Source of the DNA: a virus
Taxonomy: Duplodnaviria; Heunggongvirae; Uroviricota; Caudoviricetes
Virus record (IMG/VR): IMGVR_UViG_2778261226_000006
Reading direction: 5' to 3' (one strand)
DNA: 38,474 bases
Part shown: piece after piece, positions 1-38,474 of the stretch
Numbering within the stretch: position 1 is the stretch's first letter
How the letters are laid out: each line of letters starts with the position of its first letter
The notes under the pieces: generated by a model
Databases searched by the model: none
The model's input: the letters and a program-made list of their open reading frames with translations, nothing else
What the model was told of the DNA's origin: nothing
Translations under genes and position numbers: made by a program

Positions 1-1053
1 TTACGGGGTAATGCCAACCGCTGCCGCCACTTTGTCGCCACTTGGCAGCGTTGCCAGAGGATTGAAACGGAGCGCCGTTTCCAGATGATCTGGTGCCAGA
101 TGTGCGTAACGCATAGTCATTTTTATATCGTGGTGTCCGAGAATTTTTTGTAAGGCGAGAATGTTTCCACCCGACATCATGAAGTGCGCCGCAAATGTAT
201 GGCGCAGAACGTGTGTGAGTTGACCGCGAGGGAGCACGATAGACGTTTTTTCCATCACGGATAAAAATTGAAAATAGCAGTCTGTAAAGAAATTGAACCC
301 ATCAAGCGCCATGATCTCTTCGTAAAGCTCTTTACTGATAGGGATGCTTCTGTTTTTCTTCCCCTTCGTTCTGACAAAGGTAATTCGGTATTTGGTCACC
401 TGTGAGCGGGTAAGATTTACGGCTTCACGCCAGCGTGCGCCTGTGCTTAAGCATATCTTAACTACCAGTGCCAGAATCGGGTCCTGACGTTTACAATCAG
501 CCAGCAATTCAACAATCTGCTCATGGGTAAGCCATGCCATCTCTTTTTCTGCGATGGTGAATTTTCGCATGTTCTCCAGTGGGTTCGGATACGACCATTC
601 GCCCAGGCGGGATAGTTCGCTAAAAACACTACTTAGATAGCTTTGCTCCAGGTTAATGGTGACCGGGCTTGCTCCTTTCTTCCATTTCTCGCTGAAGTAG
701 ATCTCACCTGTCAGGCGTTTATCTCGATAGTGGGCAAACATTTTAGAGGTGAGATCGGTTGCTAGGGGATTGCCCAGAGCGTCAACCATCAACAGCAATT
801 TATCATAGACATGCTGCCCAGCGGTTAGAGATTTACCATGTAGTTTGAACCATAGCTCAACCACGTCTTTCAGTGTTCGACGATCCACTGATTCTCCCAG
901 CCAGGGCTTTGCTTCGGTTTCTTCCATCGTATGGCGCTCAAAAGCCAGAGCTTCGCCTTTGGTGGCGAATTGTTTACGCACACGACGCCCACTACGTCCG
1001 GCGGGGTAACATTCGCAAAGCCATTTTCCTGTGGTGAGTTTTCGTACTGCCAT
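1..1053 (-). CDS. int: Tyrosine integrase (P2/186 Int family)
   Basis: Tyrosine-recombinase catalytic motifs are present: ...GARWREA..., HVLRHTFA, LGHHDIKMTMRYAHL. The N-terminus MAVRKLTTGKW... resembles P2-like Int. I start at Met27 of the ORF-track entry (ATG 1053). The stop codon TAA is at 1-3. Confidence 0.93.
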   Translation of the reverse strand: MAVRKLTTGKWLCECYPAGRSGRRVRKQFATKGEALAFERHTMEETEAKPWLGESVDRRTLKDVVELWFKLHGKSLTAGQHVYDKLLLMVDALGNPLATDLTSKMFAHYRDKRLTGEIYFSEKWKKGASPVTINLEQSYLSSVFSELSRLGEWSYPNPLENMRKFTIAEKEMAWLTHEQIVELLADCKRQDPILALVVKICLSTGARWREAVNLTRSQVTKYRITFVRTKGKKNRSIPISKELYEEIMALDGFNFFTDCYFQFLSVMEKTSIVLPRGQLTHVLRHTFAAHFMMSGGNILALQKILGHHDIKMTMRYAHLAPDHLETALRFNPLATLPSGDKVAAAVGITP

Positions 1054-1239
1054 AAAAAATGCCCTCCAATAGAGAGCATTTTTACTGTATGTATAACCAG
1101 TGTCAATGTATGAAATCCTGCGACCATACATCTCACTGAAGCCATAATGAAGTTGGCTATTTTTTGCTATGTGAGTATGTGACTTTTGCGGTTAGCCTGC
1201 GGCTCATTGTTATATTAGGCGCAGATATAAAAGCAAAAT

Positions 1240-1431
1240 TTATCGCGAGTTTTTAGTACAGATTTTTTTTGATTTACTAATAGTTCCATCATTGCAAACG
1301 AACTTTCCATCGGAGGTACAGTGAGAGACACCTCCCTTTTTCCCAGAACAAGGATAATTTTTAGCATAGGTAGTTAGTGGGTTTAATAACAAAGAGCATG
1401 ATAAAACCACAAAAAATACCTTACCAAGCAT
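1240..1431 (-). CDS. Small secreted cysteine-rich protein (signal peptide plus about 40-aa mature part with 5 Cys); moron between int and cI
   Basis: The N-terminus [23 protein letters not shown] looks like a Sec signal peptide. The mature part carries GGVSHC...[11 protein letters not shown] motifs. The sequence is AT-rich relative to its neighbours. Confidence 0.5.
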
Positions 1432-1446
1432 AGTTTCCTCCCGGTA

Positions 1447-2016
1447 TTACCTAACGTACTTAATTGTTAAACTTATAATTTTCCCAATTATTTCAACATC
1501 TTCTATCTTGCACTCGAAGGCTCTGTTTCCACCTTCAACGAAGATTCTTCCACCGGGTAAACGAGTAATGTCGCGGATTGTTATTTCGCCATCAATACTT
1601 ATTACCCATTTACCGTCACGTATATCATCAAATTCTTTATCACAAATAAATTCAGAATTGTTATCTGTGATGACAAAAGGTTTTTTAAACGTAGAGGGTA
1701 GAAATCCCTTATCAAAAATATAAAAACCGTCTTCACGCAAGGCACCATCAGATAATACATATTTAGCAACTTCCATAGTATTTGTATTACCTGAAGTTTG
1801 CTTTGAACCATGTCCGGTTGTGAGCCAATTAAGCGAGGTGCCCGTTTCAAGGGCGCACTGGATTACCCATTCTGCTGGGAATGAGTCACGCATGTAGCGT
1901 GTGGCGAGTGTACTTTTAGAGATTCCTAAATGATCGCACAACGCCTGTCGAGTTTTGAATCCATAAGCTTCTACCATGCGCTCTATAGCGCCTCGTCCGC
2001 CTTTCTCCAAATTCAT
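1447..2016 (-). CDS. cI: 186 CI-type immunity repressor
   Basis: HTH segment YGFKTRQALCDHLGISKSTLATRYMRD followed by CALETGTSLNWLTTGHG matches my memory of the 186 CI N-terminal domain. It is divergent from the lytic operon. GGAG lies 5 nt before ATG 2016. Confidence 0.85.
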   Translation of the reverse strand: MNLEKGGRGAIERMVEAYGFKTRQALCDHLGISKSTLATRYMRDSFPAEWVIQCALETGTSLNWLTTGHGSKQTSGNTNTMEVAKYVLSDGALREDGFYIFDKGFLPSTFKKPFVITDNNSEFICDKEFDDIRDGKWVISIDGEITIRDITRLPGGRIFVEGGNRAFECKIEDVEIIGKIISLTIKYVR

Positions 2017-2040
2017 GGTCACTCCAAGTGAACTTTTATC

Positions 2041-2069
2041 TTGACGATTTCAATGTGCGATCGTATGTT
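2041..2069 (+). promoter_or_regulatory. Candidate lytic promoter (pR-like) of the lysis-lysogeny switch
   Basis: TTGACG (2041-2046), a 17-nt spacer, then TATGTT (2064-2069), reading toward the apl-like/cII operon. It is flanked by inverted AGTGAAC (2029-2035) and GTTCACA (2075-2081). Confidence 0.5.
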
Positions 2070-2141
2070 TATGGTGTTCACAAAATACAAACGATCCGTA
2101 TTCGTCCTGATTAATCATCATTAAACGAGGAATGTTGCATC

Positions 2142-2363
2142 ATGAGACCTAACATTTCAATCACTCTTACCACGCCTCATGTGACTATTGAACGCTATAG
2201 CGAGCTGACAGGGCTGTCCATCGATACCATCAATGACATGTTGGCTGACGGACGCCTTATCCGTCACCGTCTGCGCAAAGATAAAAAACGTGAAAAAGTG
2301 ATGATCAACATAGCAGCCATGACCGTTGATGCGCTTTCAGAATGCAATCTAAACCTTAATTAG
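2142..2363 (+). CDS. Apl/Cox-type small excisionase-regulator (first gene of lytic operon)
   Basis: Called on position (first ORF after the switch, before cII), size (73 aa) and an HTH-like segment [33 protein letters not shown] present. Confidence 0.6.
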
Positions 2364-2395
2364 TTCGATTCTGAAATACATCAGAGGCATTGACC

Positions 2396-2905
2396 ATGTT
2401 TGATTACCAAGTTTCCAAACATCCACATTTTGATGAAGCCTGTCGTGCATTCGCATTGCGCCACAACCTAGTGCAACTGGCAGAACGTGCAGGCATGAAT
2501 GTGCAGATTCTGCGGAACAAGCTGAACCCAGCTCAACCTCATTTATTAACCGCACCAGAAATCTGGTTGCTTACCGATCTGACTGAAGATTCAACGCTGG
2601 TAGATGGCTTTCTGGCACAGATTCACTGCCTGCCATGTGTACCGATTAATGAGGTGGCAAAAGAGAAACTGCCGCATTACGTCATGAGTGCAACTGCAGA
2701 GATAGGGCGTGTCGCGGCAGGTGCGGTTTCTGGCGATGTAAAAACCAGTGCAGGCCGTCGTGATGCGATCAGCAGCATTAACTCTGTTACACGACTGATG
2801 GCGCTGGCTGCTGTTTCATTGCAGGCCCGTTTACAGGCTAATCCTGCGATGGCGAGTGCAGTTGATACCGTGACTGGCCTCGGTGCTTCATTCGGTTTGC
2901 TGTGA
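2396..2905 (+). CDS. cII: 186 CII-type lysogeny establishment activator
   Basis: [45 protein letters not shown]...[20 protein letters not shown]...GASFGLL closely matches my memory of 186 CII (169 aa). ATG 2396 sits 8 nt after AGAGG. Confidence 0.85.
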
Positions 2906-2912
2906 GGTGCTT

Positions 2913-3113
2913 ATGCTGACGAAAGAACCATCATTTGCATCGCTGCTGGTAAAACAAAGTCCGGCAATGCACTACGGTCACGGCTGGATCATGGGTGAGG
3001 ATGGTACACGCTGGCATCCGTGCCGTTCACAAGATGAATTGCTGGCAGAACTATCTACGAAAAAACGGGGGAACAAATGGCTATTGAAGGCGCTGCGGCG
3101 ACTGTTCCATTAA
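2913..3113 (+). CDS. fil: Fil-family small protein (P2/186 early region)
   Basis: SFASLLVKQSPAMHYGHGWIMGEDGTRWHPCRSQDELL matches the recalled Fil family signature. I start at Met11 of the track ORF, just after the cII stop. Confidence 0.6.
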   Translation: MLTKEPSFASLLVKQSPAMHYGHGWIMGEDGTRWHPCRSQDELLAELSTKKRGNKWLLKALRRLFH

Positions 3114-3418
3114 GACCCGGTGAACGCCTGAATGGACTTAATCATATTGCGGAGTTAAGGGCGAAAGTTTTTGGTTTGAATATTGAGTCAGAGCTTGAGC
3201 GGTTTATTAAAGATATGCGTGATCCTCGGGATATCAATAATGAACAAAATAAACGGGCACTGGCTGCCATATTCTTTATGGCAAAAATTCCAGCTGAACG
3301 TCATAGCATCAGCATTAATGAGCTGACCACTGACGAAAAGCGGGAGTTGATTAAAGCAATGAATCATTTTCGTGCAGTGGTGAGCTTATTTCCCAGACGG
3401 CTAACCATGCCGAATTAA
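3077..3418 (+). CDS. Early-operon hypothetical protein (113 aa)
   Basis: ORF in the same operon orientation. GGGGGA RBS lies before ATG 3077. No motif recognised. Confidence 0.55.
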   Translation: MAIEGAAATVPLRPGERLNGLNHIAELRAKVFGLNIESELERFIKDMRDPRDINNEQNKRALAAIFFMAKIPAERHSISINELTTDEKRELIKAMNHFRAVVSLFPRRLTMPN

Positions 3419-3485
3419 CCAACTAATGAAATTAATGGCGTAAACCCGCCGGGCATCCCTTTATCTAAATTCAGGAGAATTGCTT

Positions 3486-3719
3486 ATGCGTAATATTGAA
3501 ACCCTCACGACCAAAACCGGACCGGATGATGCAGGTCTTAATCTTTTACTGACAGAGGCTCGTCTGGAAGAACGCCGGGCAAGGGCTGAAGCAATGGCTG
3601 CTCGCCTCGATAGCCTGGCGTGTCATATCACCTCCCGCCAGCTAAACCACGTCGAAGCGGCAGAACTGCTGCGTGTGACTGCTGAAGCAATCCAGAACGA
3701 AGCGCAGGAGATCCACTGA
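3486..3719 (+). CDS. Small early protein (coiled-coil, 77 aa)
   Basis: CAGGAG lies 8 nt before ATG 3486. The stop overlaps the next start (TGATG at 3717-3721). This is a typical small P2-like early ORF. Confidence 0.6.
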   Translation: MRNIETLTTKTGPDDAGLNLLLTEARLEERRARAEAMAARLDSLACHITSRQLNHVEAAELLRVTAEAIQNEAQEIH

Positions 3720-3946
3720 TGGCTGATGCAATGGATCTCGTACAGCAGCGCGTTGAAGAAGAACGCCAACGCCATATCCGTGCTGCCCGTGCCAAAACGC
3801 CGGGCGTGTCCCGCGTGCTTTGCGTTGAGTGTGAAGCGCCAATTCCGCCAGCACGCCGCCGTGCCATTCCGGGTGTGCAGCTTTGCATTACCTGTCAGGA
3901 AATCGCAGAGCTGAAAGGCAAACATTACAACGGATGTGCTGTATGA
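3719..3946 (+). CDS. TraR/DksA-family C4 zinc-finger protein
   Basis: CVECEAPIPPARRRAIPGVQLCITCQ is a CxxC-N17-CxxC motif typical of phage TraR-like proteins. The stop overlaps the dam start (ATGA at 3943-3946). Confidence 0.8.
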   Translation: MADAMDLVQQRVEEERQRHIRAARAKTPGVSRVLCVECEAPIPPARRRAIPGVQLCITCQEIAELKGKHYNGCAV

Positions 3947-4797
3947 GCACCATCCTGAAATGGGCAGGAAATAAAACCGCCATAATGTCCGAACTGAAAA
4001 AGCATCTTCCTGCTGGCCCGCGACTGGTTGAACCTTTCGCGGGTTCCTGTGCAGTGATGATGGAGACGGATTATCCCAGCTATCTTGTTGCGGATATTAA
4101 TCCTGATTTAATCAACCTCTATAAAAAGGTTGCTGCTGATTGTGAGGCGTTTATATCTCGTGCCAGAGCTTTATTTGAGGAAGCAAACAGGGAGGTGGCT
4201 TATTACAACATAAGGCAGGAGTTTAATTACTCCACTGAAATTACTGATTTCATGAAAGCGGTATATTTCCTGTATCTCAATCGTCACGGTTACCGTGGTT
4301 TATGTCGCTATAACAAGAGCAGGCATTTCAACATTCCCTACGGTAATTATAAAAATCCGTATTTCCCTGAAAAAGAAATTCGCGCATTTGCAGAGAAAGC
4401 CCAGCGGGCAACGTTTATCTGCGCCAGCTTTGATGAAACGCTGGCGATGTTGAAGGTGGGGGATGTGGTGTATTGCGATCCGCCTTATGACGGTACGTTT
4501 TCCGGCTATCACACTGATGGTTTCACTGAAGATGATCAGTATCACCTGGCATCCATTCTTGAACATCGGTCATCAGAAGGACATCCGGTCATTGTTTCTA
4601 ACAGTAACACGTCTTTGACCCGGTCCCTTTATCGTAATTTCACTCACCACTACATCAGGGCGAAACGCAGCATCGGCGTTGCAGCGGGGGAGGGAAAATT
4701 TGCAACAGAGATGATTGCCACTAAATCTGCTAATTGGTTTAGTGCCGATTTTAGTAGGGGACGTGACTCTACTGTTATTTTCGGGGTGCAAGTGTGA
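3943..4797 (+). CDS. dam: DNA adenine methyltransferase (Dam, GATC-type, alpha class)
   Basis: N-terminus [15 protein letters not shown]...[11 protein letters not shown] (AdoMet motif) and catalytic YCDPPY. I start at ATG 3943, not at the longer track ORF. Confidence 0.9.
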
Positions 4798-5624
4798 AAG
4801 AAATGCACCACGGAATTCATCATTTCCATGGGACGCCTGTCTGGGGAAGTGCTGGCGACGTTCATCGTATTGCGGTGAGCGGAGCTGGCGCTTTCGTCTC
4901 CTATGTACGACCAGATCAGATTGCGGCGTCCATTCAGCACGCTCAGGTCGTCGGCATTGATAACGGCGCATTTTCTGCATGGGTGCGTGGGCTAAAAATT
5001 AACTGGAGTGATTTTTATAAATGGCTCCTGAACTATTACCACCATCCTAAGGTCGCTTTTTTTGTCATTCCTGATGTTGTGGACGGAGGTGAACGTGACA
5101 ATGATGCCCTGATAAACGAAGTTCCGAAAATGTTCTACGGGAAGGCAACTCCCGTCTGGCATCTGCACGAGTCAATCGATCGGCTTATCGAGCTATGTCG
5201 TGAATGGCCTCGTGTCTGCTTTGGATCGTCTGGTGAATATGCGGCTATCAGAACTGCGCACTGGCATCGTCGTATGCAGGACGCTTTTGAAGCAATTTAT
5301 TGCCGACACAATTTCAAAACAGCTGTTCATGGTTTGCGCATGCTTGACGGTCGTGTGTTGGGAAATTACCCACTGGCGACTGCCGACAGTACAAATCTTG
5401 CCTGCAATGTCCCCAAATTTAATAGCAAATATCCTGAGCTGACGCGGGCTATTCAGGAGGCTGAGTATTCGCGCAATCTGACGGAAAAGGAGCTGAAAGC
5501 TGTCATTCTGAAAAACCGTTGCGCAATTTTAAAAGGTGCAATTGAAGCTGTTCGCCCACCTTCAGTTTCTGATTGGCTGTCGAATGGTTTGCAGCCTTCA
5601 CAGCTCGAACTGGAGATTGCGTAA
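4794..5624 (+). CDS. Unknown early protein, possibly a TGT/DpdA-like TIM-barrel (DNA 7-deazaguanine transglycosylase-like); function unproven
   Basis: Start overlaps the dam stop (GTGA) and stop overlaps the A start (TAATG). The motif series [39 protein letters not shown] resembles the strand-end motif order of tRNA-guanine transglycosylase-fold DpdA proteins as I recall them. Confidence 0.7.
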
Positions 5625-7996
5625 TGAACTACAGCTATTCCTGGAATGCTGAGAAAAAAGCAATCAATCCTTACGTAGAGACAGAAGAGCAATCTTCAGT
5701 TTCTGCGCTTTCAAACCTGATCGCTCTGTACGCTGCCGATAACGAGCAGGAACAGCTGCGCCGCGAGGCACTGAGTGATCAGGTCTGGGAGCGTTATTTC
5801 TTTAATGAATCCCGTGATCCTGTCCAGCGCGAAATGGAGCAGGATAAGCTCATTAGTCGGGCAAAGCTGGCGCATGAGCAGCAGCGTTTTAATCCAGATA
5901 TGGTCATTCTGGCGGACGTCAATGCCCAGCCTTCCCATATCAGCAAGCCGCTGATGCAACGTATTGAATACTTCAGCAGCCTGGGCAGGCCAAAGGCTTA
6001 TTCCCGCTATTTGCGTGAGACGATTAAGCCATGTCTGGAACGGCTGGAGCATGTACGCGACTGTCAGCTATCCACTTCTTTTCGCTTTATGGCAAGCCAT
6101 GAAGGGCTGGACGGCCTGCTGATCCTGCCTGAAATGAGTCAGGATCAGGTGAAACGCCTGTCCACCCTGGTAGCTGCGCATATGAGCATGTGCCTTGATG
6201 CAGCTTGTGGCGATTTGTATGTCACCGATGACGTTAAGCCAGAAGAAATCCGCAAGACATGGGAAAAGGTGGCAGCGGAAACCCTGCGTCTGGATGTCAT
6301 CCCGCCTGCGTTTGAGCAACTCCGCCGGAAAAGAAACCGCCGTAAACCCGTGCCCTATGAACTCATTCCGGGTTCGCTGGCGCGTATGTTGTGCGCTGAC
6401 TGGTGGTACCGGAAATTATGGAAGATGCGTTGCGAATGGCGGGAAGAGCAGTTGCGTGCTGTCTGCCTGGTCAGCAAAAAAGCATCTCCCTATGTCAGCT
6501 ATGAAGCCGTGATGCATAAACGTGAGCAGCGCCGTAAGTCGCTGGAGTTTTTTCGTTCTCATGAACTGGTGAACGAAGACGGCGACACGCTGGACATGGA
6601 GGATGTGGTAAACGCCAGCAGCAGCAACCCTGCGCATCGCCGCAATGAGATGATGGCCTGTGTTAAAGGCCTGGAGCTTATCGCGGAAATGCGCGGTGAC
6701 TGCGCCGTTTTCTACACCATCACCTGTCCGTCACGTTTCCATTCCACGCTAAATAATGGCAGGCCCAACCCAACTTGGACAAATGCGACGGTAAGACAAA
6801 GCAGTGATTATCTGGTCGGCATATTTGCTGCATTTCGTAAGGCGATGCACAAAGCCGGATTGCGGTGGTATGGCGTGCGGGTGGCTGAGCCGCATCATGA
6901 CGGTACAGTTCACTGGCACCTGTTGTGTTTTATGCGCAAAAAAGACCGCCGCGCCATCACTGCATTACTGCGTAAGTTTGCCATCCGTGAAGACCGCGAG
7001 GAACTGGGCAATAACACTGGGCCGCGCTTTAAGTCTGAGTTGATTAACCCGCGCAAAGGTACGCCAACAAGCTACATCGCGAAATACATCAGTAAGAACA
7101 TTGACGGGCGTGGTCTGGCTGGCGAGATCAGCAAGGAAACGGGTAAATCTCTGCGTGATAACGCTGAATACGTTAATGCCTGGGCGTCTCTGCATCGTGT
7201 TCAGCAATTCCGCTTCTTTGGCATTCCGGGGCGTCAGGCTTACCGTGAACTGCGATTGCTGGCTGGTCAGGCGGCAAGGCAACAGGGTGACAAAAAAGCA
7301 GGTGCGCCGGTACTGGATAACCCGCGCCTTGATGCCATTCTGGCTGCAGCTGATGCTGGTTGCTTTGCCACCTACATCATGAAGCAGGGCGGCGTACTGG
7401 TTCCCCGTAAATATCACCTCATCAGAACCGCTTATGAAATCAACGAAGAGCCGACCGCCTATGGCGATCACGGTATTCGTATTTATGGCATCTGGTCACC
7501 CATTGCAGAGGGCAAGATCTGCACTCATGCAGTGAAGTGGAAAATGGTTCGTAAAGCCGTTGACGTTCAGGAGGCGGCAGCCGACCAGGGCGCTTGCGCC
7601 CCTTGGACTCGTGGCAATAACTGTCCCCTTGCTGAAAATTTGAACCAACAAGGGAAAGACAAATCAGCTGATGGGGATACCAGAACGGACATTACCCACA
7701 TGGATGACAAGGAGTTGCACGATTACCTGCACAGTATGAACAAAAAAGAGCGCCGGGAACTGGCTGCAAGGTTACGCCTGGTGAAACCGAAACGGCGTAG
7801 AGACTACAAACAGCGAATTACAGACCATCAACGACAGCAGCTCGTCTATGAACTGAAGTCCAGAGGATTTGATGGCAGCGAGAAAGAGGTCGATTTACTC
7901 CTTCGCGGCGGCAGTATTCCGTCAGGAGCAGGCCTGCGTGTCTTCTATCGGAACCAGCGTTTGCAGGAAGATGATAAGTGGCGGAACCTGTATTAA
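5624..7996 (+). CDS. A: Replication initiation endonuclease (P2 gpA / 186 A, HUH rolling-circle nickase)
   Basis: HUH-type motif [13 protein letters not shown] and the tyrosine pair in [14 protein letters not shown]. Size and position match P2 A. The ATG 5624 start overlaps the upstream stop. Confidence 0.9.
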
Positions 7997-8044
7997 TTAC
8001 GCGGGTTAACAATTCGTGCTCTTAATAATACCAGGCATATCAGG

Positions 8045-8075
8045 CTGATGAACGTAAAAAAACGTTTTACATCAG
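8045..8075 (+). terminator. Hairpin downstream of gene A (possible early-operon terminator)
   Basis: CTGATG-AACGT-loop-ACGTT-(TTA bulge)-CATCAG. The T-tract is weak, so this call is tentative. Confidence 0.3.
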
Positions 8076-8090
8076 TAAGATTATTATATA

Positions 8091-8106
8091 CTGTAAATAT
8101 AAACAG
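8091..8106. promoter_or_regulatory. LexA (SOS) box
   Basis: taCTGTaaatataaACAGtg is a perfect CTGT-N8-ACAG with an AT-rich core. It lies 44 nt upstream of the 8150 start in an AT-rich promoter-like stretch. Confidence 0.8.
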
Positions 8107-8149
8107 TGGTTATCTATACAGTATTGTTTGCGGTGTCATAGGAGGAAAG

Positions 8150-8338
8150 ATGCAGGACTATTTTTTGGAGTCTTTGAAGCTCCAGCGCATTGATTTTTTT
8201 CTTAAGCTTGTAGCGGCTAGTGAGTGTAGTGATGAAGAGAAGGGGCTGGCCCTGCAGTGGGTTTCTGAATTGACTGATGAACTCATGGCAAAAATCAGAA
8301 GCCACGAATACAACCGCTCAATGGATGTCATCAGCTGA
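8150..8338 (+). CDS. Small SOS-controlled protein; candidate Tum-like antirepressor (62 aa)
   Basis: GGAGGA RBS (8141-8146) before ATG 8150, directly downstream of the LexA box. The position equals 186 tum. No sequence motif recognised. Confidence 0.55.
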   Translation: MQDYFLESLKLQRIDFFLKLVAASECSDEEKGLALQWVSELTDELMAKIRSHEYNRSMDVIS

Positions 8339-8348
8339 GGTGACTTTT

Positions 8349-8582
8349 ATGCGCATTGAAATAATGATCGATAAAGAGCAGAAGATTAGCCAGTCTACCC
8401 TGGACGCTCTGGAGTCCGAGCTTTACCGCAACCTGCAACCCATCTATCCCAAGACCGCTATCCGCATCCGTAAAGGGTCGGCAAACGGCGTTGAGCTGAG
8501 TGGCTTAAAGCTTGATGAAGACAAAAAGCGGGTGATGGAAATTATGCAACAGGTTTGGGAAGACGACAGCTGGCTGCACTAA
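8349..8582 (+). CDS. DinI-family protein
   Basis: MRIEIMIDKEQKISQSTLDALESELYRNL...KKRVMEIMQQVWEDDSWL parallels E. coli DinI (MRIEVTIAK...ISEILQETWES..DWF). Confidence 0.85.
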   Translation: MRIEIMIDKEQKISQSTLDALESELYRNLQPIYPKTAIRIRKGSANGVELSGLKLDEDKKRVMEIMQQVWEDDSWLH

Positions 8583-8700
8583 GGAACGTTCCTGATGTAA
8601 GAACTTGAATCTGACGTCAGCAAGGTTGAACAACGAGAGTAGCGAGGCGTTAGCCATGGGTAAAAAAGACAGTAATCACCAGATTATTTATCGGGGCTAG

Positions 8701-8916
8701 GTGCTGGAACGTTTAACCCTTGGCGACTGGGTCTTCTTTCAACGCCCAAAGGAGTGTGGCGGAGGTTTTTGGTTGGGCCGCATCTATGAAGACTGCTTCT
8801 GGCTTGAGCTGGAATTCCCCGTTTCGCTATATGACGGCCTGGGGTTTTTGATGGAAGTCACTAGGGTAGAGCAGAGAAGTGATGAGGTTGACGCGAATTA
8901 TCCCCTGTTTGATTAA
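8701..8916 (+). CDS. Hypothetical 71-aa ORF (GTG start)
   Basis: Open frame only. The RBS is weak and no motif is recognised. Confidence 0.3.
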   Translation: MLERLTLGDWVFFQRPKECGGGFWLGRIYEDCFWLELEFPVSLYDGLGFLMEVTRVEQRSDEVDANYPLFD

Positions 8917-8964
8917 AAATGTATTAGCTTATAATGGAATACTATTTTTGCAGGTGGGGGCGCA

Positions 8965-9576
8965 ATGGATTTAGTCTTTAAAGTTCTGGCTTCGTTGGGT
9001 GGGGTGTCTTTTGTTGCATCTGGCATATTTGTTTGGATCGGGAAAGTTTATTTAGAAAGATATAAGTCGCGGCTAAACAAAGATATTGCTGAATTTCAAT
9101 CACAACTGAGTGCAACTAATGAAAGAATAAAGGCTAAGTTAGACAATTCTGTTTATGTAACGAAAGCGTATTTTGATAAGGAGTTATCAGCATATAGTCT
9201 CATTTGGAATTCGATGTTTGAAACCAGAGAAAGCGTGCTTAAGCTGAGGCCTGCGCTGGATCATGTTGACCCCAACGAACCATTTGAAGAGAGAAAATTT
9301 AGAAGGTTGAAAGTTTTTTTTGATGCATTTAACACTTTTGTTACAAGTGTTGAATCTAACAAACCGTTCATCTCACCAGAGGTTTATATAATCTTGGACC
9401 GTTTCCGGAAGGAATGCCTTTCAGAGTCAATATCGTTTAAGCATAGCGATCCAGAATTTGACGGGCAAAATTATTGGAAAGAGGCGGAGTTGAACCATAC
9501 AACCATCACCAAGCTTTTTGATGAGACGTGTGATGCAATTCGAAACAGGATGCACACATTAACTGTGGTTACGTAG
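8965..9576 (+). CDS. Single-pass membrane protein with helical cytoplasmic domain (203 aa); cargo at the tin/old position next to cos
   Basis: N-terminal TM helix VLASLGGVSFVASGIFVWIG followed by a long predicted helical region. It starts a visibly AT-rich block. The position corresponds to the P2 tin/old variable locus. Confidence 0.75.
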   Translation: MDLVFKVLASLGGVSFVASGIFVWIGKVYLERYKSRLNKDIAEFQSQLSATNERIKAKLDNSVYVTKAYFDKELSAYSLIWNSMFETRESVLKLRPALDHVDPNEPFEERKFRRLKVFFDAFNTFVTSVESNKPFISPEVYIILDRFRKECLSESISFKHSDPEFDGQNYWKEAELNHTTITKLFDETCDAIRNRMHTLTVVT

Positions 9577-9668
9577 GTTTCCAAAAAGTCTCGATGCCCG
9601 CTTTGGAGATTGTGCATGTCTATGCCGCATGAATCCGCATGATCGTTTGAGGATCGTTTTAGCTGAGG

Positions 9669-9695
9669 CCCGCCAGGAGTGGCGGGATTTTGCTT
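9669..9695 (+). terminator. Rho-independent terminator-like hairpin
   Basis: CCCGCCA-ggag-TGGCGGG followed by ATTTTGCTT, downstream of the 203-aa ORF. Confidence 0.45.
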
Positions 9696-9736
9696 ATGTC
9701 ATGCAGGCGCATGAAAACCGCTACATAAAGCGGGCA

Positions 9737-9755
9737 GGCGTGGCGGGGATACGAG
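9737..9755. other. Candidate cos cohesive-end site (186-like)
   Basis: GGCGTGGCGGGGATACGAG shares its first 13 nt with the 186 cohesive end as I recall it (GGCGTGGCGGGGAAAGCAT; P2 is GGCGAGGCGGGGAAAGCAC). It lies in a GC-rich non-coding island between two AT-rich cargo blocks. Its orientation relative to Q matches P2. Confidence 0.55.
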
Positions 9756-9825
9756 CGCGCGCAAATATGGAAATTAGCTGCGTTTTGTTATATATAGGAG
9801 AGATATTAAAAGGGTAGGCACCACT

Positions 9826-10350
9826 ATGACTGTTTTACACCTTGTAGCAGACCACCTTGTTAAGCAGGCTAATACAACCCATAGAAAGGGGGAGGTGCAC
9901 GCAATATTAGCAGATGCATATGGTCGTTCTGCTTTTAATCGGTATTATTATGCTTGTTTTCTTAACGTCCGTGAGTTTGTTTCAACTATTGATTCCAATT
10001 GGGGCAAGGTCAAGCATGCAGATGTTCCAAAATTATTACGTGATAGTGTAAGTAGAAAGATAGAAGTTGAGCTCCAAAAATCAGAAAAAATTGGCGATAT
10101 AACTTTATGTGAATATAAATCTAAAAAGAGCTTAATACGTACTTCACTGAACAATATGGCTTCAACTATGGCATTGGCATATACAATTAGGGGAGTTGTT
10201 GATTATGAGCCGGAAATTGAGATGATATTCTGTAATGGCAGTTTTTCGATTAATAAAACATCAGTGGCTTCGGCTAAGGGGTGGCTACAAACCATTAATT
10301 CAGAAAGATCGAAGGTTACCAGAATTATGAAGGAGATTGGCTTTGTCTAA
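9826..10350 (+). CDS. HEPN-like all-helical protein (174 aa), first gene of the retron-associated operon
   Basis: AYGRSAFNRYYYACFLNVREFV...KVKHADVPKLL and a distal AYTIRGVVDYEPE resemble the HEPN (PF05168-type) pattern: ...YYA.F.a...l....sH... then R...DY. AT-rich. The stop overlaps the next ORF. Confidence 0.72.
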   Translation: MTVLHLVADHLVKQANTTHRKGEVHAILADAYGRSAFNRYYYACFLNVREFVSTIDSNWGKVKHADVPKLLRDSVSRKIEVELQKSEKIGDITLCEYKSKKSLIRTSLNNMASTMALAYTIRGVVDYEPEIEMIFCNGSFSINKTSVASAKGWLQTINSERSKVTRIMKEIGFV

Positions 10351-11080
10351 CCAGAAAATATTATCAGAATTGTTGGTAAAATTCCCGTTTATAAAAGTTA
10401 AAGATGTAACAGATTTTATGGATACAATTCTGTTGATCATCCCAATTAACAAAATAGTACCATTGTCTGCTTCGAATAGTATAACAAAACGCCAGATATC
10501 TTTATTGGTGAAACGAATAACAGAAAAGCTAAATGTAAGAGTGTTGATTAGTTACTCACCATTTTCAGATAAAGACAATATTGAAGCGGCTTTAGTGGCG
10601 TTAGCGAGAAGTAATTTTAAAAAAGGGAAGATATCTGATTTGAATTTATCTTTCTTTGATTCGCAAAACGCAGTGCTTTATGTCTTTTGTAAAAACCTTA
10701 CATTATCAGAACGCGAGAAGTGGGAGTCGTTAGTTGTAGGGATATTAAACGGTTTTAATATAAAAGTGACTTCATTTGTATATGAGGCTAAAAATAATCC
10801 TGAACCTACAATGATGGTTATTTTAAGAGCGGCAAAAAAATGTCAGCCCTTTGATCTTCCAAGATTGTTCAGTCAACTTGATAATGGCGATTATCATATT
10901 GAATCACTTGATTGGCTGAATGGGAAGCTAGACAACTTACGTAAGAAAGGATTTTTATTAAGAAGCCATGACGGAACTTATAGAATGACATTGTCAGGGT
11001 TAGAAATAGTTCCAGTGACTAAATCTAGGCAAAGTTCTGATATAGAGAGGGTCCTTTATCTTGCACGCAAACATCTATAG
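10337..11080 (+). CDS. Unknown protein with C-terminal winged-helix-like domain (about 245 aa), second gene of the retron-associated operon
   Basis: Overlaps the upstream stop (TTG 10337 or TTG 10343, 7 nt after GGAG). The C-terminal segment MMVILRAAKKCQPFDLPRLFSQLD...LDNLRKKGFLLRSHDGTYRMTLSGLEIV looks like a wHTH with a beta-wing. The N-terminal alpha/beta region was not recognised. Confidence 0.72.
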   Translation: MALSNQKILSELLVKFPFIKVKDVTDFMDTILLIIPINKIVPLSASNSITKRQISLLVKRITEKLNVRVLISYSPFSDKDNIEAALVALARSNFKKGKISDLNLSFFDSQNAVLYVFCKNLTLSEREKWESLVVGILNGFNIKVTSFVYEAKNNPEPTMMVILRAAKKCQPFDLPRLFSQLDNGDYHIESLDWLNGKLDNLRKKGFLLRSHDGTYRMTLSGLEIVPVTKSRQSSDIERVLYLARKHL

Positions 11081-11089
11081 TGGTATATT
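11061..11089 (+). promoter_or_regulatory. Sigma70 extended -10 promoter for the retron ncRNA
   Basis: TTGCAC (11061-11066), a 17-nt spacer containing TG, then TATATT (11084-11089): TGgTATATT. The predicted start, about 7 nt downstream, coincides with the first base of the a2 repeat (11096). Confidence 0.5.
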
Positions 11090-11095
11090 CGCGTT

Positions 11096-11268
11096 GGTAG
11101 TGGCGTTCACGAGAGTATGCATCATGCTCATTTGTGAAGGTCGCGGACAGAATGTGCGCCTGCGAATCAGCAGTCGTTCCTTCGAAACGTCTGCTGATTC
11201 GCAGGCGTCATCAACGAAAGTTTTCATCAGCTTTGCTTAAGGATTGACCTTATGAAAACGCCACTACC
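11096..11268 (+). ncRNA. Retron msr-msd non-coding RNA (template and primer for msDNA)
   Basis: 12-nt perfect inverted repeats GGTAGTGGCGTT (11096-11107, a2) and AACGCCACTACC (11257-11268, a1). Short msr-like hairpins lie at 11108-11136. The long msd hairpin has arm GCCTGCGAATCAGCAG (11158-11173) and arm CTGCTGATTCGCAGGC (11191-11206), 16 bp perfect, plus a 4-bp inner stem. It lies immediately upstream of, and overlaps the start of, a retron-type RT. Confidence 0.7.
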
Positions 11269-12229
11269 CTTATTTTTCACATTCACTGATGCCGAACAGT
11301 TTCTTAAGGCGTTGAGCACACCGCTGAGAGATAGATATTCTGCGGAACTTATTCGACTACAAGGCCTCAGGCTTCCCCCATTAGTTTCTTGGAGTATCTT
11401 GTCTGTTGCCATTGGCGTAAGCCCACAATTTATTACTTCGTTAATTAAGAATAAGTCAAAATACTATCGTGTTTTTTCTATTTCCAAAGGAAGAGGAAAG
11501 AAAAAAAGAATTATTGAAGCACCCAAGGTTAGTATAAAAATCATTCAGTCTTGGGTCGCTCATCATTTAAGCATTAATCATAGTCTTGGCATAAGTGAAA
11601 ATGCATATGCTTTTATCCCAGGTAAGAATGGGATATATGAAGCTGCAAGTAAACATTGTGGTGCAAAATGGATCCTGTCTATTGATTTAAGAGATTTTTT
11701 CCATACGATCACTTCAGATATAGTGATTTCAACATTAGTTGAAATCGGATATAGAGCCGATCAGGCTGCTAAATTGAGTGAATTACTTACCTTGAATCAG
11801 AGACTTCCGCAAGGTGCGCCAAGTAGCCCTGTTATCTCAAATTTAGTATTTAGGTCAACTGACTTAAAGATTAATGAGTTGATTTCTAATACGGGTATTA
11901 AATATACTAGATATGCTGATGATTTGACCTTCTCCGGTGATGATGAAACATTTGATATCGAGGAACTTAAAGATAATGTTGTAGAGTTGTTACTATCTGA
12001 TAATTGGGTTGTGGCTGAGGAAAAACTCAGAATAGCTAGGATTCCTAATAGATTAAAAGTACATGGTTTTCTAGTTCATGAAAATAAACCTAGATTGACT
12101 AAAGGCTATCGAAATAAAATTAGAGCATATAAACATTTATTGAGGACTGGGAAAATAGTTGAGAAGGATTTTGATAAAATTAAAGGGCATGTTAACTATA
12201 GTGAATATATTGATAGATTGAATGAGTAA
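11252..12229 (+). CDS. ret: Retron-type reverse transcriptase (325 aa)
   Basis: RT motifs KKKRIIEAP, SIDLRDFFHTI, LPQGAPSSPVISN and the YTRYADDLTFSG (YADD) active site. Retron-style NAYAF is present, and LKVHGFLV sits at the position of the retron VTG motif. Size is typical of stand-alone retron RTs. Confidence 0.92.
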   Translation: MKTPLPLFFTFTDAEQFLKALSTPLRDRYSAELIRLQGLRLPPLVSWSILSVAIGVSPQFITSLIKNKSKYYRVFSISKGRGKKKRIIEAPKVSIKIIQSWVAHHLSINHSLGISENAYAFIPGKNGIYEAASKHCGAKWILSIDLRDFFHTITSDIVISTLVEIGYRADQAAKLSELLTLNQRLPQGAPSSPVISNLVFRSTDLKINELISNTGIKYTRYADDLTFSGDDETFDIEELKDNVVELLLSDNWVVAEEKLRIARIPNRLKVHGFLVHENKPRLTKGYRNKIRAYKHLLRTGKIVEKDFDKIKGHVNYSEYIDRLNE

Positions 12230-12249
12230 GGGCCTAGCCCTTACTCATT
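12221..12249. terminator. Bidirectional hairpin between convergent ret and Q
   Basis: AATGAGTAAGGGC-cta-GCCCTTACTCATT is a 13-bp perfect stem that spans both stop codons. Confidence 0.6.
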
Positions 12250-13280
12250 TAATTTAATGTGTATATTCCAAAGGATATGATTTTATCTCCTATCCAGTTA
12301 TTTAACTCTTCTAGTCTTCTCTGTAATGGTATTAACTCATTCCTCACAAAAACAAGGCTTGCCTTCTCCACATCCCCAAAACCCCCAACATTATTAGGCA
12401 TTATCCCCATCATTTGTGGGGGTACACGATGCGCCGCCATCATGTCGTCCCGGCTTACGTTCTTGATGTTCAGAAACTCATCCTTCGCCGCGACTTCTGA
12501 TAACGGGATAATCTGAAGTCCGTCCTTTTTGCCGTTAGGAGAGTACATAAACAGATTGCGGAAGTTACCTGGTCCTTTGGCGCTTTTCATTGCATTGCGG
12601 AGGTTGTTCACATCCTCCTGGTTTTGTGCGGCGTCGGTCATGTACATGATGAAGCCTGCATGACTGCCGTTGATGTAATACTTCCGGCGGAACAGCGTGG
12701 CGGACTCGTTGAGCAGGGCTGACGGAATGGCAGAAAGATAACCGGGCAGGCCGTAGATCTCCTGGTTGATGTCCGGTTCCATCAGATGAAAAATGCTGCC
12801 TTTCGTGAACTGATACGGCTGGGTTGTCATACCGTATTGCACAAACCAGTAGGTATCCAGGTCTAACCCGCGTCGGGTGTATTTTGCCAGAGCAGGCTCA
12901 AGGGCGATAACTTCACCAAACCGGTTCGTGCGTTTCTCCAGGTAGGCGTTACCAAATACCAGATAGTCCTGCACAAAACGTGAAAAAGCCTGTTGGCTGA
13001 GCAGCGGGTGAGGGATGTAGGTGCTGGTCAGAATGTTGCATTTCACCGCAATCGGTGAGCTGTGATGCACGGCGGCGCGGAAGGTTCGCGCCAGTCCGTC
13101 AAAGCTGACGGGAGGCTCATACCAGCGATCTGTCTGTACGCATTCCACATAGTCCAGCAGTTCGCGGCGGTCAAGTACTGGAATGGGATCACCGAAGCTG
13201 AAAGCCTCAGCCGTTGGAGCGTTGCCTGGTTTTGTGTTGTGATCAACCTTTACCAGTTTGATGTTTTTATGTTTGCTCAT
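12249..13280 (-). CDS. Q: Portal protein (P2 gpQ)
   Basis: 343 aa at the P2 Q position and orientation. Sequence is of the P2 portal family (…YGLPGYLSAIPSALLNESATLFRRKYY…). Confidence 0.92.
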   Translation of the reverse strand: MSKHKNIKLVKVDHNTKPGNAPTAEAFSFGDPIPVLDRRELLDYVECVQTDRWYEPPVSFDGLARTFRAAVHHSSPIAVKCNILTSTYIPHPLLSQQAFSRFVQDYLVFGNAYLEKRTNRFGEVIALEPALAKYTRRGLDLDTYWFVQYGMTTQPYQFTKGSIFHLMEPDINQEIYGLPGYLSAIPSALLNESATLFRRKYYINGSHAGFIMYMTDAAQNQEDVNNLRNAMKSAKGPGNFRNLFMYSPNGKKDGLQIIPLSEVAAKDEFLNIKNVSRDDMMAAHRVPPQMMGIMPNNVGGFGDVEKASLVFVRNELIPLQRRLEELNNWIGDKIISFGIYTLN

Positions 13281-13984
13281 TCTGCCAGCTCCTCGTTAGC
13301 AAGAGGCCATTCGCACATAAACAGCATTCCCCAGTCCTCTGCTGATAATTCTTTTTTCATATCATTCAGCCAGTTATCAGTAAACAACATTGCTCCTGAT
13401 GCTACTGCATCATCAGCGGTGAATACCATGCGGGTTACACTGTTGTTTCTGCTTAGCTTTTTATATTCCTGCCATGCCTCCGGGTTAGGGCTGGGAGTGG
13501 TGTAGTAGGTGGCGTGGTGGTGTGCGTGCAAGGACATTCCTTTGGCGAGAGTAATCATATTTCTCGGTGATTCAGCCCAGGCATACTCTGACACGTAGAC
13601 ATTTCCACTGAGTGCGGCGGCGTGGCACTTGAGGTCGATAAAATAAATGACCGCACCATTGGGAAACTCCAGATATGTTTTGCCAGATTTTATTTTTCCA
13701 GTGCGCGTATAAGCTGCGGTCTGGCTTAAAAATGCTGACACATAGGCTTTGACTGCCTGCGCTGATGCGGTGCTGCAGCAGAGGAAAATCTGGTTACGCC
13801 CGGTATGCAGTGCATCGATCAGGGCCTCATAGGCAAAAAAGAAATCCGCTCCTGCCTGGCGCATTTTTGTGAGTAAACGGTTTCTACTCTTTGGGCCAGT
13901 GTTCCACTCATACTGGTAATCAAAGAAAGTGCTATCCACCGGAAGTCCCGCGATAGTCATGAGGTTAGTTGGGATTGGGGGCAT
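13277..13984 (-). CDS. Terminase-large-subunit ATPase-domain paralogue (235 aa), lacking the N-terminal and nuclease domains
   Basis: Aligns by eye to roughly residues 150-395 of the adjacent gpP. FFFAYEALIDALHTGRNQIFLCCS matches FYFAHEALIDALLTGRNQIFLSAS. NVYVSEYAW matches NLYLDEYFW. YYTTPS matches YFSTPS. MLFMCEW matches LLMCEF. Start and stop overlap the P stop and the Q start. Confidence 0.8.
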   Translation of the reverse strand: MPPIPTNLMTIAGLPVDSTFFDYQYEWNTGPKSRNRLLTKMRQAGADFFFAYEALIDALHTGRNQIFLCCSTASAQAVKAYVSAFLSQTAAYTRTGKIKSGKTYLEFPNGAVIYFIDLKCHAAALSGNVYVSEYAWAESPRNMITLAKGMSLHAHHHATYYTTPSPNPEAWQEYKKLSRNNSVTRMVFTADDAVASGAMLFTDNWLNDMKKELSAEDWGMLFMCEWPLANEELAE

Positions 13985-15750
13985 CAAAAAATCTCCACAA
14001 TATTGCTGGTATTGGCGGACTCGCCCTGCAGCGGTTCGTTAAACAGTGCGTGCATTGTTGCCCAGGCCAGATCGGCATGGCTGGCTTCTTCGCTGCGGCT
14101 GGCTTCATAGGTCGGGCGGTTGCCGCTGGCGGTGGTGGCGCGACGGATTGCCATAAATGACTGCGCAATGTCGGTGTGCCCGGCGTCAAACTCCAGACGG
14201 CGGTGGCTGATAATGTCGTAGGCCTTGAGTACCAGGGCGTTTTTAACGTTGGGGTTGTAGACAAACTCCCGGACGGCAGGAAAGAACGCTTTCACGTTCT
14301 CGTAAACTCCGTGACCGACACCTGTCGAGTCGATACCGATATAGGTCACGTTGTACTGTTCGGTCAGTTTTTTGATGGCGTCAGCCTGGGCGCGGAAGTC
14401 CATCCCGCGCCACTGGTGACGCTCAAGAATGCGAAACTTACCGCCTGGCACGGCTGGCGGTGCCACCACCACGCATCCGGCGCTGTCGCCGTTCTGCGTA
14501 CCTTTTGCCGGGTCATAACCGATCCACACTTCTCGCCAGCCAAACGGGCGCAGGGCCAGTGCATGAAAGTCGGTCCAGACTTCCCAACTGTCCACCATGC
14601 ATGCCTGCAGCTCGCTGAGCGGAAATACGGACGCGAGATCGTCCACGAATTCACACATCAGCAGGTTCTGGTATTCGTCCGGGCTGTATTCCATGCGCAA
14701 CTGGTCAAGGTCGAACAGGTTACAGCCGCCGCGCACCGCATCTTCCACGGTGACTATCTGGCGGTATTGCCCGTCTGCACACAGCAGGCCTGGAGCCAGA
14801 TTGCTGTGGGACAGGTCGATGTCCACCTTGTCGGCTTTATTGCGCCCACGGTTGAATAGCGCACCGGACCAGAACGGATAAGCACTGTGTGTCAGGCTGG
14901 ATGGCGTGGAAAAATAGGTTTGTCGCCATTTTTTGTGAATAGCCATACCGGAAGCCACTTTGCGCAGCTCCTGGAATTTCGGTATCCAGAAATATTCATC
15001 CAGATACAGGTTTCCGTGGTAACTCTGGGCCGTGCGGGCATTGGTGCCGAGGAAATACAGTGTGGCCCCGTTGGGAAGCACCATCGGATCGCCTTTCAGC
15101 TCCACTTCCACTTCTTTGGCGAAGTCGATGATGTACTGCTTAAAGACGTGGGCCTGTGCCTTGCTGGCGGAAAGGAAAATCTGGTTACGTCCGGTAAGCA
15201 GAGCGTCAATCAGGGCTTCATGGGCAAAGTAAAAGGTCGCGCCGATCTGGCGTGACTTCAGCAGGTTGCGGATGCGGTTGGTTTTTCCGGCTTCCCACCA
15301 GTGGCGCTGGTAGTTGAACATGGAGGAATGGAAGATTTCTTCCAGCTTCTCAATCTGCTCATCGGTGAAAACATTCTTTTCCGGCTGACGGCGCGGGCCT
15401 TTGTTGCGGTTGGCGACGTTAGGGTTTAAGTCGGCTTCGTTGCCGCCATTGTTAAACTTGCCGATCCGCGCGTGGCGTTCCGACTGGCGCGCCAGCAGGT
15501 CAATCTCTTTGAAATCTTTCCCTTCTTTGTGCTCCTTCATAATGAGCTGGCAGTAGCGTGCGGCGGTGGTGAGCTGCATCTGATCCAGCGGCCCATAGTC
15601 ACCCCACTTGTCGCGTTTCTTCCAGCTGTGAACGGTTGCAACTTTCTCGCCCAGCATTTCAGCAATGCGGGCTACACGGTATCCCTGAAAGTACAGCAGC
15701 ATGGCCTGCCGACGGGGATCGAGATCTGCGGGTGTCAGTGTGGTGTTCAT
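13984..15750 (-). CDS. P: Terminase large subunit (P2 gpP)
   Basis: 588 aa with an ATPase segment (KSRQIGATFYFA, LYLDEYFW) and a C-terminal nuclease-type domain (IGYDPA...IGIDSTGVG). Occupies the P2 P position. Confidence 0.93.
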   Translation of the reverse strand: MNTTLTPADLDPRRQAMLLYFQGYRVARIAEMLGEKVATVHSWKKRDKWGDYGPLDQMQLTTAARYCQLIMKEHKEGKDFKEIDLLARQSERHARIGKFNNGGNEADLNPNVANRNKGPRRQPEKNVFTDEQIEKLEEIFHSSMFNYQRHWWEAGKTNRIRNLLKSRQIGATFYFAHEALIDALLTGRNQIFLSASKAQAHVFKQYIIDFAKEVEVELKGDPMVLPNGATLYFLGTNARTAQSYHGNLYLDEYFWIPKFQELRKVASGMAIHKKWRQTYFSTPSSLTHSAYPFWSGALFNRGRNKADKVDIDLSHSNLAPGLLCADGQYRQIVTVEDAVRGGCNLFDLDQLRMEYSPDEYQNLLMCEFVDDLASVFPLSELQACMVDSWEVWTDFHALALRPFGWREVWIGYDPAKGTQNGDSAGCVVVAPPAVPGGKFRILERHQWRGMDFRAQADAIKKLTEQYNVTYIGIDSTGVGHGVYENVKAFFPAVREFVYNPNVKNALVLKAYDIISHRRLEFDAGHTDIAQSFMAIRRATTASGNRPTYEASRSEEASHADLAWATMHALFNEPLQGESANTSNIVEIF

Positions 15751-15796
15751 GGCACAAACCTACAGCCTTGAATGAAGGCTTTCCCCGCCTGCGGTT

Positions 15797-15814
15797 TGTG
15801 TGGTAGTCGGTACA
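15797..15814. promoter_or_regulatory. Ogr/B-type late-activator site (TGT-N12-ACA) in the P/O divergent promoter region
   Basis: TGTgtggtagtcggtACA lies about 80 nt upstream of the O start. Confidence 0.55.
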
Positions 15815-15892
15815 AATACCGCGCATTGTTTCACTGCCCCCATCACCGCAACCATAAGGCTCCAGTAAGTTTTTTCTAACGGAGCACGGCTC

Positions 15893-16726
15893 ATGACAGT
15901 GAAAGCAAAGCGTTTTCGCATCGGGGTGGAAGGTGCCACCACCGACGGACGCGAAATCCAGCGTGAATGGCTGGAACAGATGGCAGCCAGCTACAACCCG
16001 GCGGTGTACACCGCGCTGATTAACCTTGAGCACATCAAGTCTTATCTGCCGGACAGCACCTTTAACCGCTACGGCAAGGTGACGGCGCTGTTTGCTGAAG
16101 AAATCACGGAAGGTCCGCTGGCGGGCAAGATGGCACTGTATGCCGACGTTGAGCCAACGGAGTCCCTGGTGGAACTGGTGAAAAAAGGCCAGAAATTATT
16201 CACCTCTATGGAAGTCAGCCCGAAGTTTGCTGATACGGGCAAAGCCTACCTGGTCGGCCTGGCTGCTACAGATGATCCCGCCAGTCTGGGTACGGAAATG
16301 CTGACATTCAGCGCCAGTGCAGCCCATAACCCGCTGGCAAACCGCAAGCAGAATCCTGCCAATCTCTTTACCGCTGCAGAGGAAACGGTGATCGAACTGG
16401 AAGAAATCCAGGATGACAAACCGTCCCTGTTTTCCCGCGTCACGGCGCTGTTCACCAAAAAAGAGCAGTCAGACGATGCCCGGTTCTCTGATGTGCATAA
16501 GGCCGTGGAGCTGGTCGCCACTGAGCAGCAAAACCTGAGTGCGCGCACCGAAAAATCCCTGTCTGAACAGGAAGAACGCCTGTCTGAGCTGGAGACAGCC
16601 CTGCAGGCACAGCAGACCGCCTTTAACGAACTGGTGGACAAGCTGAGCCATGAAGACAGCCGCCAGGACTACCGCCAGCGTGCAACAGGCGGTAACGCCC
16701 CCGCTGACACTCTGACCAATTGCTGA
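15893..16726 (+). CDS. O: Capsid scaffolding protein/protease (P2 gpO)
   Basis: N-terminus MTVKAKRFRIGVEGATTDGREI... matches the gpO family. Size and position fit. Confidence 0.9.
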   Translation: MTVKAKRFRIGVEGATTDGREIQREWLEQMAASYNPAVYTALINLEHIKSYLPDSTFNRYGKVTALFAEEITEGPLAGKMALYADVEPTESLVELVKKGQKLFTSMEVSPKFADTGKAYLVGLAATDDPASLGTEMLTFSASAAHNPLANRKQNPANLFTAAEETVIELEEIQDDKPSLFSRVTALFTKKEQSDDARFSDVHKAVELVATEQQNLSARTEKSLSEQEERLSELETALQAQQTAFNELVDKLSHEDSRQDYRQRATGGNAPADTLTNC

Positions 16727-16742
16727 TGGAGCACAAAACCTG

Positions 16743-17801
16743 ATGAAGAAGAATACCCGCTTTGCTTTTAACGCTTACCTGCAGCAGCTGGCGCGTCTGA
16801 ACGGTGTGGCAGTTGAAGAACTGTCCAGCAAGTTCACTGTAGAGCCGTCCGTGCAGCAGACGCTGGAAGACCAGATCCAGCAGTCCGCCGCATTCCTGAC
16901 GCTGATTAACGTCACGCCAGTGACTGAGCAGTCCGGTCAGCTGCTTGGATTGGGTGTTGGCAGCACCATTGCCGGAACCACTGATACCACCGCGAAAGAG
17001 CGTGAGCCTGTCGATCCGACGCTGATGGTCGATGTGGAATATAAATGCGAGCAGACCAACTTTGACACGGTGCTGACCTACGCGAAGCTGGATCTGTGGG
17101 CGAAGTTTCAGGATTTCCAGGTGCGCATCCGTGACGCCATCGTGAAACGTCAGGCACTGGACCGCATCATGATCGGCTTTAACGGCGTGAAGCGTGCGAA
17201 AACCTCCAACCGTAGCGAAAACCCGCTGCTGCAGGATGTGAACAAAGGCTGGCTGCAGAAAATCCGTGAGGATGCACCGGATCACGTCATGGGCAGCACC
17301 ACCACGGGCGGTGAAACCACTCCGGGGGCGGTGAAAGTCGGGAAAGGTGGCGAATATGCCAACCTGGACGCCGTGGTGATGGATGCCGTTAATGAGCTTA
17401 TCGACGTGGTCTACCAGGACGATGACGATCTGGTGGTGATTTGTGGTCGTGAACTGCTGTCTGACAAGTATTTCCCGCTGGTCAACAAAGAGCAGGAAAA
17501 CAGTGAAAAACTGGCTGCCGATATGATCATCAGCCAGAAACGCATGGGTGGCCTGCAGGCCGTGCGTGCGCCATTCTTCCCGCCGAATGCGCTGCTGATC
17601 ACCCGTCTGGATAACCTGTCCATCTACTGGCAGGAAGACACCCGCCGCCGTTCAGTTATCGACAACCCGAAACGTGACCGGATTGAAAACTTTGAATCCG
17701 TTAACGAAGCCTATGTGGTTGAGGACTACCGCTGCGCCGCACTGGTGGAAAACATCCAGATTGGCGACTTCAGCGCCGCCGCAGCAGAAACCGGAGCGTA
17801 A
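16743..17801 (+). CDS. N: Major capsid protein (P2 gpN)
   Basis: 352 aa at the P2 N position with P2-family capsid sequence. Confidence 0.92.
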   Translation: MKKNTRFAFNAYLQQLARLNGVAVEELSSKFTVEPSVQQTLEDQIQQSAAFLTLINVTPVTEQSGQLLGLGVGSTIAGTTDTTAKEREPVDPTLMVDVEYKCEQTNFDTVLTYAKLDLWAKFQDFQVRIRDAIVKRQALDRIMIGFNGVKRAKTSNRSENPLLQDVNKGWLQKIREDAPDHVMGSTTTGGETTPGAVKVGKGGEYANLDAVVMDAVNELIDVVYQDDDDLVVICGRELLSDKYFPLVNKEQENSEKLAADMIISQKRMGGLQAVRAPFFPPNALLITRLDNLSIYWQEDTRRRSVIDNPKRDRIENFESVNEAYVVEDYRCAALVENIQIGDFSAAAAETGA

Positions 17802-17804
17802 TCC

Positions 17805-18455
17805 ATGAGCCTGAGTCCCGCACGGCAGCATCGCCTGCGCGTTCAGGCTGAACAGGCCGCCCGTGAGGGTGGCAGTGTTCGCCACGCGTCGGGCTATGAC
17901 CTGATGCTGCTGCAACTGGCAGAAGACCGCCGCCGTCTCAAGGGCGTTCAGTCCACGGTGAAAAAAGCGGAAATCAAGGTGGAGCTGCTGCCGAAATATG
18001 CCGCCTGGGCGGAGGGCGTCCTGGCTGCCGGAGGCGCTCAACAGGATGACGTGCTGATGTACGTGATGCTGTGGCGCATTGATGCCGGAGATTATGCCGG
18101 GGCGCTGGAGATCGGGCGTCATGCCCTGCGTCATGGCTGGGTGATGCCGCTGGGTAACCGCAACGTGCAGACCGTGCTGGCAGAGGAAATGGCAGACGCC
18201 GCGCAGAGCGCAATACTTGCCGCCACCGGCTTTGATGCCGATCTGTTGTTGCAGACGCTGGAGCTGACAGACGGTCTGGATATGCCGGACCAGTCACGGG
18301 CGCGTCTGCATAAAGCGATTGGCGCTGTCCTGAGTGAAAGCAATCCGGCTTCCGCCCTTAATCATCTCAACCATGCGTTACAGCTCGATCCCCGCTGTGG
18401 CGTGAAAAAAGACAAACAGCAGCTGGAGCGCAGACTGCGCAATGACAGCCGCTGA
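17805..18455 (+). CDS. M: Terminase small (endonuclease) subunit (P2 gpM)
   Basis: GAQQDDVLMYVMLWRIDAGDYAGALEIGRHALRHG parallels P2 gpM. Confidence 0.85.
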   Translation: MSLSPARQHRLRVQAEQAAREGGSVRHASGYDLMLLQLAEDRRRLKGVQSTVKKAEIKVELLPKYAAWAEGVLAAGGAQQDDVLMYVMLWRIDAGDYAGALEIGRHALRHGWVMPLGNRNVQTVLAEEMADAAQSAILAATGFDADLLLQTLELTDGLDMPDQSRARLHKAIGAVLSESNPASALNHLNHALQLDPRCGVKKDKQQLERRLRNDSR

Positions 18456-18550
18456 CAGAACGTGCCCCCGCGCACGGGCGGCACGGGGTGGCGAAAGGCA
18501 CTGCCACATCAAAACCCCGTCCACCGCCCTCTATTTCAGGAGAAAGCAGC

Positions 18551-19015
18551 ATGAAGTTTGTTGCGCCAGAACAGGCACCGGAACAGGCGGAAATCATCAG
18601 GAATACGCCGTTCTGGCCTGATGTGGACTTGTCGGAGTTTCGCAGTGTCATGCGCACTGACGGCACGGTGACGCAGCCGCGTTTAAAGCAGGTTGCGCTG
18701 TCGGCAATTTCGGAGGTTAACGCAGAGCTGTATGAGTTTCGCAGACGTCAGCAGATGCTGGGGTATGCGTCGCTGGCTGAGGTTCCGGCGGAACAGCTGG
18801 ACGGCAAAAGTGAGCGCATCCAGCACTATTTCAACGCGGTTTACTGCTGGGCATGCGCCATGCTCAACGAACGATACCAGGACTATGACGCCACGGCATC
18901 CGGTGTGAAGCGAGGCGAGGAACTGGCGGAATCCAGCGGTGATTTGTGGCGTGACGCCCGCTGGGCCATCAGCCGGGTGCAGGATGCGCCGCACTGCACA
19001 GTGGAGCTTATCTGA
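18551..19015 (+). CDS. L: Head completion/stabilisation protein (P2 gpL)
   Basis: AGGAGA RBS before ATG 18551. Position and size fit. The stop overlaps the X start. Confidence 0.85.
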   Translation: MKFVAPEQAPEQAEIIRNTPFWPDVDLSEFRSVMRTDGTVTQPRLKQVALSAISEVNAELYEFRRRQQMLGYASLAEVPAEQLDGKSERIQHYFNAVYCWACAMLNERYQDYDATASGVKRGEELAESSGDLWRDARWAISRVQDAPHCTVELI

Positions 19016-19218
19016 TGAAAGTGCGTGCGCATCAGTATGACACGGTGGACGCGCTTTGCTGGCGTCATTACGGGCGCACGCAGGGTGTCACGGAGCAGGT
19101 ACTGAAGGCAAATCCGGGGCTTGCCGAATATGGCCCCTTTTTACCTCACGGGCTGCAGGTGGAGCTGCCGGACATTCCGACCACCACCACCGTGCAGACC
19201 GTCCAGCTATGGGACTGA
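19015..19218 (+). CDS. X: Tail protein X (LysM-like)
   Basis: 67 aa beginning MKVRAHQYDTVDALCWRHYG..., which is the gpX family. Confidence 0.85.
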   Translation: MKVRAHQYDTVDALCWRHYGRTQGVTEQVLKANPGLAEYGPFLPHGLQVELPDIPTTTTVQTVQLWD

Positions 19219-19221
19219 ATT

Positions 19222-19437
19222 ATGACGCTTGAGCGAATCAGCGCCTTTATCACGTACTGCATCGCCGTTGTGCTGGCCTGGCTGGGTGATTTGTCCATCA
19301 AGGATGCCTCAACGCTGGGCGGCCTGATGATCGGTGTGCTGATGCTGGCTATCAACTGGTACTACAAACACAAAGCCTACCAGCTTCTGCGCGACGGGCA
19401 GATCTCGCGGGAGGACTATGAATCCATCAATCGTTAA
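19222..19437 (+). CDS. Holin (two-TM, small)
   Basis: 71 aa with two hydrophobic helices and a charged C-terminus. It lies immediately upstream of, and overlaps, the endolysin. Confidence 0.75.
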   Translation: MTLERISAFITYCIAVVLAWLGDLSIKDASTLGGLMIGVLMLAINWYYKHKAYQLLRDGQISREDYESINR

Positions 19438-19930
19438 ACGCTGCCTTGTCGGGGCCGTGCTGGCTATTGCTGCCACGCTGCCGGGTTTTCAGCAGCTTCA
19501 CACCTCCGTGGAAGGGCTGAAACTGATTGCCGATTACGAAGGTTGTCGTCTGCAGCCGTATCAGTGCAGCGCGGGTGTCTGGACCGACGGCATTGGTAAT
19601 ACGTCGGGCGTCATTCCCGGCAAAACCATTACGGAGCGACAGGCAGCAGAAGGGCTGATCTCCAACGTGCTGCGTGTGGAGCGGGCGCTGGAAAGGTGTG
19701 TGAAGCAACAGCCGCCGCAGAAGGTGTATGACGCTGCGGTGTCGTTTGCCTTCAACGTGGGTACGGGCAATGCCTGCAGTTCCACGCTGGTGAAATTGCT
19801 CAATCAGCGGCGCTGGGCGGATGCGTGCCGACAGTTGCCGCGCTGGGTGTATGTAAAAGGTGTGTTTAATCAGGGGCTGGATAACCGCCGTGCGCGGGAG
19901 ATGGCCTGGTGCTTACAGGGAGCAAACTGA
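19418..19930 (+). CDS. SAR endolysin (T4-lysozyme-like glycoside hydrolase, signal-anchor-release type)
   Basis: N-terminal weakly hydrophobic CLVGAVLAIAATLPG and the catalytic pattern YEGCRLQPYQCSAGVWTDGIGNT (E-D-T triad). Confidence 0.9.
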   Translation: MNPSIVKRCLVGAVLAIAATLPGFQQLHTSVEGLKLIADYEGCRLQPYQCSAGVWTDGIGNTSGVIPGKTITERQAAEGLISNVLRVERALERCVKQQPPQKVYDAAVSFAFNVGTGNACSSTLVKLLNQRRWADACRQLPRWVYVKGVFNQGLDNRRAREMAWCLQGAN

Positions 19931-19931
19931 A

Positions 19932-20309
19932 ATGAAAAAGAAAGTAATCAGCGGGCTGTTTCTGATGTTATGGATAGCGCTGTTAATCGCCGCAATGGTG
20001 TATCCGCAGGGGATTTTTCCGGTACTGGCAGCATCTGGTGTCTGGGTAGCCTGTGTGCTGACATGGGCAGTAATTCCGGTATCACTGGCTGCGTTAATTA
20101 AGAACGGCCCGCTCTGGCAGGAGTTGAGGGCATCTTTGCTGAAGACAATTACCCGAAAAGAAAACGTATTTATCAGCTGGATGATGCGATTGCTGATTGT
20201 CGTCAGTCTCGCCTGGACGGGGTGGGCTATTACCCTGGTCTTTTATCTACTGACCGTTATTGCCTTCTGGATCACCCGTAATCAGATGGCGCAACAGGTA
20301 GCAGCATGA
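19932..20309 (+). CDS. lysA: LysA-like multi-pass membrane protein (lysis timing)
   Basis: 125 aa with about 4 TM helices, located between the endolysin and the spanins as in P2. Confidence 0.6.
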   Translation: MKKKVISGLFLMLWIALLIAAMVYPQGIFPVLAASGVWVACVLTWAVIPVSLAALIKNGPLWQELRASLLKTITRKENVFISWMMRLLIVVSLAWTGWAITLVFYLLTVIAFWITRNQMAQQVAA

Positions 20310-20734
20310 ACCGGTTGCTGCTGGTTGTGCTGGCGTTATTACTGGCGGCGCTGGGCTGGCAGACGTGGCGGCTGGCTGATGCCAGCCAGACCATCAGCAC
20401 GCAGGCAGATGAGCTTCGGAGCAAAAGCCAGGCACTGGCAAAGAGCAACAGCCAGCTTATCAGCCTGTCCATTCTGACAGAAACCAACAACCGGGAGCAG
20501 GCGCGACTCTATGCCGACGCAGAACAGACCAGCGCACTACTGAGACAACGACAACACCGGATTGAGGAACTGAAACGTGAGAACGAGAATTTACGCCGCT
20601 GGGCTGATACTCCTTTGCCTGCTGACATTATCCGGCTGCGGGAACGCCCCACACTCACCGGAGGTGCAGCTTACCGTCAGTGGTTGTCCGCGAGTGACGC
20701 AGTGTCGGCTGGGGCAGGCAGCGCCTCGCACTAA
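20306..20734 (+). CDS. lysB: i-spanin (Rz / P2 LysB-like)
   Basis: N-terminal TM LLLVVLALLLAALGW followed by a coiled-coil periplasmic domain. Confidence 0.8.
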   Translation: MNRLLLVVLALLLAALGWQTWRLADASQTISTQADELRSKSQALAKSNSQLISLSILTETNNREQARLYADAEQTSALLRQRQHRIEELKRENENLRRWADTPLPADIIRLRERPTLTGGAAYRQWLSASDAVSAGAGSASH

Positions 20735-20867
20735 CGGTGACCTGAACGCGTTGCTGGATGAAACGGAGGCCGCCTGGGCGGTCTGTGCAGACAAAGTGGA
20801 CATGATTATTGCGTGTCAGGAGCGAAACAGTGAACAAACCACAATCCCTGCGCCACGCCCTCAATAA
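20577..20867 (+). CDS. lysC: o-spanin lipoprotein (Rz1 / P2 LysC-like), overlapped arrangement
   Basis: Lipobox LLTLSGC. It starts in an alternative frame inside lysB and extends beyond it. Confidence 0.8.
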   Translation: MRTRIYAAGLILLCLLTLSGCGNAPHSPEVQLTVSGCPRVTQCRLGQAAPRTNGDLNALLDETEAAWAVCADKVDMIIACQERNSEQTTIPAPRPQ

Positions 20868-21261
20868 AGCGGTGCCTTATGTCCGCAATAACCCGGACAA
20901 ACTGCATCTGTTTGTGGATAACGGTTCGCTGGTTGCCACGGGGGCCAGCTCCATGTCGTGGGAGTACCGTTACACACTGAACGCGGTGATTGAGGATTTC
21001 AGCGGCGACCAGAATCTGCTGATGGCCCCGGTTTTGCTGTGGCTGAGGGATAACCAGCCCGATGCCATCAATAACCCGGCGTTACGGGAAAAGCTATTCA
21101 CCTTTGAGGTGGATATTCTGCGCAACGATGTCTGTGATATCAGCCTGAACCTGCAACTGACGGAACGTGTGCTGGTCAGCACTGACGGCAGTGTGTCGAG
21201 CGTTGAAGCTATAGCGGAACCTGATGCACCTGAAGAAATGTGGACGGTGAAACGTGGCTGA
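20830..21261 (+). CDS. R: Tail completion protein R
   Basis: KPQSLRHALNKAV...LHLFVDNGS...YRYTLNAVIEDFSGD...VLLWLRDNQPD parallels P2 gpR. GTG 20830 lies 7 nt after AGGAG. Confidence 0.85.
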   Translation: MNKPQSLRHALNKAVPYVRNNPDKLHLFVDNGSLVATGASSMSWEYRYTLNAVIEDFSGDQNLLMAPVLLWLRDNQPDAINNPALREKLFTFEVDILRNDVCDISLNLQLTERVLVSTDGSVSSVEAIAEPDAPEEMWTVKRG

Positions 21262-21700
21262 ACTGCAGAAGGTGGACGACTGGCTGAGTGCCTTGCTGGC
21301 GAATCTGGAACCAGCCTCGAGAAGCCGCATGATGCGCCAGCTGGCGCAGGAACTTCGCCGGACACAGCAGCAGAATATCAGGATGCAGCGCAACCCTGAC
21401 GGCAGCAGCTATGAACCGCGACGGGTAACAGCACGCAGTAAAAAAGGCCGTATCAAACGTCAGATGTTTGCAAAGCTGCGCACCACAAAATACCTGAAAA
21501 CTGCTGCCAGCACCGACTCTGCCAGCGTGCAGTTTGAAGGCAAGGTGCAGCGCATTGCCCGCGTTCACCATTACGGCCTGCGAGATCGCGTCAGTCGTAA
21601 GGGACCGGAGGTGCGTTACGCAGAGCGTCGCCTTCTGGGTGTAAATGATGATGTTGAGGCAATGACCCGCGACATGATTCTGCAATGGCTGGCGGGGTGA
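21254..21700 (+). CDS. S: Tail completion protein S
   Basis: 148 aa at the gpS position with a GTG start that overlaps the R stop. Confidence 0.85.
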   Translation: MAELQKVDDWLSALLANLEPASRSRMMRQLAQELRRTQQQNIRMQRNPDGSSYEPRRVTARSKKGRIKRQMFAKLRTTKYLKTAASTDSASVQFEGKVQRIARVHHYGLRDRVSRKGPEVRYAERRLLGVNDDVEAMTRDMILQWLAG

Positions 21701-21704
21701 TCTT

Positions 21705-21722
21705 TGTATCAGCACTGATACA
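21705..21722. promoter_or_regulatory. Late-activator site (TGT-N12-ACA), PV-like
   Basis: TGTatcagcactgatACA is a near-perfect palindrome, 47 nt upstream of the V start. Confidence 0.55.
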
Positions 21723-21768
21723 AGTTGCAGCACTGCCGCCTTTCTTCCCCTGATGGCAACCTTTCCCT

Positions 21769-22347
21769 ATGAACGCACAATTAACCGAAATCATGCGCCT
21801 TATCACCAACCTGATCCGCACAGGGGTAGTCACCGAAGTGGACAGGGAAAACTGGCTTTGCCGGGTGAAAACGGGCGAGCTTGAAACCAACTGGATCAGC
21901 TGGCTGACGCTGCGTGCCGGGAATGCCCGTACATGGTGGCGACCATCGGAAGGTGAGCAGGTGGTGCTGCTGAGTCTGGGCGGCAATCTGGAAACCGCCT
22001 TTGCGCTGCCCGCTGTCTATTCGAATCAGTTCGCACCACCGTCGACGTCGGCGGACGCCTGCGTGACAGAACATCCTGACGGTGGCTGGTTTGAATACGA
22101 ACCCGCCACCGGGCGCTGGTATGTCAGGGGCATCAAATCAATGGTCATTGAGGCTGCTGACAACATCACCATGAAAACCAGTGAGTTTGTACTGGAGGCT
22201 GACCGCACGCGCATTAACAGCGAAGTGGTGATCAATGGTGGCGTTACCCAGGGCGGCGGAGCGATGAGTTCTAACGGGATCGTGGTTGATGCGCATCAGC
22301 ATACTGGCGTCCTGAAAGGCGGCGATACAACCGGAGGCCCGGTATGA
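21769..22347 (+). CDS. V: Baseplate spike/assembly protein V
   Basis: gpV family N-terminus with an OB-fold region (…RVKTGELETNWISWLTLRAG…). Confidence 0.9.
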   Translation: MNAQLTEIMRLITNLIRTGVVTEVDRENWLCRVKTGELETNWISWLTLRAGNARTWWRPSEGEQVVLLSLGGNLETAFALPAVYSNQFAPPSTSADACVTEHPDGGWFEYEPATGRWYVRGIKSMVIEAADNITMKTSEFVLEADRTRINSEVVINGGVTQGGGAMSSNGIVVDAHQHTGVLKGGDTTGGPV

Positions 22348-22703
22348 CGCTTTATAGCGGGATGAACAATACCAGCGGCAAAGTCATTACTGATATTGAT
22401 CATCTGCGCCAGTCGGTGCGGGACATTCTGCTGACACCGCAGGGTAGCCGTATTGCCCGCCGGGAATATGGTTCCCTGCTGTCGGCACTGATAGATCAGC
22501 CACAAAATCCGGCATTACGCCTGCAGGTCATGTCGGCAGTGTATGTGGCGCTGAGTCGCTGGGAGCCACGGTTGACGCTGGATTCCATCACCATCAACAG
22601 CAATTTTGACGGTTCAATGGTGGTGGAGCTGACCGGGCGGCGGAATAACGGTGTGCCTGTGTCCCTTTCCGTATCAACAGGAGCAGAGAATGGCAGTGAT
22701 TGA
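22344..22703 (+). CDS. W: Baseplate wedge protein W (gp25-like)
   Basis: 119 aa containing SVRDILLTPQGSRIARREYGS..., the GPW/gp25 family. Confidence 0.9.
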   Translation: MTLYSGMNNTSGKVITDIDHLRQSVRDILLTPQGSRIARREYGSLLSALIDQPQNPALRLQVMSAVYVALSRWEPRLTLDSITINSNFDGSMVVELTGRRNNGVPVSLSVSTGAENGSD

Positions 22704-23598
22704 CCTTTCGCAGTTGCCTGCACCGCAGATTGTGGATGTGCCGGACTTTGAGACGCTGCTTGCCGAACGCAAGGCAGAATTTGTGGCGCTTCATCCGAAA
22801 GATGAGCAGGAAGCAGTGATCCGCACGCTGGAACTGGAATCTGAACCCGCCACTAAATTGTTGCAGGAGAACGCTTACCGTGAGTTGCTTCTGCGCCAGC
22901 GCATTAACGAAGCCGCGCAGGCGGTGATGGTGGCTTACGCGATGGGCGGCGATCTTGACCAGCTCGCTGCCAACTACAACGTGACACGCCTGACGGTGAC
23001 GCCTGCTGATAATGATGCTGTGCCGCCCGTTGCAGCTGTGATGGAAAGCGATGAAGCGTTGCGCCTGCGTGTGCCTGCAGCCTTTGAAGGGCTTTCTGTT
23101 GCGGGGCCAACTGCAGCTTATGAATTTCATGCCCGAAGCGCCGACGGTCGGGTGGCGGATGCCAGTGCAACCAGCCCGGCACCTGCAGAGGTGGTGCTGA
23201 CTGTCCTTAGCCGCGAAGGCGATGGAACTGCAGAAAAAGACCTGCTGGACGTGGTGGAAAAAGCTCTGAACAGTGAGAACGTCCGCCCGGTGGCTGACCG
23301 TCTTACGGTTCGCAGCGCAGAAATCATCCCGTATCGCGTGGAAGCCACCATTTTTCTCTATCCGGGACCGGAAGTAGAGCCGGTAATGGCAGCGGCAAAA
23401 GCCAGTCTGCAGAAGTACATTGCCAGCCAGACGAGGCTTGGTCGGGATATTCGCCGTAGCGCCATCTTTGCTGCTCTGCATGTTGAGGGTGTTCAACGTG
23501 TGGAACTGGCTTCTCCGCTGGCGGATGTGGTCCTGAACAAAACACAGGCGGCATCATGTACGCAGTGGAGCGTAACCAACGGAGGAACGGATGAATAG
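22690..23598 (+). CDS. J: Baseplate protein J
   Basis: 302 aa from ATG 22690 (MAVIDLSQLPAPQIV...), the gpJ family. Confidence 0.9.
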   Translation: MAVIDLSQLPAPQIVDVPDFETLLAERKAEFVALHPKDEQEAVIRTLELESEPATKLLQENAYRELLLRQRINEAAQAVMVAYAMGGDLDQLAANYNVTRLTVTPADNDAVPPVAAVMESDEALRLRVPAAFEGLSVAGPTAAYEFHARSADGRVADASATSPAPAEVVLTVLSREGDGTAEKDLLDVVEKALNSENVRPVADRLTVRSAEIIPYRVEATIFLYPGPEVEPVMAAAKASLQKYIASQTRLGRDIRRSAIFAALHVEGVQRVELASPLADVVLNKTQAASCTQWSVTNGGTDE

Positions 23599-24196
23599 TC
23601 TGCTGCCACCGGGTTCAACTTCACTGGAGCGCCGACTGGCGCAAACCTGTAGCGGGATTTCTGATTTGCAGGTGCCGCTGCGTGACTTGTGGAATCCGGC
23701 TACCTGTCCGGTCAGCTTCCTGCCTTATCTCGCCTGGGCGTTCTCTGTGGATCGCTGGGATGAGGGCTGGACAGAAAGCGTCAAACGCCAGGTAGTGAAG
23801 GATGCTTTTTATATTCATCAGCATAAAGGAACCACCAGTGCCGTGCGGCGGGTGGTGGAACCGTTCGGATTCCTGATCCGCATTATTGAGTGGTGGCAGA
23901 CCGGAGAAACACCGGGCACGTTTCGCCTGGATATCGGCGTGCAGGACCAGGGCATCACTGAAGATACCTATCTGGAACTTGAGCGACTGATAAGCGATGC
24001 CAAACCATGTAGCCGCCACATGATCGGCATGTCCATCAATCTGCAGACCAGCGGCCCGCATTGGGTGGGAGCCGCCAGCTATCTTGGCGAAGAAATCACG
24101 ATCTATCCGTATATCAACGAAACGATTATTTCCGGTGGCACCGCGCATGAAGGCGGGGCGGTCCATGTTATTGACACAATGAGAGTGAATCCATGA
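23591..24196 (+). CDS. I: Baseplate/tail protein I
   Basis: LLPPGSTSLERRLA...FLPYLAWAFSVD matches the gpI family. Confidence 0.88.
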   Translation: MNSLLPPGSTSLERRLAQTCSGISDLQVPLRDLWNPATCPVSFLPYLAWAFSVDRWDEGWTESVKRQVVKDAFYIHQHKGTTSAVRRVVEPFGFLIRIIEWWQTGETPGTFRLDIGVQDQGITEDTYLELERLISDAKPCSRHMIGMSINLQTSGPHWVGAASYLGEEITIYPYINETIISGGTAHEGGAVHVIDTMRVNP

Positions 24197-25713
24197 GCAC
24201 AAAATTTTATACCCTGCTGACGGATATTGGCGCGGCGAAACTTGCCAGCGCCGCCGCGCTCGGTGTGCCGCTAAAAATTACCCATATGGCGGTGGGCGAT
24301 GGCGGTGGAGTATTGCCAACGCCGGACGCAAAGCAGACGGCACTGGTAAATGAGAAACGCCGGGCTGCGCTGAATATGCTTTATATCGACCCGCAGAACA
24401 GCAGCCAGATTATTGCCGAACAGGTGATCCCTGAAAACGAGGGCGGTTGGTGGATACGTGAAGTGGGCTTGTTTGATGAGTCCGGGGCATTGATTGCCGT
24501 GGGCAACTGCCCGGAAAGCTATAAGCCGCAACTGGCTGAAGGTAGCGGGCGCACTCAGACCGTGCGCATGGTGCTGATTACCAGCAGCACGGACAATATC
24601 ACCCTGAAAATCGACCCTGCTGTAGTGCTGGCAACCCGCAAGTATGTGGATGACAAGGCACTGGAGCTGAAGGTGTACGCGGATAATCAGATGGCAAAAC
24701 ATCTTGCCGCACCGGACCCGCATTCACAGTACGCGCCAAAAGCCAGCCCAACATTTACCGGAACCCCCAAAGCGCCGACGCCAGCGGCGGGGAATAATAC
24801 CACGCAACTTGCGACCACCGCGTTTGTTCAGGCGGCACTGACAGCCCTGATTAATGGTGCGCCAGCCACGCTGGACACGCTGAAAGAAATAGCCGCAGCC
24901 ATTAACAATGATCCGAATTTCAGTACCACCATTAACAATGCGCTGGCACTAAAAGCACCGTTGTCGAGTCCGGCACTCACCGGAACGCCAACAGCCCCCA
25001 CGGCGGCGCAGTCGGTCAACAATACACAGATTGCCACTACGGCTTTTGTGAAATCGGCGATTGCAGGAATGGTGGGTTCTGCACCTGCTGCACTGGATAC
25101 ACTGAACGAACTGGCGGCGGCACTGGGGAATGATCCGAACTTTGCCACGACAATGCTTAATGCGCTGGCAGGTAAACAACCGCTGGACAATACGCTTACC
25201 AATTTGAGTGGAAAGGATGTAGCTGGTCTTCTCGCATACCTTGGTTTGGGAGAAGGCTCTGCATTACCGGTTGGTGTGCCTATTCCGTGGCCTTCAGCCA
25301 CTCCGCCAATGGGGTGGCTAAAATGTAACGGAGCAGTATTTTCTTCTGAAAAGTACCCAAATCTGGCAAAGGCTTACCCAACATTAAAATTACCAGATTT
25401 ACGCGGTGAATTTATTCGTGGCTGGGATGATGGGCGCGGGATTGACTCTGGTCGTAACTTATTATCTGCACAGAATGATGCAATTCAGAATATTGTTGGT
25501 TCTTTTGGGCGTACCCAGCTTTTTAGAGACGTACTTAGTTCAGGGCCATTTAGTCAACATGGGCAAGTATTATCTACAGGTCTAAAGGAAGCCGAAATTA
25601 TTGAGGGTTATGGCGCTTATAACTGGACATTCGACGCATCTCGCTCAGTTCGCACAGCATCTGAAACCCGCTCCCGTAACATCGCCTTTAATTATATTGT
25701 GAGGGCTGCATGA
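24193..25713 (+). CDS. H: Tail fibre protein H (constant N-part plus currently expressed variable C-terminal receptor-binding cassette)
   Basis: The conserved N-terminus MSTKFYTLLTDIGAAKLA matches P2 H. The C-terminal PIPWPSATPPMGWLKCNG...LPDLRGEFIRGWD is a tail-collar motif. Confidence 0.9.
   Translation: MSTKFYTLLTDIGAAKLASAAALGVPLKITHMAVGDGGGVLPTPDAKQTALVNEKRRAALNMLYIDPQNSSQIIAEQVIPENEGGWWIREVGLFDESGALIAVGNCPESYKPQLAEGSGRTQTVRMVLITSSTDNITLKIDPAVVLATRKYVDDKALELKVYADNQMAKHLAAPDPHSQYAPKASPTFTGTPKAPTPAAGNNTTQLATTAFVQAALTALINGAPATLDTLKEIAAAINNDPNFSTTINNALALKAPLSSPALTGTPTAPTAAQSVNNTQIATTAFVKSAIAGMVGSAPAALDTLNELAAALGNDPNFATTMLNALAGKQPLDNTLTNLSGKDVAGLLAYLGLGEGSALPVGVPIPWPSATPPMGWLKCNGAVFSSEKYPNLAKAYPTLKLPDLRGEFIRGWDDGRGIDSGRNLLSAQNDAIQNIVGSFGRTQLFRDVLSSGPFSQHGQVLSTGLKEAEIIEGYGAYNWTFDASRSVRTASETRSRNIAFNYIVRAA
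24745..25188 (+). repeat. Tandem duplication of a 74-aa tail-fibre repeat unit within H
   Basis: SPTFTGTPKAP...TTAFVQAAL...LDTLKEIAAAINNDPNFSTTINNAL is followed by SPALTGTPTAP...TTAFVKSAI...LDTLNELAAALGNDPNFATTMLNAL. Confidence 0.85.
25229..25254. repeat. Invertase crossover site, left (cix/gix/hix-like 26-bp site) inside H
   Basis: TTCTCGCATACC-TT-GGTTTGGGAGAA has imperfect dyad half-sites. Its right half is the exact reverse complement of the left half of the site at 27174-27199. Confidence 0.7.
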
Positions 25714-26315
25714 TAAGTAAAGCTGTATTAAATAATGAACTCATCGCCACAAAGGCCGGAGACATTACCGTTTATAATTATGATGGTGAAACACGGGAAT
25801 ATATTTCCACATCAACTGAATATCTTGCTGTGGGTGTCGGTATCCCGGCATGTTCCTGTTTAGATGCTCCTGGCTCATATAAAGCTGGTTATGCAATTTG
25901 CCGTTCTGCAGATTTTAACTCATGGGAATATGTGCCAGACCATCGCGGTGAAATCGTCTATAGCACCGAAACAGGAGAATCAAAAGAAATCACAGTTCCG
26001 GGTGATTACCCTGAAAATACAACCACTATCGCCCCGTTAACGTCATACGATAAATGGGATGGTGAGAAATGGGTGACCGACACTGAGGCACAGCATAACG
26101 CCGCAGTAGACGCGGCAGAAGTACGGCGCCAGTCACTGATTGATGCGGCTATGGCTTCCATTAGTCTGATTCAGCTGAAATTGCAGGCCGGGCGGAAGCT
26201 GACGCAGGCAGAAACAACCCGGCTTAACGCTGTGCTGGATTACATTGACGCGGTGACTGCAACAGATATCAGCACCGCGCCGGATGTCATCTGGCCTGAA
26301 CTACCGGAGGCGTAG
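25710..26315 (+). CDS. G: Tail fibre assembly chaperone (gpG/U-like), expressed orientation
   Basis: The C-terminal half (...EAQHNAAVDAAEVRRQSLIDAAMASISLIQLKLQAGRKLTQAE...LDYIDAV) is of the tail-fibre-assembly family. The start overlaps the H stop. Confidence 0.85.
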   Translation: MISKAVLNNELIATKAGDITVYNYDGETREYISTSTEYLAVGVGIPACSCLDAPGSYKAGYAICRSADFNSWEYVPDHRGEIVYSTETGESKEITVPGDYPENTTTIAPLTSYDKWDGEKWVTDTEAQHNAAVDAAEVRRQSLIDAAMASISLIQLKLQAGRKLTQAETTRLNAVLDYIDAVTATDISTAPDVIWPELPEA

Positions 26316-26730
26316 GCCATTCAATATCTGGAGCACTGGAGGTATCAACCAGTTCCAGTGCGTCCAGATAATCCAGCCATAAATTATATTGTTCCAGCTC
26401 GTCACCTTTCAGACGACCAATAGCAGCTTTGCCAGGCCACTGATGGGTATTGATGTAGGTATTGACTTCTGAAACCAAAGATATTTTTTTCATTTCAGCC
26501 GCCAGCACCTCATCCTCTTTTGAAGGCGGCGGGGAATTAATCCATATTGGCCGTCCTGAACTGTCAGCGCCAATTTCTTTCCCTTCTGGATGCAGCCCAA
26601 GAAATTGCTCATATGTTTCTCTGGTAATTTCAATAACATCATCAGGAAGCGTTCCCGCATCCTCATATTCTGGAAACAATTCTTGCAGATAAAAACTTTT
26701 ACTTCCGGGTGAAAAGAATACTGAGTTCAT
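26287..26730 (-). CDS. Alternative tail fibre assembly chaperone (silent orientation)
   Basis: Same family (...HQWPGKAAIGRLKGDELEQYNLWLDYLDALELVD...). It is convergent with G and overlaps it at the 3' ends, as Mu U/U' do. Confidence 0.85.
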   Translation of the reverse strand: MNSVFFSPGSKSFYLQELFPEYEDAGTLPDDVIEITRETYEQFLGLHPEGKEIGADSSGRPIWINSPPPSKEDEVLAAEMKKISLVSEVNTYINTHQWPGKAAIGRLKGDELEQYNLWLDYLDALELVDTSSAPDIEWPTPPVVQAR

Positions 26731-26732
26731 TC

Positions 26733-27186
26733 TTACCGTCCAATGATTAACGCTGAGACGCTGGTATCTGAAGGAAAGGCTGCATTCAGTGGTTTGTCGA
26801 CTTTGAACACAATCGTATTATTCCCCCTGACAGCGGCAAAAGAACAAACCGCCGTCGCGTATGAACCTGTAATATTACTGGATACACCACCATAGGCTGT
26901 TGTTGATACCAGAGGGATAACGCCCAGCACCTTATTAGGAAATACAAAGGGCAATGTGGCTGTGGCAATATAAGACTTATTAGAACCTGTGATGGCATAA
27001 GCATTATCAGTCATTCCATTCATCGCCACTGGGCCGCTTATACTTACAGTAACCATCTGAATGATTAGCCCGTCAGGTTGACGAATCACAAAATTTCCAT
27101 TGCCACCAGTAGCCGTCCAGAAAGACATATCAGGGATTTGGTTTTCCCCGTTGCCCACATTCCGTTTTGCCGCTTCTCCCAAACCA
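26733..27186 (-). CDS. Alternative tail-fibre C-terminal cassette (promoterless; would fuse to H after inversion)
   Basis: The reading frame through the crossover gives ...GLGE|AAKRNVGNGENQ..., which matches the LGLGE junction in H. The rest is an unrelated beta-rich receptor-binding domain. The track ORF's first codons (27187-27227) lie outside the segment. Confidence 0.8.
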
Positions 27187-27199
27187 ACGTTTAAGAAAA
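27174..27199. repeat. Invertase crossover site, right
   Basis: TTCTCCCAAACC-AA-CGTTTAAGAAAA, in inverted orientation relative to 25229-25254 (central AA versus TT). Confidence 0.7.
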
Positions 27200-27254
27200 T
27201 GCAGAGGTAACAGCTAACTGGCATCATCTCCGGTTTTTATTCAGGGGGATGATC

Positions 27255-27821
27255 ATGCTTATTGGCTATGTACGCGTGTCAACAAATGACCAGAACACCG
27301 ATTTGCAACGTAATGCACTGAACTGCGCGGGATGTGAGCGGATTTTTGAGGACAAAATCAGTGGCACTAAGTCCGACAGACCGGGGCTGAAAAAACTACT
27401 CAGGACACTATCGGTAGGAGACACGCTGGTTGTCTGGAAGCTGGACAGGTTGGGGCGCAGTATGCGGCATCTTGTTACGCTGATAGAAGAGTTGCGCCAG
27501 CGTGGTGTGAATTTCAGAAGCCTGACTGACAGTATTGATACCAGTACCCCAATGGGCCGTTTCTTTTTTCATGTCATGGGTGCCCTGGCTGAAATGGAAC
27601 GCGAACTGATAGTTGAACGCACCAGGGCAGGGCTGGCTGCAGCTCGTGCCAAAGGCAGAGTAGGTGGACGCCGTCCTAAGTTGACCACCGAACAGTGGGC
27701 ACAGATTGGGCGTTTACTCGAGGCCGGAGAATCAAGACAGCGTATTGCACTGATTTTTGATGTAGGCGTTTCTACCATTTATAGAAAATTTCCGGCAAAT
27801 AAGATCAATGAATCCCCCTGA
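27255..27821 (+). CDS. Serine DNA invertase (Gin/Cin/Pin/Hin family)
   Basis: MLIGYVRVSTNDQNTDLQRNAL (catalytic Ser), ...LVVWKLDRLGRS..., and the C-terminal HTH GGRRPKLT...IALIFDVGVSTIYRKF. Confidence 0.93.
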   Translation: MLIGYVRVSTNDQNTDLQRNALNCAGCERIFEDKISGTKSDRPGLKKLLRTLSVGDTLVVWKLDRLGRSMRHLVTLIEELRQRGVNFRSLTDSIDTSTPMGRFFFHVMGALAEMERELIVERTRAGLAAARAKGRVGGRRPKLTTEQWAQIGRLLEAGESRQRIALIFDVGVSTIYRKFPANKINESP

Positions 27822-27869
27822 ATCAGCATTATGTTGATTATCCCTGCAAGCAGACAAATACCGTTATTT

Positions 27870-27887
27870 TGTGTGAATAACGACACA
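27870..27887. promoter_or_regulatory. Late-activator site (TGT-N12-ACA), PF-like
   Basis: TGTgtgaataacgacACA lies 77 nt upstream of the FI start. Confidence 0.55.
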
Positions 27888-27963
27888 ACTGCGCTTAGCT
27901 GTTTGTCAGGCACAATCACTTCAACATAGGGCGAAGCCTAATCCAATCAGGAGGTTCGCCACT

Positions 27964-29136
27964 ATGGCTCAGGATTACCACCACGGGGTGCGCGTTGTTG
28001 AAGTCAACGAAGGCACCCGATCTATTACCACGGTGAGCACCGCCATCGTGGGTATGGTCTGCACGGGCGATGATGCCGATGCAAAAATGTTTCCTCTTAA
28101 TAAACCCGTGCTGATCACTGATGTGCTGACTGCCAGCGGTAAAGCGGGTGAGTCCGGTACTCTGGCCCGTTCGCTGGATGCCATCGCTGACCAGGCAAAA
28201 CCCGTGACCATTGTTGTGCGTGTGCCGCAGGGTGAAACGGAAGACGAAACCACGACCAATATCATCGGCGCAGTGACTGCTGAAGGTAAAAAAACAGGTA
28301 TGAAAGCCCTGTTATCTGCCCAGTCACAGCTCGGCGTTAAACCGCGCATTCTCGGCGTGCCAGGCCACGACACCAAGGCGGTAGCTACTGAGTTGCTGAG
28401 CGTGGCGCAAAGCCTGCGTGGATTTGCTTACCTGTCAGCGTATGGCTGCAAGACAGTGCAGGAGGCGATCACTTACCGCGAAAACTTCAGCCAGCGCGAA
28501 GGGATGCTGATCTGGCCTGACTTTACTGGCTGGGACACGGTGCTGAATGCCGAAGCAACGGCATATGCCACCGCCCGTGCGCTTGGTCTGCGCGCCAAAA
28601 TTGACGAGCAGACCGGATGGCACAAAAGCCTGTCCAATGTGGGCGTGAACGGTGTCACCGGAATTTCTGCAGATGTGTTCTGGGATCTGCAGGACCCGGC
28701 AACCGATGCAGGTCTGCTGAACCAGAACGACGTCACCACGCTTGTGCGTAAAGACGGTTTCCGCTTCTGGGGGTCCCGCTGCCTGAGTGATGACCCGCTC
28801 TTTGCCTTCGAAAACTACACCCGCACGGCGCAGGTGCTGACGGACACGATGGCAGAAGCACACATGTGGGCGGTGGATAAACCGCTTAACCCGTCGCTGG
28901 CCCGCGACATTATCGAAGGTATCCGCGCCAAAATGCGCAGCCTGGTCAGTCAGGGCTATCTCATTGGTGGTGATTGCTGGCTGGATGAGTCGGTGAACGA
29001 CAAAGACACGCTGAAAGCCGGAAAACTCACCATCGACTACGACTACACGCCAGTGCCGCCACTTGAAAACCTGATGCTGCGTCAGCGCATCACCGATCAG
29101 TACCTGGTGAATTTCGCCAGCCAGGTCAGCGCGTAA
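27964..29136 (+). CDS. FI: Contractile tail sheath protein FI
   Basis: 390 aa beginning [19 protein letters not shown]..., the sheath family. Confidence 0.93.
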
Positions 29137-29145
29137 GGGGACAAC

Positions 29146-29661
29146 ATGGCTTTACCACGCAAATTAAAACACCTGAACCTGTTTAACGACGGGAACAACT
29201 GGCAGGGGATCGTTGAGTCGCTGACGCTGCCGAAATTTACCCGCAAATATGAGAAGTATCGCGGCGGCGGAATGCCGGGTGCGGTGGATGTGGATCTGGG
29301 GCTTGATGACAGTGCGCTGGACACAGAATTTTCCATTGGTGGTACTGAATTGCTGCTGTTTAAACAGATGGGTAAAGCCACGGTGGATGGCATCCAGCTG
29401 CGCTTTACCGGCTCTATTCAGCGTGACGATACCGGGGAAGTGCAGGCCGTGGAGCTTGTCGTGCGTGGACGTCACAAAGAAGTGGATTCCGGCGAGTGGA
29501 AGACGGGCGAAAGCAACACCACCAAAGTGACCAGTACCAACAGCTACGCGAAGCTGACCATCAATGGTGAGGTGCTCTATGAAGTGGACCTTATCAACAT
29601 GGTGGAAATTGTGGACGGTGTGGACCTGATGGAAGCGCACCGCAACGCCCTCGGCCTCTGA
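29146..29661 (+). CDS. FII: Tail tube protein FII
   Basis: 171 aa beginning MALPRKLKHLNLFNDGNNWQG..., the gpFII family. Confidence 0.92.
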   Translation: MALPRKLKHLNLFNDGNNWQGIVESLTLPKFTRKYEKYRGGGMPGAVDVDLGLDDSALDTEFSIGGTELLLFKQMGKATVDGIQLRFTGSIQRDDTGEVQAVELVVRGRHKEVDSGEWKTGESNTTKVTSTNSYAKLTINGEVLYEVDLINMVEIVDGVDLMEAHRNALGL

Positions 29662-29715
29662 TATATCTGAACGGCGCGGGATACCGCGCCAGAACCCAAT
29701 TGACAGGACAGCAAA

Positions 29716-30018
29716 ATGAGCGATAAGCAGACTGAAAAGACCATTCAACTGGATACCCCCATCAAGCGCGGTAAAACAGAAATCACCGAAATTGTGCTGC
29801 GTAAACCGCAGTCCGGTGCGCTGCGCGGTACACGCCTGCAGGCCATTATGGATATGGATGTAAACGCGATGATGACCGTGATCCCCCGCATCTCCAGTCC
29901 GGCACTGACTGCACAGGAAATTGCAGAGATGGACCCGGCAGATCTCACTGCCATGTCGGTTGAGGTTGTCACTTTTTTGTTGAAGAAGTCGGTGCTTGCC
30001 GGTTTACCGACAGCCTGA
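29716..30018 (+). CDS. E: Tail assembly chaperone E
   Basis: 100 aa at the expected position between FII and T. It contains the slippery T-run. Confidence 0.85.
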   Translation: MSDKQTEKTIQLDTPIKRGKTEITEIVLRKPQSGALRGTRLQAIMDMDVNAMMTVIPRISSPALTAQEIAEMDPADLTAMSVEVVTFLLKKSVLAGLPTA

Positions 30019-30152
30019 CGGTTGACGATCTGGTGGCAGATATCGCCACCATTTTTCACTGGCCGCCATCCGTTACTGACGTTATGCCGCTGACCGAAGT
30101 GCTGGAATGGCGGTATAAAGCGATTCAGAGAAGCGGGGCCAACGATGAGTGA
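29716..30152 (+). CDS. E+E' tail chaperone made by programmed -1 frameshift
   Basis: Slippery TTTTTTG at 29973-29979. The -1 frame stays open (…FFVEEVGACRFTDSLTVDDLVADIATIFHWPPSVTDVMPLTEVLEWRYKAIQRSGANDE*) to TGA 30150-30152 and overlaps the T start. Confidence 0.75.
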
Positions 30153-33100
30153 TAACAACCTGCGTCTGCAGGTCATTCTTAATGCGGTTGACAAGCTCAC
30201 CCGCCCATTTCGATCTGCGCAGGCCAGTTCAAGAGAACTGGCTGCTGCTGTCAAAAAATCCCGCGATGCAATAAAGCAGCTTGATCAGGCCGGGAGCAGT
30301 CTGGACAGCTTCCGAAAGCTGCAGGCAGAAAATCAGAAATTAGGCGACAGGCTGAACTATGCCCGCCAGCGTGCAAATTTGCTCAGTCAGGAACTGGGAG
30401 CGATGGGGCCGCCTTCGCAACGTCAGGTTGTTGCTCTGGGCCGTCAACGGCTGGCTGTTCAGCGCCTGGAAGAACGCCAGAAAAAGCTGCAGCAGCAGAC
30501 GGCGCTTGTGCGTGCTGAACTGTACCGGGCGGGAATTTCTGCGAAAGACGATGCGGGAGCAACTGCCCGTTTAGCCCGTGAAACATCACGTTATAACCAG
30601 GAACTTTCGAAACAGGAGGCGCGGCTGAAGCGACTGGGGGAAGCTCAGCGCAGGATGAATGCAGCGCGTGCCAGTTATGCCCGTTCGCTGGAGGTGCGTG
30701 ATCGTATTGCAGGTGCCGGAGCCACCACCACGGCTGCAGGGCTGGCAATGGGCGCACCAGTGATGGCGGCAGTAAAAAGCTATACCAGCATGGAAGATGC
30801 CATGAAAGGTGTGGCAAAGCAGGTCAATGGCCTGCGTGACGATAATGGCAACCGCACTGCACGTTTTTATGAAATGCAGGATGCCATCAAGGCTGCCAGC
30901 GAACAGTTGCCGATGGAAAACGGTGCGGTGGATTTCGCTGCACTGGTTGAAGGTGGTGCGCGCATGAACGTCGCAAACCCTGACGACAGCTGGGAAGACC
31001 AGAAACGTGACCTGCTGGCCTTCGCCAGTACGGCAGCAAAGGCGGCAACAGCCTTTGAGCTGCCAGCGGATGAACTGTCAGAAAGTCTGGGGAAAATCGC
31101 CCAGCTCTACAAAATACCTACCCGCAATATTGAACAGCTCGGCGATGCGCTGAACTATCTGGATGATAACGCCATGTCGAAAGGGGCAGACATCATTGAT
31201 GTGATGCAACGTCTGGGCGGTGTGGCTGACCGTCTGGATTATCGTAAAGCGGCGGCGCTGGGTTCCACCTTCCTGACACTGGGCGCTGCGCCAGAGGTTG
31301 CAGCCAGTGCAGCAAACGCGATGGTGCGTGAATTGTCCATTGCCACCATGCAAAGCAAGAGTTTCTTTGAAGGGATGAATCTGCTGAAACTCAATCCTGA
31401 AGCGATTGAAAAGCAGATGACGAAGGATGCGATGGGAACCATCCAGCGCGTGCTGGAGAAGGTAAACGCGCTGCCGCAGGACAAGCGCCTGTCTGCCATG
31501 ACTATGTTGTTTGGTAAAGAGTTTGGCGATGATGCGGCGAAACTGGCAAACAACCTGCCGGAACTGCAGCGTCAGTTAAAACTGACAGCGGGCAATGATG
31601 CGCTCGGCTCCATGCAGAAAGAATCCGACATTAACAAGGATTCACTTTCTGCGCAGTGGTTGCTGGTCAAAACCGGAGCGCAGAACACCTTCAGCAGCCT
31701 GGGCGAAACGCTGCGCCAGCCGCTGATGGATATTCTGTACACGGTGAAAAGCGTCACGGGGGCGTTGCGTCGCTGGGTGGAAGCTAACCCGGAACTGACA
31801 GGCACACTGATGAAAGCATCGGCTGTTGTGGCTGCGGTTACCGTCGGCCTCGGCACCTTAGCGGTGGCGCTGGCTGCAGTGCTGGGGCCGCTGGCAGTGA
31901 TCCGTCTGGGATTCTCTGTGTTGGGTATCAAAACGTTATCTTCCGTTACGGCAGCAGTAACTCGAACCAGCAGCGCGTTGTCCTGGCTGGCTGGCGCACC
32001 ACTGGCACTGCTGCGACGCGGGCTTGCTTCATCGGGCAACGCCGCAGGTTTACTTACTGCGCCGTTGTCGTCTTTGCGCCGCACGGCATCACTGACGGGA
32101 AATGTCCTGAAAACTGTAGCAGGTGCGCCGGTTGCACTTTTGCGGTCTGGATTATCCGGTTTACGTGCTGTTGCTGTGATGTTTATGAATCCTCTGGCGA
32201 TGCTGCGCGTTGCCCTGTATGCCATATCTGGTCTGTTAGGTGCTCTGCTCAGTCCGATAGGTCTTGTGGTTACTGCACTGGCGGGCGTGGCGCTGGTTGT
32301 CTGGAAATACTGGCAACCCATCACCGCATTTCTCGGTGGCGTGGTGGAAGGATTCAAAGCGGCGGCAGGTCCCATCAGTGCAGCGTTCGAACCGCTTAAG
32401 CCCGTGTTCCAGTGGATTGGCGACAAAGTGCAGGCGCTGTGGGGCTGGTTTACTGATCTGCTGACGCCCGTTAAGTCGACCTCTGCCGAACTGCAGAGCG
32501 CAGCGGCAATGGGGCGGCGATTCGGGGAGGCACTGGCGGAAGGGCTGAATATGGTCATGCATCCGCTGGACTCCCTGAAATCCGGCGTTTCCTGGTTGCT
32601 GGAGAAGCTCGGCATTGTCAGTAAAGAGGCCGCAAAGGCAAAACTGCCGGAAAGCGTGACGCGTCAGCAACCTGCGACGGTGAATGCAGACGGTAAAGTG
32701 ATGATGCCATCGGGTGGTTTTCCATCATGGGGATATGGCTTTGCGGGGATGTATGACAGCGGCGGGTATATCCCGCGCGGGCAGTTTGGCATCGTCGGTG
32801 AAAACGGGCCGGAAATTGTTAACGGCCCGGCAAATGTGACCAGCCGGAGAAATACAGCTGCACTGGCTGCCGTTGTTGCCGGAATGATGGGCGTTGCTGC
32901 CGCGCCAGCAGAGCTTCCACCGTTGCACCCTTTGGCACTTCCCGCGAAAGGTGGAGAAGCAATTGTGAGTCGCGCAGCCACTGTGCCGCTCGTTCAACGG
33001 ATTGAGGCACCGACGCAGATCATCATTCAGACGCAGCCAGGACAAAGTGCGCAGGATATTGCGCGGGAGGTGGCACGCCAGCTTGATGAACGTGAACGCA

Positions 33101-33156
33101 GGCTGAAGGCAAAAGCCAGGAGTAACTACAGCGATCAGGGGGGATACGACGCATGA
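30145..33156 (+). CDS. T: Tail tape measure protein T
   Basis: 1003 aa, Ala/Leu-rich and helical, with hydrophobic central repeats. Position fits. Confidence 0.92.
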   Translation: MSDNNLRLQVILNAVDKLTRPFRSAQASSRELAAAVKKSRDAIKQLDQAGSSLDSFRKLQAENQKLGDRLNYARQRANLLSQELGAMGPPSQRQVVALGRQRLAVQRLEERQKKLQQQTALVRAELYRAGISAKDDAGATARLARETSRYNQELSKQEARLKRLGEAQRRMNAARASYARSLEVRDRIAGAGATTTAAGLAMGAPVMAAVKSYTSMEDAMKGVAKQVNGLRDDNGNRTARFYEMQDAIKAASEQLPMENGAVDFAALVEGGARMNVANPDDSWEDQKRDLLAFASTAAKAATAFELPADELSESLGKIAQLYKIPTRNIEQLGDALNYLDDNAMSKGADIIDVMQRLGGVADRLDYRKAAALGSTFLTLGAAPEVAASAANAMVRELSIATMQSKSFFEGMNLLKLNPEAIEKQMTKDAMGTIQRVLEKVNALPQDKRLSAMTMLFGKEFGDDAAKLANNLPELQRQLKLTAGNDALGSMQKESDINKDSLSAQWLLVKTGAQNTFSSLGETLRQPLMDILYTVKSVTGALRRWVEANPELTGTLMKASAVVAAVTVGLGTLAVALAAVLGPLAVIRLGFSVLGIKTLSSVTAAVTRTSSALSWLAGAPLALLRRGLASSGNAAGLLTAPLSSLRRTASLTGNVLKTVAGAPVALLRSGLSGLRAVAVMFMNPLAMLRVALYAISGLLGALLSPIGLVVTALAGVALVVWKYWQPITAFLGGVVEGFKAAAGPISAAFEPLKPVFQWIGDKVQALWGWFTDLLTPVKSTSAELQSAAAMGRRFGEALAEGLNMVMHPLDSLKSGVSWLLEKLGIVSKEAAKAKLPESVTRQQPATVNADGKVMMPSGGFPSWGYGFAGMYDSGGYIPRGQFGIVGENGPEIVNGPANVTSRRNTAALAAVVAGMMGVAAAPAELPPLHPLALPAKGGEAIVSRAATVPLVQRIEAPTQIIIQTQPGQSAQDIAREVARQLDERERRLKAKARSNYSDQGGYDA

Positions 33157-33638
33157 TGATGGTGCTGGGATTGTACGTGTTTATGCTGCGCACCGTTCCG
33201 TATCAGGAACTGCAGTATCAACGCAGCTGGCGACATGCGGCAAACAGTCGGGTAAACCGACGTCCGTCCACGCAGTTTCTGGGACCGGAAAACGACATGT
33301 TGACGCTTTCCGGTGTTCTTATGCCGGAAATAACAGGCGGCAGGCTGTCGTTGCTGGCACTGGAGCAGATGGCAGAACAGGGGAAAGCATGGCCCCTGAT
33401 TGAAGGCAGCGGCACGATTTACGGAATGTATGTGATTGAGGGACTGAATCAGACTAAAACGGAGTTTTTCCGCGACGGTATGCCGCGCCGAATTGAGTTC
33501 ACCCTGTCGCTCAAACGAGTGGATGAATCCCTGTCCGATATGTTCGGTGATCTCAGTGCGCAACTGAATAATCTGCAGGACACGGCAACGTCTGCCTTAA
33601 GCGATATCAGTAAAACGGTGGGAGGGCTGCTGTCGTGA
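33153..33638 (+). CDS. U: Tail protein U
   Basis: 161 aa beginning MMMVLGLYVFMLRTVPYQELQYQRSWRH..., the gpU family. Confidence 0.88.
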   Translation: MMMVLGLYVFMLRTVPYQELQYQRSWRHAANSRVNRRPSTQFLGPENDMLTLSGVLMPEITGGRLSLLALEQMAEQGKAWPLIEGSGTIYGMYVIEGLNQTKTEFFRDGMPRRIEFTLSLKRVDESLSDMFGDLSAQLNNLQDTATSALSDISKTVGGLLS

Positions 33639-34735
33639 ATTTCAGCTCTGAACTGCTTAACAAAGGCAACAAAACTCCCGCATTCAGCATCAGTATTGAG
33701 GGCAGGGATATCACCACTGTGCTGGATAACCGCCTGATGAGTTTGACGCTGACGGATAACCGGGGCTTTGAAGCGGACCAGCTTGATCTGGAGCTGGATG
33801 ACGCTGACGGAAAAATCGTGCTGCCGCGCCGTGGTGCGGTTATTACGCTGGCGCTGGGCTGGAAGGGGCAGCCGCTTTTCCCGAAAGGGGCATTCACAGT
33901 GGACGAGATTGAACACACTGGCGCACCGGACCGCCTGACTATCCGGGCGCGAAGTGCTGATTTTCGGGAAACGCTGAATACCCGCCGTGAAAAGTCGTGG
34001 CACAAGACCACGGTCGGGGAAGTGGTGAAGGAAATAGCCGCGCGGCACAAACTGAAGATGGCACTGGCTAAAGACTTGTCGGATAAACCCGTGGAGCATA
34101 TAGACCAGACTAATGAGAGTGACGGCAGTTTTTTGATGCGGCTGGCGCGCCAGTACGGTGCTATTGCGTCGGTGAAAAATGGCAATCTGTTATTCATCCG
34201 GCAGGGACAGGGTAAAAGTGCCAGCGGTAAACCACTACCGGTGATCACTATCACACGTAAGGATGGCGACAGTCACCGCTTTACCCTGGCAGATCGCGGA
34301 GCCTATACGGGCGTAATTGCCAGTTGGTTGCATACCCGCGAACCCGCGAAGAAAGAAAGCACAACGGTGAAGCGTAAGCGCAGGACTAAGAATCGGAAGA
34401 AAGAGCCGGAAGCGAAGCAGGGCGATTACCTGGTGGGTACGGATGAAAACGTGCTGGTACTTAATCGCACTTATGCCAACCGGAGCAACGCTGAACGGGC
34501 AGCGAAAATGCAGTGGGAACGCCTGCAACGCGGCGTTGCGTCATTCTCGCTACAACTGGCGGAAGGTCGGGCAGATCTCTACACGGAAATGCCAGTGAAA
34601 GTCAGTGGCTTTAAACAGCCGATAGATGATGCGGAATGGACTATTACCACCCTGACGCATACTGTCAGCCCGGATAACGGTTTTACGACCAGTCTGGAGC
34701 TTGAAGTGAAGATTGATGATTTCGAAATGGAATGA
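33635..34735 (+). CDS. D: Tail/late control protein D
   Basis: 366 aa, gpD family (…RVMSLTLTDNRGFEADQLDLELDD…). Confidence 0.9.
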   Translation: MNFSSELLNKGNKTPAFSISIEGRDITTVLDNRLMSLTLTDNRGFEADQLDLELDDADGKIVLPRRGAVITLALGWKGQPLFPKGAFTVDEIEHTGAPDRLTIRARSADFRETLNTRREKSWHKTTVGEVVKEIAARHKLKMALAKDLSDKPVEHIDQTNESDGSFLMRLARQYGAIASVKNGNLLFIRQGQGKSASGKPLPVITITRKDGDSHRFTLADRGAYTGVIASWLHTREPAKKESTTVKRKRRTKNRKKEPEAKQGDYLVGTDENVLVLNRTYANRSNAERAAKMQWERLQRGVASFSLQLAEGRADLYTEMPVKVSGFKQPIDDAEWTITTLTHTVSPDNGFTTSLELEVKIDDFEME

Positions 34736-34825
34736 TTCTTCGCAATGGAGAACTTTTAAGTTTTCAAAATGGAATAATGCGGTATCATTATTGTGAATTT
34801 AGCAAAAATGGGGAGAACTCGAAAA

Positions 34826-35044
34826 ATGATGATTTGCCCACTGTGTGGAAGTGCCGCCCATACTCGCAGCAGTTTTCAGGTATCTTCATTGACCAAAGAG
34901 CGTTACAACCAGTGCCAGAACATTAACTGCAGCCATACTTTTGTTACCCATGAAACTTTTGTTCGTTCGATTGCAACGCCAAAAGAGTCAAATCCGGTTC
35001 AGCCGCATCCAATGAAATCAGGACAGGTGGCGCTCTCTCTTTGA
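34826..35044 (+). CDS. ogr: Late gene transcriptional activator (Ogr / 186 B family zinc finger)
   Basis: MMICPLCGSAAHTRSS...KERYNQCQNINCSHTF parallels P2 Ogr (CPLC...KERYHQCQNVNCSATF). Confidence 0.88.
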   Translation: MMICPLCGSAAHTRSSFQVSSLTKERYNQCQNINCSHTFVTHETFVRSIATPKESNPVQPHPMKSGQVALSL

Positions 35045-35045
35045 C

Positions 35046-35059
35046 TCTGCCGCCATTTT
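35046..35059 (+). repeat. 14-bp direct repeat copy 1 (TCTGCCGCCATTTT)
   Basis: Exact repeat of 35621-35634. It begins 2 nt after the ogr stop. Confidence 0.7.
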
Positions 35060-35112
35060 TTCACCATTGCTAAAAACAGTGATTCTAAAAATCATTGTTT
35101 TCGAATAAGTGC

Positions 35113-35604
35113 CTAGCATCCGATAAGGTCGTTTGCTTCAAACTTTGGCAAATGATACTCATTTGCCAAATGTTCGTTATCTTTGTTATTTTTTAAATAT
35201 TTGTATTTTAATGTATTTTTATCTTCATTGTATGATAATAAAGCTTCCCCGATAGGAACATCACGCCACCCTATTTGAATGCAAAGAAGGATAGTGACCT
35301 GCCCTTTATGGTTTAGCTTACCCGAGAATGTAAAGGTGCATTTCTCTTCATCAAGGCTTGTTGATGAACAGTTAGTGATAGTCCCTGCCAAATTGCCGAC
35401 GACATCTGATGACTCAATTTTTATGCTTATTATATTCTCATTATGGTTGCGAATATCACCAACATTGTTCCAGTTTTTTGAGACTAGAAGCTCAATAATT
35501 CTTTTTTTCTTAAGGCGTTTTACTTCCTTTGCCTGTGGTGAGTATAAGAGGTATGCGGGTATGCCTGCTACAATTGCCAGCACAGCTAATATAATGGTAA
35601 CCAT
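35113..35604 (-). CDS. AT-rich single-pass membrane protein (163 aa), unknown function
   Basis: AAGGA lies 6 nt before ATG 35604. The N-terminal TM is VTIILAVLAIVAGIPAYLLY and the C-terminal part is beta-rich. It is bracketed by 14-bp direct repeats. Confidence 0.65.
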   Translation of the reverse strand: MVTIILAVLAIVAGIPAYLLYSPQAKEVKRLKKKRIIELLVSKNWNNVGDIRNHNENIISIKIESSDVVGNLAGTITNCSSTSLDEEKCTFTFSGKLNHKGQVTILLCIQIGWRDVPIGEALLSYNEDKNTLKYKYLKNNKDNEHLANEYHLPKFEANDLIGC

Positions 35605-35620
35605 CTGAAGTCCTTGTTCT

Positions 35621-35634
35621 TCTGCCGCCATTTT
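35621..35634 (+). repeat. 14-bp direct repeat copy 2 (TCTGCCGCCATTTT)
   Basis: Exact repeat of 35046-35059. Confidence 0.7.
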
Positions 35635-35699
35635 GCCGCCAAAGATAAGTAAAGTAGTTTCTAACTTATTGATTATGGAATGGAAGAATAGCAGGCAAC

Positions 35700-35742
35700 A
35701 AAAAACCCATCAACCTTGAACCGAAATGGCGGGGTTGATGGG
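35700..35742 (-). terminator. Rho-independent terminator of ybjL
   Basis: On the minus strand: CCCATCAAC-loop-GTTGATGGG followed by TTTTTT. Confidence 0.7.
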
Positions 35743-35854
35743 CTCCACAAAATGGGGACATCAAAGAAAAGCAGTGGCACTAATTAAGACTGATGCCCTG
35801 CGGAAAAGTTCTGCGGTTGTGCAAAAAAATTTCATTTTCAGGGCAACTTCAGTT

Positions 35855-37540
35855 TTATCCTAATCCTGGCCATACCATGACGATGATTGTCCCTGCCAGC
35901 GTCAGCAGGACGTTGGCGATTGCGTAGGTGCCCGCATAGCCCAGCGCAGGGATGTTACTGCGAGCTGTATCACTGATGATCTCCATTGCCGGCGCGCAGG
36001 TGCGTGCGCCCATCATTGCGCCGAACAACAGTGCGCGGTTCATTCGCAATACATAAGCACCGAACAAGAAACAGATAACCACGGGCACAAGACTGACAAT
36101 TAATCCGGCAATCAACATCTGACCGCCAATCGCGCCCAGGCCGTTATTAATACCGCTACCGGCGCTCAGACCAACGCCTGCCATAAACACCATCAAGCCG
36201 AACTCTTTCACCATGCTTAATGCACCTTGCGGAATGTAACCGAAGGTCGGGTGGTTAGCACGCATAAAGCCCAGCATAATTCCGGCGAATAACAACCCGG
36301 CAGCGTTCCCCATGCCGAAACTGAATGTGCTGAACTGGAAGGTGATCATCCCGATCATCAGCCCAATAACAAAGAAGGCGCAAAATGCCAGCAGGTCAGT
36401 GACCTGGCTGTGAATCGAGATAAAGCCGATGCGATCGGCGATGGTTTTTACGCGACGGGCATCACCGCTGACTTGTAAAACGTCACCTTTGTTAAGCACG
36501 ACGTTGTCATCTATCGGCATCTCAATCTGGCTACGAATGACGCGGTTAAGGAAGCAACCGTGATCGGTCAACTTCAGTTGTGCGAGACGTTTACCTACAG
36601 CGTTATGGTTTTTAACGACCACTTCTTCAGTGACGATACGCATGTCGAGAAGGTCACGATCGAAAACTTCTTTACCGTTACGGAAGCTGGGATCGAGTCG
36701 GGCATGGGCGTCGGGATAGCCTACCAACGCTATTTCATCGCCCATTTGTAGCACGGCATCACCGTCTGGATTTGCCAGAATCCCGTTACGTCGAATACGT
36801 TCAATGTAGCAGCCGGTTTGTCGATAAATACCCAGTTCACGCAGATTTTTGCCGTCGGTCCAGGCCACCAGCTCCGGGCCGACGCGATAGGCGCGGATCA
36901 CCGGTAAATAAACCTTACGGTTGGCATCAGTGTCCAGGCCACGTTCGCGGGCGATTTGCTGGGCGCTGGTCTGTAAGTCCTGATGCTGCAATTTCGGCAA
37001 GTAACGCGCACCAACAATCAAACTCACCAGACCGATTAAATAGGTTAAGGCATACCCGAGGCTCAGATTATCCAGTGCCAGTGAGAGCTGCCTGCTTTCC
37101 ATGCCGAAATGACGCAGTGTATCGCCAGCACCGACCAGAACCGGTGTCGACGTCATAGAGCCTGCTAACATACCGGCCGTCAGGCCAATATCCCAGCCAA
37201 ACAGCTTACCTAACCCTAAGGCGATCACCAGCGCACTGCCAACCATCACCAGTGCTAACATTAGGTAATTTTTCCCATCGCGAAAAAAAATGGAAAAAAA
37301 GTTCGGTCCGGCTTCGACCCCGACGCAGAAAATAAACAGCATAAAGCCAAGATTAAGCGCATCGGTGTTAATGCTGAAATGTTGTTGGCCTAATAACAGC
37401 GATACGACTAAAACGCCAATGGAATTACCCAGTTGGATCGAACCAAGTCGTAACTTTCCGAGACATAGCCCAAGCGCGAGGACCACAAATAATAACAGAA
37501 TGTAATTCCCATTTAACAATTCGGCGACGTTTATATTCAC
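35855..37540 (-). CDS. ybjL: Putative AAE-family transporter YbjL (two membrane domains plus central RCK-C/TrkA-C domains)
   Basis: 561 aa beginning [33 protein letters not shown]..., recognised as E. coli YbjL. Confidence 0.95.
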
Positions 37541-37809
37541 GGAGGCTAACTTCTTGTTTACTAGTAAGCTGTTGAAAGAAATGGTAATTTACGATAATGT
37601 TTTTTACCAGAATTCAGGGCGCAGATTCATTCAGCGCACCTAAACGATAGTAAAGTAACAATATATTTTACTAGTGTAATCACATTAGGTATCAACGGCT
37701 ATATGAATTGCGTTGGCCTATATTAGCATGGAATGCGAAGCGGCTTTATCTTACTGAACGCCACACTGGCGAAAAATGTGTTCGATAGACGCAGTGTCAG
37801 GAGGAACGA

Positions 37810-38187
37810 GTGAAACATAAACAACGTTGGGCGGGGGCAATCTGCTGTTTTGTCCTCTTCATTGTGGTGTGCCTTTTTCTGGCGACGCACATGAAAGGCG
37901 CTTTTCGGGCTGCCGGGCATCCTGAAATCGGCTTGCTATTTTTCATTCTTCCTGGAGCAGTTGCCAGTTTCTTTTCACAGCGTAGAGAAGTCCTGAAACC
38001 TCTATTTGGCGCAATGCTGGCGGCACCCTGTTCAATGCTCATTATGCGGCTGTTTTTTTCACCGACGCGCTCATTCTGGCAAGAGCTGGCATGGTTACTA
38101 AGCGCGGTGTTCTGGTGTGCGCTGGGGGCACTGTGTTTCTTATTTATCAGTAGTTTGTTTAAACCACAGCACAGAAAAAATCAGTAA
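37810..38187 (+). CDS. ybjM: Inner membrane protein YbjM
   Basis: 125 aa with about 4 TM helices. GTG start after GGAGGA. Its position between ybjL and grxA matches E. coli K-12. Confidence 0.88.
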   Translation: MKHKQRWAGAICCFVLFIVVCLFLATHMKGAFRAAGHPEIGLLFFILPGAVASFFSQRREVLKPLFGAMLAAPCSMLIMRLFFSPTRSFWQELAWLLSAVFWCALGALCFLFISSLFKPQHRKNQ

Positions 38188-38206
38188 AGCCCTCAACGCG
38201 AGGGCT
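38188..38206. terminator. Bidirectional hairpin between ybjM and grxA
   Basis: AGCCCTC-aacgc-GAGGGCT lies between the convergent stops. Confidence 0.55.
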
Positions 38207-38216
38207 TGTCAGACGA

Positions 38217-38474
38217 TCAGGCGTCCAGATTTTCTTTCACCCATGCAGCAAAATCGGTATAGCCGCCGATATGTTGCTGATCGACAAAAATCTGCGGCAC
38301 GGTTTCTACGGGTTTACCTGCCTTTTGTTGTAGATCTTCTTTAGTGATCCCTTCCGCACGAATATCTACATACTGATACTGAAAATCATCGCGTTCATTG
38401 CTCAATTTCTCAGCCAGATCTTTTGCACGCACACAGTAAGGGCAACCCGAACGACCAAAAATAACGGTTTGCAT
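38217..38474 (-). CDS. grxA: Glutaredoxin 1
   Basis: MQTVIFGRSGCPYCVRAKDLAEKL... carries the CPYC active site and is 85 aa. The ATG sits at the last bases of the window. Confidence 0.97.
   Translation of the reverse strand: MQTVIFGRSGCPYCVRAKDLAEKLSNERDDFQYQYVDIRAEGITKEDLQQKAGKPVETVPQIFVDQQHIGGYTDFAAWVKENLDA

Follow-up and report, generated by a model that had tools for sequence, protein, structure and literature searches.

A large-terminase paralogue reduced to the ATPase domain, coupled between genes P and Q, as an accessory gene of P2-like phages

No phage protein is more conserved than the large terminase (TerL), a main target of bacterial pattern-recognition immunity, which reads it through the Avs1-3 and Upx sensors. 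The locus described here raises the question of why some P2-like phages would carry, directly beside a complete large terminase gene (P), a second and much shorter terminase-like gene, and of what its product would do. This gene, here called X, lies between P and the portal gene Q in the window, that is, the whole stretch of 38,474 nucleotides of the Caudoviricetes record IMGVR_UViG_2778261226_000006 that was analysed, and it may bear on how phages escape sensors reading the "immutable" active-site features of the terminase.

A reading frame wedged between P and Q

The features that define the locus are the following, with positions counted along the window:

13984..15750, minus strand: gpP, the complete large terminase, 588 aa (Pfam, and canonical KSRQIGAT, LYLDEYFW and STPS motifs)
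13277..13984, minus strand: gene X, a 235-aa ATPase-domain-only paralogue of the large terminase (open reading frame, BLASTP, Pfam, AF2, dN/dS, RefSeq)
12249..13280, minus strand: gpQ, the portal protein, 343 aa, whose start overlaps the X stop (Pfam Phage_portal and annotation)
13982..13986, minus strand: TGATG, P stop and X start with a 1-nt overlap (sequence)
13277..13280, minus strand: ATGA, X stop and Q start with a 4-nt overlap (sequence)
13993..13996, minus strand: Shine-Dalgarno GGAG for X, 8 nt upstream of its ATG and within the last gpP codons (sequence)
13289..13294, minus strand: Shine-Dalgarno GAGGAG for Q, 8 nt upstream of its ATG and in the C-terminal codons of X (sequence)

The open frame spans 13277..13987 on the minus strand, and its ATG at 13984-13982 gives the 235-aa protein, which is entered in RefSeq as WP_088551310.1 with the database annotation "terminase large subunit domain-containing protein". 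At the upstream junction, the final A of the gpP stop codon (TGA, 13986-13984) is the first base of the X start codon, and this T(G/A)ATG form recurs at the P-stop junction in all 24 loci inspected (24/24). At the downstream junction, the TGA of X (13279-13277) overlaps the ATG of the portal gene (13280-13278); the ATGA form is present in 19/22 loci, with GTGA in Serratia, and both junction overlaps are retained in 19 of the 22. Phages lacking X join P to Q by the same TGATG-type junction, and GGAG also precedes Q in two such E. coli prophages (L026 and L027). A search for promoter- or terminator-like sites around X found none. X is evidently translated, coupled to its neighbours, from the late P-X-Q message, and would thus appear together with the terminase.

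A programmed -1 frameshift producing a P-X fusion was also considered for the A-TTT-TTT-GA run at 13992-13984, where tRNA-Phe would slip onto TTT and TTG-ATG would then be read into X. This run is missing at the junctions of Yersinia, Buttiauxella, Serratia, Pantoea ananatis (L008) and Atlantibacter, and an identical T-run precedes Q in phages without X, so that it does not represent a conserved feature.

Kinship with gpP and the nucleotide pocket

The complete gpP has the Pfam domains Terminase_5 (PF06056), Terminase_6N (PF03237) and Terminase_6C (PF17289), corresponding to an N-terminal Terminase_5 HTH, an ATPase domain and an RNaseH-like nuclease. X aligns with only the central part of this architecture, its residues 18-226 matching residues 142-368 of the neighbouring gpP (BLASTP, 34% identity, E=3e-34), and the sole Pfam domain found in it is Terminase_6N (63.4 bits against a cutoff of 22), whose profile positions 6-200 of 215 are covered by residues 42-226. 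The Terminase_6C nuclease gave no Pfam match in X, which ends at the equivalent of gpP residue ~370. Compared with gpP, X therefore comes without the N-terminal HTH domain (~140 aa) and the nuclease domain, and ~35 residues are deleted after motif III. The AF2 monomer model of X (pLDDT 80.6, pTM 0.83) has the T4 gp17 ATPase domain as its best Foldseek match in the PDB (2o0j, E=1.7e-8, TMq 0.68), with PhiV-1 TerL (8dgc_E) and the TerLs of P74-26, HK97, D6E and Sf6 among the other top matches, and the predicted fold is the ASCE/RecA-like one of TerL ATPases; a sequence-profile search with X returned no solved structure at E<=0.01. The initial annotation, which had described a 235-aa frame between P and Q with TGATG and ATGA overlaps and had aligned it by eye with the central ATPase domain of gpP, lacking the flanking N-terminal and nuclease regions, is borne out on the sequence, in the significance of the alignment and in the structural comparison.

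The following elements of X are those on which its kinship with gpP and its active site can be judged:

13844..13867, minus strand: Walker A-like K40-M-R-Q-A-G-A-D47 (gpP KSRQIGAT), with Lys, Arg and Gly kept and the Mg-ligand Thr changed to Asp
13771..13837, minus strand: the sole DNA-level similarity to gpP, encoding EALIDALxTGRNQIFL (blastn)
13577..13606, minus strand: Walker B-like G127-N-V-Y-V-S132-E133-Y-A-W (gpP GNLYLDEYFW), with Asp changed to Ser and the catalytic Glu kept
13490..13501, minus strand: motif III, T162-T-P-S165 (gpP STPS), kept

A recognisable similarity between the two genes at the DNA level had also been proposed, and this stands for a short patch of 67 nt, 13771-13837 against 15162-15228, where X nt 148-214 match P nt 523-589 (blastn, 83.6%, E=7e-15). 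A recent duplication of, or gene conversion from, the phage's own gpP is ruled out, since X is equally distant from own and foreign gpPs (about 30-36% identity), the DNA-level likeness is confined to a 47-91-nt patch, and even a family member with canonical motifs (P0065) is just 36% identical to its own gpP. With about 33% identity to every gpP, the duplication must be ancient. In a neighbour-joining tree of short and long forms, which is only indicative, most short forms are separate from the true TerLs and a few nest among the long forms; these few may be fragments or independent events.

The likeness to gpP that has survived this divergence includes the ATPase fold, the adenine Gln, the Lys, Arg and Gly of the P-loop, the catalytic Glu, motif III and a C-terminal "LxMCE(W/F)" helix common to both proteins. 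The two substitutions that set X apart, Walker A Thr to Asp and Walker B Asp to Ser, are real, as had been noted at first from the changes of KSRQIGAT to KMRQAGAD and of LYLDEYFW to VYVSEYAW. In the 32-sequence alignment of the X family, D47, S132 and E133 are invariant, and the derived active-site signature is included among its 31 invariant columns. Across 86 short forms, the adenine Gln is kept in 85/86, the P-loop Arg in 84/86 and the Lys in 77/86. The Walker A change to Asp is coupled to a change of the Walker B Asp to Ser, Pro, Ala or Gly, Asp at both sites at once occurring in 0/62 sequences (raw counts, kinship ignored), whereas the true TerLs, or long forms, have T/S in Walker A and DE in Walker B in 69/69. 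This swap of the Mg site is not universal to the family, because three Pectobacterium members in the P-X-Q arrangement (P0065, P0067 and P0071) retain canonical Walker A and B motifs; the catalytic Glu is lost in some other P-X-Q members. Since the change of Asp to Ser always accompanies that of Thr to Asp, and the catalytic Glu, the P-loop Lys and Arg and the adenine Gln are kept, the nucleotide pocket of X would be rewired rather than decayed, and the motif changes by themselves do not settle the question of hydrolysis. Whatever the role of X, the coupled swap represents a natural experiment in P-loop metal coordination.

Beyond the pocket, the motifs SAS..Q, TN..TAQ, H..Y..W.G and G..D...R are each 81-100% conserved in the 69 true TerLs; in the 62 sequences of the X type all have been loosened, altered or deleted. 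X has lost what makes TerL a motor, namely the N-terminal domain, the nuclease domain and these four TerL-invariant motifs, from which we infer that it is not a motor subunit and does not translocate DNA. The charge of the proteins was compared in view of a possible DNA mimic, and the median pI is 6.2 for the short forms and 6.7 for the TerL ATPase regions, a difference that carries no information on this point.

Distribution, selection and a second genomic placement

X is a genuine accessory gene of P2-like phages under purifying selection. It was found in at least 20 of the 1266 E. coli genomes carrying P/Q, most of these 1266 giving an alignment in two pieces with the insert absent, and a second terminase-like place exists in at most 21 of 484 matching phage records, so that at least 95% of the P2-like phages examined do without it. 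In the E. coli prophages L026 and L027, which lack X, the P stop directly overlaps the Q start, L026 having near-identical P and Q flanks (about 96%). Both suppositions of the initial annotation, that P and Q are neighbours elsewhere and that X is not a conserved backbone gene, agree with these counts. Where present, X follows the order P-X-Q in every locus examined, and this order and the coupled codons hold from E. coli up to phages with a gpP of only ~40% identity. Across Enterobacterales (Escherichia, Salmonella, Citrobacter, Klebsiella, Pantoea, Yersinia, Serratia and Buttiauxella), protein length stays within 225-254 aa while identity falls from 93% to 34%. The frame is intact in 21/22 loci, and isolated viable phages carry it (vB_YenM_201.16 and vB_YpM_MLG42); truncated or frameshifted copies occur in P0014, P0036, P0038 and phage 500465-1.

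The dN/dS of X is 0.21 (52 pairs), compared with 0.05 for P and Q, and the dispensable X evolves about four times faster than gpP: identity in X is down to 72% at 95% identity in P, and to 40% at 84-86%. Within pairs, dS differs sharply among P, X and Q, which argues for cassette recombination. X is thus accessory and mobile. Pipelines annotate it as "terminase", and some records have two "GpP" genes, a possible source of error where phages are typed by their terminase.

A sister clade, GAD/SEW, shares the active-site signature of X and occupies a different place, after the replication gene A in the tin/old hotspot. In 23/27 IMG/VR loci of this clade the gene lies between gene A and convergent Q/P, as it does in L028 and L031. 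According to Rousset 2022, as cited within PMC13601566, this hotspot is where P2 keeps exclusion genes. Such a position, remote from P and Q, speaks against a role that is purely late and tied to packaging.

The hotspot cargo beside Q in X-bearing prophages varies, comprising retron, TIR, SEFIR or hypothetical genes. The ORFs neighbouring X in the window match retron type IX models of PADLOC-DB 2.0, and X could be taken for a component of this system (RT/HTH/HEPN); this was rejected, as the neighbours vary independently of X and the X-less L026 carries the same RT. X itself gave 0 matches to the PADLOC-DB 2.0 defence models at E<=0.01 and no match to NCBIfam models, which is neutral with regard to an anti-defence role.

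Possible roles of X and related proteins

The explanation that we favour, and hold only tentatively, is that X mimics the terminase, or shields it, and so counters immune systems that sense terminase. For the activation of EcAvs2 the ATPase domain of TerL is sufficient, and this sensor contacts the ATP gamma-phosphate and the Mg hydration shell of the terminase via a bridging ATP, and active-site features are likewise read by SeAvs3 (PMC13601566). Monomers appear to be the target of Avs sensors (PMC13581612). X differs from the terminase at the Mg-coordinating pair of this ATP-Mg site. Acting as a molecular mimic of monomeric TerL, it may occupy the host sensors of the TerL ATPase domain or ATP-Mg site (Avs1-3, Upx), or else shield TerL; with its Mg site rewired, it would fail to complete those contacts, dependent on ATP and Mg, by which the sensor is activated. 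From its position after gene A, the sister clade would supply the same mimic at an earlier stage of infection. In its most specific form, that X and the sister clade mimic a conserved viral PAMP and, with swapped Mg ligands, bind Avs1-3/Upx or cap the face of TerL that these receptors read without sensor oligomerisation, the proposal is on the doubtful side. The 2026 work on Avs2 lends the decoy idea indirect support. The same work makes a mimic a possible liability unless the change in the Mg site prevents activation, because both the TerL ATPase domain and the stand-alone TerL-ATPase-like protein vs.8 of T4 activate EcAvs2. As a conserved and dispensable protein made together with the terminase, X is a concrete candidate for an escape device, and would be, if the mimic is true, the first decoy or shield against bacterial NLR-like pattern recognition.

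The embedding of X between P and Q by coupled codons across very divergent phages is equally expected of a packaging cofactor, which we regard as unlikely. Such a protein would bind gpP and/or the portal at procapsid docking and tune the phage's own packaging, whether as a non-catalytic ring or adaptor subunit, as an assembly chaperone, or as a regulator holding TerL inactive until assembled. In other ring ATPases, such as the clamp loader with its delta/delta' subunits, inactive paralogues serve as structural subunits, a precedent that fits the retained nucleotide pocket and motif III of X, its lack of a promoter or terminator of its own, and a divergence that roughly tracks that of P and Q and suggests co-inheritance. 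However, a dispensable gene missing from nearly all of the P2-like phages examined, with a four-fold higher dN/dS than P and Q, is not what this role would predict; own gpPs are no closer to X than foreign ones, showing no partner-specific co-adaptation, the lost TerL-invariant motifs are likely those used for subunit or DNA contacts, and the sister clade bears the same signature in the early/hotspot region. Were X nevertheless to serve in packaging, it would represent a kind of subunit of which we have seen no description, an inactive paralogue within a viral packaging motor.

Ring motors are classically poisoned by fragments that consist of the ATPase alone and have altered catalytic residues, and X could accordingly be imagined as a dominant-negative subunit that enters and poisons the terminase rings of P2-like competitors or of helper-dependent satellites using gpP. 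Its patchy, cassette-like distribution, its fast evolution and the position of the sister clade in the hotspot of the P2 exclusion genes would suit such a weapon, which we consider improbable nonetheless. X is as far from foreign gpPs as from its own, which weakens the idea, there being no visible basis for sparing the phage's own motor, and the loss of conserved TerL surface motifs argues against entry into the ring. Satellites of the P4 type rely on the gpP of their helper, so that to poison them would be to poison the phage itself. Moreover, X belongs to the late operon with its own gpP, and nothing in the sequence would suggest prophage expression. That X is a functionless relic, left by a partial duplication of the terminase gene or by recombination of two P2-like phages, as a partial copy adjoining its parent gene, the surviving 67-nt similarity and the broken copies might suggest, is in effect ruled out by a dN/dS far from the neutral value near 1, intact frames of constant length, the invariant columns with their derived signature, the retained overlaps and the age of the duplication.

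As the initial annotation had supposed, a search of the literature on decoy terminases, truncated terminases of P2-like phages, dominant-negative terminases and gpP Walker motifs found no description of a function for X. Several known proteins resemble it to different degrees. Split large terminases, with ATPase and nuclease in separate genes in some jumbo phages, likewise include a short ATPase-only ORF, and matches in BFVD include "terminase large subunit" entries of 231-244 aa. However, X is an extra copy and not half an enzyme, as the complete three-domain gpP lies directly upstream of it. Ksap1 and Ksap2, the non-terminase activators of Avs2, are, like X, lineage-restricted phage proteins with a TerL-like beta-sheet core, and are predicted to occupy the terminase pocket of Avs2; contrary to X, a bona fide Terminase_6N member, they are not recognisable by sequence as TerL homologues, and their genomic context is unrelated.

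The closest analogue of X is T4 vs.8 (NP_049732). This protein engages and activates EcAvs2 and is toxic together with it, and the authors of the study propose that it originated in anti-defence (Evans et al. 2026, PMC13601566). Both are phage proteins of ~220 aa that resemble the ATPase domain alone of their own phage's TerL, and both are lineage-restricted and non-essential. The likeness is one of kind and not of common descent, each deriving from the TerL of its own lineage, and hhalign of the family profile A1 against vs.8 detected no homology (probability 0.1%, E=0.56). The Walker A (GGRQSGKS) and Walker B (IIDE) motifs of vs.8 are canonical, and its gene belongs to an early or middle region close to denV, whereas X carries the D/S swap and is coupled between TerL and portal. 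If X is indeed a mimic, this would explain the existence of stand-alone terminase-like proteins such as T4 vs.8.

A terminase ATPase-domain paralogue in the late operon

The window is a 186/P2-like prophage of E. coli MFDS1016424 (NZ_CP106924.1), in which a 235-aa ORF, here called X, is encoded between the P2-type large terminase (gpP, a TerL) and the portal protein (gpQ):

13984-15750, minus strand: gpP, 588 aa, first of three late-operon genes
13277-13984, minus strand: X, 235 aa, between gpP and gpQ
12249-13280, minus strand: gpQ portal, 343 aa, after X

The initial annotation described X as a paralogue of the ATPase domain of gpP only, overlapping both neighbours, and this is borne out. 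Residues 18-226 align with residues 142-368 of the adjacent gpP at 34% identity (BLASTP, E=3e-34), and Pfam assigns Terminase_6N only to X, and Terminase_5, Terminase_6N, and Terminase_6C to gpP. The AlphaFold2 model of X, obtained with the family alignment as input (pLDDT 80.6, pTM 0.83), has its best PDB match in the ATPase domain of T4 gp17 (E=1.7e-8, TMq 0.68), and also matches other TerL ATPase domains, including the Avs3-bound PhiV-1 terminase. The initial annotation is correct in what it observed and in how it interpreted the structure. The reported DNA similarity between X and P is real, but confined to a 67-nt patch (13771-13837 against 15162-15228, 83.6% identity). Every gpP, that of the same prophage included, is about 30-36% identical to X, so X is an old paralogue and not a recent duplicate.

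X has neither the N-terminal domain nor the nuclease domain of TerL. Four further motifs, whose conservation among 69 TerLs is 81-100%, are relaxed, altered, or missing from X:

gpP 194-199: SAS..Q
gpP 236-242: TN..TAQ, in the loop before the Walker B strand
gpP 288-296: H..Y..W.G, after motif III
gpP 321-330: G..D...R

We take these losses to mean that X is no DNA translocase, and that it is probably not a typical ring subunit.

X overlaps both neighbours: by one base (TGATG) between the gpP stop and its own start, and by four (ATGA) between its stop and the start of Q. GGAG is found 8 nt upstream of the X ATG, within the final gpP codons, and GAGGAG 8 nt upstream of the Q ATG, within the final X codons; no sigma-70-like promoter or terminator-like hairpin was found flanking X. 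The natural reading of this arrangement would be that X is co-transcribed and translationally coupled with its neighbours. The run A-TTT-TTT-GA that ends gpP (13984-13992, minus strand) would permit a -1 slip of tRNA-Phe, reading TTG-ATG into X or, in phages lacking X, into Q. This run is probably incidental, because the loci of Yersinia, Buttiauxella, Serratia, Pantoea ananatis (L008), and Atlantibacter lack the T-run.

Conservation, selection, and mobility

In a large protein database, the X family forms 55 clusters at 90% identity, of 225-241 aa (a few truncated entries of 131-220 aa aside) and with identities to X ranging from 93% down to 34%; the genera represented are Escherichia, Salmonella, Citrobacter, Klebsiella, Leclercia, Phytobacter, Pantoea, Yersinia, and Buttiauxella. 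The gene order P-X-Q is found at all inspected loci, whose hosts are E. coli, Yersinia, Buttiauxella, Pantoea, Phytobacter, Citrobacter, Atlantibacter, and Serratia, with T(G/A)ATG at the P/X junction in 24/24 loci and ATGA at the X/Q junction in 19/22. Only one of 22 loci has a broken frame, that of Escherichia phage 500465-1 (NC_049342; L002, 4001-5758), where X is a truncated ORF of 176 aa and the portal is annotated as two CDS, with frameshifts in both; since the portal is split as well, a sequencing or assembly error is likely, rather than real decay. By pairwise Nei-Gojobori estimates, X has a dN/dS of 0.21, and P and Q each have 0.05; X identity is 72% where that of gpP is 95%, and about 40% where that of gpP is 84-86%. 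X is thus a real, selected, and ancient gene, which evolves much faster than its P and Q neighbours.

X is, at the same time, dispensable. Of 1266 complete E. coli genomes matching P/Q, 20 carry it (a lower bound, as the search was by megablast), as do 8 of 185,579 species-representative genomes, and a second terminase-like place occurs in no more than 21 of 484 matching phage records. In the prophages without X read at this junction (L026 and L027), one of them with near-identical flanks, the P stop directly overlaps the Q start. Within single phage pairs, the dS of P, X, and Q differ several-fold, indicating that X moves as a cassette by homologous recombination. Viable isolated phages with X include Yersinia vB_YenM_201.16 and vB_YpM_MLG42. 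The former (L037, 1226-3759) and its RefSeq equivalents label X a second "terminase, ATPase subunit GpP" or "terminase large subunit", a double annotation that could confuse terminase-based phage typing and phylogenies.

The P2 tin/old hotspot of the window, adjoining the portal gene, holds a three-gene cluster (9826-12229, plus strand) matching the PADLOC retron type IX models, whose msr/msd RNA was not found in an Rfam gathering scan:

9826-10350, plus strand: HEPN_IX (E=1e-52)
10337-11080, plus strand: HTH_IX (E=2e-61)
11252-12229, plus strand: RT_IX (E=4e-129)

The gene beside Q varies among X-bearing prophages (retron, TIR, or SEFIR), with a TIR-domain, SEFIR-domain, or hypothetical protein in the E. 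coli prophages L019 (1-212), L022/L023 (1-160), and L018 (1-220). This shows that the hotspot cargo turns over rapidly and independently of X, and rules out X being part of the neighbouring defence cargo.

Two further features of the window were observed:

~25979-27450 (L003 31780-33251): "recombinase family protein" beside oppositely oriented tail-fibre and tail-fibre-assembly genes (RefSeq annotation), which looks like a putative invertible host-range segment of the Gin/Cin type
35697-35775, minus strand: full-length RybB sRNA (Rfam RF00110, 105 bits), marking the host chromosome just past the right prophage end

Nucleotide pocket and wider family

In a 32-sequence family alignment, the adenine-binding Q24, the P-loop residues K40, R42, and G45, the catalytic E133, and the motif III TTPS are invariant or nearly so. 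Both Mg-coordinating positions are changed, and invariantly: Walker A Thr to Asp47, and Walker B Asp to Ser132. Other family-specific changes with respect to TerL include gpP Q242 to Ala and a one-residue deletion at T240. An exhaustive profile search provided a wider set, in which 69 true TerLs and 86 short forms were tabulated. All 69 TerLs have Walker A T/S and Walker B Asp-Glu, whereas the Walker B Asp is lost in 62/62 short forms with a Walker A Asp (raw counts, kinship ignored), being replaced by Ser (54), Pro (4, one also with Glu to Asn), Ala (2), Leu (1), or Gly (1). The canonical Walker pair is kept in 16/86 short forms, and the catalytic Glu or Asp is lost in 7/86. This strict coupling suggests selection of the pocket for a particular non-canonical state. 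The nucleotide pocket of X is rewired rather than decayed, and may or may not support ATP binding or hydrolysis.

Short forms with canonical motifs are also found in the order P-X-Q, for example Pectobacterium P0065, which shares 36% identity with its own gpP, as well as P0067 and P0071 from metagenomes; so is the degenerate P0097. A sister clade in Providencia and Xenorhabdus has the signature K.RQ.GAD...GDVY.SEWAW, of which GAD...SE(W) is common to X. In 23/27 IMG/VR loci, and likewise in L028 and L031, its gene follows replication gene A on the strand of the early operon, shortly before the convergent Q/P and not between them:

L028 5001-5750, early strand: sister-clade copy after gene A
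L031 5001-5681, early strand: sister-clade copy after gene A
L118-L144, match at ~5001-5680: sister-clade copies, after gene A on the early strand in 23 of 27

P2 keeps tin and old in the region between gene A and Q/P. The phages therefore use one biochemical module in two places, alongside the late packaging genes and in the early/hotspot region, which argues against a job tied to the act of packaging.

Possible roles and known relatives

X is a look-alike of the TerL ATPase domain which would appear in the cell together with TerL; it keeps a nucleotide pocket, but its Mg-coordinating pair is invariantly unlike that of TerL, and the motor features have been lost. Our tentative preference is that X acts as a mimic against host factors recognising monomeric TerL. 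Among the bacterial immune sensors of terminase, EcAvs2 needs no more than the TerL ATPase domain for activation, SeAvs3 reads active-site features, and the ATPase domain is likewise sensed by Upx (Evans et al. 2026, PMC13601566). X would fill the sensor pocket but leave the ATP/Mg-dependent contacts incomplete or, alternatively, might cap the ATP face of gpP. The accessory status, cassette mobility, fast evolution, and early second placement, together with the Avs2/Avs3 recognition mode, favour the mimic; that isolated ATPase domains and T4 vs.8 activate EcAvs2 instead of inhibiting it, and that some family members keep the canonical Walker pair, speak against it.

A packaging cofactor or regulator, as the invariant coupled P-X-Q position would suggest, seems rather unlikely, since X is dispensable, shows no co-adaptation with its own gpP, has lost the surface motifs, and has a sister clade in the early region. 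A dominant-negative weapon against competing phages or satellites is improbable, with no visible basis for sparing the resident gpP. The selection on X contradicts a dead remnant, which we regard as very improbable, and the remaining probability falls to some other role.

A literature search found no paper mentioning the X gene, which RefSeq names "terminase large subunit domain-containing protein"; the family is already catalogued, yet uncharacterised. The closest described protein is T4 vs.8, a stand-alone protein that has intact Walker motifs and is homologous to the ATPase domain of T4 terminase; it is toxic with EcAvs2, and the authors have raised an anti-defence origin (PMC13601566). No sequence relation between X and vs.8 was detectable. 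X is a P2-lineage counterpart of such recently noticed stand-alone terminase-like proteins in kind, not by descent, distinctive by its coupled active-site swap and its unusual operon position.

Follow-up and report, generated by a model that had tools for sequence, protein, structure and literature searches.

A Pin-type tail-fibre cassette in a complete P2-like Escherichia coli prophage occurs in both orientations among natural genomes

The DNA analyzed here (the window, i.e., the whole stretch of 38,474 nucleotides) very probably carries a working two-state, Pin-type invertible tail-fibre cassette within a complete P2-like prophage of E. coli. The invertible segment (positions 25241-27187; 1,947 bp including both core dinucleotides) contains two tail-fibre tips and two chaperone genes and is flanked by two recombination sites, with the gene for a serine DNA invertase next to the right site. 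Complete genomes carry the segment in either orientation, and the breakpoints lie inside the sites, indicating that the segment inverts in nature.

A tblastn search with the proteins of P2 gave a collinear map from int to ogr, with amino acid identities of 28-68% and the gene order int, A, Q, P, O, N, M, L, lysis genes, R, S, V, W, J, I, H, FI, FII, E, T, U, D, ogr; the host element is a complete P2-like prophage (Peduoviridae) of E. coli. Synteny from int to ogr is alike in P2, where the interval from G to FI represents a variable slot. The switch had been predicted to occupy the Z/fun slot, and the module does fill this interval, which in P2 holds a terminator and fun(Z) without an invertase, a second site or an alternative tip. 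P2 H retains a single gix-like relic (record position 13857) that matches Mu gixL at 22/26 positions by hand count. The earlier statement that P2 has no such switch is correct in that P2 has no invertase, but its noteworthiness was overstated, as switches in P2-like prophages have already been described. The right edge of the slot is formed by the tail sheath gene FI (27964-29136, plus strand; Phage_sheath_1), whose product shows 68% amino acid identity to P2 FI. Just ahead of FI and outside the switch, a perfect TGT-N12-ACA dyad (27870-27887, plus strand) represents the presumed Ogr/activator site of a pF-like late promoter, in line with the late promoter that had been proposed to follow the invertase gene. 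This dyad is located 85 nt from the FI ATG (83 nt for the P2 equivalent), and TGT-N12-ACA was found at 15797, 21705 and 27870, i.e., at the positions of pP/pO, pV and pF, and nowhere else in the late-gene intergenic regions.

The two 26-bp dyad sites have exactly the positions and bases given in the original prediction. The left, pix-like site (25229-25254) reads TTCTCGCATACC-TT-GGTTTGGGAGAA, with the crossover dinucleotide at 25241-25242, and the right, also pix-like, site (27174-27199) reads TTCTCCCAAACC-AA-CGTTTAAGAAAA, with the crossover dinucleotide at 27186-27187. As the central dinucleotides on the plus strand are TT at the left site and AA at the right site, the two sites are mutually inverted. 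In each site, a 2-bp core separates two imperfect 12-bp inverted half-sites, and the cores match; the inner half-sites of the two sites are identical (GGTTTGGGAGAA), while the outer half-sites are unlike. This pair also represents the longest inverted repeat between 24 and 28 kb (I1; 27 nt, 81% complementary). A search of the 38.5 kb window with the dyad consensus TTCTCNNAAACCNNGGTTTNNGAGAA, allowing up to 3 mismatches, yielded matches only at these two sites, compared to 0 matches in 100 shuffles of the sequence. Scored against the invertase-site consensus, the two sites reached 19/22 and 18/22, and the same scoring recovered exactly the annotated gix (Mu), cix (P1) and K-12 pix sites. Both sites are well above chance. 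The core of the left site, TTGGTTTGGGAGAAGG (25241-25256), is identical to the repeat of the e14 P segment that was shown to invert (PMC12529663), and the right site differs from the K-12 e14 site TTCTCCCAAACCAACGTTTATGAAAA by one mismatch (25/26). No third crossover site was found in the window at up to 3 mismatches; a shufflon-like multiple-inversion system (e.g., p15B Min or the three-repeat module of EPEC) was ruled out, given two sites only and a next best score of 14/22.

The tail-fibre gene H (24193-25713, plus strand) encodes a protein of 506 aa with a Phage_tail_fib N-terminus and a Collar domain. Its constant part, codons 1-349, lies outside the segment (24193-25240, plus strand; PF12571 Phage_tail_fib, E = 6.7e-65), shows 53% amino acid identity to residues 1-329 of P2 H and is collinear in both orientation classes. 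As predicted, the left site lies inside H at the LGLGE codons (codons L-A-Y-L-G-L-G-E, with the crossover in codon 350), and translation likewise places the right site at the 5' end of a minus-strand frame reading ...GLGE|AAKRN. Tip 1, which is now fused to H, represents a Collar-domain receptor-binding end (25241-25713, plus strand; PF07484 Collar, E = 5.4e-15; phrog_523 tail collar fibre, E = 1.5e-73). It is followed by chaperone 1 (25710-26315, plus strand; 201 aa, TfaE-like; PF02413 Caudo_TAP, E = 1.2e-31; phrog_105, E = 1.6e-97), the ATG of which overlaps the stop codon of H (ATGA). At the DNA level, tip 1 and chaperone 1 are approx. 90% identical to the stf tip and tfa of HK97, and chaperone 1 is 89% identical to K-12 tfaE. 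On the opposite strand, tip 2 (26733-27187, minus strand) is silent, i.e., unfused to H, and represents a gp53-like alternative receptor-binding end, assigned by phrog_12714 (E = 1.2e-47) and by Pfam Gp53-like_C at an E value (2.3e-4) under the curated cutoff. Chaperone 2 (26287-26730, minus strand; 147 aa; PF02413 Caudo_TAP, E = 4e-28) starts 2 nt past the stop codon of tip 2, shows 56% amino acid identity to K-12 TfaP and would be expected to be expressed after inversion. The two chaperones are alike solely across their C-terminal 80 aa. The prediction of two unrelated tips with one chaperone each agrees with these data, as tip 1 and tip 2 gave a BLASTP E value of 3.3 and a Caudo_TAP gene lies directly 3' of each tip. 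The lack of similarity between the tips suggests that they may recognize different receptors.

Inversion had been proposed to place the other tip and its chaperone onto the constant part of H. An in-silico flip at the central dinucleotides yielded an in-frame H' of 500 aa, and two complete E. coli genomes encode annotated proteins that are identical to this prediction at 496/500 positions. In strains EA7 (99.9%) and C2 (99.7%) the module has the orientation observed here, and in strains 1916D18 (98.6%) and SW070919 (98.5%) it is flipped, each as one unbroken 2,347-nt alignment. Together with the adjoining invertase gene, and at a query coverage of at least 80%, the module was present in the observed form in 151 genomes and in the flipped form in 91; the junction between the constant part of H and tip 2 was found in 25 complete genomes. 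Strain 1916D18 has flanks collinear with the window and only 25238-27190 inverted (99.2% identity). In both 1916D18 and 2012C-4502 the segment is inverted between collinear flanks, and the breakpoints fall within 25238-25255 and 27173-27190. As closely related prophages with flanks that are 95-99.8% identical and a segment that is 99.2% identical differ by the flip only, these data point to recent inversion rather than separate acquisition.

The invertase gene (27255-27821, plus strand) encodes a Pin-type serine DNA invertase of 188 aa with a Resolvase domain (residues 5-137, E = 6.8e-53) and an HTH_7 domain (residues 140-183, E = 1.5e-15). The reading frame opens at 27249; 27255 is the most likely start, based on the position of a GGGGGA Shine-Dalgarno sequence and on the RefSeq annotation of near-identical copies. 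Amino acid identity is 85-86% to PinE, 77% to Cin and 74% to Gin, which places the enzyme in the Gin/Cin/Pin group, so that its original assignment to the Gin family holds and can be narrowed to Pin-like. The protein retains YVRVST with the catalytic Ser9 and all residues that are invariant across PinE, Cin and Gin; among solved structures, Gin (3uj3) was the best match (E = 1.6e-92; gamma-delta resolvase, E = 3.6e-34), and the protein also matched phrog_125 DNA invertase (E = 2.6e-100). The stretch at 27273-27344 (plus strand) is homologous to nucleotides 19-90 of P1 cin, which carry the feature 'enhancer of Cin-mediated C-segment inversion' in the P1 record, and is identical to P1 at 56/72 positions and to K-12 pinE at 63/72 positions. 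The fraction of identical codons was 61% in this stretch as compared to 47% in the rest of the gene, a modest excess that is confounded by coding constraint and comes from gene pairs that are not independent. By homology, this stretch may represent a recombinational enhancer, and inversion may depend on Fis.

We propose that transcription of the late operon (V W J I H) would carry the 349 constant codons of H into the segment, where the tip facing the crossover at 25241 would be translated as the C-terminal receptor-binding end of H and the chaperone gene behind it would be co-expressed, leaving the other tip and chaperone wrongly oriented and without the H promoter. The 188-aa invertase would bind both 26-bp sites, probably helped by host Fis on an enhancer within the 5' end of the invertase gene, and strand exchange at the central TT/AA dinucleotides would flip the 1,947 bp. 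A lysogen population with both orientations would then give rise to two kinds of virions of different adsorption specificity, so that a lysate of this prophage would probably be a mixture of two adsorption types. This would match the earlier prediction of two virion populations with different host ranges. Both fibres would presumably be assembled on the P2-type shaft.

One could hypothesize that the switch is frozen, i.e., that the module was acquired by recombination and preserved while the invertase is silent or inversion is too rare to matter; the two orientations found across genomes would then reflect old events or repeated acquisition. The region ahead of the invertase gene is consistent with such a history, as a search of the interval from the right site to the ATG gave no convincing sigma-70 promoter and a weak terminator-like hairpin (27216-27235) lies in the same interval; moreover, a single orientation is visible in the window. 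However, all five reading frames of the module and both sites are intact, the flip between near relatives described above points to recent inversion, and homologous modules of e14 and of P2-like prophages readily invert in culture (PMC12529663, PMC4272514). We thus regard a frozen switch as improbable. Even harder to credit is a reading without site-specific recombination, in which the sites are a mere conserved coding motif (the LGLGE linker) common to tail-fibre genes and their inverted layout simply follows from two fibre gene fragments that converge. It is true that GLGE is encoded by the identical inner half-sites in each tip. On the other hand, the outer half of the right site agrees with the dyad consensus even though it lies past the actual coding sequence of the tip, the match to the e14 site noted above extends across 25 of 26 positions, the invertase gene is only 55 bp from the right site, and natural genomes differ by an inversion with breakpoints exactly at the sites. 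This explanation is already contradicted and retains almost no probability.

Selection for inversion could also act chiefly in the lysogen instead of on the virion. In this case, the unfused tip, joined to a short leader reading frame, would be made as a small unattached protein that covers a surface receptor and excludes superinfecting phages, as reported for StfE2 of e14. A mechanical reading frame of 164 aa (26733-27227, minus strand) does extend tip 2 to an ATG at 27227, beyond the segment, RefSeq annotates its equivalents as genes, and inversion of the e14 P segment yields StfE2, which blocks T2 adsorption (PMC12529663). Against this role, GGAG directly abuts the ATG at 27227, a poor spacing for a ribosome binding site, a search for a promoter of the leader reading frame found none, and the module is part of a complete prophage, where it belongs to the late operon and continues a P2-type fibre of full length. 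As this placement allows an ordinary host-range role with no extra assumptions, selection mainly for a role in the lysogen appears very unlikely, and a working two-state host-range switch represents the preferred explanation.

The segment is approx. 99% identical to a segment of an unrelated Mu-like-tail/e14-type prophage in strain A38. In this comparison, identity drops at both sites, to approx. 50% directly outside the left site and to 72-87% past the right site, in the invertase gene. Strains other than K-12 carry an e14-type or Mu-like-tail prophage with a segment approx. 99% identical to the present one. Tentatively, and with a rather low likelihood, the recombination sites could also be the borders of a portable cassette, making the switch a device for horizontal host-range exchange in addition to a two-state toggle. 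If so, Pin-type invertases would occasionally recombine the sites of two different prophages on one chromosome, and two events of this kind would exchange complete tip-plus-chaperone cassettes between families of phages.

The RefSeq records give the parts of the module no more specific labels than 'phage tail protein', 'hypothetical protein' and 'recombinase family protein'. Due to these generic labels, and as the unfused tip is treated as a separate gene, the switch is invisible in these records. Once recognized, it accounts for differences among assemblies of prophages that are otherwise near-identical. The module also supplies a P2-type fibre with two tip-plus-chaperone units that are naturally compatible and ready for use, which would be useful for host-range engineering of P2-based particles or tailocins. 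The switch opens no new biological question, and the practical benefit lies in annotation.

The mechanism of invertible tail fibres has been textbook knowledge since the Mu G, P1 C and e14 P segments, and the element described here is of a well-described kind, as invertible tail-fibre switches of P2-like phages are already known. Among the closest known systems is the P segment of the E. coli K-12 cryptic prophage e14 (stfP, tfaP, tfaE, stfE, pinE), which has nearly the same sites, with an identical inner half-site and the TTGGTTTGGGAGAAGG core, an invertase that is 85% identical, and the same arrangement of tip, chaperone, reversed chaperone, reversed tip and invertase. StfE and TfaE of e14 are homologues of tip 1 and chaperone 1 (84-89% DNA identity), whereas the K-12 StfP tip has no relation to tip 2. 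Here, 349 codons of a P2-type H in a complete P2-like prophage form the constant part, as opposed to a short fibre stub of a defective element in e14, and the segment measures 1,947 bp as compared to the published 1,797 bp for e14 P (PMC12529663). For the e14 P segment, inversion by PinE was quantified, and it was this inversion that was found to create StfE2 (PMC12529663).

Among P2-like prophages, inversion in culture was demonstrated by WGS and PCR in EPEC (PMC4272514). EPEC E2348/69 carries two invertible P2-like modules, one of which has three repeats and four states (PMC4272514), in contrast to the two sites and two states found here. For Fels-2 (fin), a P2-like Salmonella prophage, inversion was inferred from a comparison of LT2 and LT7 (PMC7953296), and a survey of hotspots reported that a DNA invertase is often found in the Z/fun hotspot with adjacent genes inverted (bioRxiv 10.1101/2024.10.15.618418). 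Slot and gene order (H, tfa, reversed tfa, reversed tip, DNA invertase, FI) are shared with the present module by these prophages and by the deposited phages NC_041848, 500465-1 and Klebsiella KP12. The EPEC, Fels-2 and deposited P2-like modules differ from the one described here in their tips and in parts of the invertase; NC_041848, for example, matched 61% of the module at 89% identity. The Mu G/Gin and P1 C/Cin systems share the same logic of a constant N-terminal fibre part (Sc), alternative variable C-terminal parts (Sv, Sv') and chaperones U/U' with 26-bp dyad sites and an adjoining invertase, and in Mu, as here, the invertase gene lies just past the right site. Compared to these two systems, the segment is shorter (1.9 kb; by record coordinates, approx. 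3.1 kb for Mu and 4.3 kb for P1), the variable parts are short, with approx. 150 aa, the sites belong to the pix type rather than gix (Mu) or cix (P1), and the host phage is P2-like.

The original prediction placed two 26-bp invertase sites in opposite orientations at 25229 and 27174, and both sequences were found exactly at these positions. The left site (25229-25254) reads TTCTCGCATACC-TT-GGTTTGGGAGAA and the right site (27174-27199) reads TTCTCCCAAACC-AA-CGTTTAAGAAAA; as the central dinucleotides on the plus strand are TT and AA, respectively, the two sites face in opposite directions. Their inner half-sites are identical, their outer half-sites differ, and together they form the longest inverted repeat in the 24-28 kb region. 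A search of the 38.5-kb window with the dyad consensus (≤3 mismatches) matched only these two sites, with 0 matches in 100 shuffles, and a 22-position score gave values of 19 and 18 for the sites as compared to 14 for the next best position in the window. The same scoring also recovers exactly the annotated Mu gix and P1 cix sites as well as two sites of the K-12 element e14, CTCTCGAAAACCTTGGTTTGGGAGAA and TTCTCCCAAACCAACGTTTATGAAAA. Neither the dyad consensus nor the 22-position score found a third crossover site anywhere in the window, and a shufflon reading was therefore dropped.

When the segment 25241-27187 was inverted in silico, the tail-fibre gene H continued into the second tip to yield a predicted 500-aa protein (H'), which is identical at 496 of its 500 residues to proteins annotated in two complete E. 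coli genomes. The predicted left junction occurs at full length in 25 complete E. coli genomes (97-99% identity). The flipped module (2,347 nt) gave a single unbroken alignment in strains 1916D18 (98.6% identity) and SW070919 (98.5%), and the module in the observed orientation was found in EA7 (99.9%) and C2 (99.7%). Comparison of 1916D18 with the window showed collinear flanks and inversion of 25238-27190 only (99.2% identity), which places the breakpoints within the 18 bp common to both sites; the breakpoints in strain 2012C-4502 likewise fall inside the sites. Both the in-frame H' and the natural flipped modules support the proposal that inversion swaps a tip and its chaperone onto H. A switch frozen in one orientation is quite improbable, since closely related prophages differ by the flip alone, and these natural inversions leave virtually no likelihood that the sites are a mere coding motif. 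Our data document the sites, the reading frames, the enzyme family and both natural orientations, and, as comparative evidence, the occurrence of both orientations among genomes would be difficult to account for unless site-specific inversion takes place here.

The module comprises five genes ahead of the tail sheath gene FI (27964-29136, plus strand; Phage_sheath_1). H (24193-25713, plus strand; 506 aa) combines a P2-type N-terminal domain with a C-terminal Collar domain. It is followed by chaperone 1 (25710-26315, plus strand; 201 aa) and, on the minus strand, by chaperone 2 (26287-26730; 147 aa), both of the Caudo_TAP (tail-fibre assembly) family and with only the C-terminal 80 residues in common. 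The second tip (26733-27187, minus strand), whose frame runs GLGE-AAKRN through the right site, is unrelated to tip 1 (BLASTP E = 3.3). The invertase gene (27255-27821, plus strand; 188 aa; Resolvase and HTH_7) lies in an ORF opening at 27249; we favour the start at 27255 on the basis of a GGGGGA Shine-Dalgarno sequence and the RefSeq annotation of near-identical copies. At the gathering threshold, Rfam gave no match inside the module, the sole match in the window being RybB in the host flank.

The window contains a complete P2-like prophage, in which tblastn matches to P2 proteins are collinear (28-68% identity) from int (55-1053) to ogr (about 34.8-35.0 kb). The module had been assigned to the Z/fun slot, accurately so, as the G-FI interval of P2 holds fun(Z), along with a terminator and the pF activator site; an invertase is absent from P2. 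A PF-like late promoter had also been predicted after the invertase gene. A perfect TGT-N12-ACA dyad occurs at 27870-27887, 85 nt ahead of the FI start codon as compared to 83 nt in P2. The spacer between the invertase gene and FI aligned poorly with the P2 pF region when the two were compared directly, and the putative promoter thus rests on the dyad and its P2-like spacing, which are consistent with it. The motif is not enriched across the window (8 found, 10 expected), so that only positions are telling; its other matches in late-gene intergenic regions fall only at the pP/pO and pV positions.

Several other features of the prophage were observed. On its right side the prophage is flanked by the ybjL-ybjM-grxA region of E. 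coli, together with rybB: the RybB sRNA (35697-35775, minus strand; 105 bits) lies about 650 bp past ogr and is followed by the core-genome genes ybjL, ybjM and grxA (35855-37540, minus strand), and the prophage thus adjoins rybB. The old/tin hotspot, between A and Q, carries a type IX retron-like trio (9826-12229, plus strand) consisting of HEPN_IX (9826-10350, plus strand; E 1.4e-52), HTH_IX (10337-11080, plus strand; E 1.5e-61) and the reverse transcriptase RT_IX (11252-12229, plus strand; E 4.2e-129; Pfam RVT_1), as well as a DinI-like gene (8277-8582) and two ORFs (8048-8338 and 8965-9576) without any family match. A 236-aa ORF (13277-13987, minus strand) resembling the N-terminal ATPase part of the terminase large subunit (Terminase_6N, E 3.2e-17; phrog_3746, E 1.2e-85; about 30% identical to residues 146-371 of P2 P) is wedged between portal Q (12249-13280) and full-length terminase P (13984-15750), whereas Q and P abut in P2. 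Another small variable slot lies between S and V, where EA7, the closest same-orientation relative, carries an extra minus-strand hypothetical-protein gene (756-1571 of the EA7 locus) at the P2 orf30 position; the window (about 21650-21770) does not have it.

That a Gin-family invertase adjoins the segment was borne out by its Resolvase and HTH_7 domains and by its identity to PinE of e14 (85-86%), Cin of P1 (77%) and Gin of Mu (74%). The protein retains every residue invariant across these three enzymes, including Ser9, and its closest solved structure is Gin (3uj3, E 1.6e-92). At 27273-27344 lies a stretch with homology to the P1 enhancer annotated within cin (nt 19-90), with 56/72 positions as in P1 and 63/72 as in K-12 pinE. 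Identical codons at conserved residues represent 61% within this stretch as compared to 47% in the remainder of the gene, an excess that suggests constraint at the DNA level and is not proof of an enhancer. Fis-type sites were sought here as G-N13-C 15-mers 48 bp apart; this gave one good candidate (GTGTCAACAAATGAC, 27276-27290), and the partner 15-mer at +49 (27325) is not A/T-rich. A scan of 25000-28100 for sigma-70 promoters and terminators gave 4 promoter-like sites (4.9 expected by chance), none suitably placed for transcription of the invertase gene or of the silent cassette, a result uninformative on expression. Past the right site and ahead of the invertase start codon lies a weak terminator-like hairpin (27216-27235, plus strand; 6 pairs followed by TTTATT, a consensus match only), which might restrict late-operon read-through into the invertase gene.

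From what is established for Gin, Cin, Pin and Hin, and from the annotation of the P1 record, invertase dimers would bind both sites, an enhancer with bound Fis, inside the 5' end of the invertase gene, would assemble the synapse, strands would be exchanged at the 2-bp cores, and the late V operon would express the tip and chaperone facing the constant part of H. A further prediction would be two types of virion that use different receptors.

The frame of the unfused tip is open over 26733-27227 (minus strand), with its ATG outside the segment and an 18-aa leader (MMPVSCYLCIFLNVGLGE), and in RefSeq its equivalents are annotated as genes of their own, under the names "hypothetical protein" or "phage tail protein". 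Leader and tip are arranged as in stfE/StfE2 of e14, and StfE2 is reported to block T2 adsorption (PMC12529663). It nevertheless appears very improbable that the unfused tip, made from the short leader ORF at 27227, would act similarly in the lysogen, given the poor ribosome-site spacing of this ORF and the setting of the module in a complete late operon.

The invertible segment also occurs in an unrelated e14-type prophage of E. coli A38, whose tail module is Mu-like and whose fibre has 253 aa. Window positions 25230-27190 align with 9001-10960 of the A38 locus at about 99% identity, which sets in at the outer boundary of the left site (about 50% immediately beyond it) and falls to 72-87% in the invertase gene directly past the right site. 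With these cliffs at both sites, the segment behaves as a cassette bordered by recombination sites, a pattern suggesting site-bounded exchange between prophages; mediation of this exchange by the invertase itself is possible but rather doubtful. The pattern fits the older idea, reportedly from Sandmeier and colleagues, of crossover sites as linkers for tail-fibre module exchange.

The right site differs from that of e14 by 1 base, the left site has an inner half identical to its e14 counterpart, and the 16-nt core TTGGTTTGGGAGAAGG at 25241-25256 is the inversion repeat of the e14 P segment, shown to invert at this repeat with PinE and PinQ (PMC12529663). The view that the module is simply the K-12 e14 P segment is true only in part: K-12 e14 matches tip 1 and tfaE (84-89% DNA identity) and the invertase (81%), but has no DNA match for the N-terminal half of chaperone 2 or for tip 2, which shows no relationship to the K-12 StfP tip. 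Inside H, P2 carries a lone gix-like sequence (TTATCGAATATCTCGGTTTACAGGAA, P2 13857-13882; 22/26 positions as in Mu gixL) that appears to be a relic of a junction of this kind, P2 having neither invertase nor partner site.

Deposited P2-like phages with a "DNA invertase" in the slot include NC_041848 (O157:H43 T22), 500465-1, 500465-2 and Klebsiella KP12, all with the gene order of the window module. The Salmonella prophage Fels-2 is P2-like as well. Its tail-fibre gene, adjoining the pin homologue fin, is inverted between LT2 and LT7 (PMC7953296). For EPEC E2348/69, Goldberg et al. detected orientations that coexist in each of two P2-like prophages and verified them by PCR; one module is a simple two-state and the other a three-repeat, four-state system (PMC4272514). 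A phage hotspot survey describes a DNA invertase as frequent in the P2 Z/fun hotspot, together with inversion of neighbouring genes (bioRxiv 10.1101/2024.10.15.618418). Overall, these data support a real invertible module, as originally interpreted; given these precedents, it belongs to a class of elements that is already known, with near-identical copies in public genomes.

What the first reader, a model, noticed from the sequence alone, without database searches (positions are those of the whole stretch)
35046..35634. AT-rich membrane-protein ORF bracketed by exact 14-bp direct repeats at the prophage right end
TCTGCCGCCATTTT occurs at 35046-35059, 2 nt after the ogr stop, and again at 35621-35634. 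The two copies enclose a 561-bp AT-rich segment whose only ORF is a 163-aa membrane-anchored protein on the opposite strand. An exact 14-mer repeated within 600 bp is unlikely to be chance. Three readings are possible. (a) The repeat is the att core and the segment is the remnant of a second element integrated in tandem at the regenerated att site. (b) It is a moron cassette inserted with target duplication. (c) The true attR is the second copy and the ORF is phage cargo between ogr and attP. The ORF's upstream in-frame ATG lies within the repeat copy.
Basis: seen in the sequence. Interest (0 to 1): 0.55.

Follow-up and report, generated by a model that had tools for sequence, protein, structure and literature searches.

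The report
Duplicated integrase arm sites flanking prophage cargo
The repeated 14-mer is not the phage attachment core but a duplicated binding site for the phage integrase's "arm" domain, and the small membrane-protein gene between the copies is ordinary but uncharacterised cargo carried inside a P2/186-like phage integrated into the rybB small-RNA gene.

Summary
TCTGCCGCCATTTT occurs exactly at 35046-35059 and 35621-35634, enclosing 561 bp at 36% GC with a conserved minus-strand ORF. The 14-mer is not the att core. The core is AACAAAAAACCCAT (35697-35710), the last 14 nt of the host sRNA gene rybB. This follows from attL of a near-identical prophage, two empty sites, and attP of a related phage. 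The 14-mer contains TGCCGCCATTT, which matches the 186-type Int arm-type site consensus (tgccGCCActt) at 10 of 11 positions. Copy 2 heads the working P arm: a tandem pair with 11-bp period, an IHF-like site, and a 76-bp distance to the core that is conserved in relatives. Copy 1 heads a second, truncated and diverged P arm next to ogr. A metagenome contig carries the attP form (ogr, copy 1, ORF, copy 2, core, P', int), so the ORF is phage cargo. In complete E. coli genomes, 1105 hold the prophage without the insert, 3 hold this ORF, and 10 hold a 44%-identical homologue. The ORF encodes one TM helix plus an 8-stranded beta-barrel, from a tiny family with no annotation that always sits att-proximal and downstream of int. 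Its function is unknown; phage exclusion is a guess. Interest is modest.

The parts
1..1053 (-). Tyrosine integrase (350 aa), 186-type. Its last codons overlap the P' arm-type sites.
   Evidence: Translation. 187/351 identical to phage 186 Int, with a conserved N-terminal arm-binding region.
22..43 (+). P' arm: tandem pair of Int arm-type sites, TGCCGCCACTT and TGTCGCCACTT, with 11-bp period.
   Evidence: Motif scans. Same layout as the annotated phage 186 attP. Contiguous with the core in the attP contig L023.
34826..35044 (+). ogr (late-gene activator, 72 aa).
   Evidence: Annotated as ogr/Delta in relatives.
35046..35059 (+). 14-mer copy 1. Contains arm-type site TGCCGCCATTT (35048-35058).
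   Evidence: Consensus from PMC3448106 and the 186 record.
35046..35101 (+). Relic P arm #1. It has one intact arm-type site, a degenerate second unit (TTTCACCATTG), and about 42 nt homologous to the standard P arm. It is truncated about 20 bp before where a core would be and lies 651 bp from the real core.
   Evidence: Alignment and shuffle test (score 20-22, p<0.0005). Sequence comparisons.
35113..35631 (-). Cargo ORF (172 aa, or 163 aa from the ATG at 35604). One N-terminal TM helix, a basic linker, and a predicted cytoplasmic 8-stranded beta-barrel.
35621..35634 (+). 14-mer copy 2. Contains arm-type site TGCCGCCATTT (35623-35633).
35621..35696 (+). Functional P arm #2. It has a tandem arm-type pair (35623-35633 and 35634-35644), an IHF-consensus match (TAACTTATTGATT, 35662-35674, minus strand), and CAGGC next to the core.
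   Evidence: The 76-bp distance from arm pair to core is identical in six loci with diverged arms. 90/90 identical in the attP contig. This arm type is found only together with the ORF.
35697..35710 (+). att core AACAAAAAACCCAT (attR copy).
   Evidence: It is the only sequence shared by attL, attR, attB and attP. Klebsiella phage 4LV2017 annotates the overlapping 19-mer as attR.
35697..35775 (-). Host sRNA gene rybB. Its 3' terminator end is the att core.
   Evidence: Rfam RF00110, 105 bits, 79/79 positions. rybB is a known P2-like integration site.

Best explanation
The window holds a P2/186-like prophage integrated into the 3' end of the sRNA gene rybB. The att core is AACAAAAAACCCAT at 35697-35710.

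The repeated 14-mer is a 186-type integrase arm-type binding site. It appears twice because the phage carries two P arms in tandem. The outer arm (35621-35696) is the working one. It has a tandem pair of arm sites and an IHF-like site at the conserved 76-bp distance from the core. The inner arm (35046-35101), directly after ogr, is a truncated, diverged relic.

Between the arms lies one cargo gene (a moron) for a single-pass membrane protein with a predicted cytoplasmic beta-barrel. Excision happens at the core, so both arms and the gene travel with the phage.

The origin is inferred, not shown. The block 'ORF plus its own P arm' probably came from another rybB-targeting phage. One route is tandem integration at the core followed by an internal deletion. 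Another is one illegitimate plus one legitimate crossover. Either would join the block behind the resident phage's own P arm.

The function is also inferred and weakly supported. The gene may be a lysogen-expressed membrane effector for phage exclusion or abortive infection.
For: The core was defined from several sources: attL of VG12A2 (int end identical to window 1-68), empty sites, attP of Klebsiella phage KP12, and Rfam RybB.

The arm-site identity rests on these points:
- It matches tgccGCCActt at 10 of 11 positions (PMC3448106) and YAYCGCCAYTY at 10 of 11 (phage 186 record).
- Tandem pairs with 11-bp period lie in both arms, as in 186.
- The distance to the core is a fixed 76 bp across diverged arms.
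- Int is 53% identical to 186 Int, with a conserved N-terminus.

Two P arms are supported because both right flanks are significantly similar to the standard P arm, and the repeat extends to 35 nt at 74%.

Cargo status is shown by attP-form contig OGMB01000229.1, which reads ogr, copy 1, ORF, copy 2, core, P', int.

The census in complete E. coli genomes favours gain over loss: 1105 without the insert, 3 with it, and 10 with a homologue. Arm #2 occurs only with the ORF, while the P' arm and int are the standard type. The foreign block therefore ends at the core.

The gene looks real. It has 44% identity over 165 aa without gaps to the homologue in strain 98207, and the allele in other strains differs by an in-frame 12-bp indel.

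Family members always lie att-proximal and co-oriented downstream of int.
Against: Int binding to either copy has not been shown; the identification rests on consensus and layout.

The inner arm is only about 80% identical to standard P arms, while the adjacent ogr is about 99% identical to that of relatives. It is therefore not simply the decayed arm of the same recent ancestor, and further mosaicism is needed.

No donor phage with this ORF allele and a single arm was found.

Exact 14/14 identity between two otherwise diverged arms is somewhat more than site conservation predicts, since relatives vary at 3-4 of these positions.

No promoter for the ORF was detected.

Confidence: 0.8

Rival explanations
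1. The 14-mer is the att core, and the segment is a second element at a regenerated att site, or copy 2 is the true attR (the literal form of reader's readings a and c).
For: The repeat brackets the segment exactly, and relatives lack one 575-bp period.
Against: attL, attB and attP share AACAAAAAACCCAT with attR and not the 14-mer. Empty sites contain no copy. The attP contig keeps both copies on the same side of the core.
Confidence: 0.02
2. A mobile cassette inserted into a single arm site and generated a 14-bp target-site duplication.
For: Relatives without the insert have one copy. The insert is AT-rich.
Against: Sequence to the right of copy 1 is P-arm homologue for about 42 nt, so it is not foreign DNA. 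Sequence to the right of copy 2 is a different, 66%-identical P arm, not the recipient's own. There are no terminal inverted repeats, transposase or recombinase. A 14-bp duplication would be unusually long.
Confidence: 0.05
3. The double-arm form is ancestral, and insert-free phages arose by deletion between the two 14-mers.
For: Direct repeats favour slippage or recombination deletions, and the period matches exactly.
Against: A deletion product would carry arm #2's right flank. All 1105 insert-free E. coli prophages sampled, and the Klebsiella phages, carry a different arm that is 66% identical. Arm #2 never occurs without the ORF.
Confidence: 0.05
4. The exact repeat is a chance coincidence with no significance.
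For: About 10% of simulated windows contain an exact 14-mer pair within 600 bp.
Against: The motif matches a published binding consensus, sits at the position of the P arm in relatives, and has extended flanking similarity.
Confidence: 0.03

Closest known systems
Phage 186 attP (Int arm-type sites, IHF sites, core in a tRNA 3' end)
   Same: Tandem arm-type sites of the CGCCA type with 11-bp period lie on both sides of the core. An IHF site sits between the P-arm pair and the core. The B/ogr gene lies just left of the P arm and int lies right of the P' arm. The core is the 3' end of a small structured RNA gene.
   Different: The core is the rybB sRNA terminator instead of tRNA-Ile. There are two P arms in tandem with a gene between them. 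The P' pair lies inside the int coding sequence.
rybB-integrated P2-like prophages of E. coli (Rybb*W/B/Cr; 'hotspot #29' Felsduovirus) and Klebsiella phage 4LV2017 (Elveevirus)
   Same: Same integration site, core, int, P' arm and late genes.
   Different: These have ogr followed after 2 nt by a single P arm. The window type adds the ORF and a second arm. It is found in only 3 of 5426 complete E. coli genomes, one IMG/VR contig and one metagenome contig.
Phage morons and att-proximal cargo (186 orf69; the int-att hotspot of P2-like phages, PMC13586616)
   Same: A single AT-rich accessory gene at the edge of the phage genome, absent from close relatives. Distant family members sit in the orf69 position between int and att.
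   Different: Here the gene is on the ogr side of attP, a position not listed among the described P2 hotspots. It has no recognisable defence domain.
S-2TM-beta effectors (Cap15 of CBASS, OptE of Panoptes)
   Different: It has one TM helix instead of two. There is no sequence similarity and no PADLOC hit. There is no neighbouring cyclase. The barrel is equally similar to avidins and designed barrels.

Membership tests
186-type Int arm-type binding site | Matches the consensus tgccGCCActt / YAYCGCCAYTY | tested here: met
   TGCCGCCATTT matches at 10 of 11 positions against both consensus forms.
186-type Int arm-type binding site | Occurs as tandem direct repeats about one helical turn apart | tested here: met
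   Copy 2: sites at 35623 and 35634. P' arm: sites at 22 and 33. Copy 1: the second unit is degenerate at 8 of 11.
186-type Int arm-type binding site | Present on both sides of the core in attP, at a fixed distance | tested here: met
   The attP contig L023 shows the arm pair, 76 bp to the core start, then the P' pair. The spacing is identical in six loci.
186-type Int arm-type binding site | Cognate integrase with a 186-type N-terminal arm-binding domain | tested here: met
   53% identity to 186 Int. The N-terminus VRK..G.W.CE.YP..G.R.RK.FATKGEALAFE is shared, and W/E/Y occupy the discriminator spacing described in PMC3448106.
186-type Int arm-type binding site | Physically bound by Int | not testable with these tools
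   Needs EMSA or footprinting.
att core (attL/attR repeat) | The same sequence is at both prophage junctions and in the empty site | tested here: not met
   The attL junction and attB carry AACAAAAAACCCAT. The 14-mer is absent from both empty sites.
Target-site duplication of a transposable insertion | The repeats directly abut foreign DNA, and the flanks equal the uninterrupted target | tested here: not met
   P-arm homology continues about 42 nt inside copy 1. The arm after copy 2 is only 66% identical to the insert-free arm.
Target-site duplication of a transposable insertion | The element carries terminal inverted repeats or a transposase | tested here: not met
   No bracketing inverted repeats. 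The only conserved ORF has no transposase or recombinase similarity.
Phage moron / accessory cargo | Lies inside the att boundaries and moves with the phage | tested here: met
   The attP-form contig contains it.
Phage moron / accessory cargo | Absent from close relatives and of deviant composition | tested here: met
   1105 genomes without it against 3 with it. 36% GC against 51%.
Phage moron / accessory cargo | Has its own promoter and terminator and is expressed in the lysogen | tested here: inconclusive
   The scan found no minus-strand promoter. Expression cannot be tested here.
S-2TM-beta effectors (Cap15/OptE) | Two N-terminal TM helices | tested here: not met
   The AF2 model shows one long helix, residues 2-40, with one hydrophobic span.
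S-2TM-beta effectors (Cap15/OptE) | C-terminal small beta-barrel | tested here: met
S-2TM-beta effectors (Cap15/OptE) | Sequence homology, and an operon with a nucleotide cyclase | tested here: not met
   No PADLOC, Pfam or NCBIfam hit. The neighbours are ogr and the att region only.

The most novel reading that the evidence does not exclude
The TM-plus-beta-barrel family may be a new stand-alone prophage membrane effector that works like Cap15/OptE without a dedicated cyclase. Its expression may be wired through the attachment site. In the circular phage it lies downstream of int, across attP. After integration it lies directly downstream of the sigma-E-dependent rybB gene. The Int arm-type sites sit 17-25 nt upstream of its annotated start codon in each of the four lineages examined and could act as an operator.
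Probability: 0.1. Interest if true: 0.6.

Novelty: new member of a known kind. Interest (0 to 1): 0.3.

Why it matters
It corrects an att-site call. Short exact repeats near a prophage end can be integrase arm sites and not the crossover core, and a composite att region can mimic a target-site duplication.

It documents a rare, still-mobile variant of the very common rybB-targeting P2-like phages. This variant gained one gene together with a second P arm, a concrete example of how cargo is added next to attP.

It also flags a very small, unannotated protein family: 10 representatives among 1.84 billion. The members examined in 186-type prophages lie next to the att site. The family is a reasonable candidate for a lysogenic-conversion or phage-exclusion test.

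Tried and rejected
- Pfam, PADLOC, PHROGs and NCBIfam scans of the ORF and its homologues gave only sub-threshold noise.
- A PDB sequence profile search gave only TM-helix noise.
- Foldseek against BFVD and PDB found nothing with E<=0.001. The afdb50 library was unavailable.
- tblastn of the ORF, and of homologue P0003, against deposited phages and plasmids found no match.
- The first genome-contig scan found nothing. The ten-sequence alignment was too diverse to scan with.
- The word-indexed protein search found only the near-identical cluster.
- I looked for a donor or a deletion derivative. Arm #2 without the ORF, or the ORF without arm #1, was not found in E. coli genomes or IMG/VR. The 76% match in EC361 is just another insert-free arm.
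- I considered that arm sites might bracket the cassette in other lineages too. The extra motif at L015:4908 is a lone match in GC-rich sequence and not a tandem pair, so this was rejected.
- I first read the hairpin at the core as the ybjL terminator. Rfam showed it is the RybB terminator.
- The promoter scan found no minus-strand promoter for the ORF. Hand-found weak -35/-10 combinations were not conserved between lineages and were dropped.

Full report
**1. Observation**

TCTGCCGCCATTTT is present exactly at 35046-35059 and 35621-35634 and nowhere else exactly. Copy 1 starts 2 nt after the last base of the ogr stop codon (ogr is 34826-35044).

The 561 bp between the copies has 36.2% GC, against 51.4% for the phage body. 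The minus-strand ORF 35113-35631 is 172 aa. It is 163 aa from the ATG at 35604, which follows an AAGGA Shine-Dalgarno. It is the only ORF there with homologues, although two unsupported plus-strand ORFs also exist. The upstream ATG (35629-35631) lies inside copy 2.

The repeat alone is not strong statistically. It is the only exact 14-mer pair within 600 bp in the window, but 10% of Markov-1 simulated windows have at least one such pair. The comparative data below make it real.

**2. Where the phage ends**

The window is a P2/186-like prophage, with int at 1-1053 (minus strand), D at 33635-34735, and ogr. It lies next to ybjL.

Almost all complete E. coli genomes (5419 of 5426) match the window only from about 35692-35697 rightwards. 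The near-identical prophage of strain VG12A2 has an int end identical to window 1-68. Its attL reads ...GATAAGTTTTAGAT-AACAAAAAACCCAT-TTATGTAAACGGG.... The prophage-free sites of E. coli C and ATCC 11775 read ...AACAAAAAACCCAT-CAACCTTGAACC.... Klebsiella phage KP12 has the attP form: ogr, P arm, AACAAAAAACCCAT, P' arm, int.

The only sequence common to attL, attR, attB and attP is AACAAAAAACCCAT, at window 35697-35710. Phage 4LV2017 annotates the overlapping 19-mer as attR. Neither empty site contains the 14-mer.

Rfam shows the core is the last 14 nt of the sRNA gene rybB (35697-35775, minus strand; 105 bits, full length). rybB is a known integration site of P2-like prophages (PMC3032704; PMC10121019).

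**3. What the 14-mer is**

Nilsson et al. (PMC3448106) report that P2-like phages with 186-type integrases have arm-binding direct repeats with consensus tgccGCCActt. The phage 186 GenBank record gives YAYCGCCAYTY, with three predicted sites left and two right of attP. The motif scan found tandem pairs with 11-bp period on each side of the 186 core. The 14-mer contains TGCCGCCATTT, which matches both consensus forms at 10 of 11 positions.

In the window the motif forms:
- a tandem pair at 35623/35634 (copy 2 plus TGCCGCCAAAG);
- a tandem pair at 22/33, inside the 3' end of int (the P' arm);
- one intact unit at 35048 followed by a degenerate unit, TTTCACCATTG (copy 1).

The distance from the start of the arm pair to the core is 76 bp in the window (copy 2). 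The arm pair sits at the same position in VG12A2, EC0880B, A1_181, EC361, strain 98207 and phage 4LV2017, although the sequences between are as little as 66% identical. Arm #2 also has a perfect IHF consensus (AATCAATAAGTTA on the minus strand, 35662-35674) between the arm pair and the core, as in 186.

The window Int is 53% identical to 186 Int, with a nearly identical N-terminal arm-binding segment. I conclude, by consensus and layout and not by binding data, that the 14-mer is an Int arm-type site.

**4. Two P arms in tandem**

The similarity between the two copies extends to 35 nt at 74%. The 62 nt to the right of each copy are both significantly similar to the single P arm of insert-free relatives. 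Local alignment scores are 20-22 for copy 1 and 17-18 for copy 2, against a null maximum of 16 (p<0.0005).

The structure is therefore: ogr, relic P arm #1 (35046 to about 35101), ORF (stop codon at 35113-35115), working P arm #2 (35621-35696), core. The novel joint is within about 11 bp of the ORF stop, not at the 14-mer. There are no bracketing inverted repeats and no transposase. This rules out a simple target-site duplication.

Insert-free relatives are not deletion products. Their arm differs from arm #2 (50/76 identical). Arm #2 is found only with the ORF, in 3 genomes at 100% identity.

The P' arm and int are the standard type, with one mismatch to VG12A2 attL in KP12. The foreign block therefore runs from about 35102 to the core.

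An inferred origin that fits all of this is as follows. A donor phage carrying 'ORF plus P arm' integrated at the core of a resident rybB prophage, or recombined with it at the core or in int. One illegitimate event then joined the resident's P arm, about 20 bp short of its core, to the 3' end of the ORF.

Two caveats apply. Arm #1 is only about 80% identical to standard arms although the neighbouring ogr is about 99% identical to that of relatives, so further mosaic exchange must be assumed. And no donor was found.

**5. The ORF is phage cargo**

I predicted the attP junction of this phage as arm #2 end, core, P' start: GGAAGAATAGCAGGCAACAAAAAACCCATTTATG. It occurs once in the metagenome collection. 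Contig OGMB01000229.1 (33.3 kb) reads ogr, copy 1, ORF, copy 2, arm #2, core, 74 bp of P' arm, int stop. Arm #2 plus core is 90/90 identical to the window, and the int end is 197/200 identical. Both copies and the ORF therefore lie inside the phage genome, and recombination is at the core.

Census of 5426 complete E. coli genomes:
- 1105 have the insert-free junction;
- 3 have this ORF, all with both copies;
- 10 have a 44%-identical homologue in the same ogr-to-P-arm gap, with a single arm pair.

One IMG/VR contig has the prophage form. The window itself comes from GCA_002233375.1.

**6. The protein**

It has no Pfam, PADLOC, PHROG or NCBIfam family. HMMER against 1.84 billion representatives finds 10 proteins.

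Cap15 and OptE are membrane-anchored barrels that disrupt the membrane on ligand change (PMC12657218). They have two TM helices and a partner cyclase, which are absent here. The analogy is therefore only a lead.

**7. Family context**

Homologues lie in these positions:
- the same ogr-to-P-arm gap at rybB in Huaxiibacter;
- next to an arm pair adjoining a tmRNA-3'-end core;
- between int and the P' arm pair of a close relative of this Int (L026);
- overlapping the int stop in a 186-like prophage at tRNA-Ile, the orf69 position (L024);
- one distant member (P0010, L027) lies among phage terminase and portal genes with no integrase or att site identified nearby, so it is an exception to the att-proximal pattern.

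Where an int gene or att site is visible nearby, the gene is att-proximal and co-oriented with int. In the circular phage the window ORF lies downstream of int, across attP. In the prophage it lies downstream of rybB. This fits a gene expressed with the lysogenic functions, but no promoter could be identified.

**8. Verdict**

It is wrong about the nature of the repeat.

The feature is an ordinary moron in a known phage group at a known integration site. Its unusual detail is a duplicated P arm, and its gene is uncharacterised.

Noticed in passing
window 35697-35775 (minus strand): Full-length RybB sRNA gene. The prophage att core is its last 14 nt (terminator 3' half plus U-tract), so integration regenerates rybB in the way tRNA-targeting phages regenerate their targets. 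On the attL side, the phage P' sequence supplies a substitute hairpin that would terminate int transcripts.
   Followed up: yes
window 1-43: The P' arm-type pair lies inside the int coding sequence. The C-terminal tail of Int (SGDKVAAAVGITP) is encoded by its own arm-binding sites.
   Followed up: partly
L004:1824-2354, L010, L011, L022, L023 compared with window about 35560-35575: All other carriers of the ORF have an in-frame 12-bp duplication in the TM helix (IVAT-IVAG; 176 aa). The window allele (172 aa) lacks it. There are two further amino-acid differences.
   Followed up: no
L015:3333-4000: Composite att region in another genus, in this order: RybB, an arm pair, about 370 bp, a tmRNA 3' fragment (27 bits), a terminator, a second arm pair, and an ORF homologue. 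It is followed by 186-like fil, cII, apl and cI genes with no adjacent int. The origin is not understood.
   Followed up: partly
L007:400-420 (E. coli ATCC 11775 empty site): This prophage-free site has AAATTTCAGGC left of the core, identical to the core-proximal end of the phage P arm. E. coli C has AGTTTTAGAT there. It may be a scar of an earlier integration and excision, or the exchange region may be wider than 14 bp.
   Followed up: no
L026:2-1581; L024:3973-5528: Distant family members sit on the other side of attP. One lies between a close relative of this Int and its P' arm pair. Another overlaps the int stop by 4 nt in a 186-like prophage at tRNA-Ile, the position of 186 orf69.
   Followed up: partly
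window 35144-35170: A perfect 12-bp hairpin (TTTGGCAAATGA/TCATTTGCCAAA) lies inside the 3' part of the ORF and scores as terminator-like on the plus strand. It could stop ogr or late transcripts from running antisense into the ORF.
   Followed up: no
L008:4700-4900: The Huaxiibacter chinensis prophage at rybB/ybjL has an in-frame stop in ogr, so it is a decaying prophage. It keeps an intact ORF homologue and arm pair.
   Followed up: no
P0005 (4739 aa), P0011 (1211 aa): Two very long proteins match residues about 44-90 of the ORF in 15 and 5 repeated stretches. This may be a repeated beta-hairpin motif or a compositional artefact.
   Followed up: no
L018:1-3186: In one contig the P0003 homologue is preceded by an AAA_15/AAA_21 ATPase gene and a 581-aa gene with weak Methylase_S similarity. 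These are defence-like neighbours, so the gene sits in a variable cargo region there.
   Followed up: no
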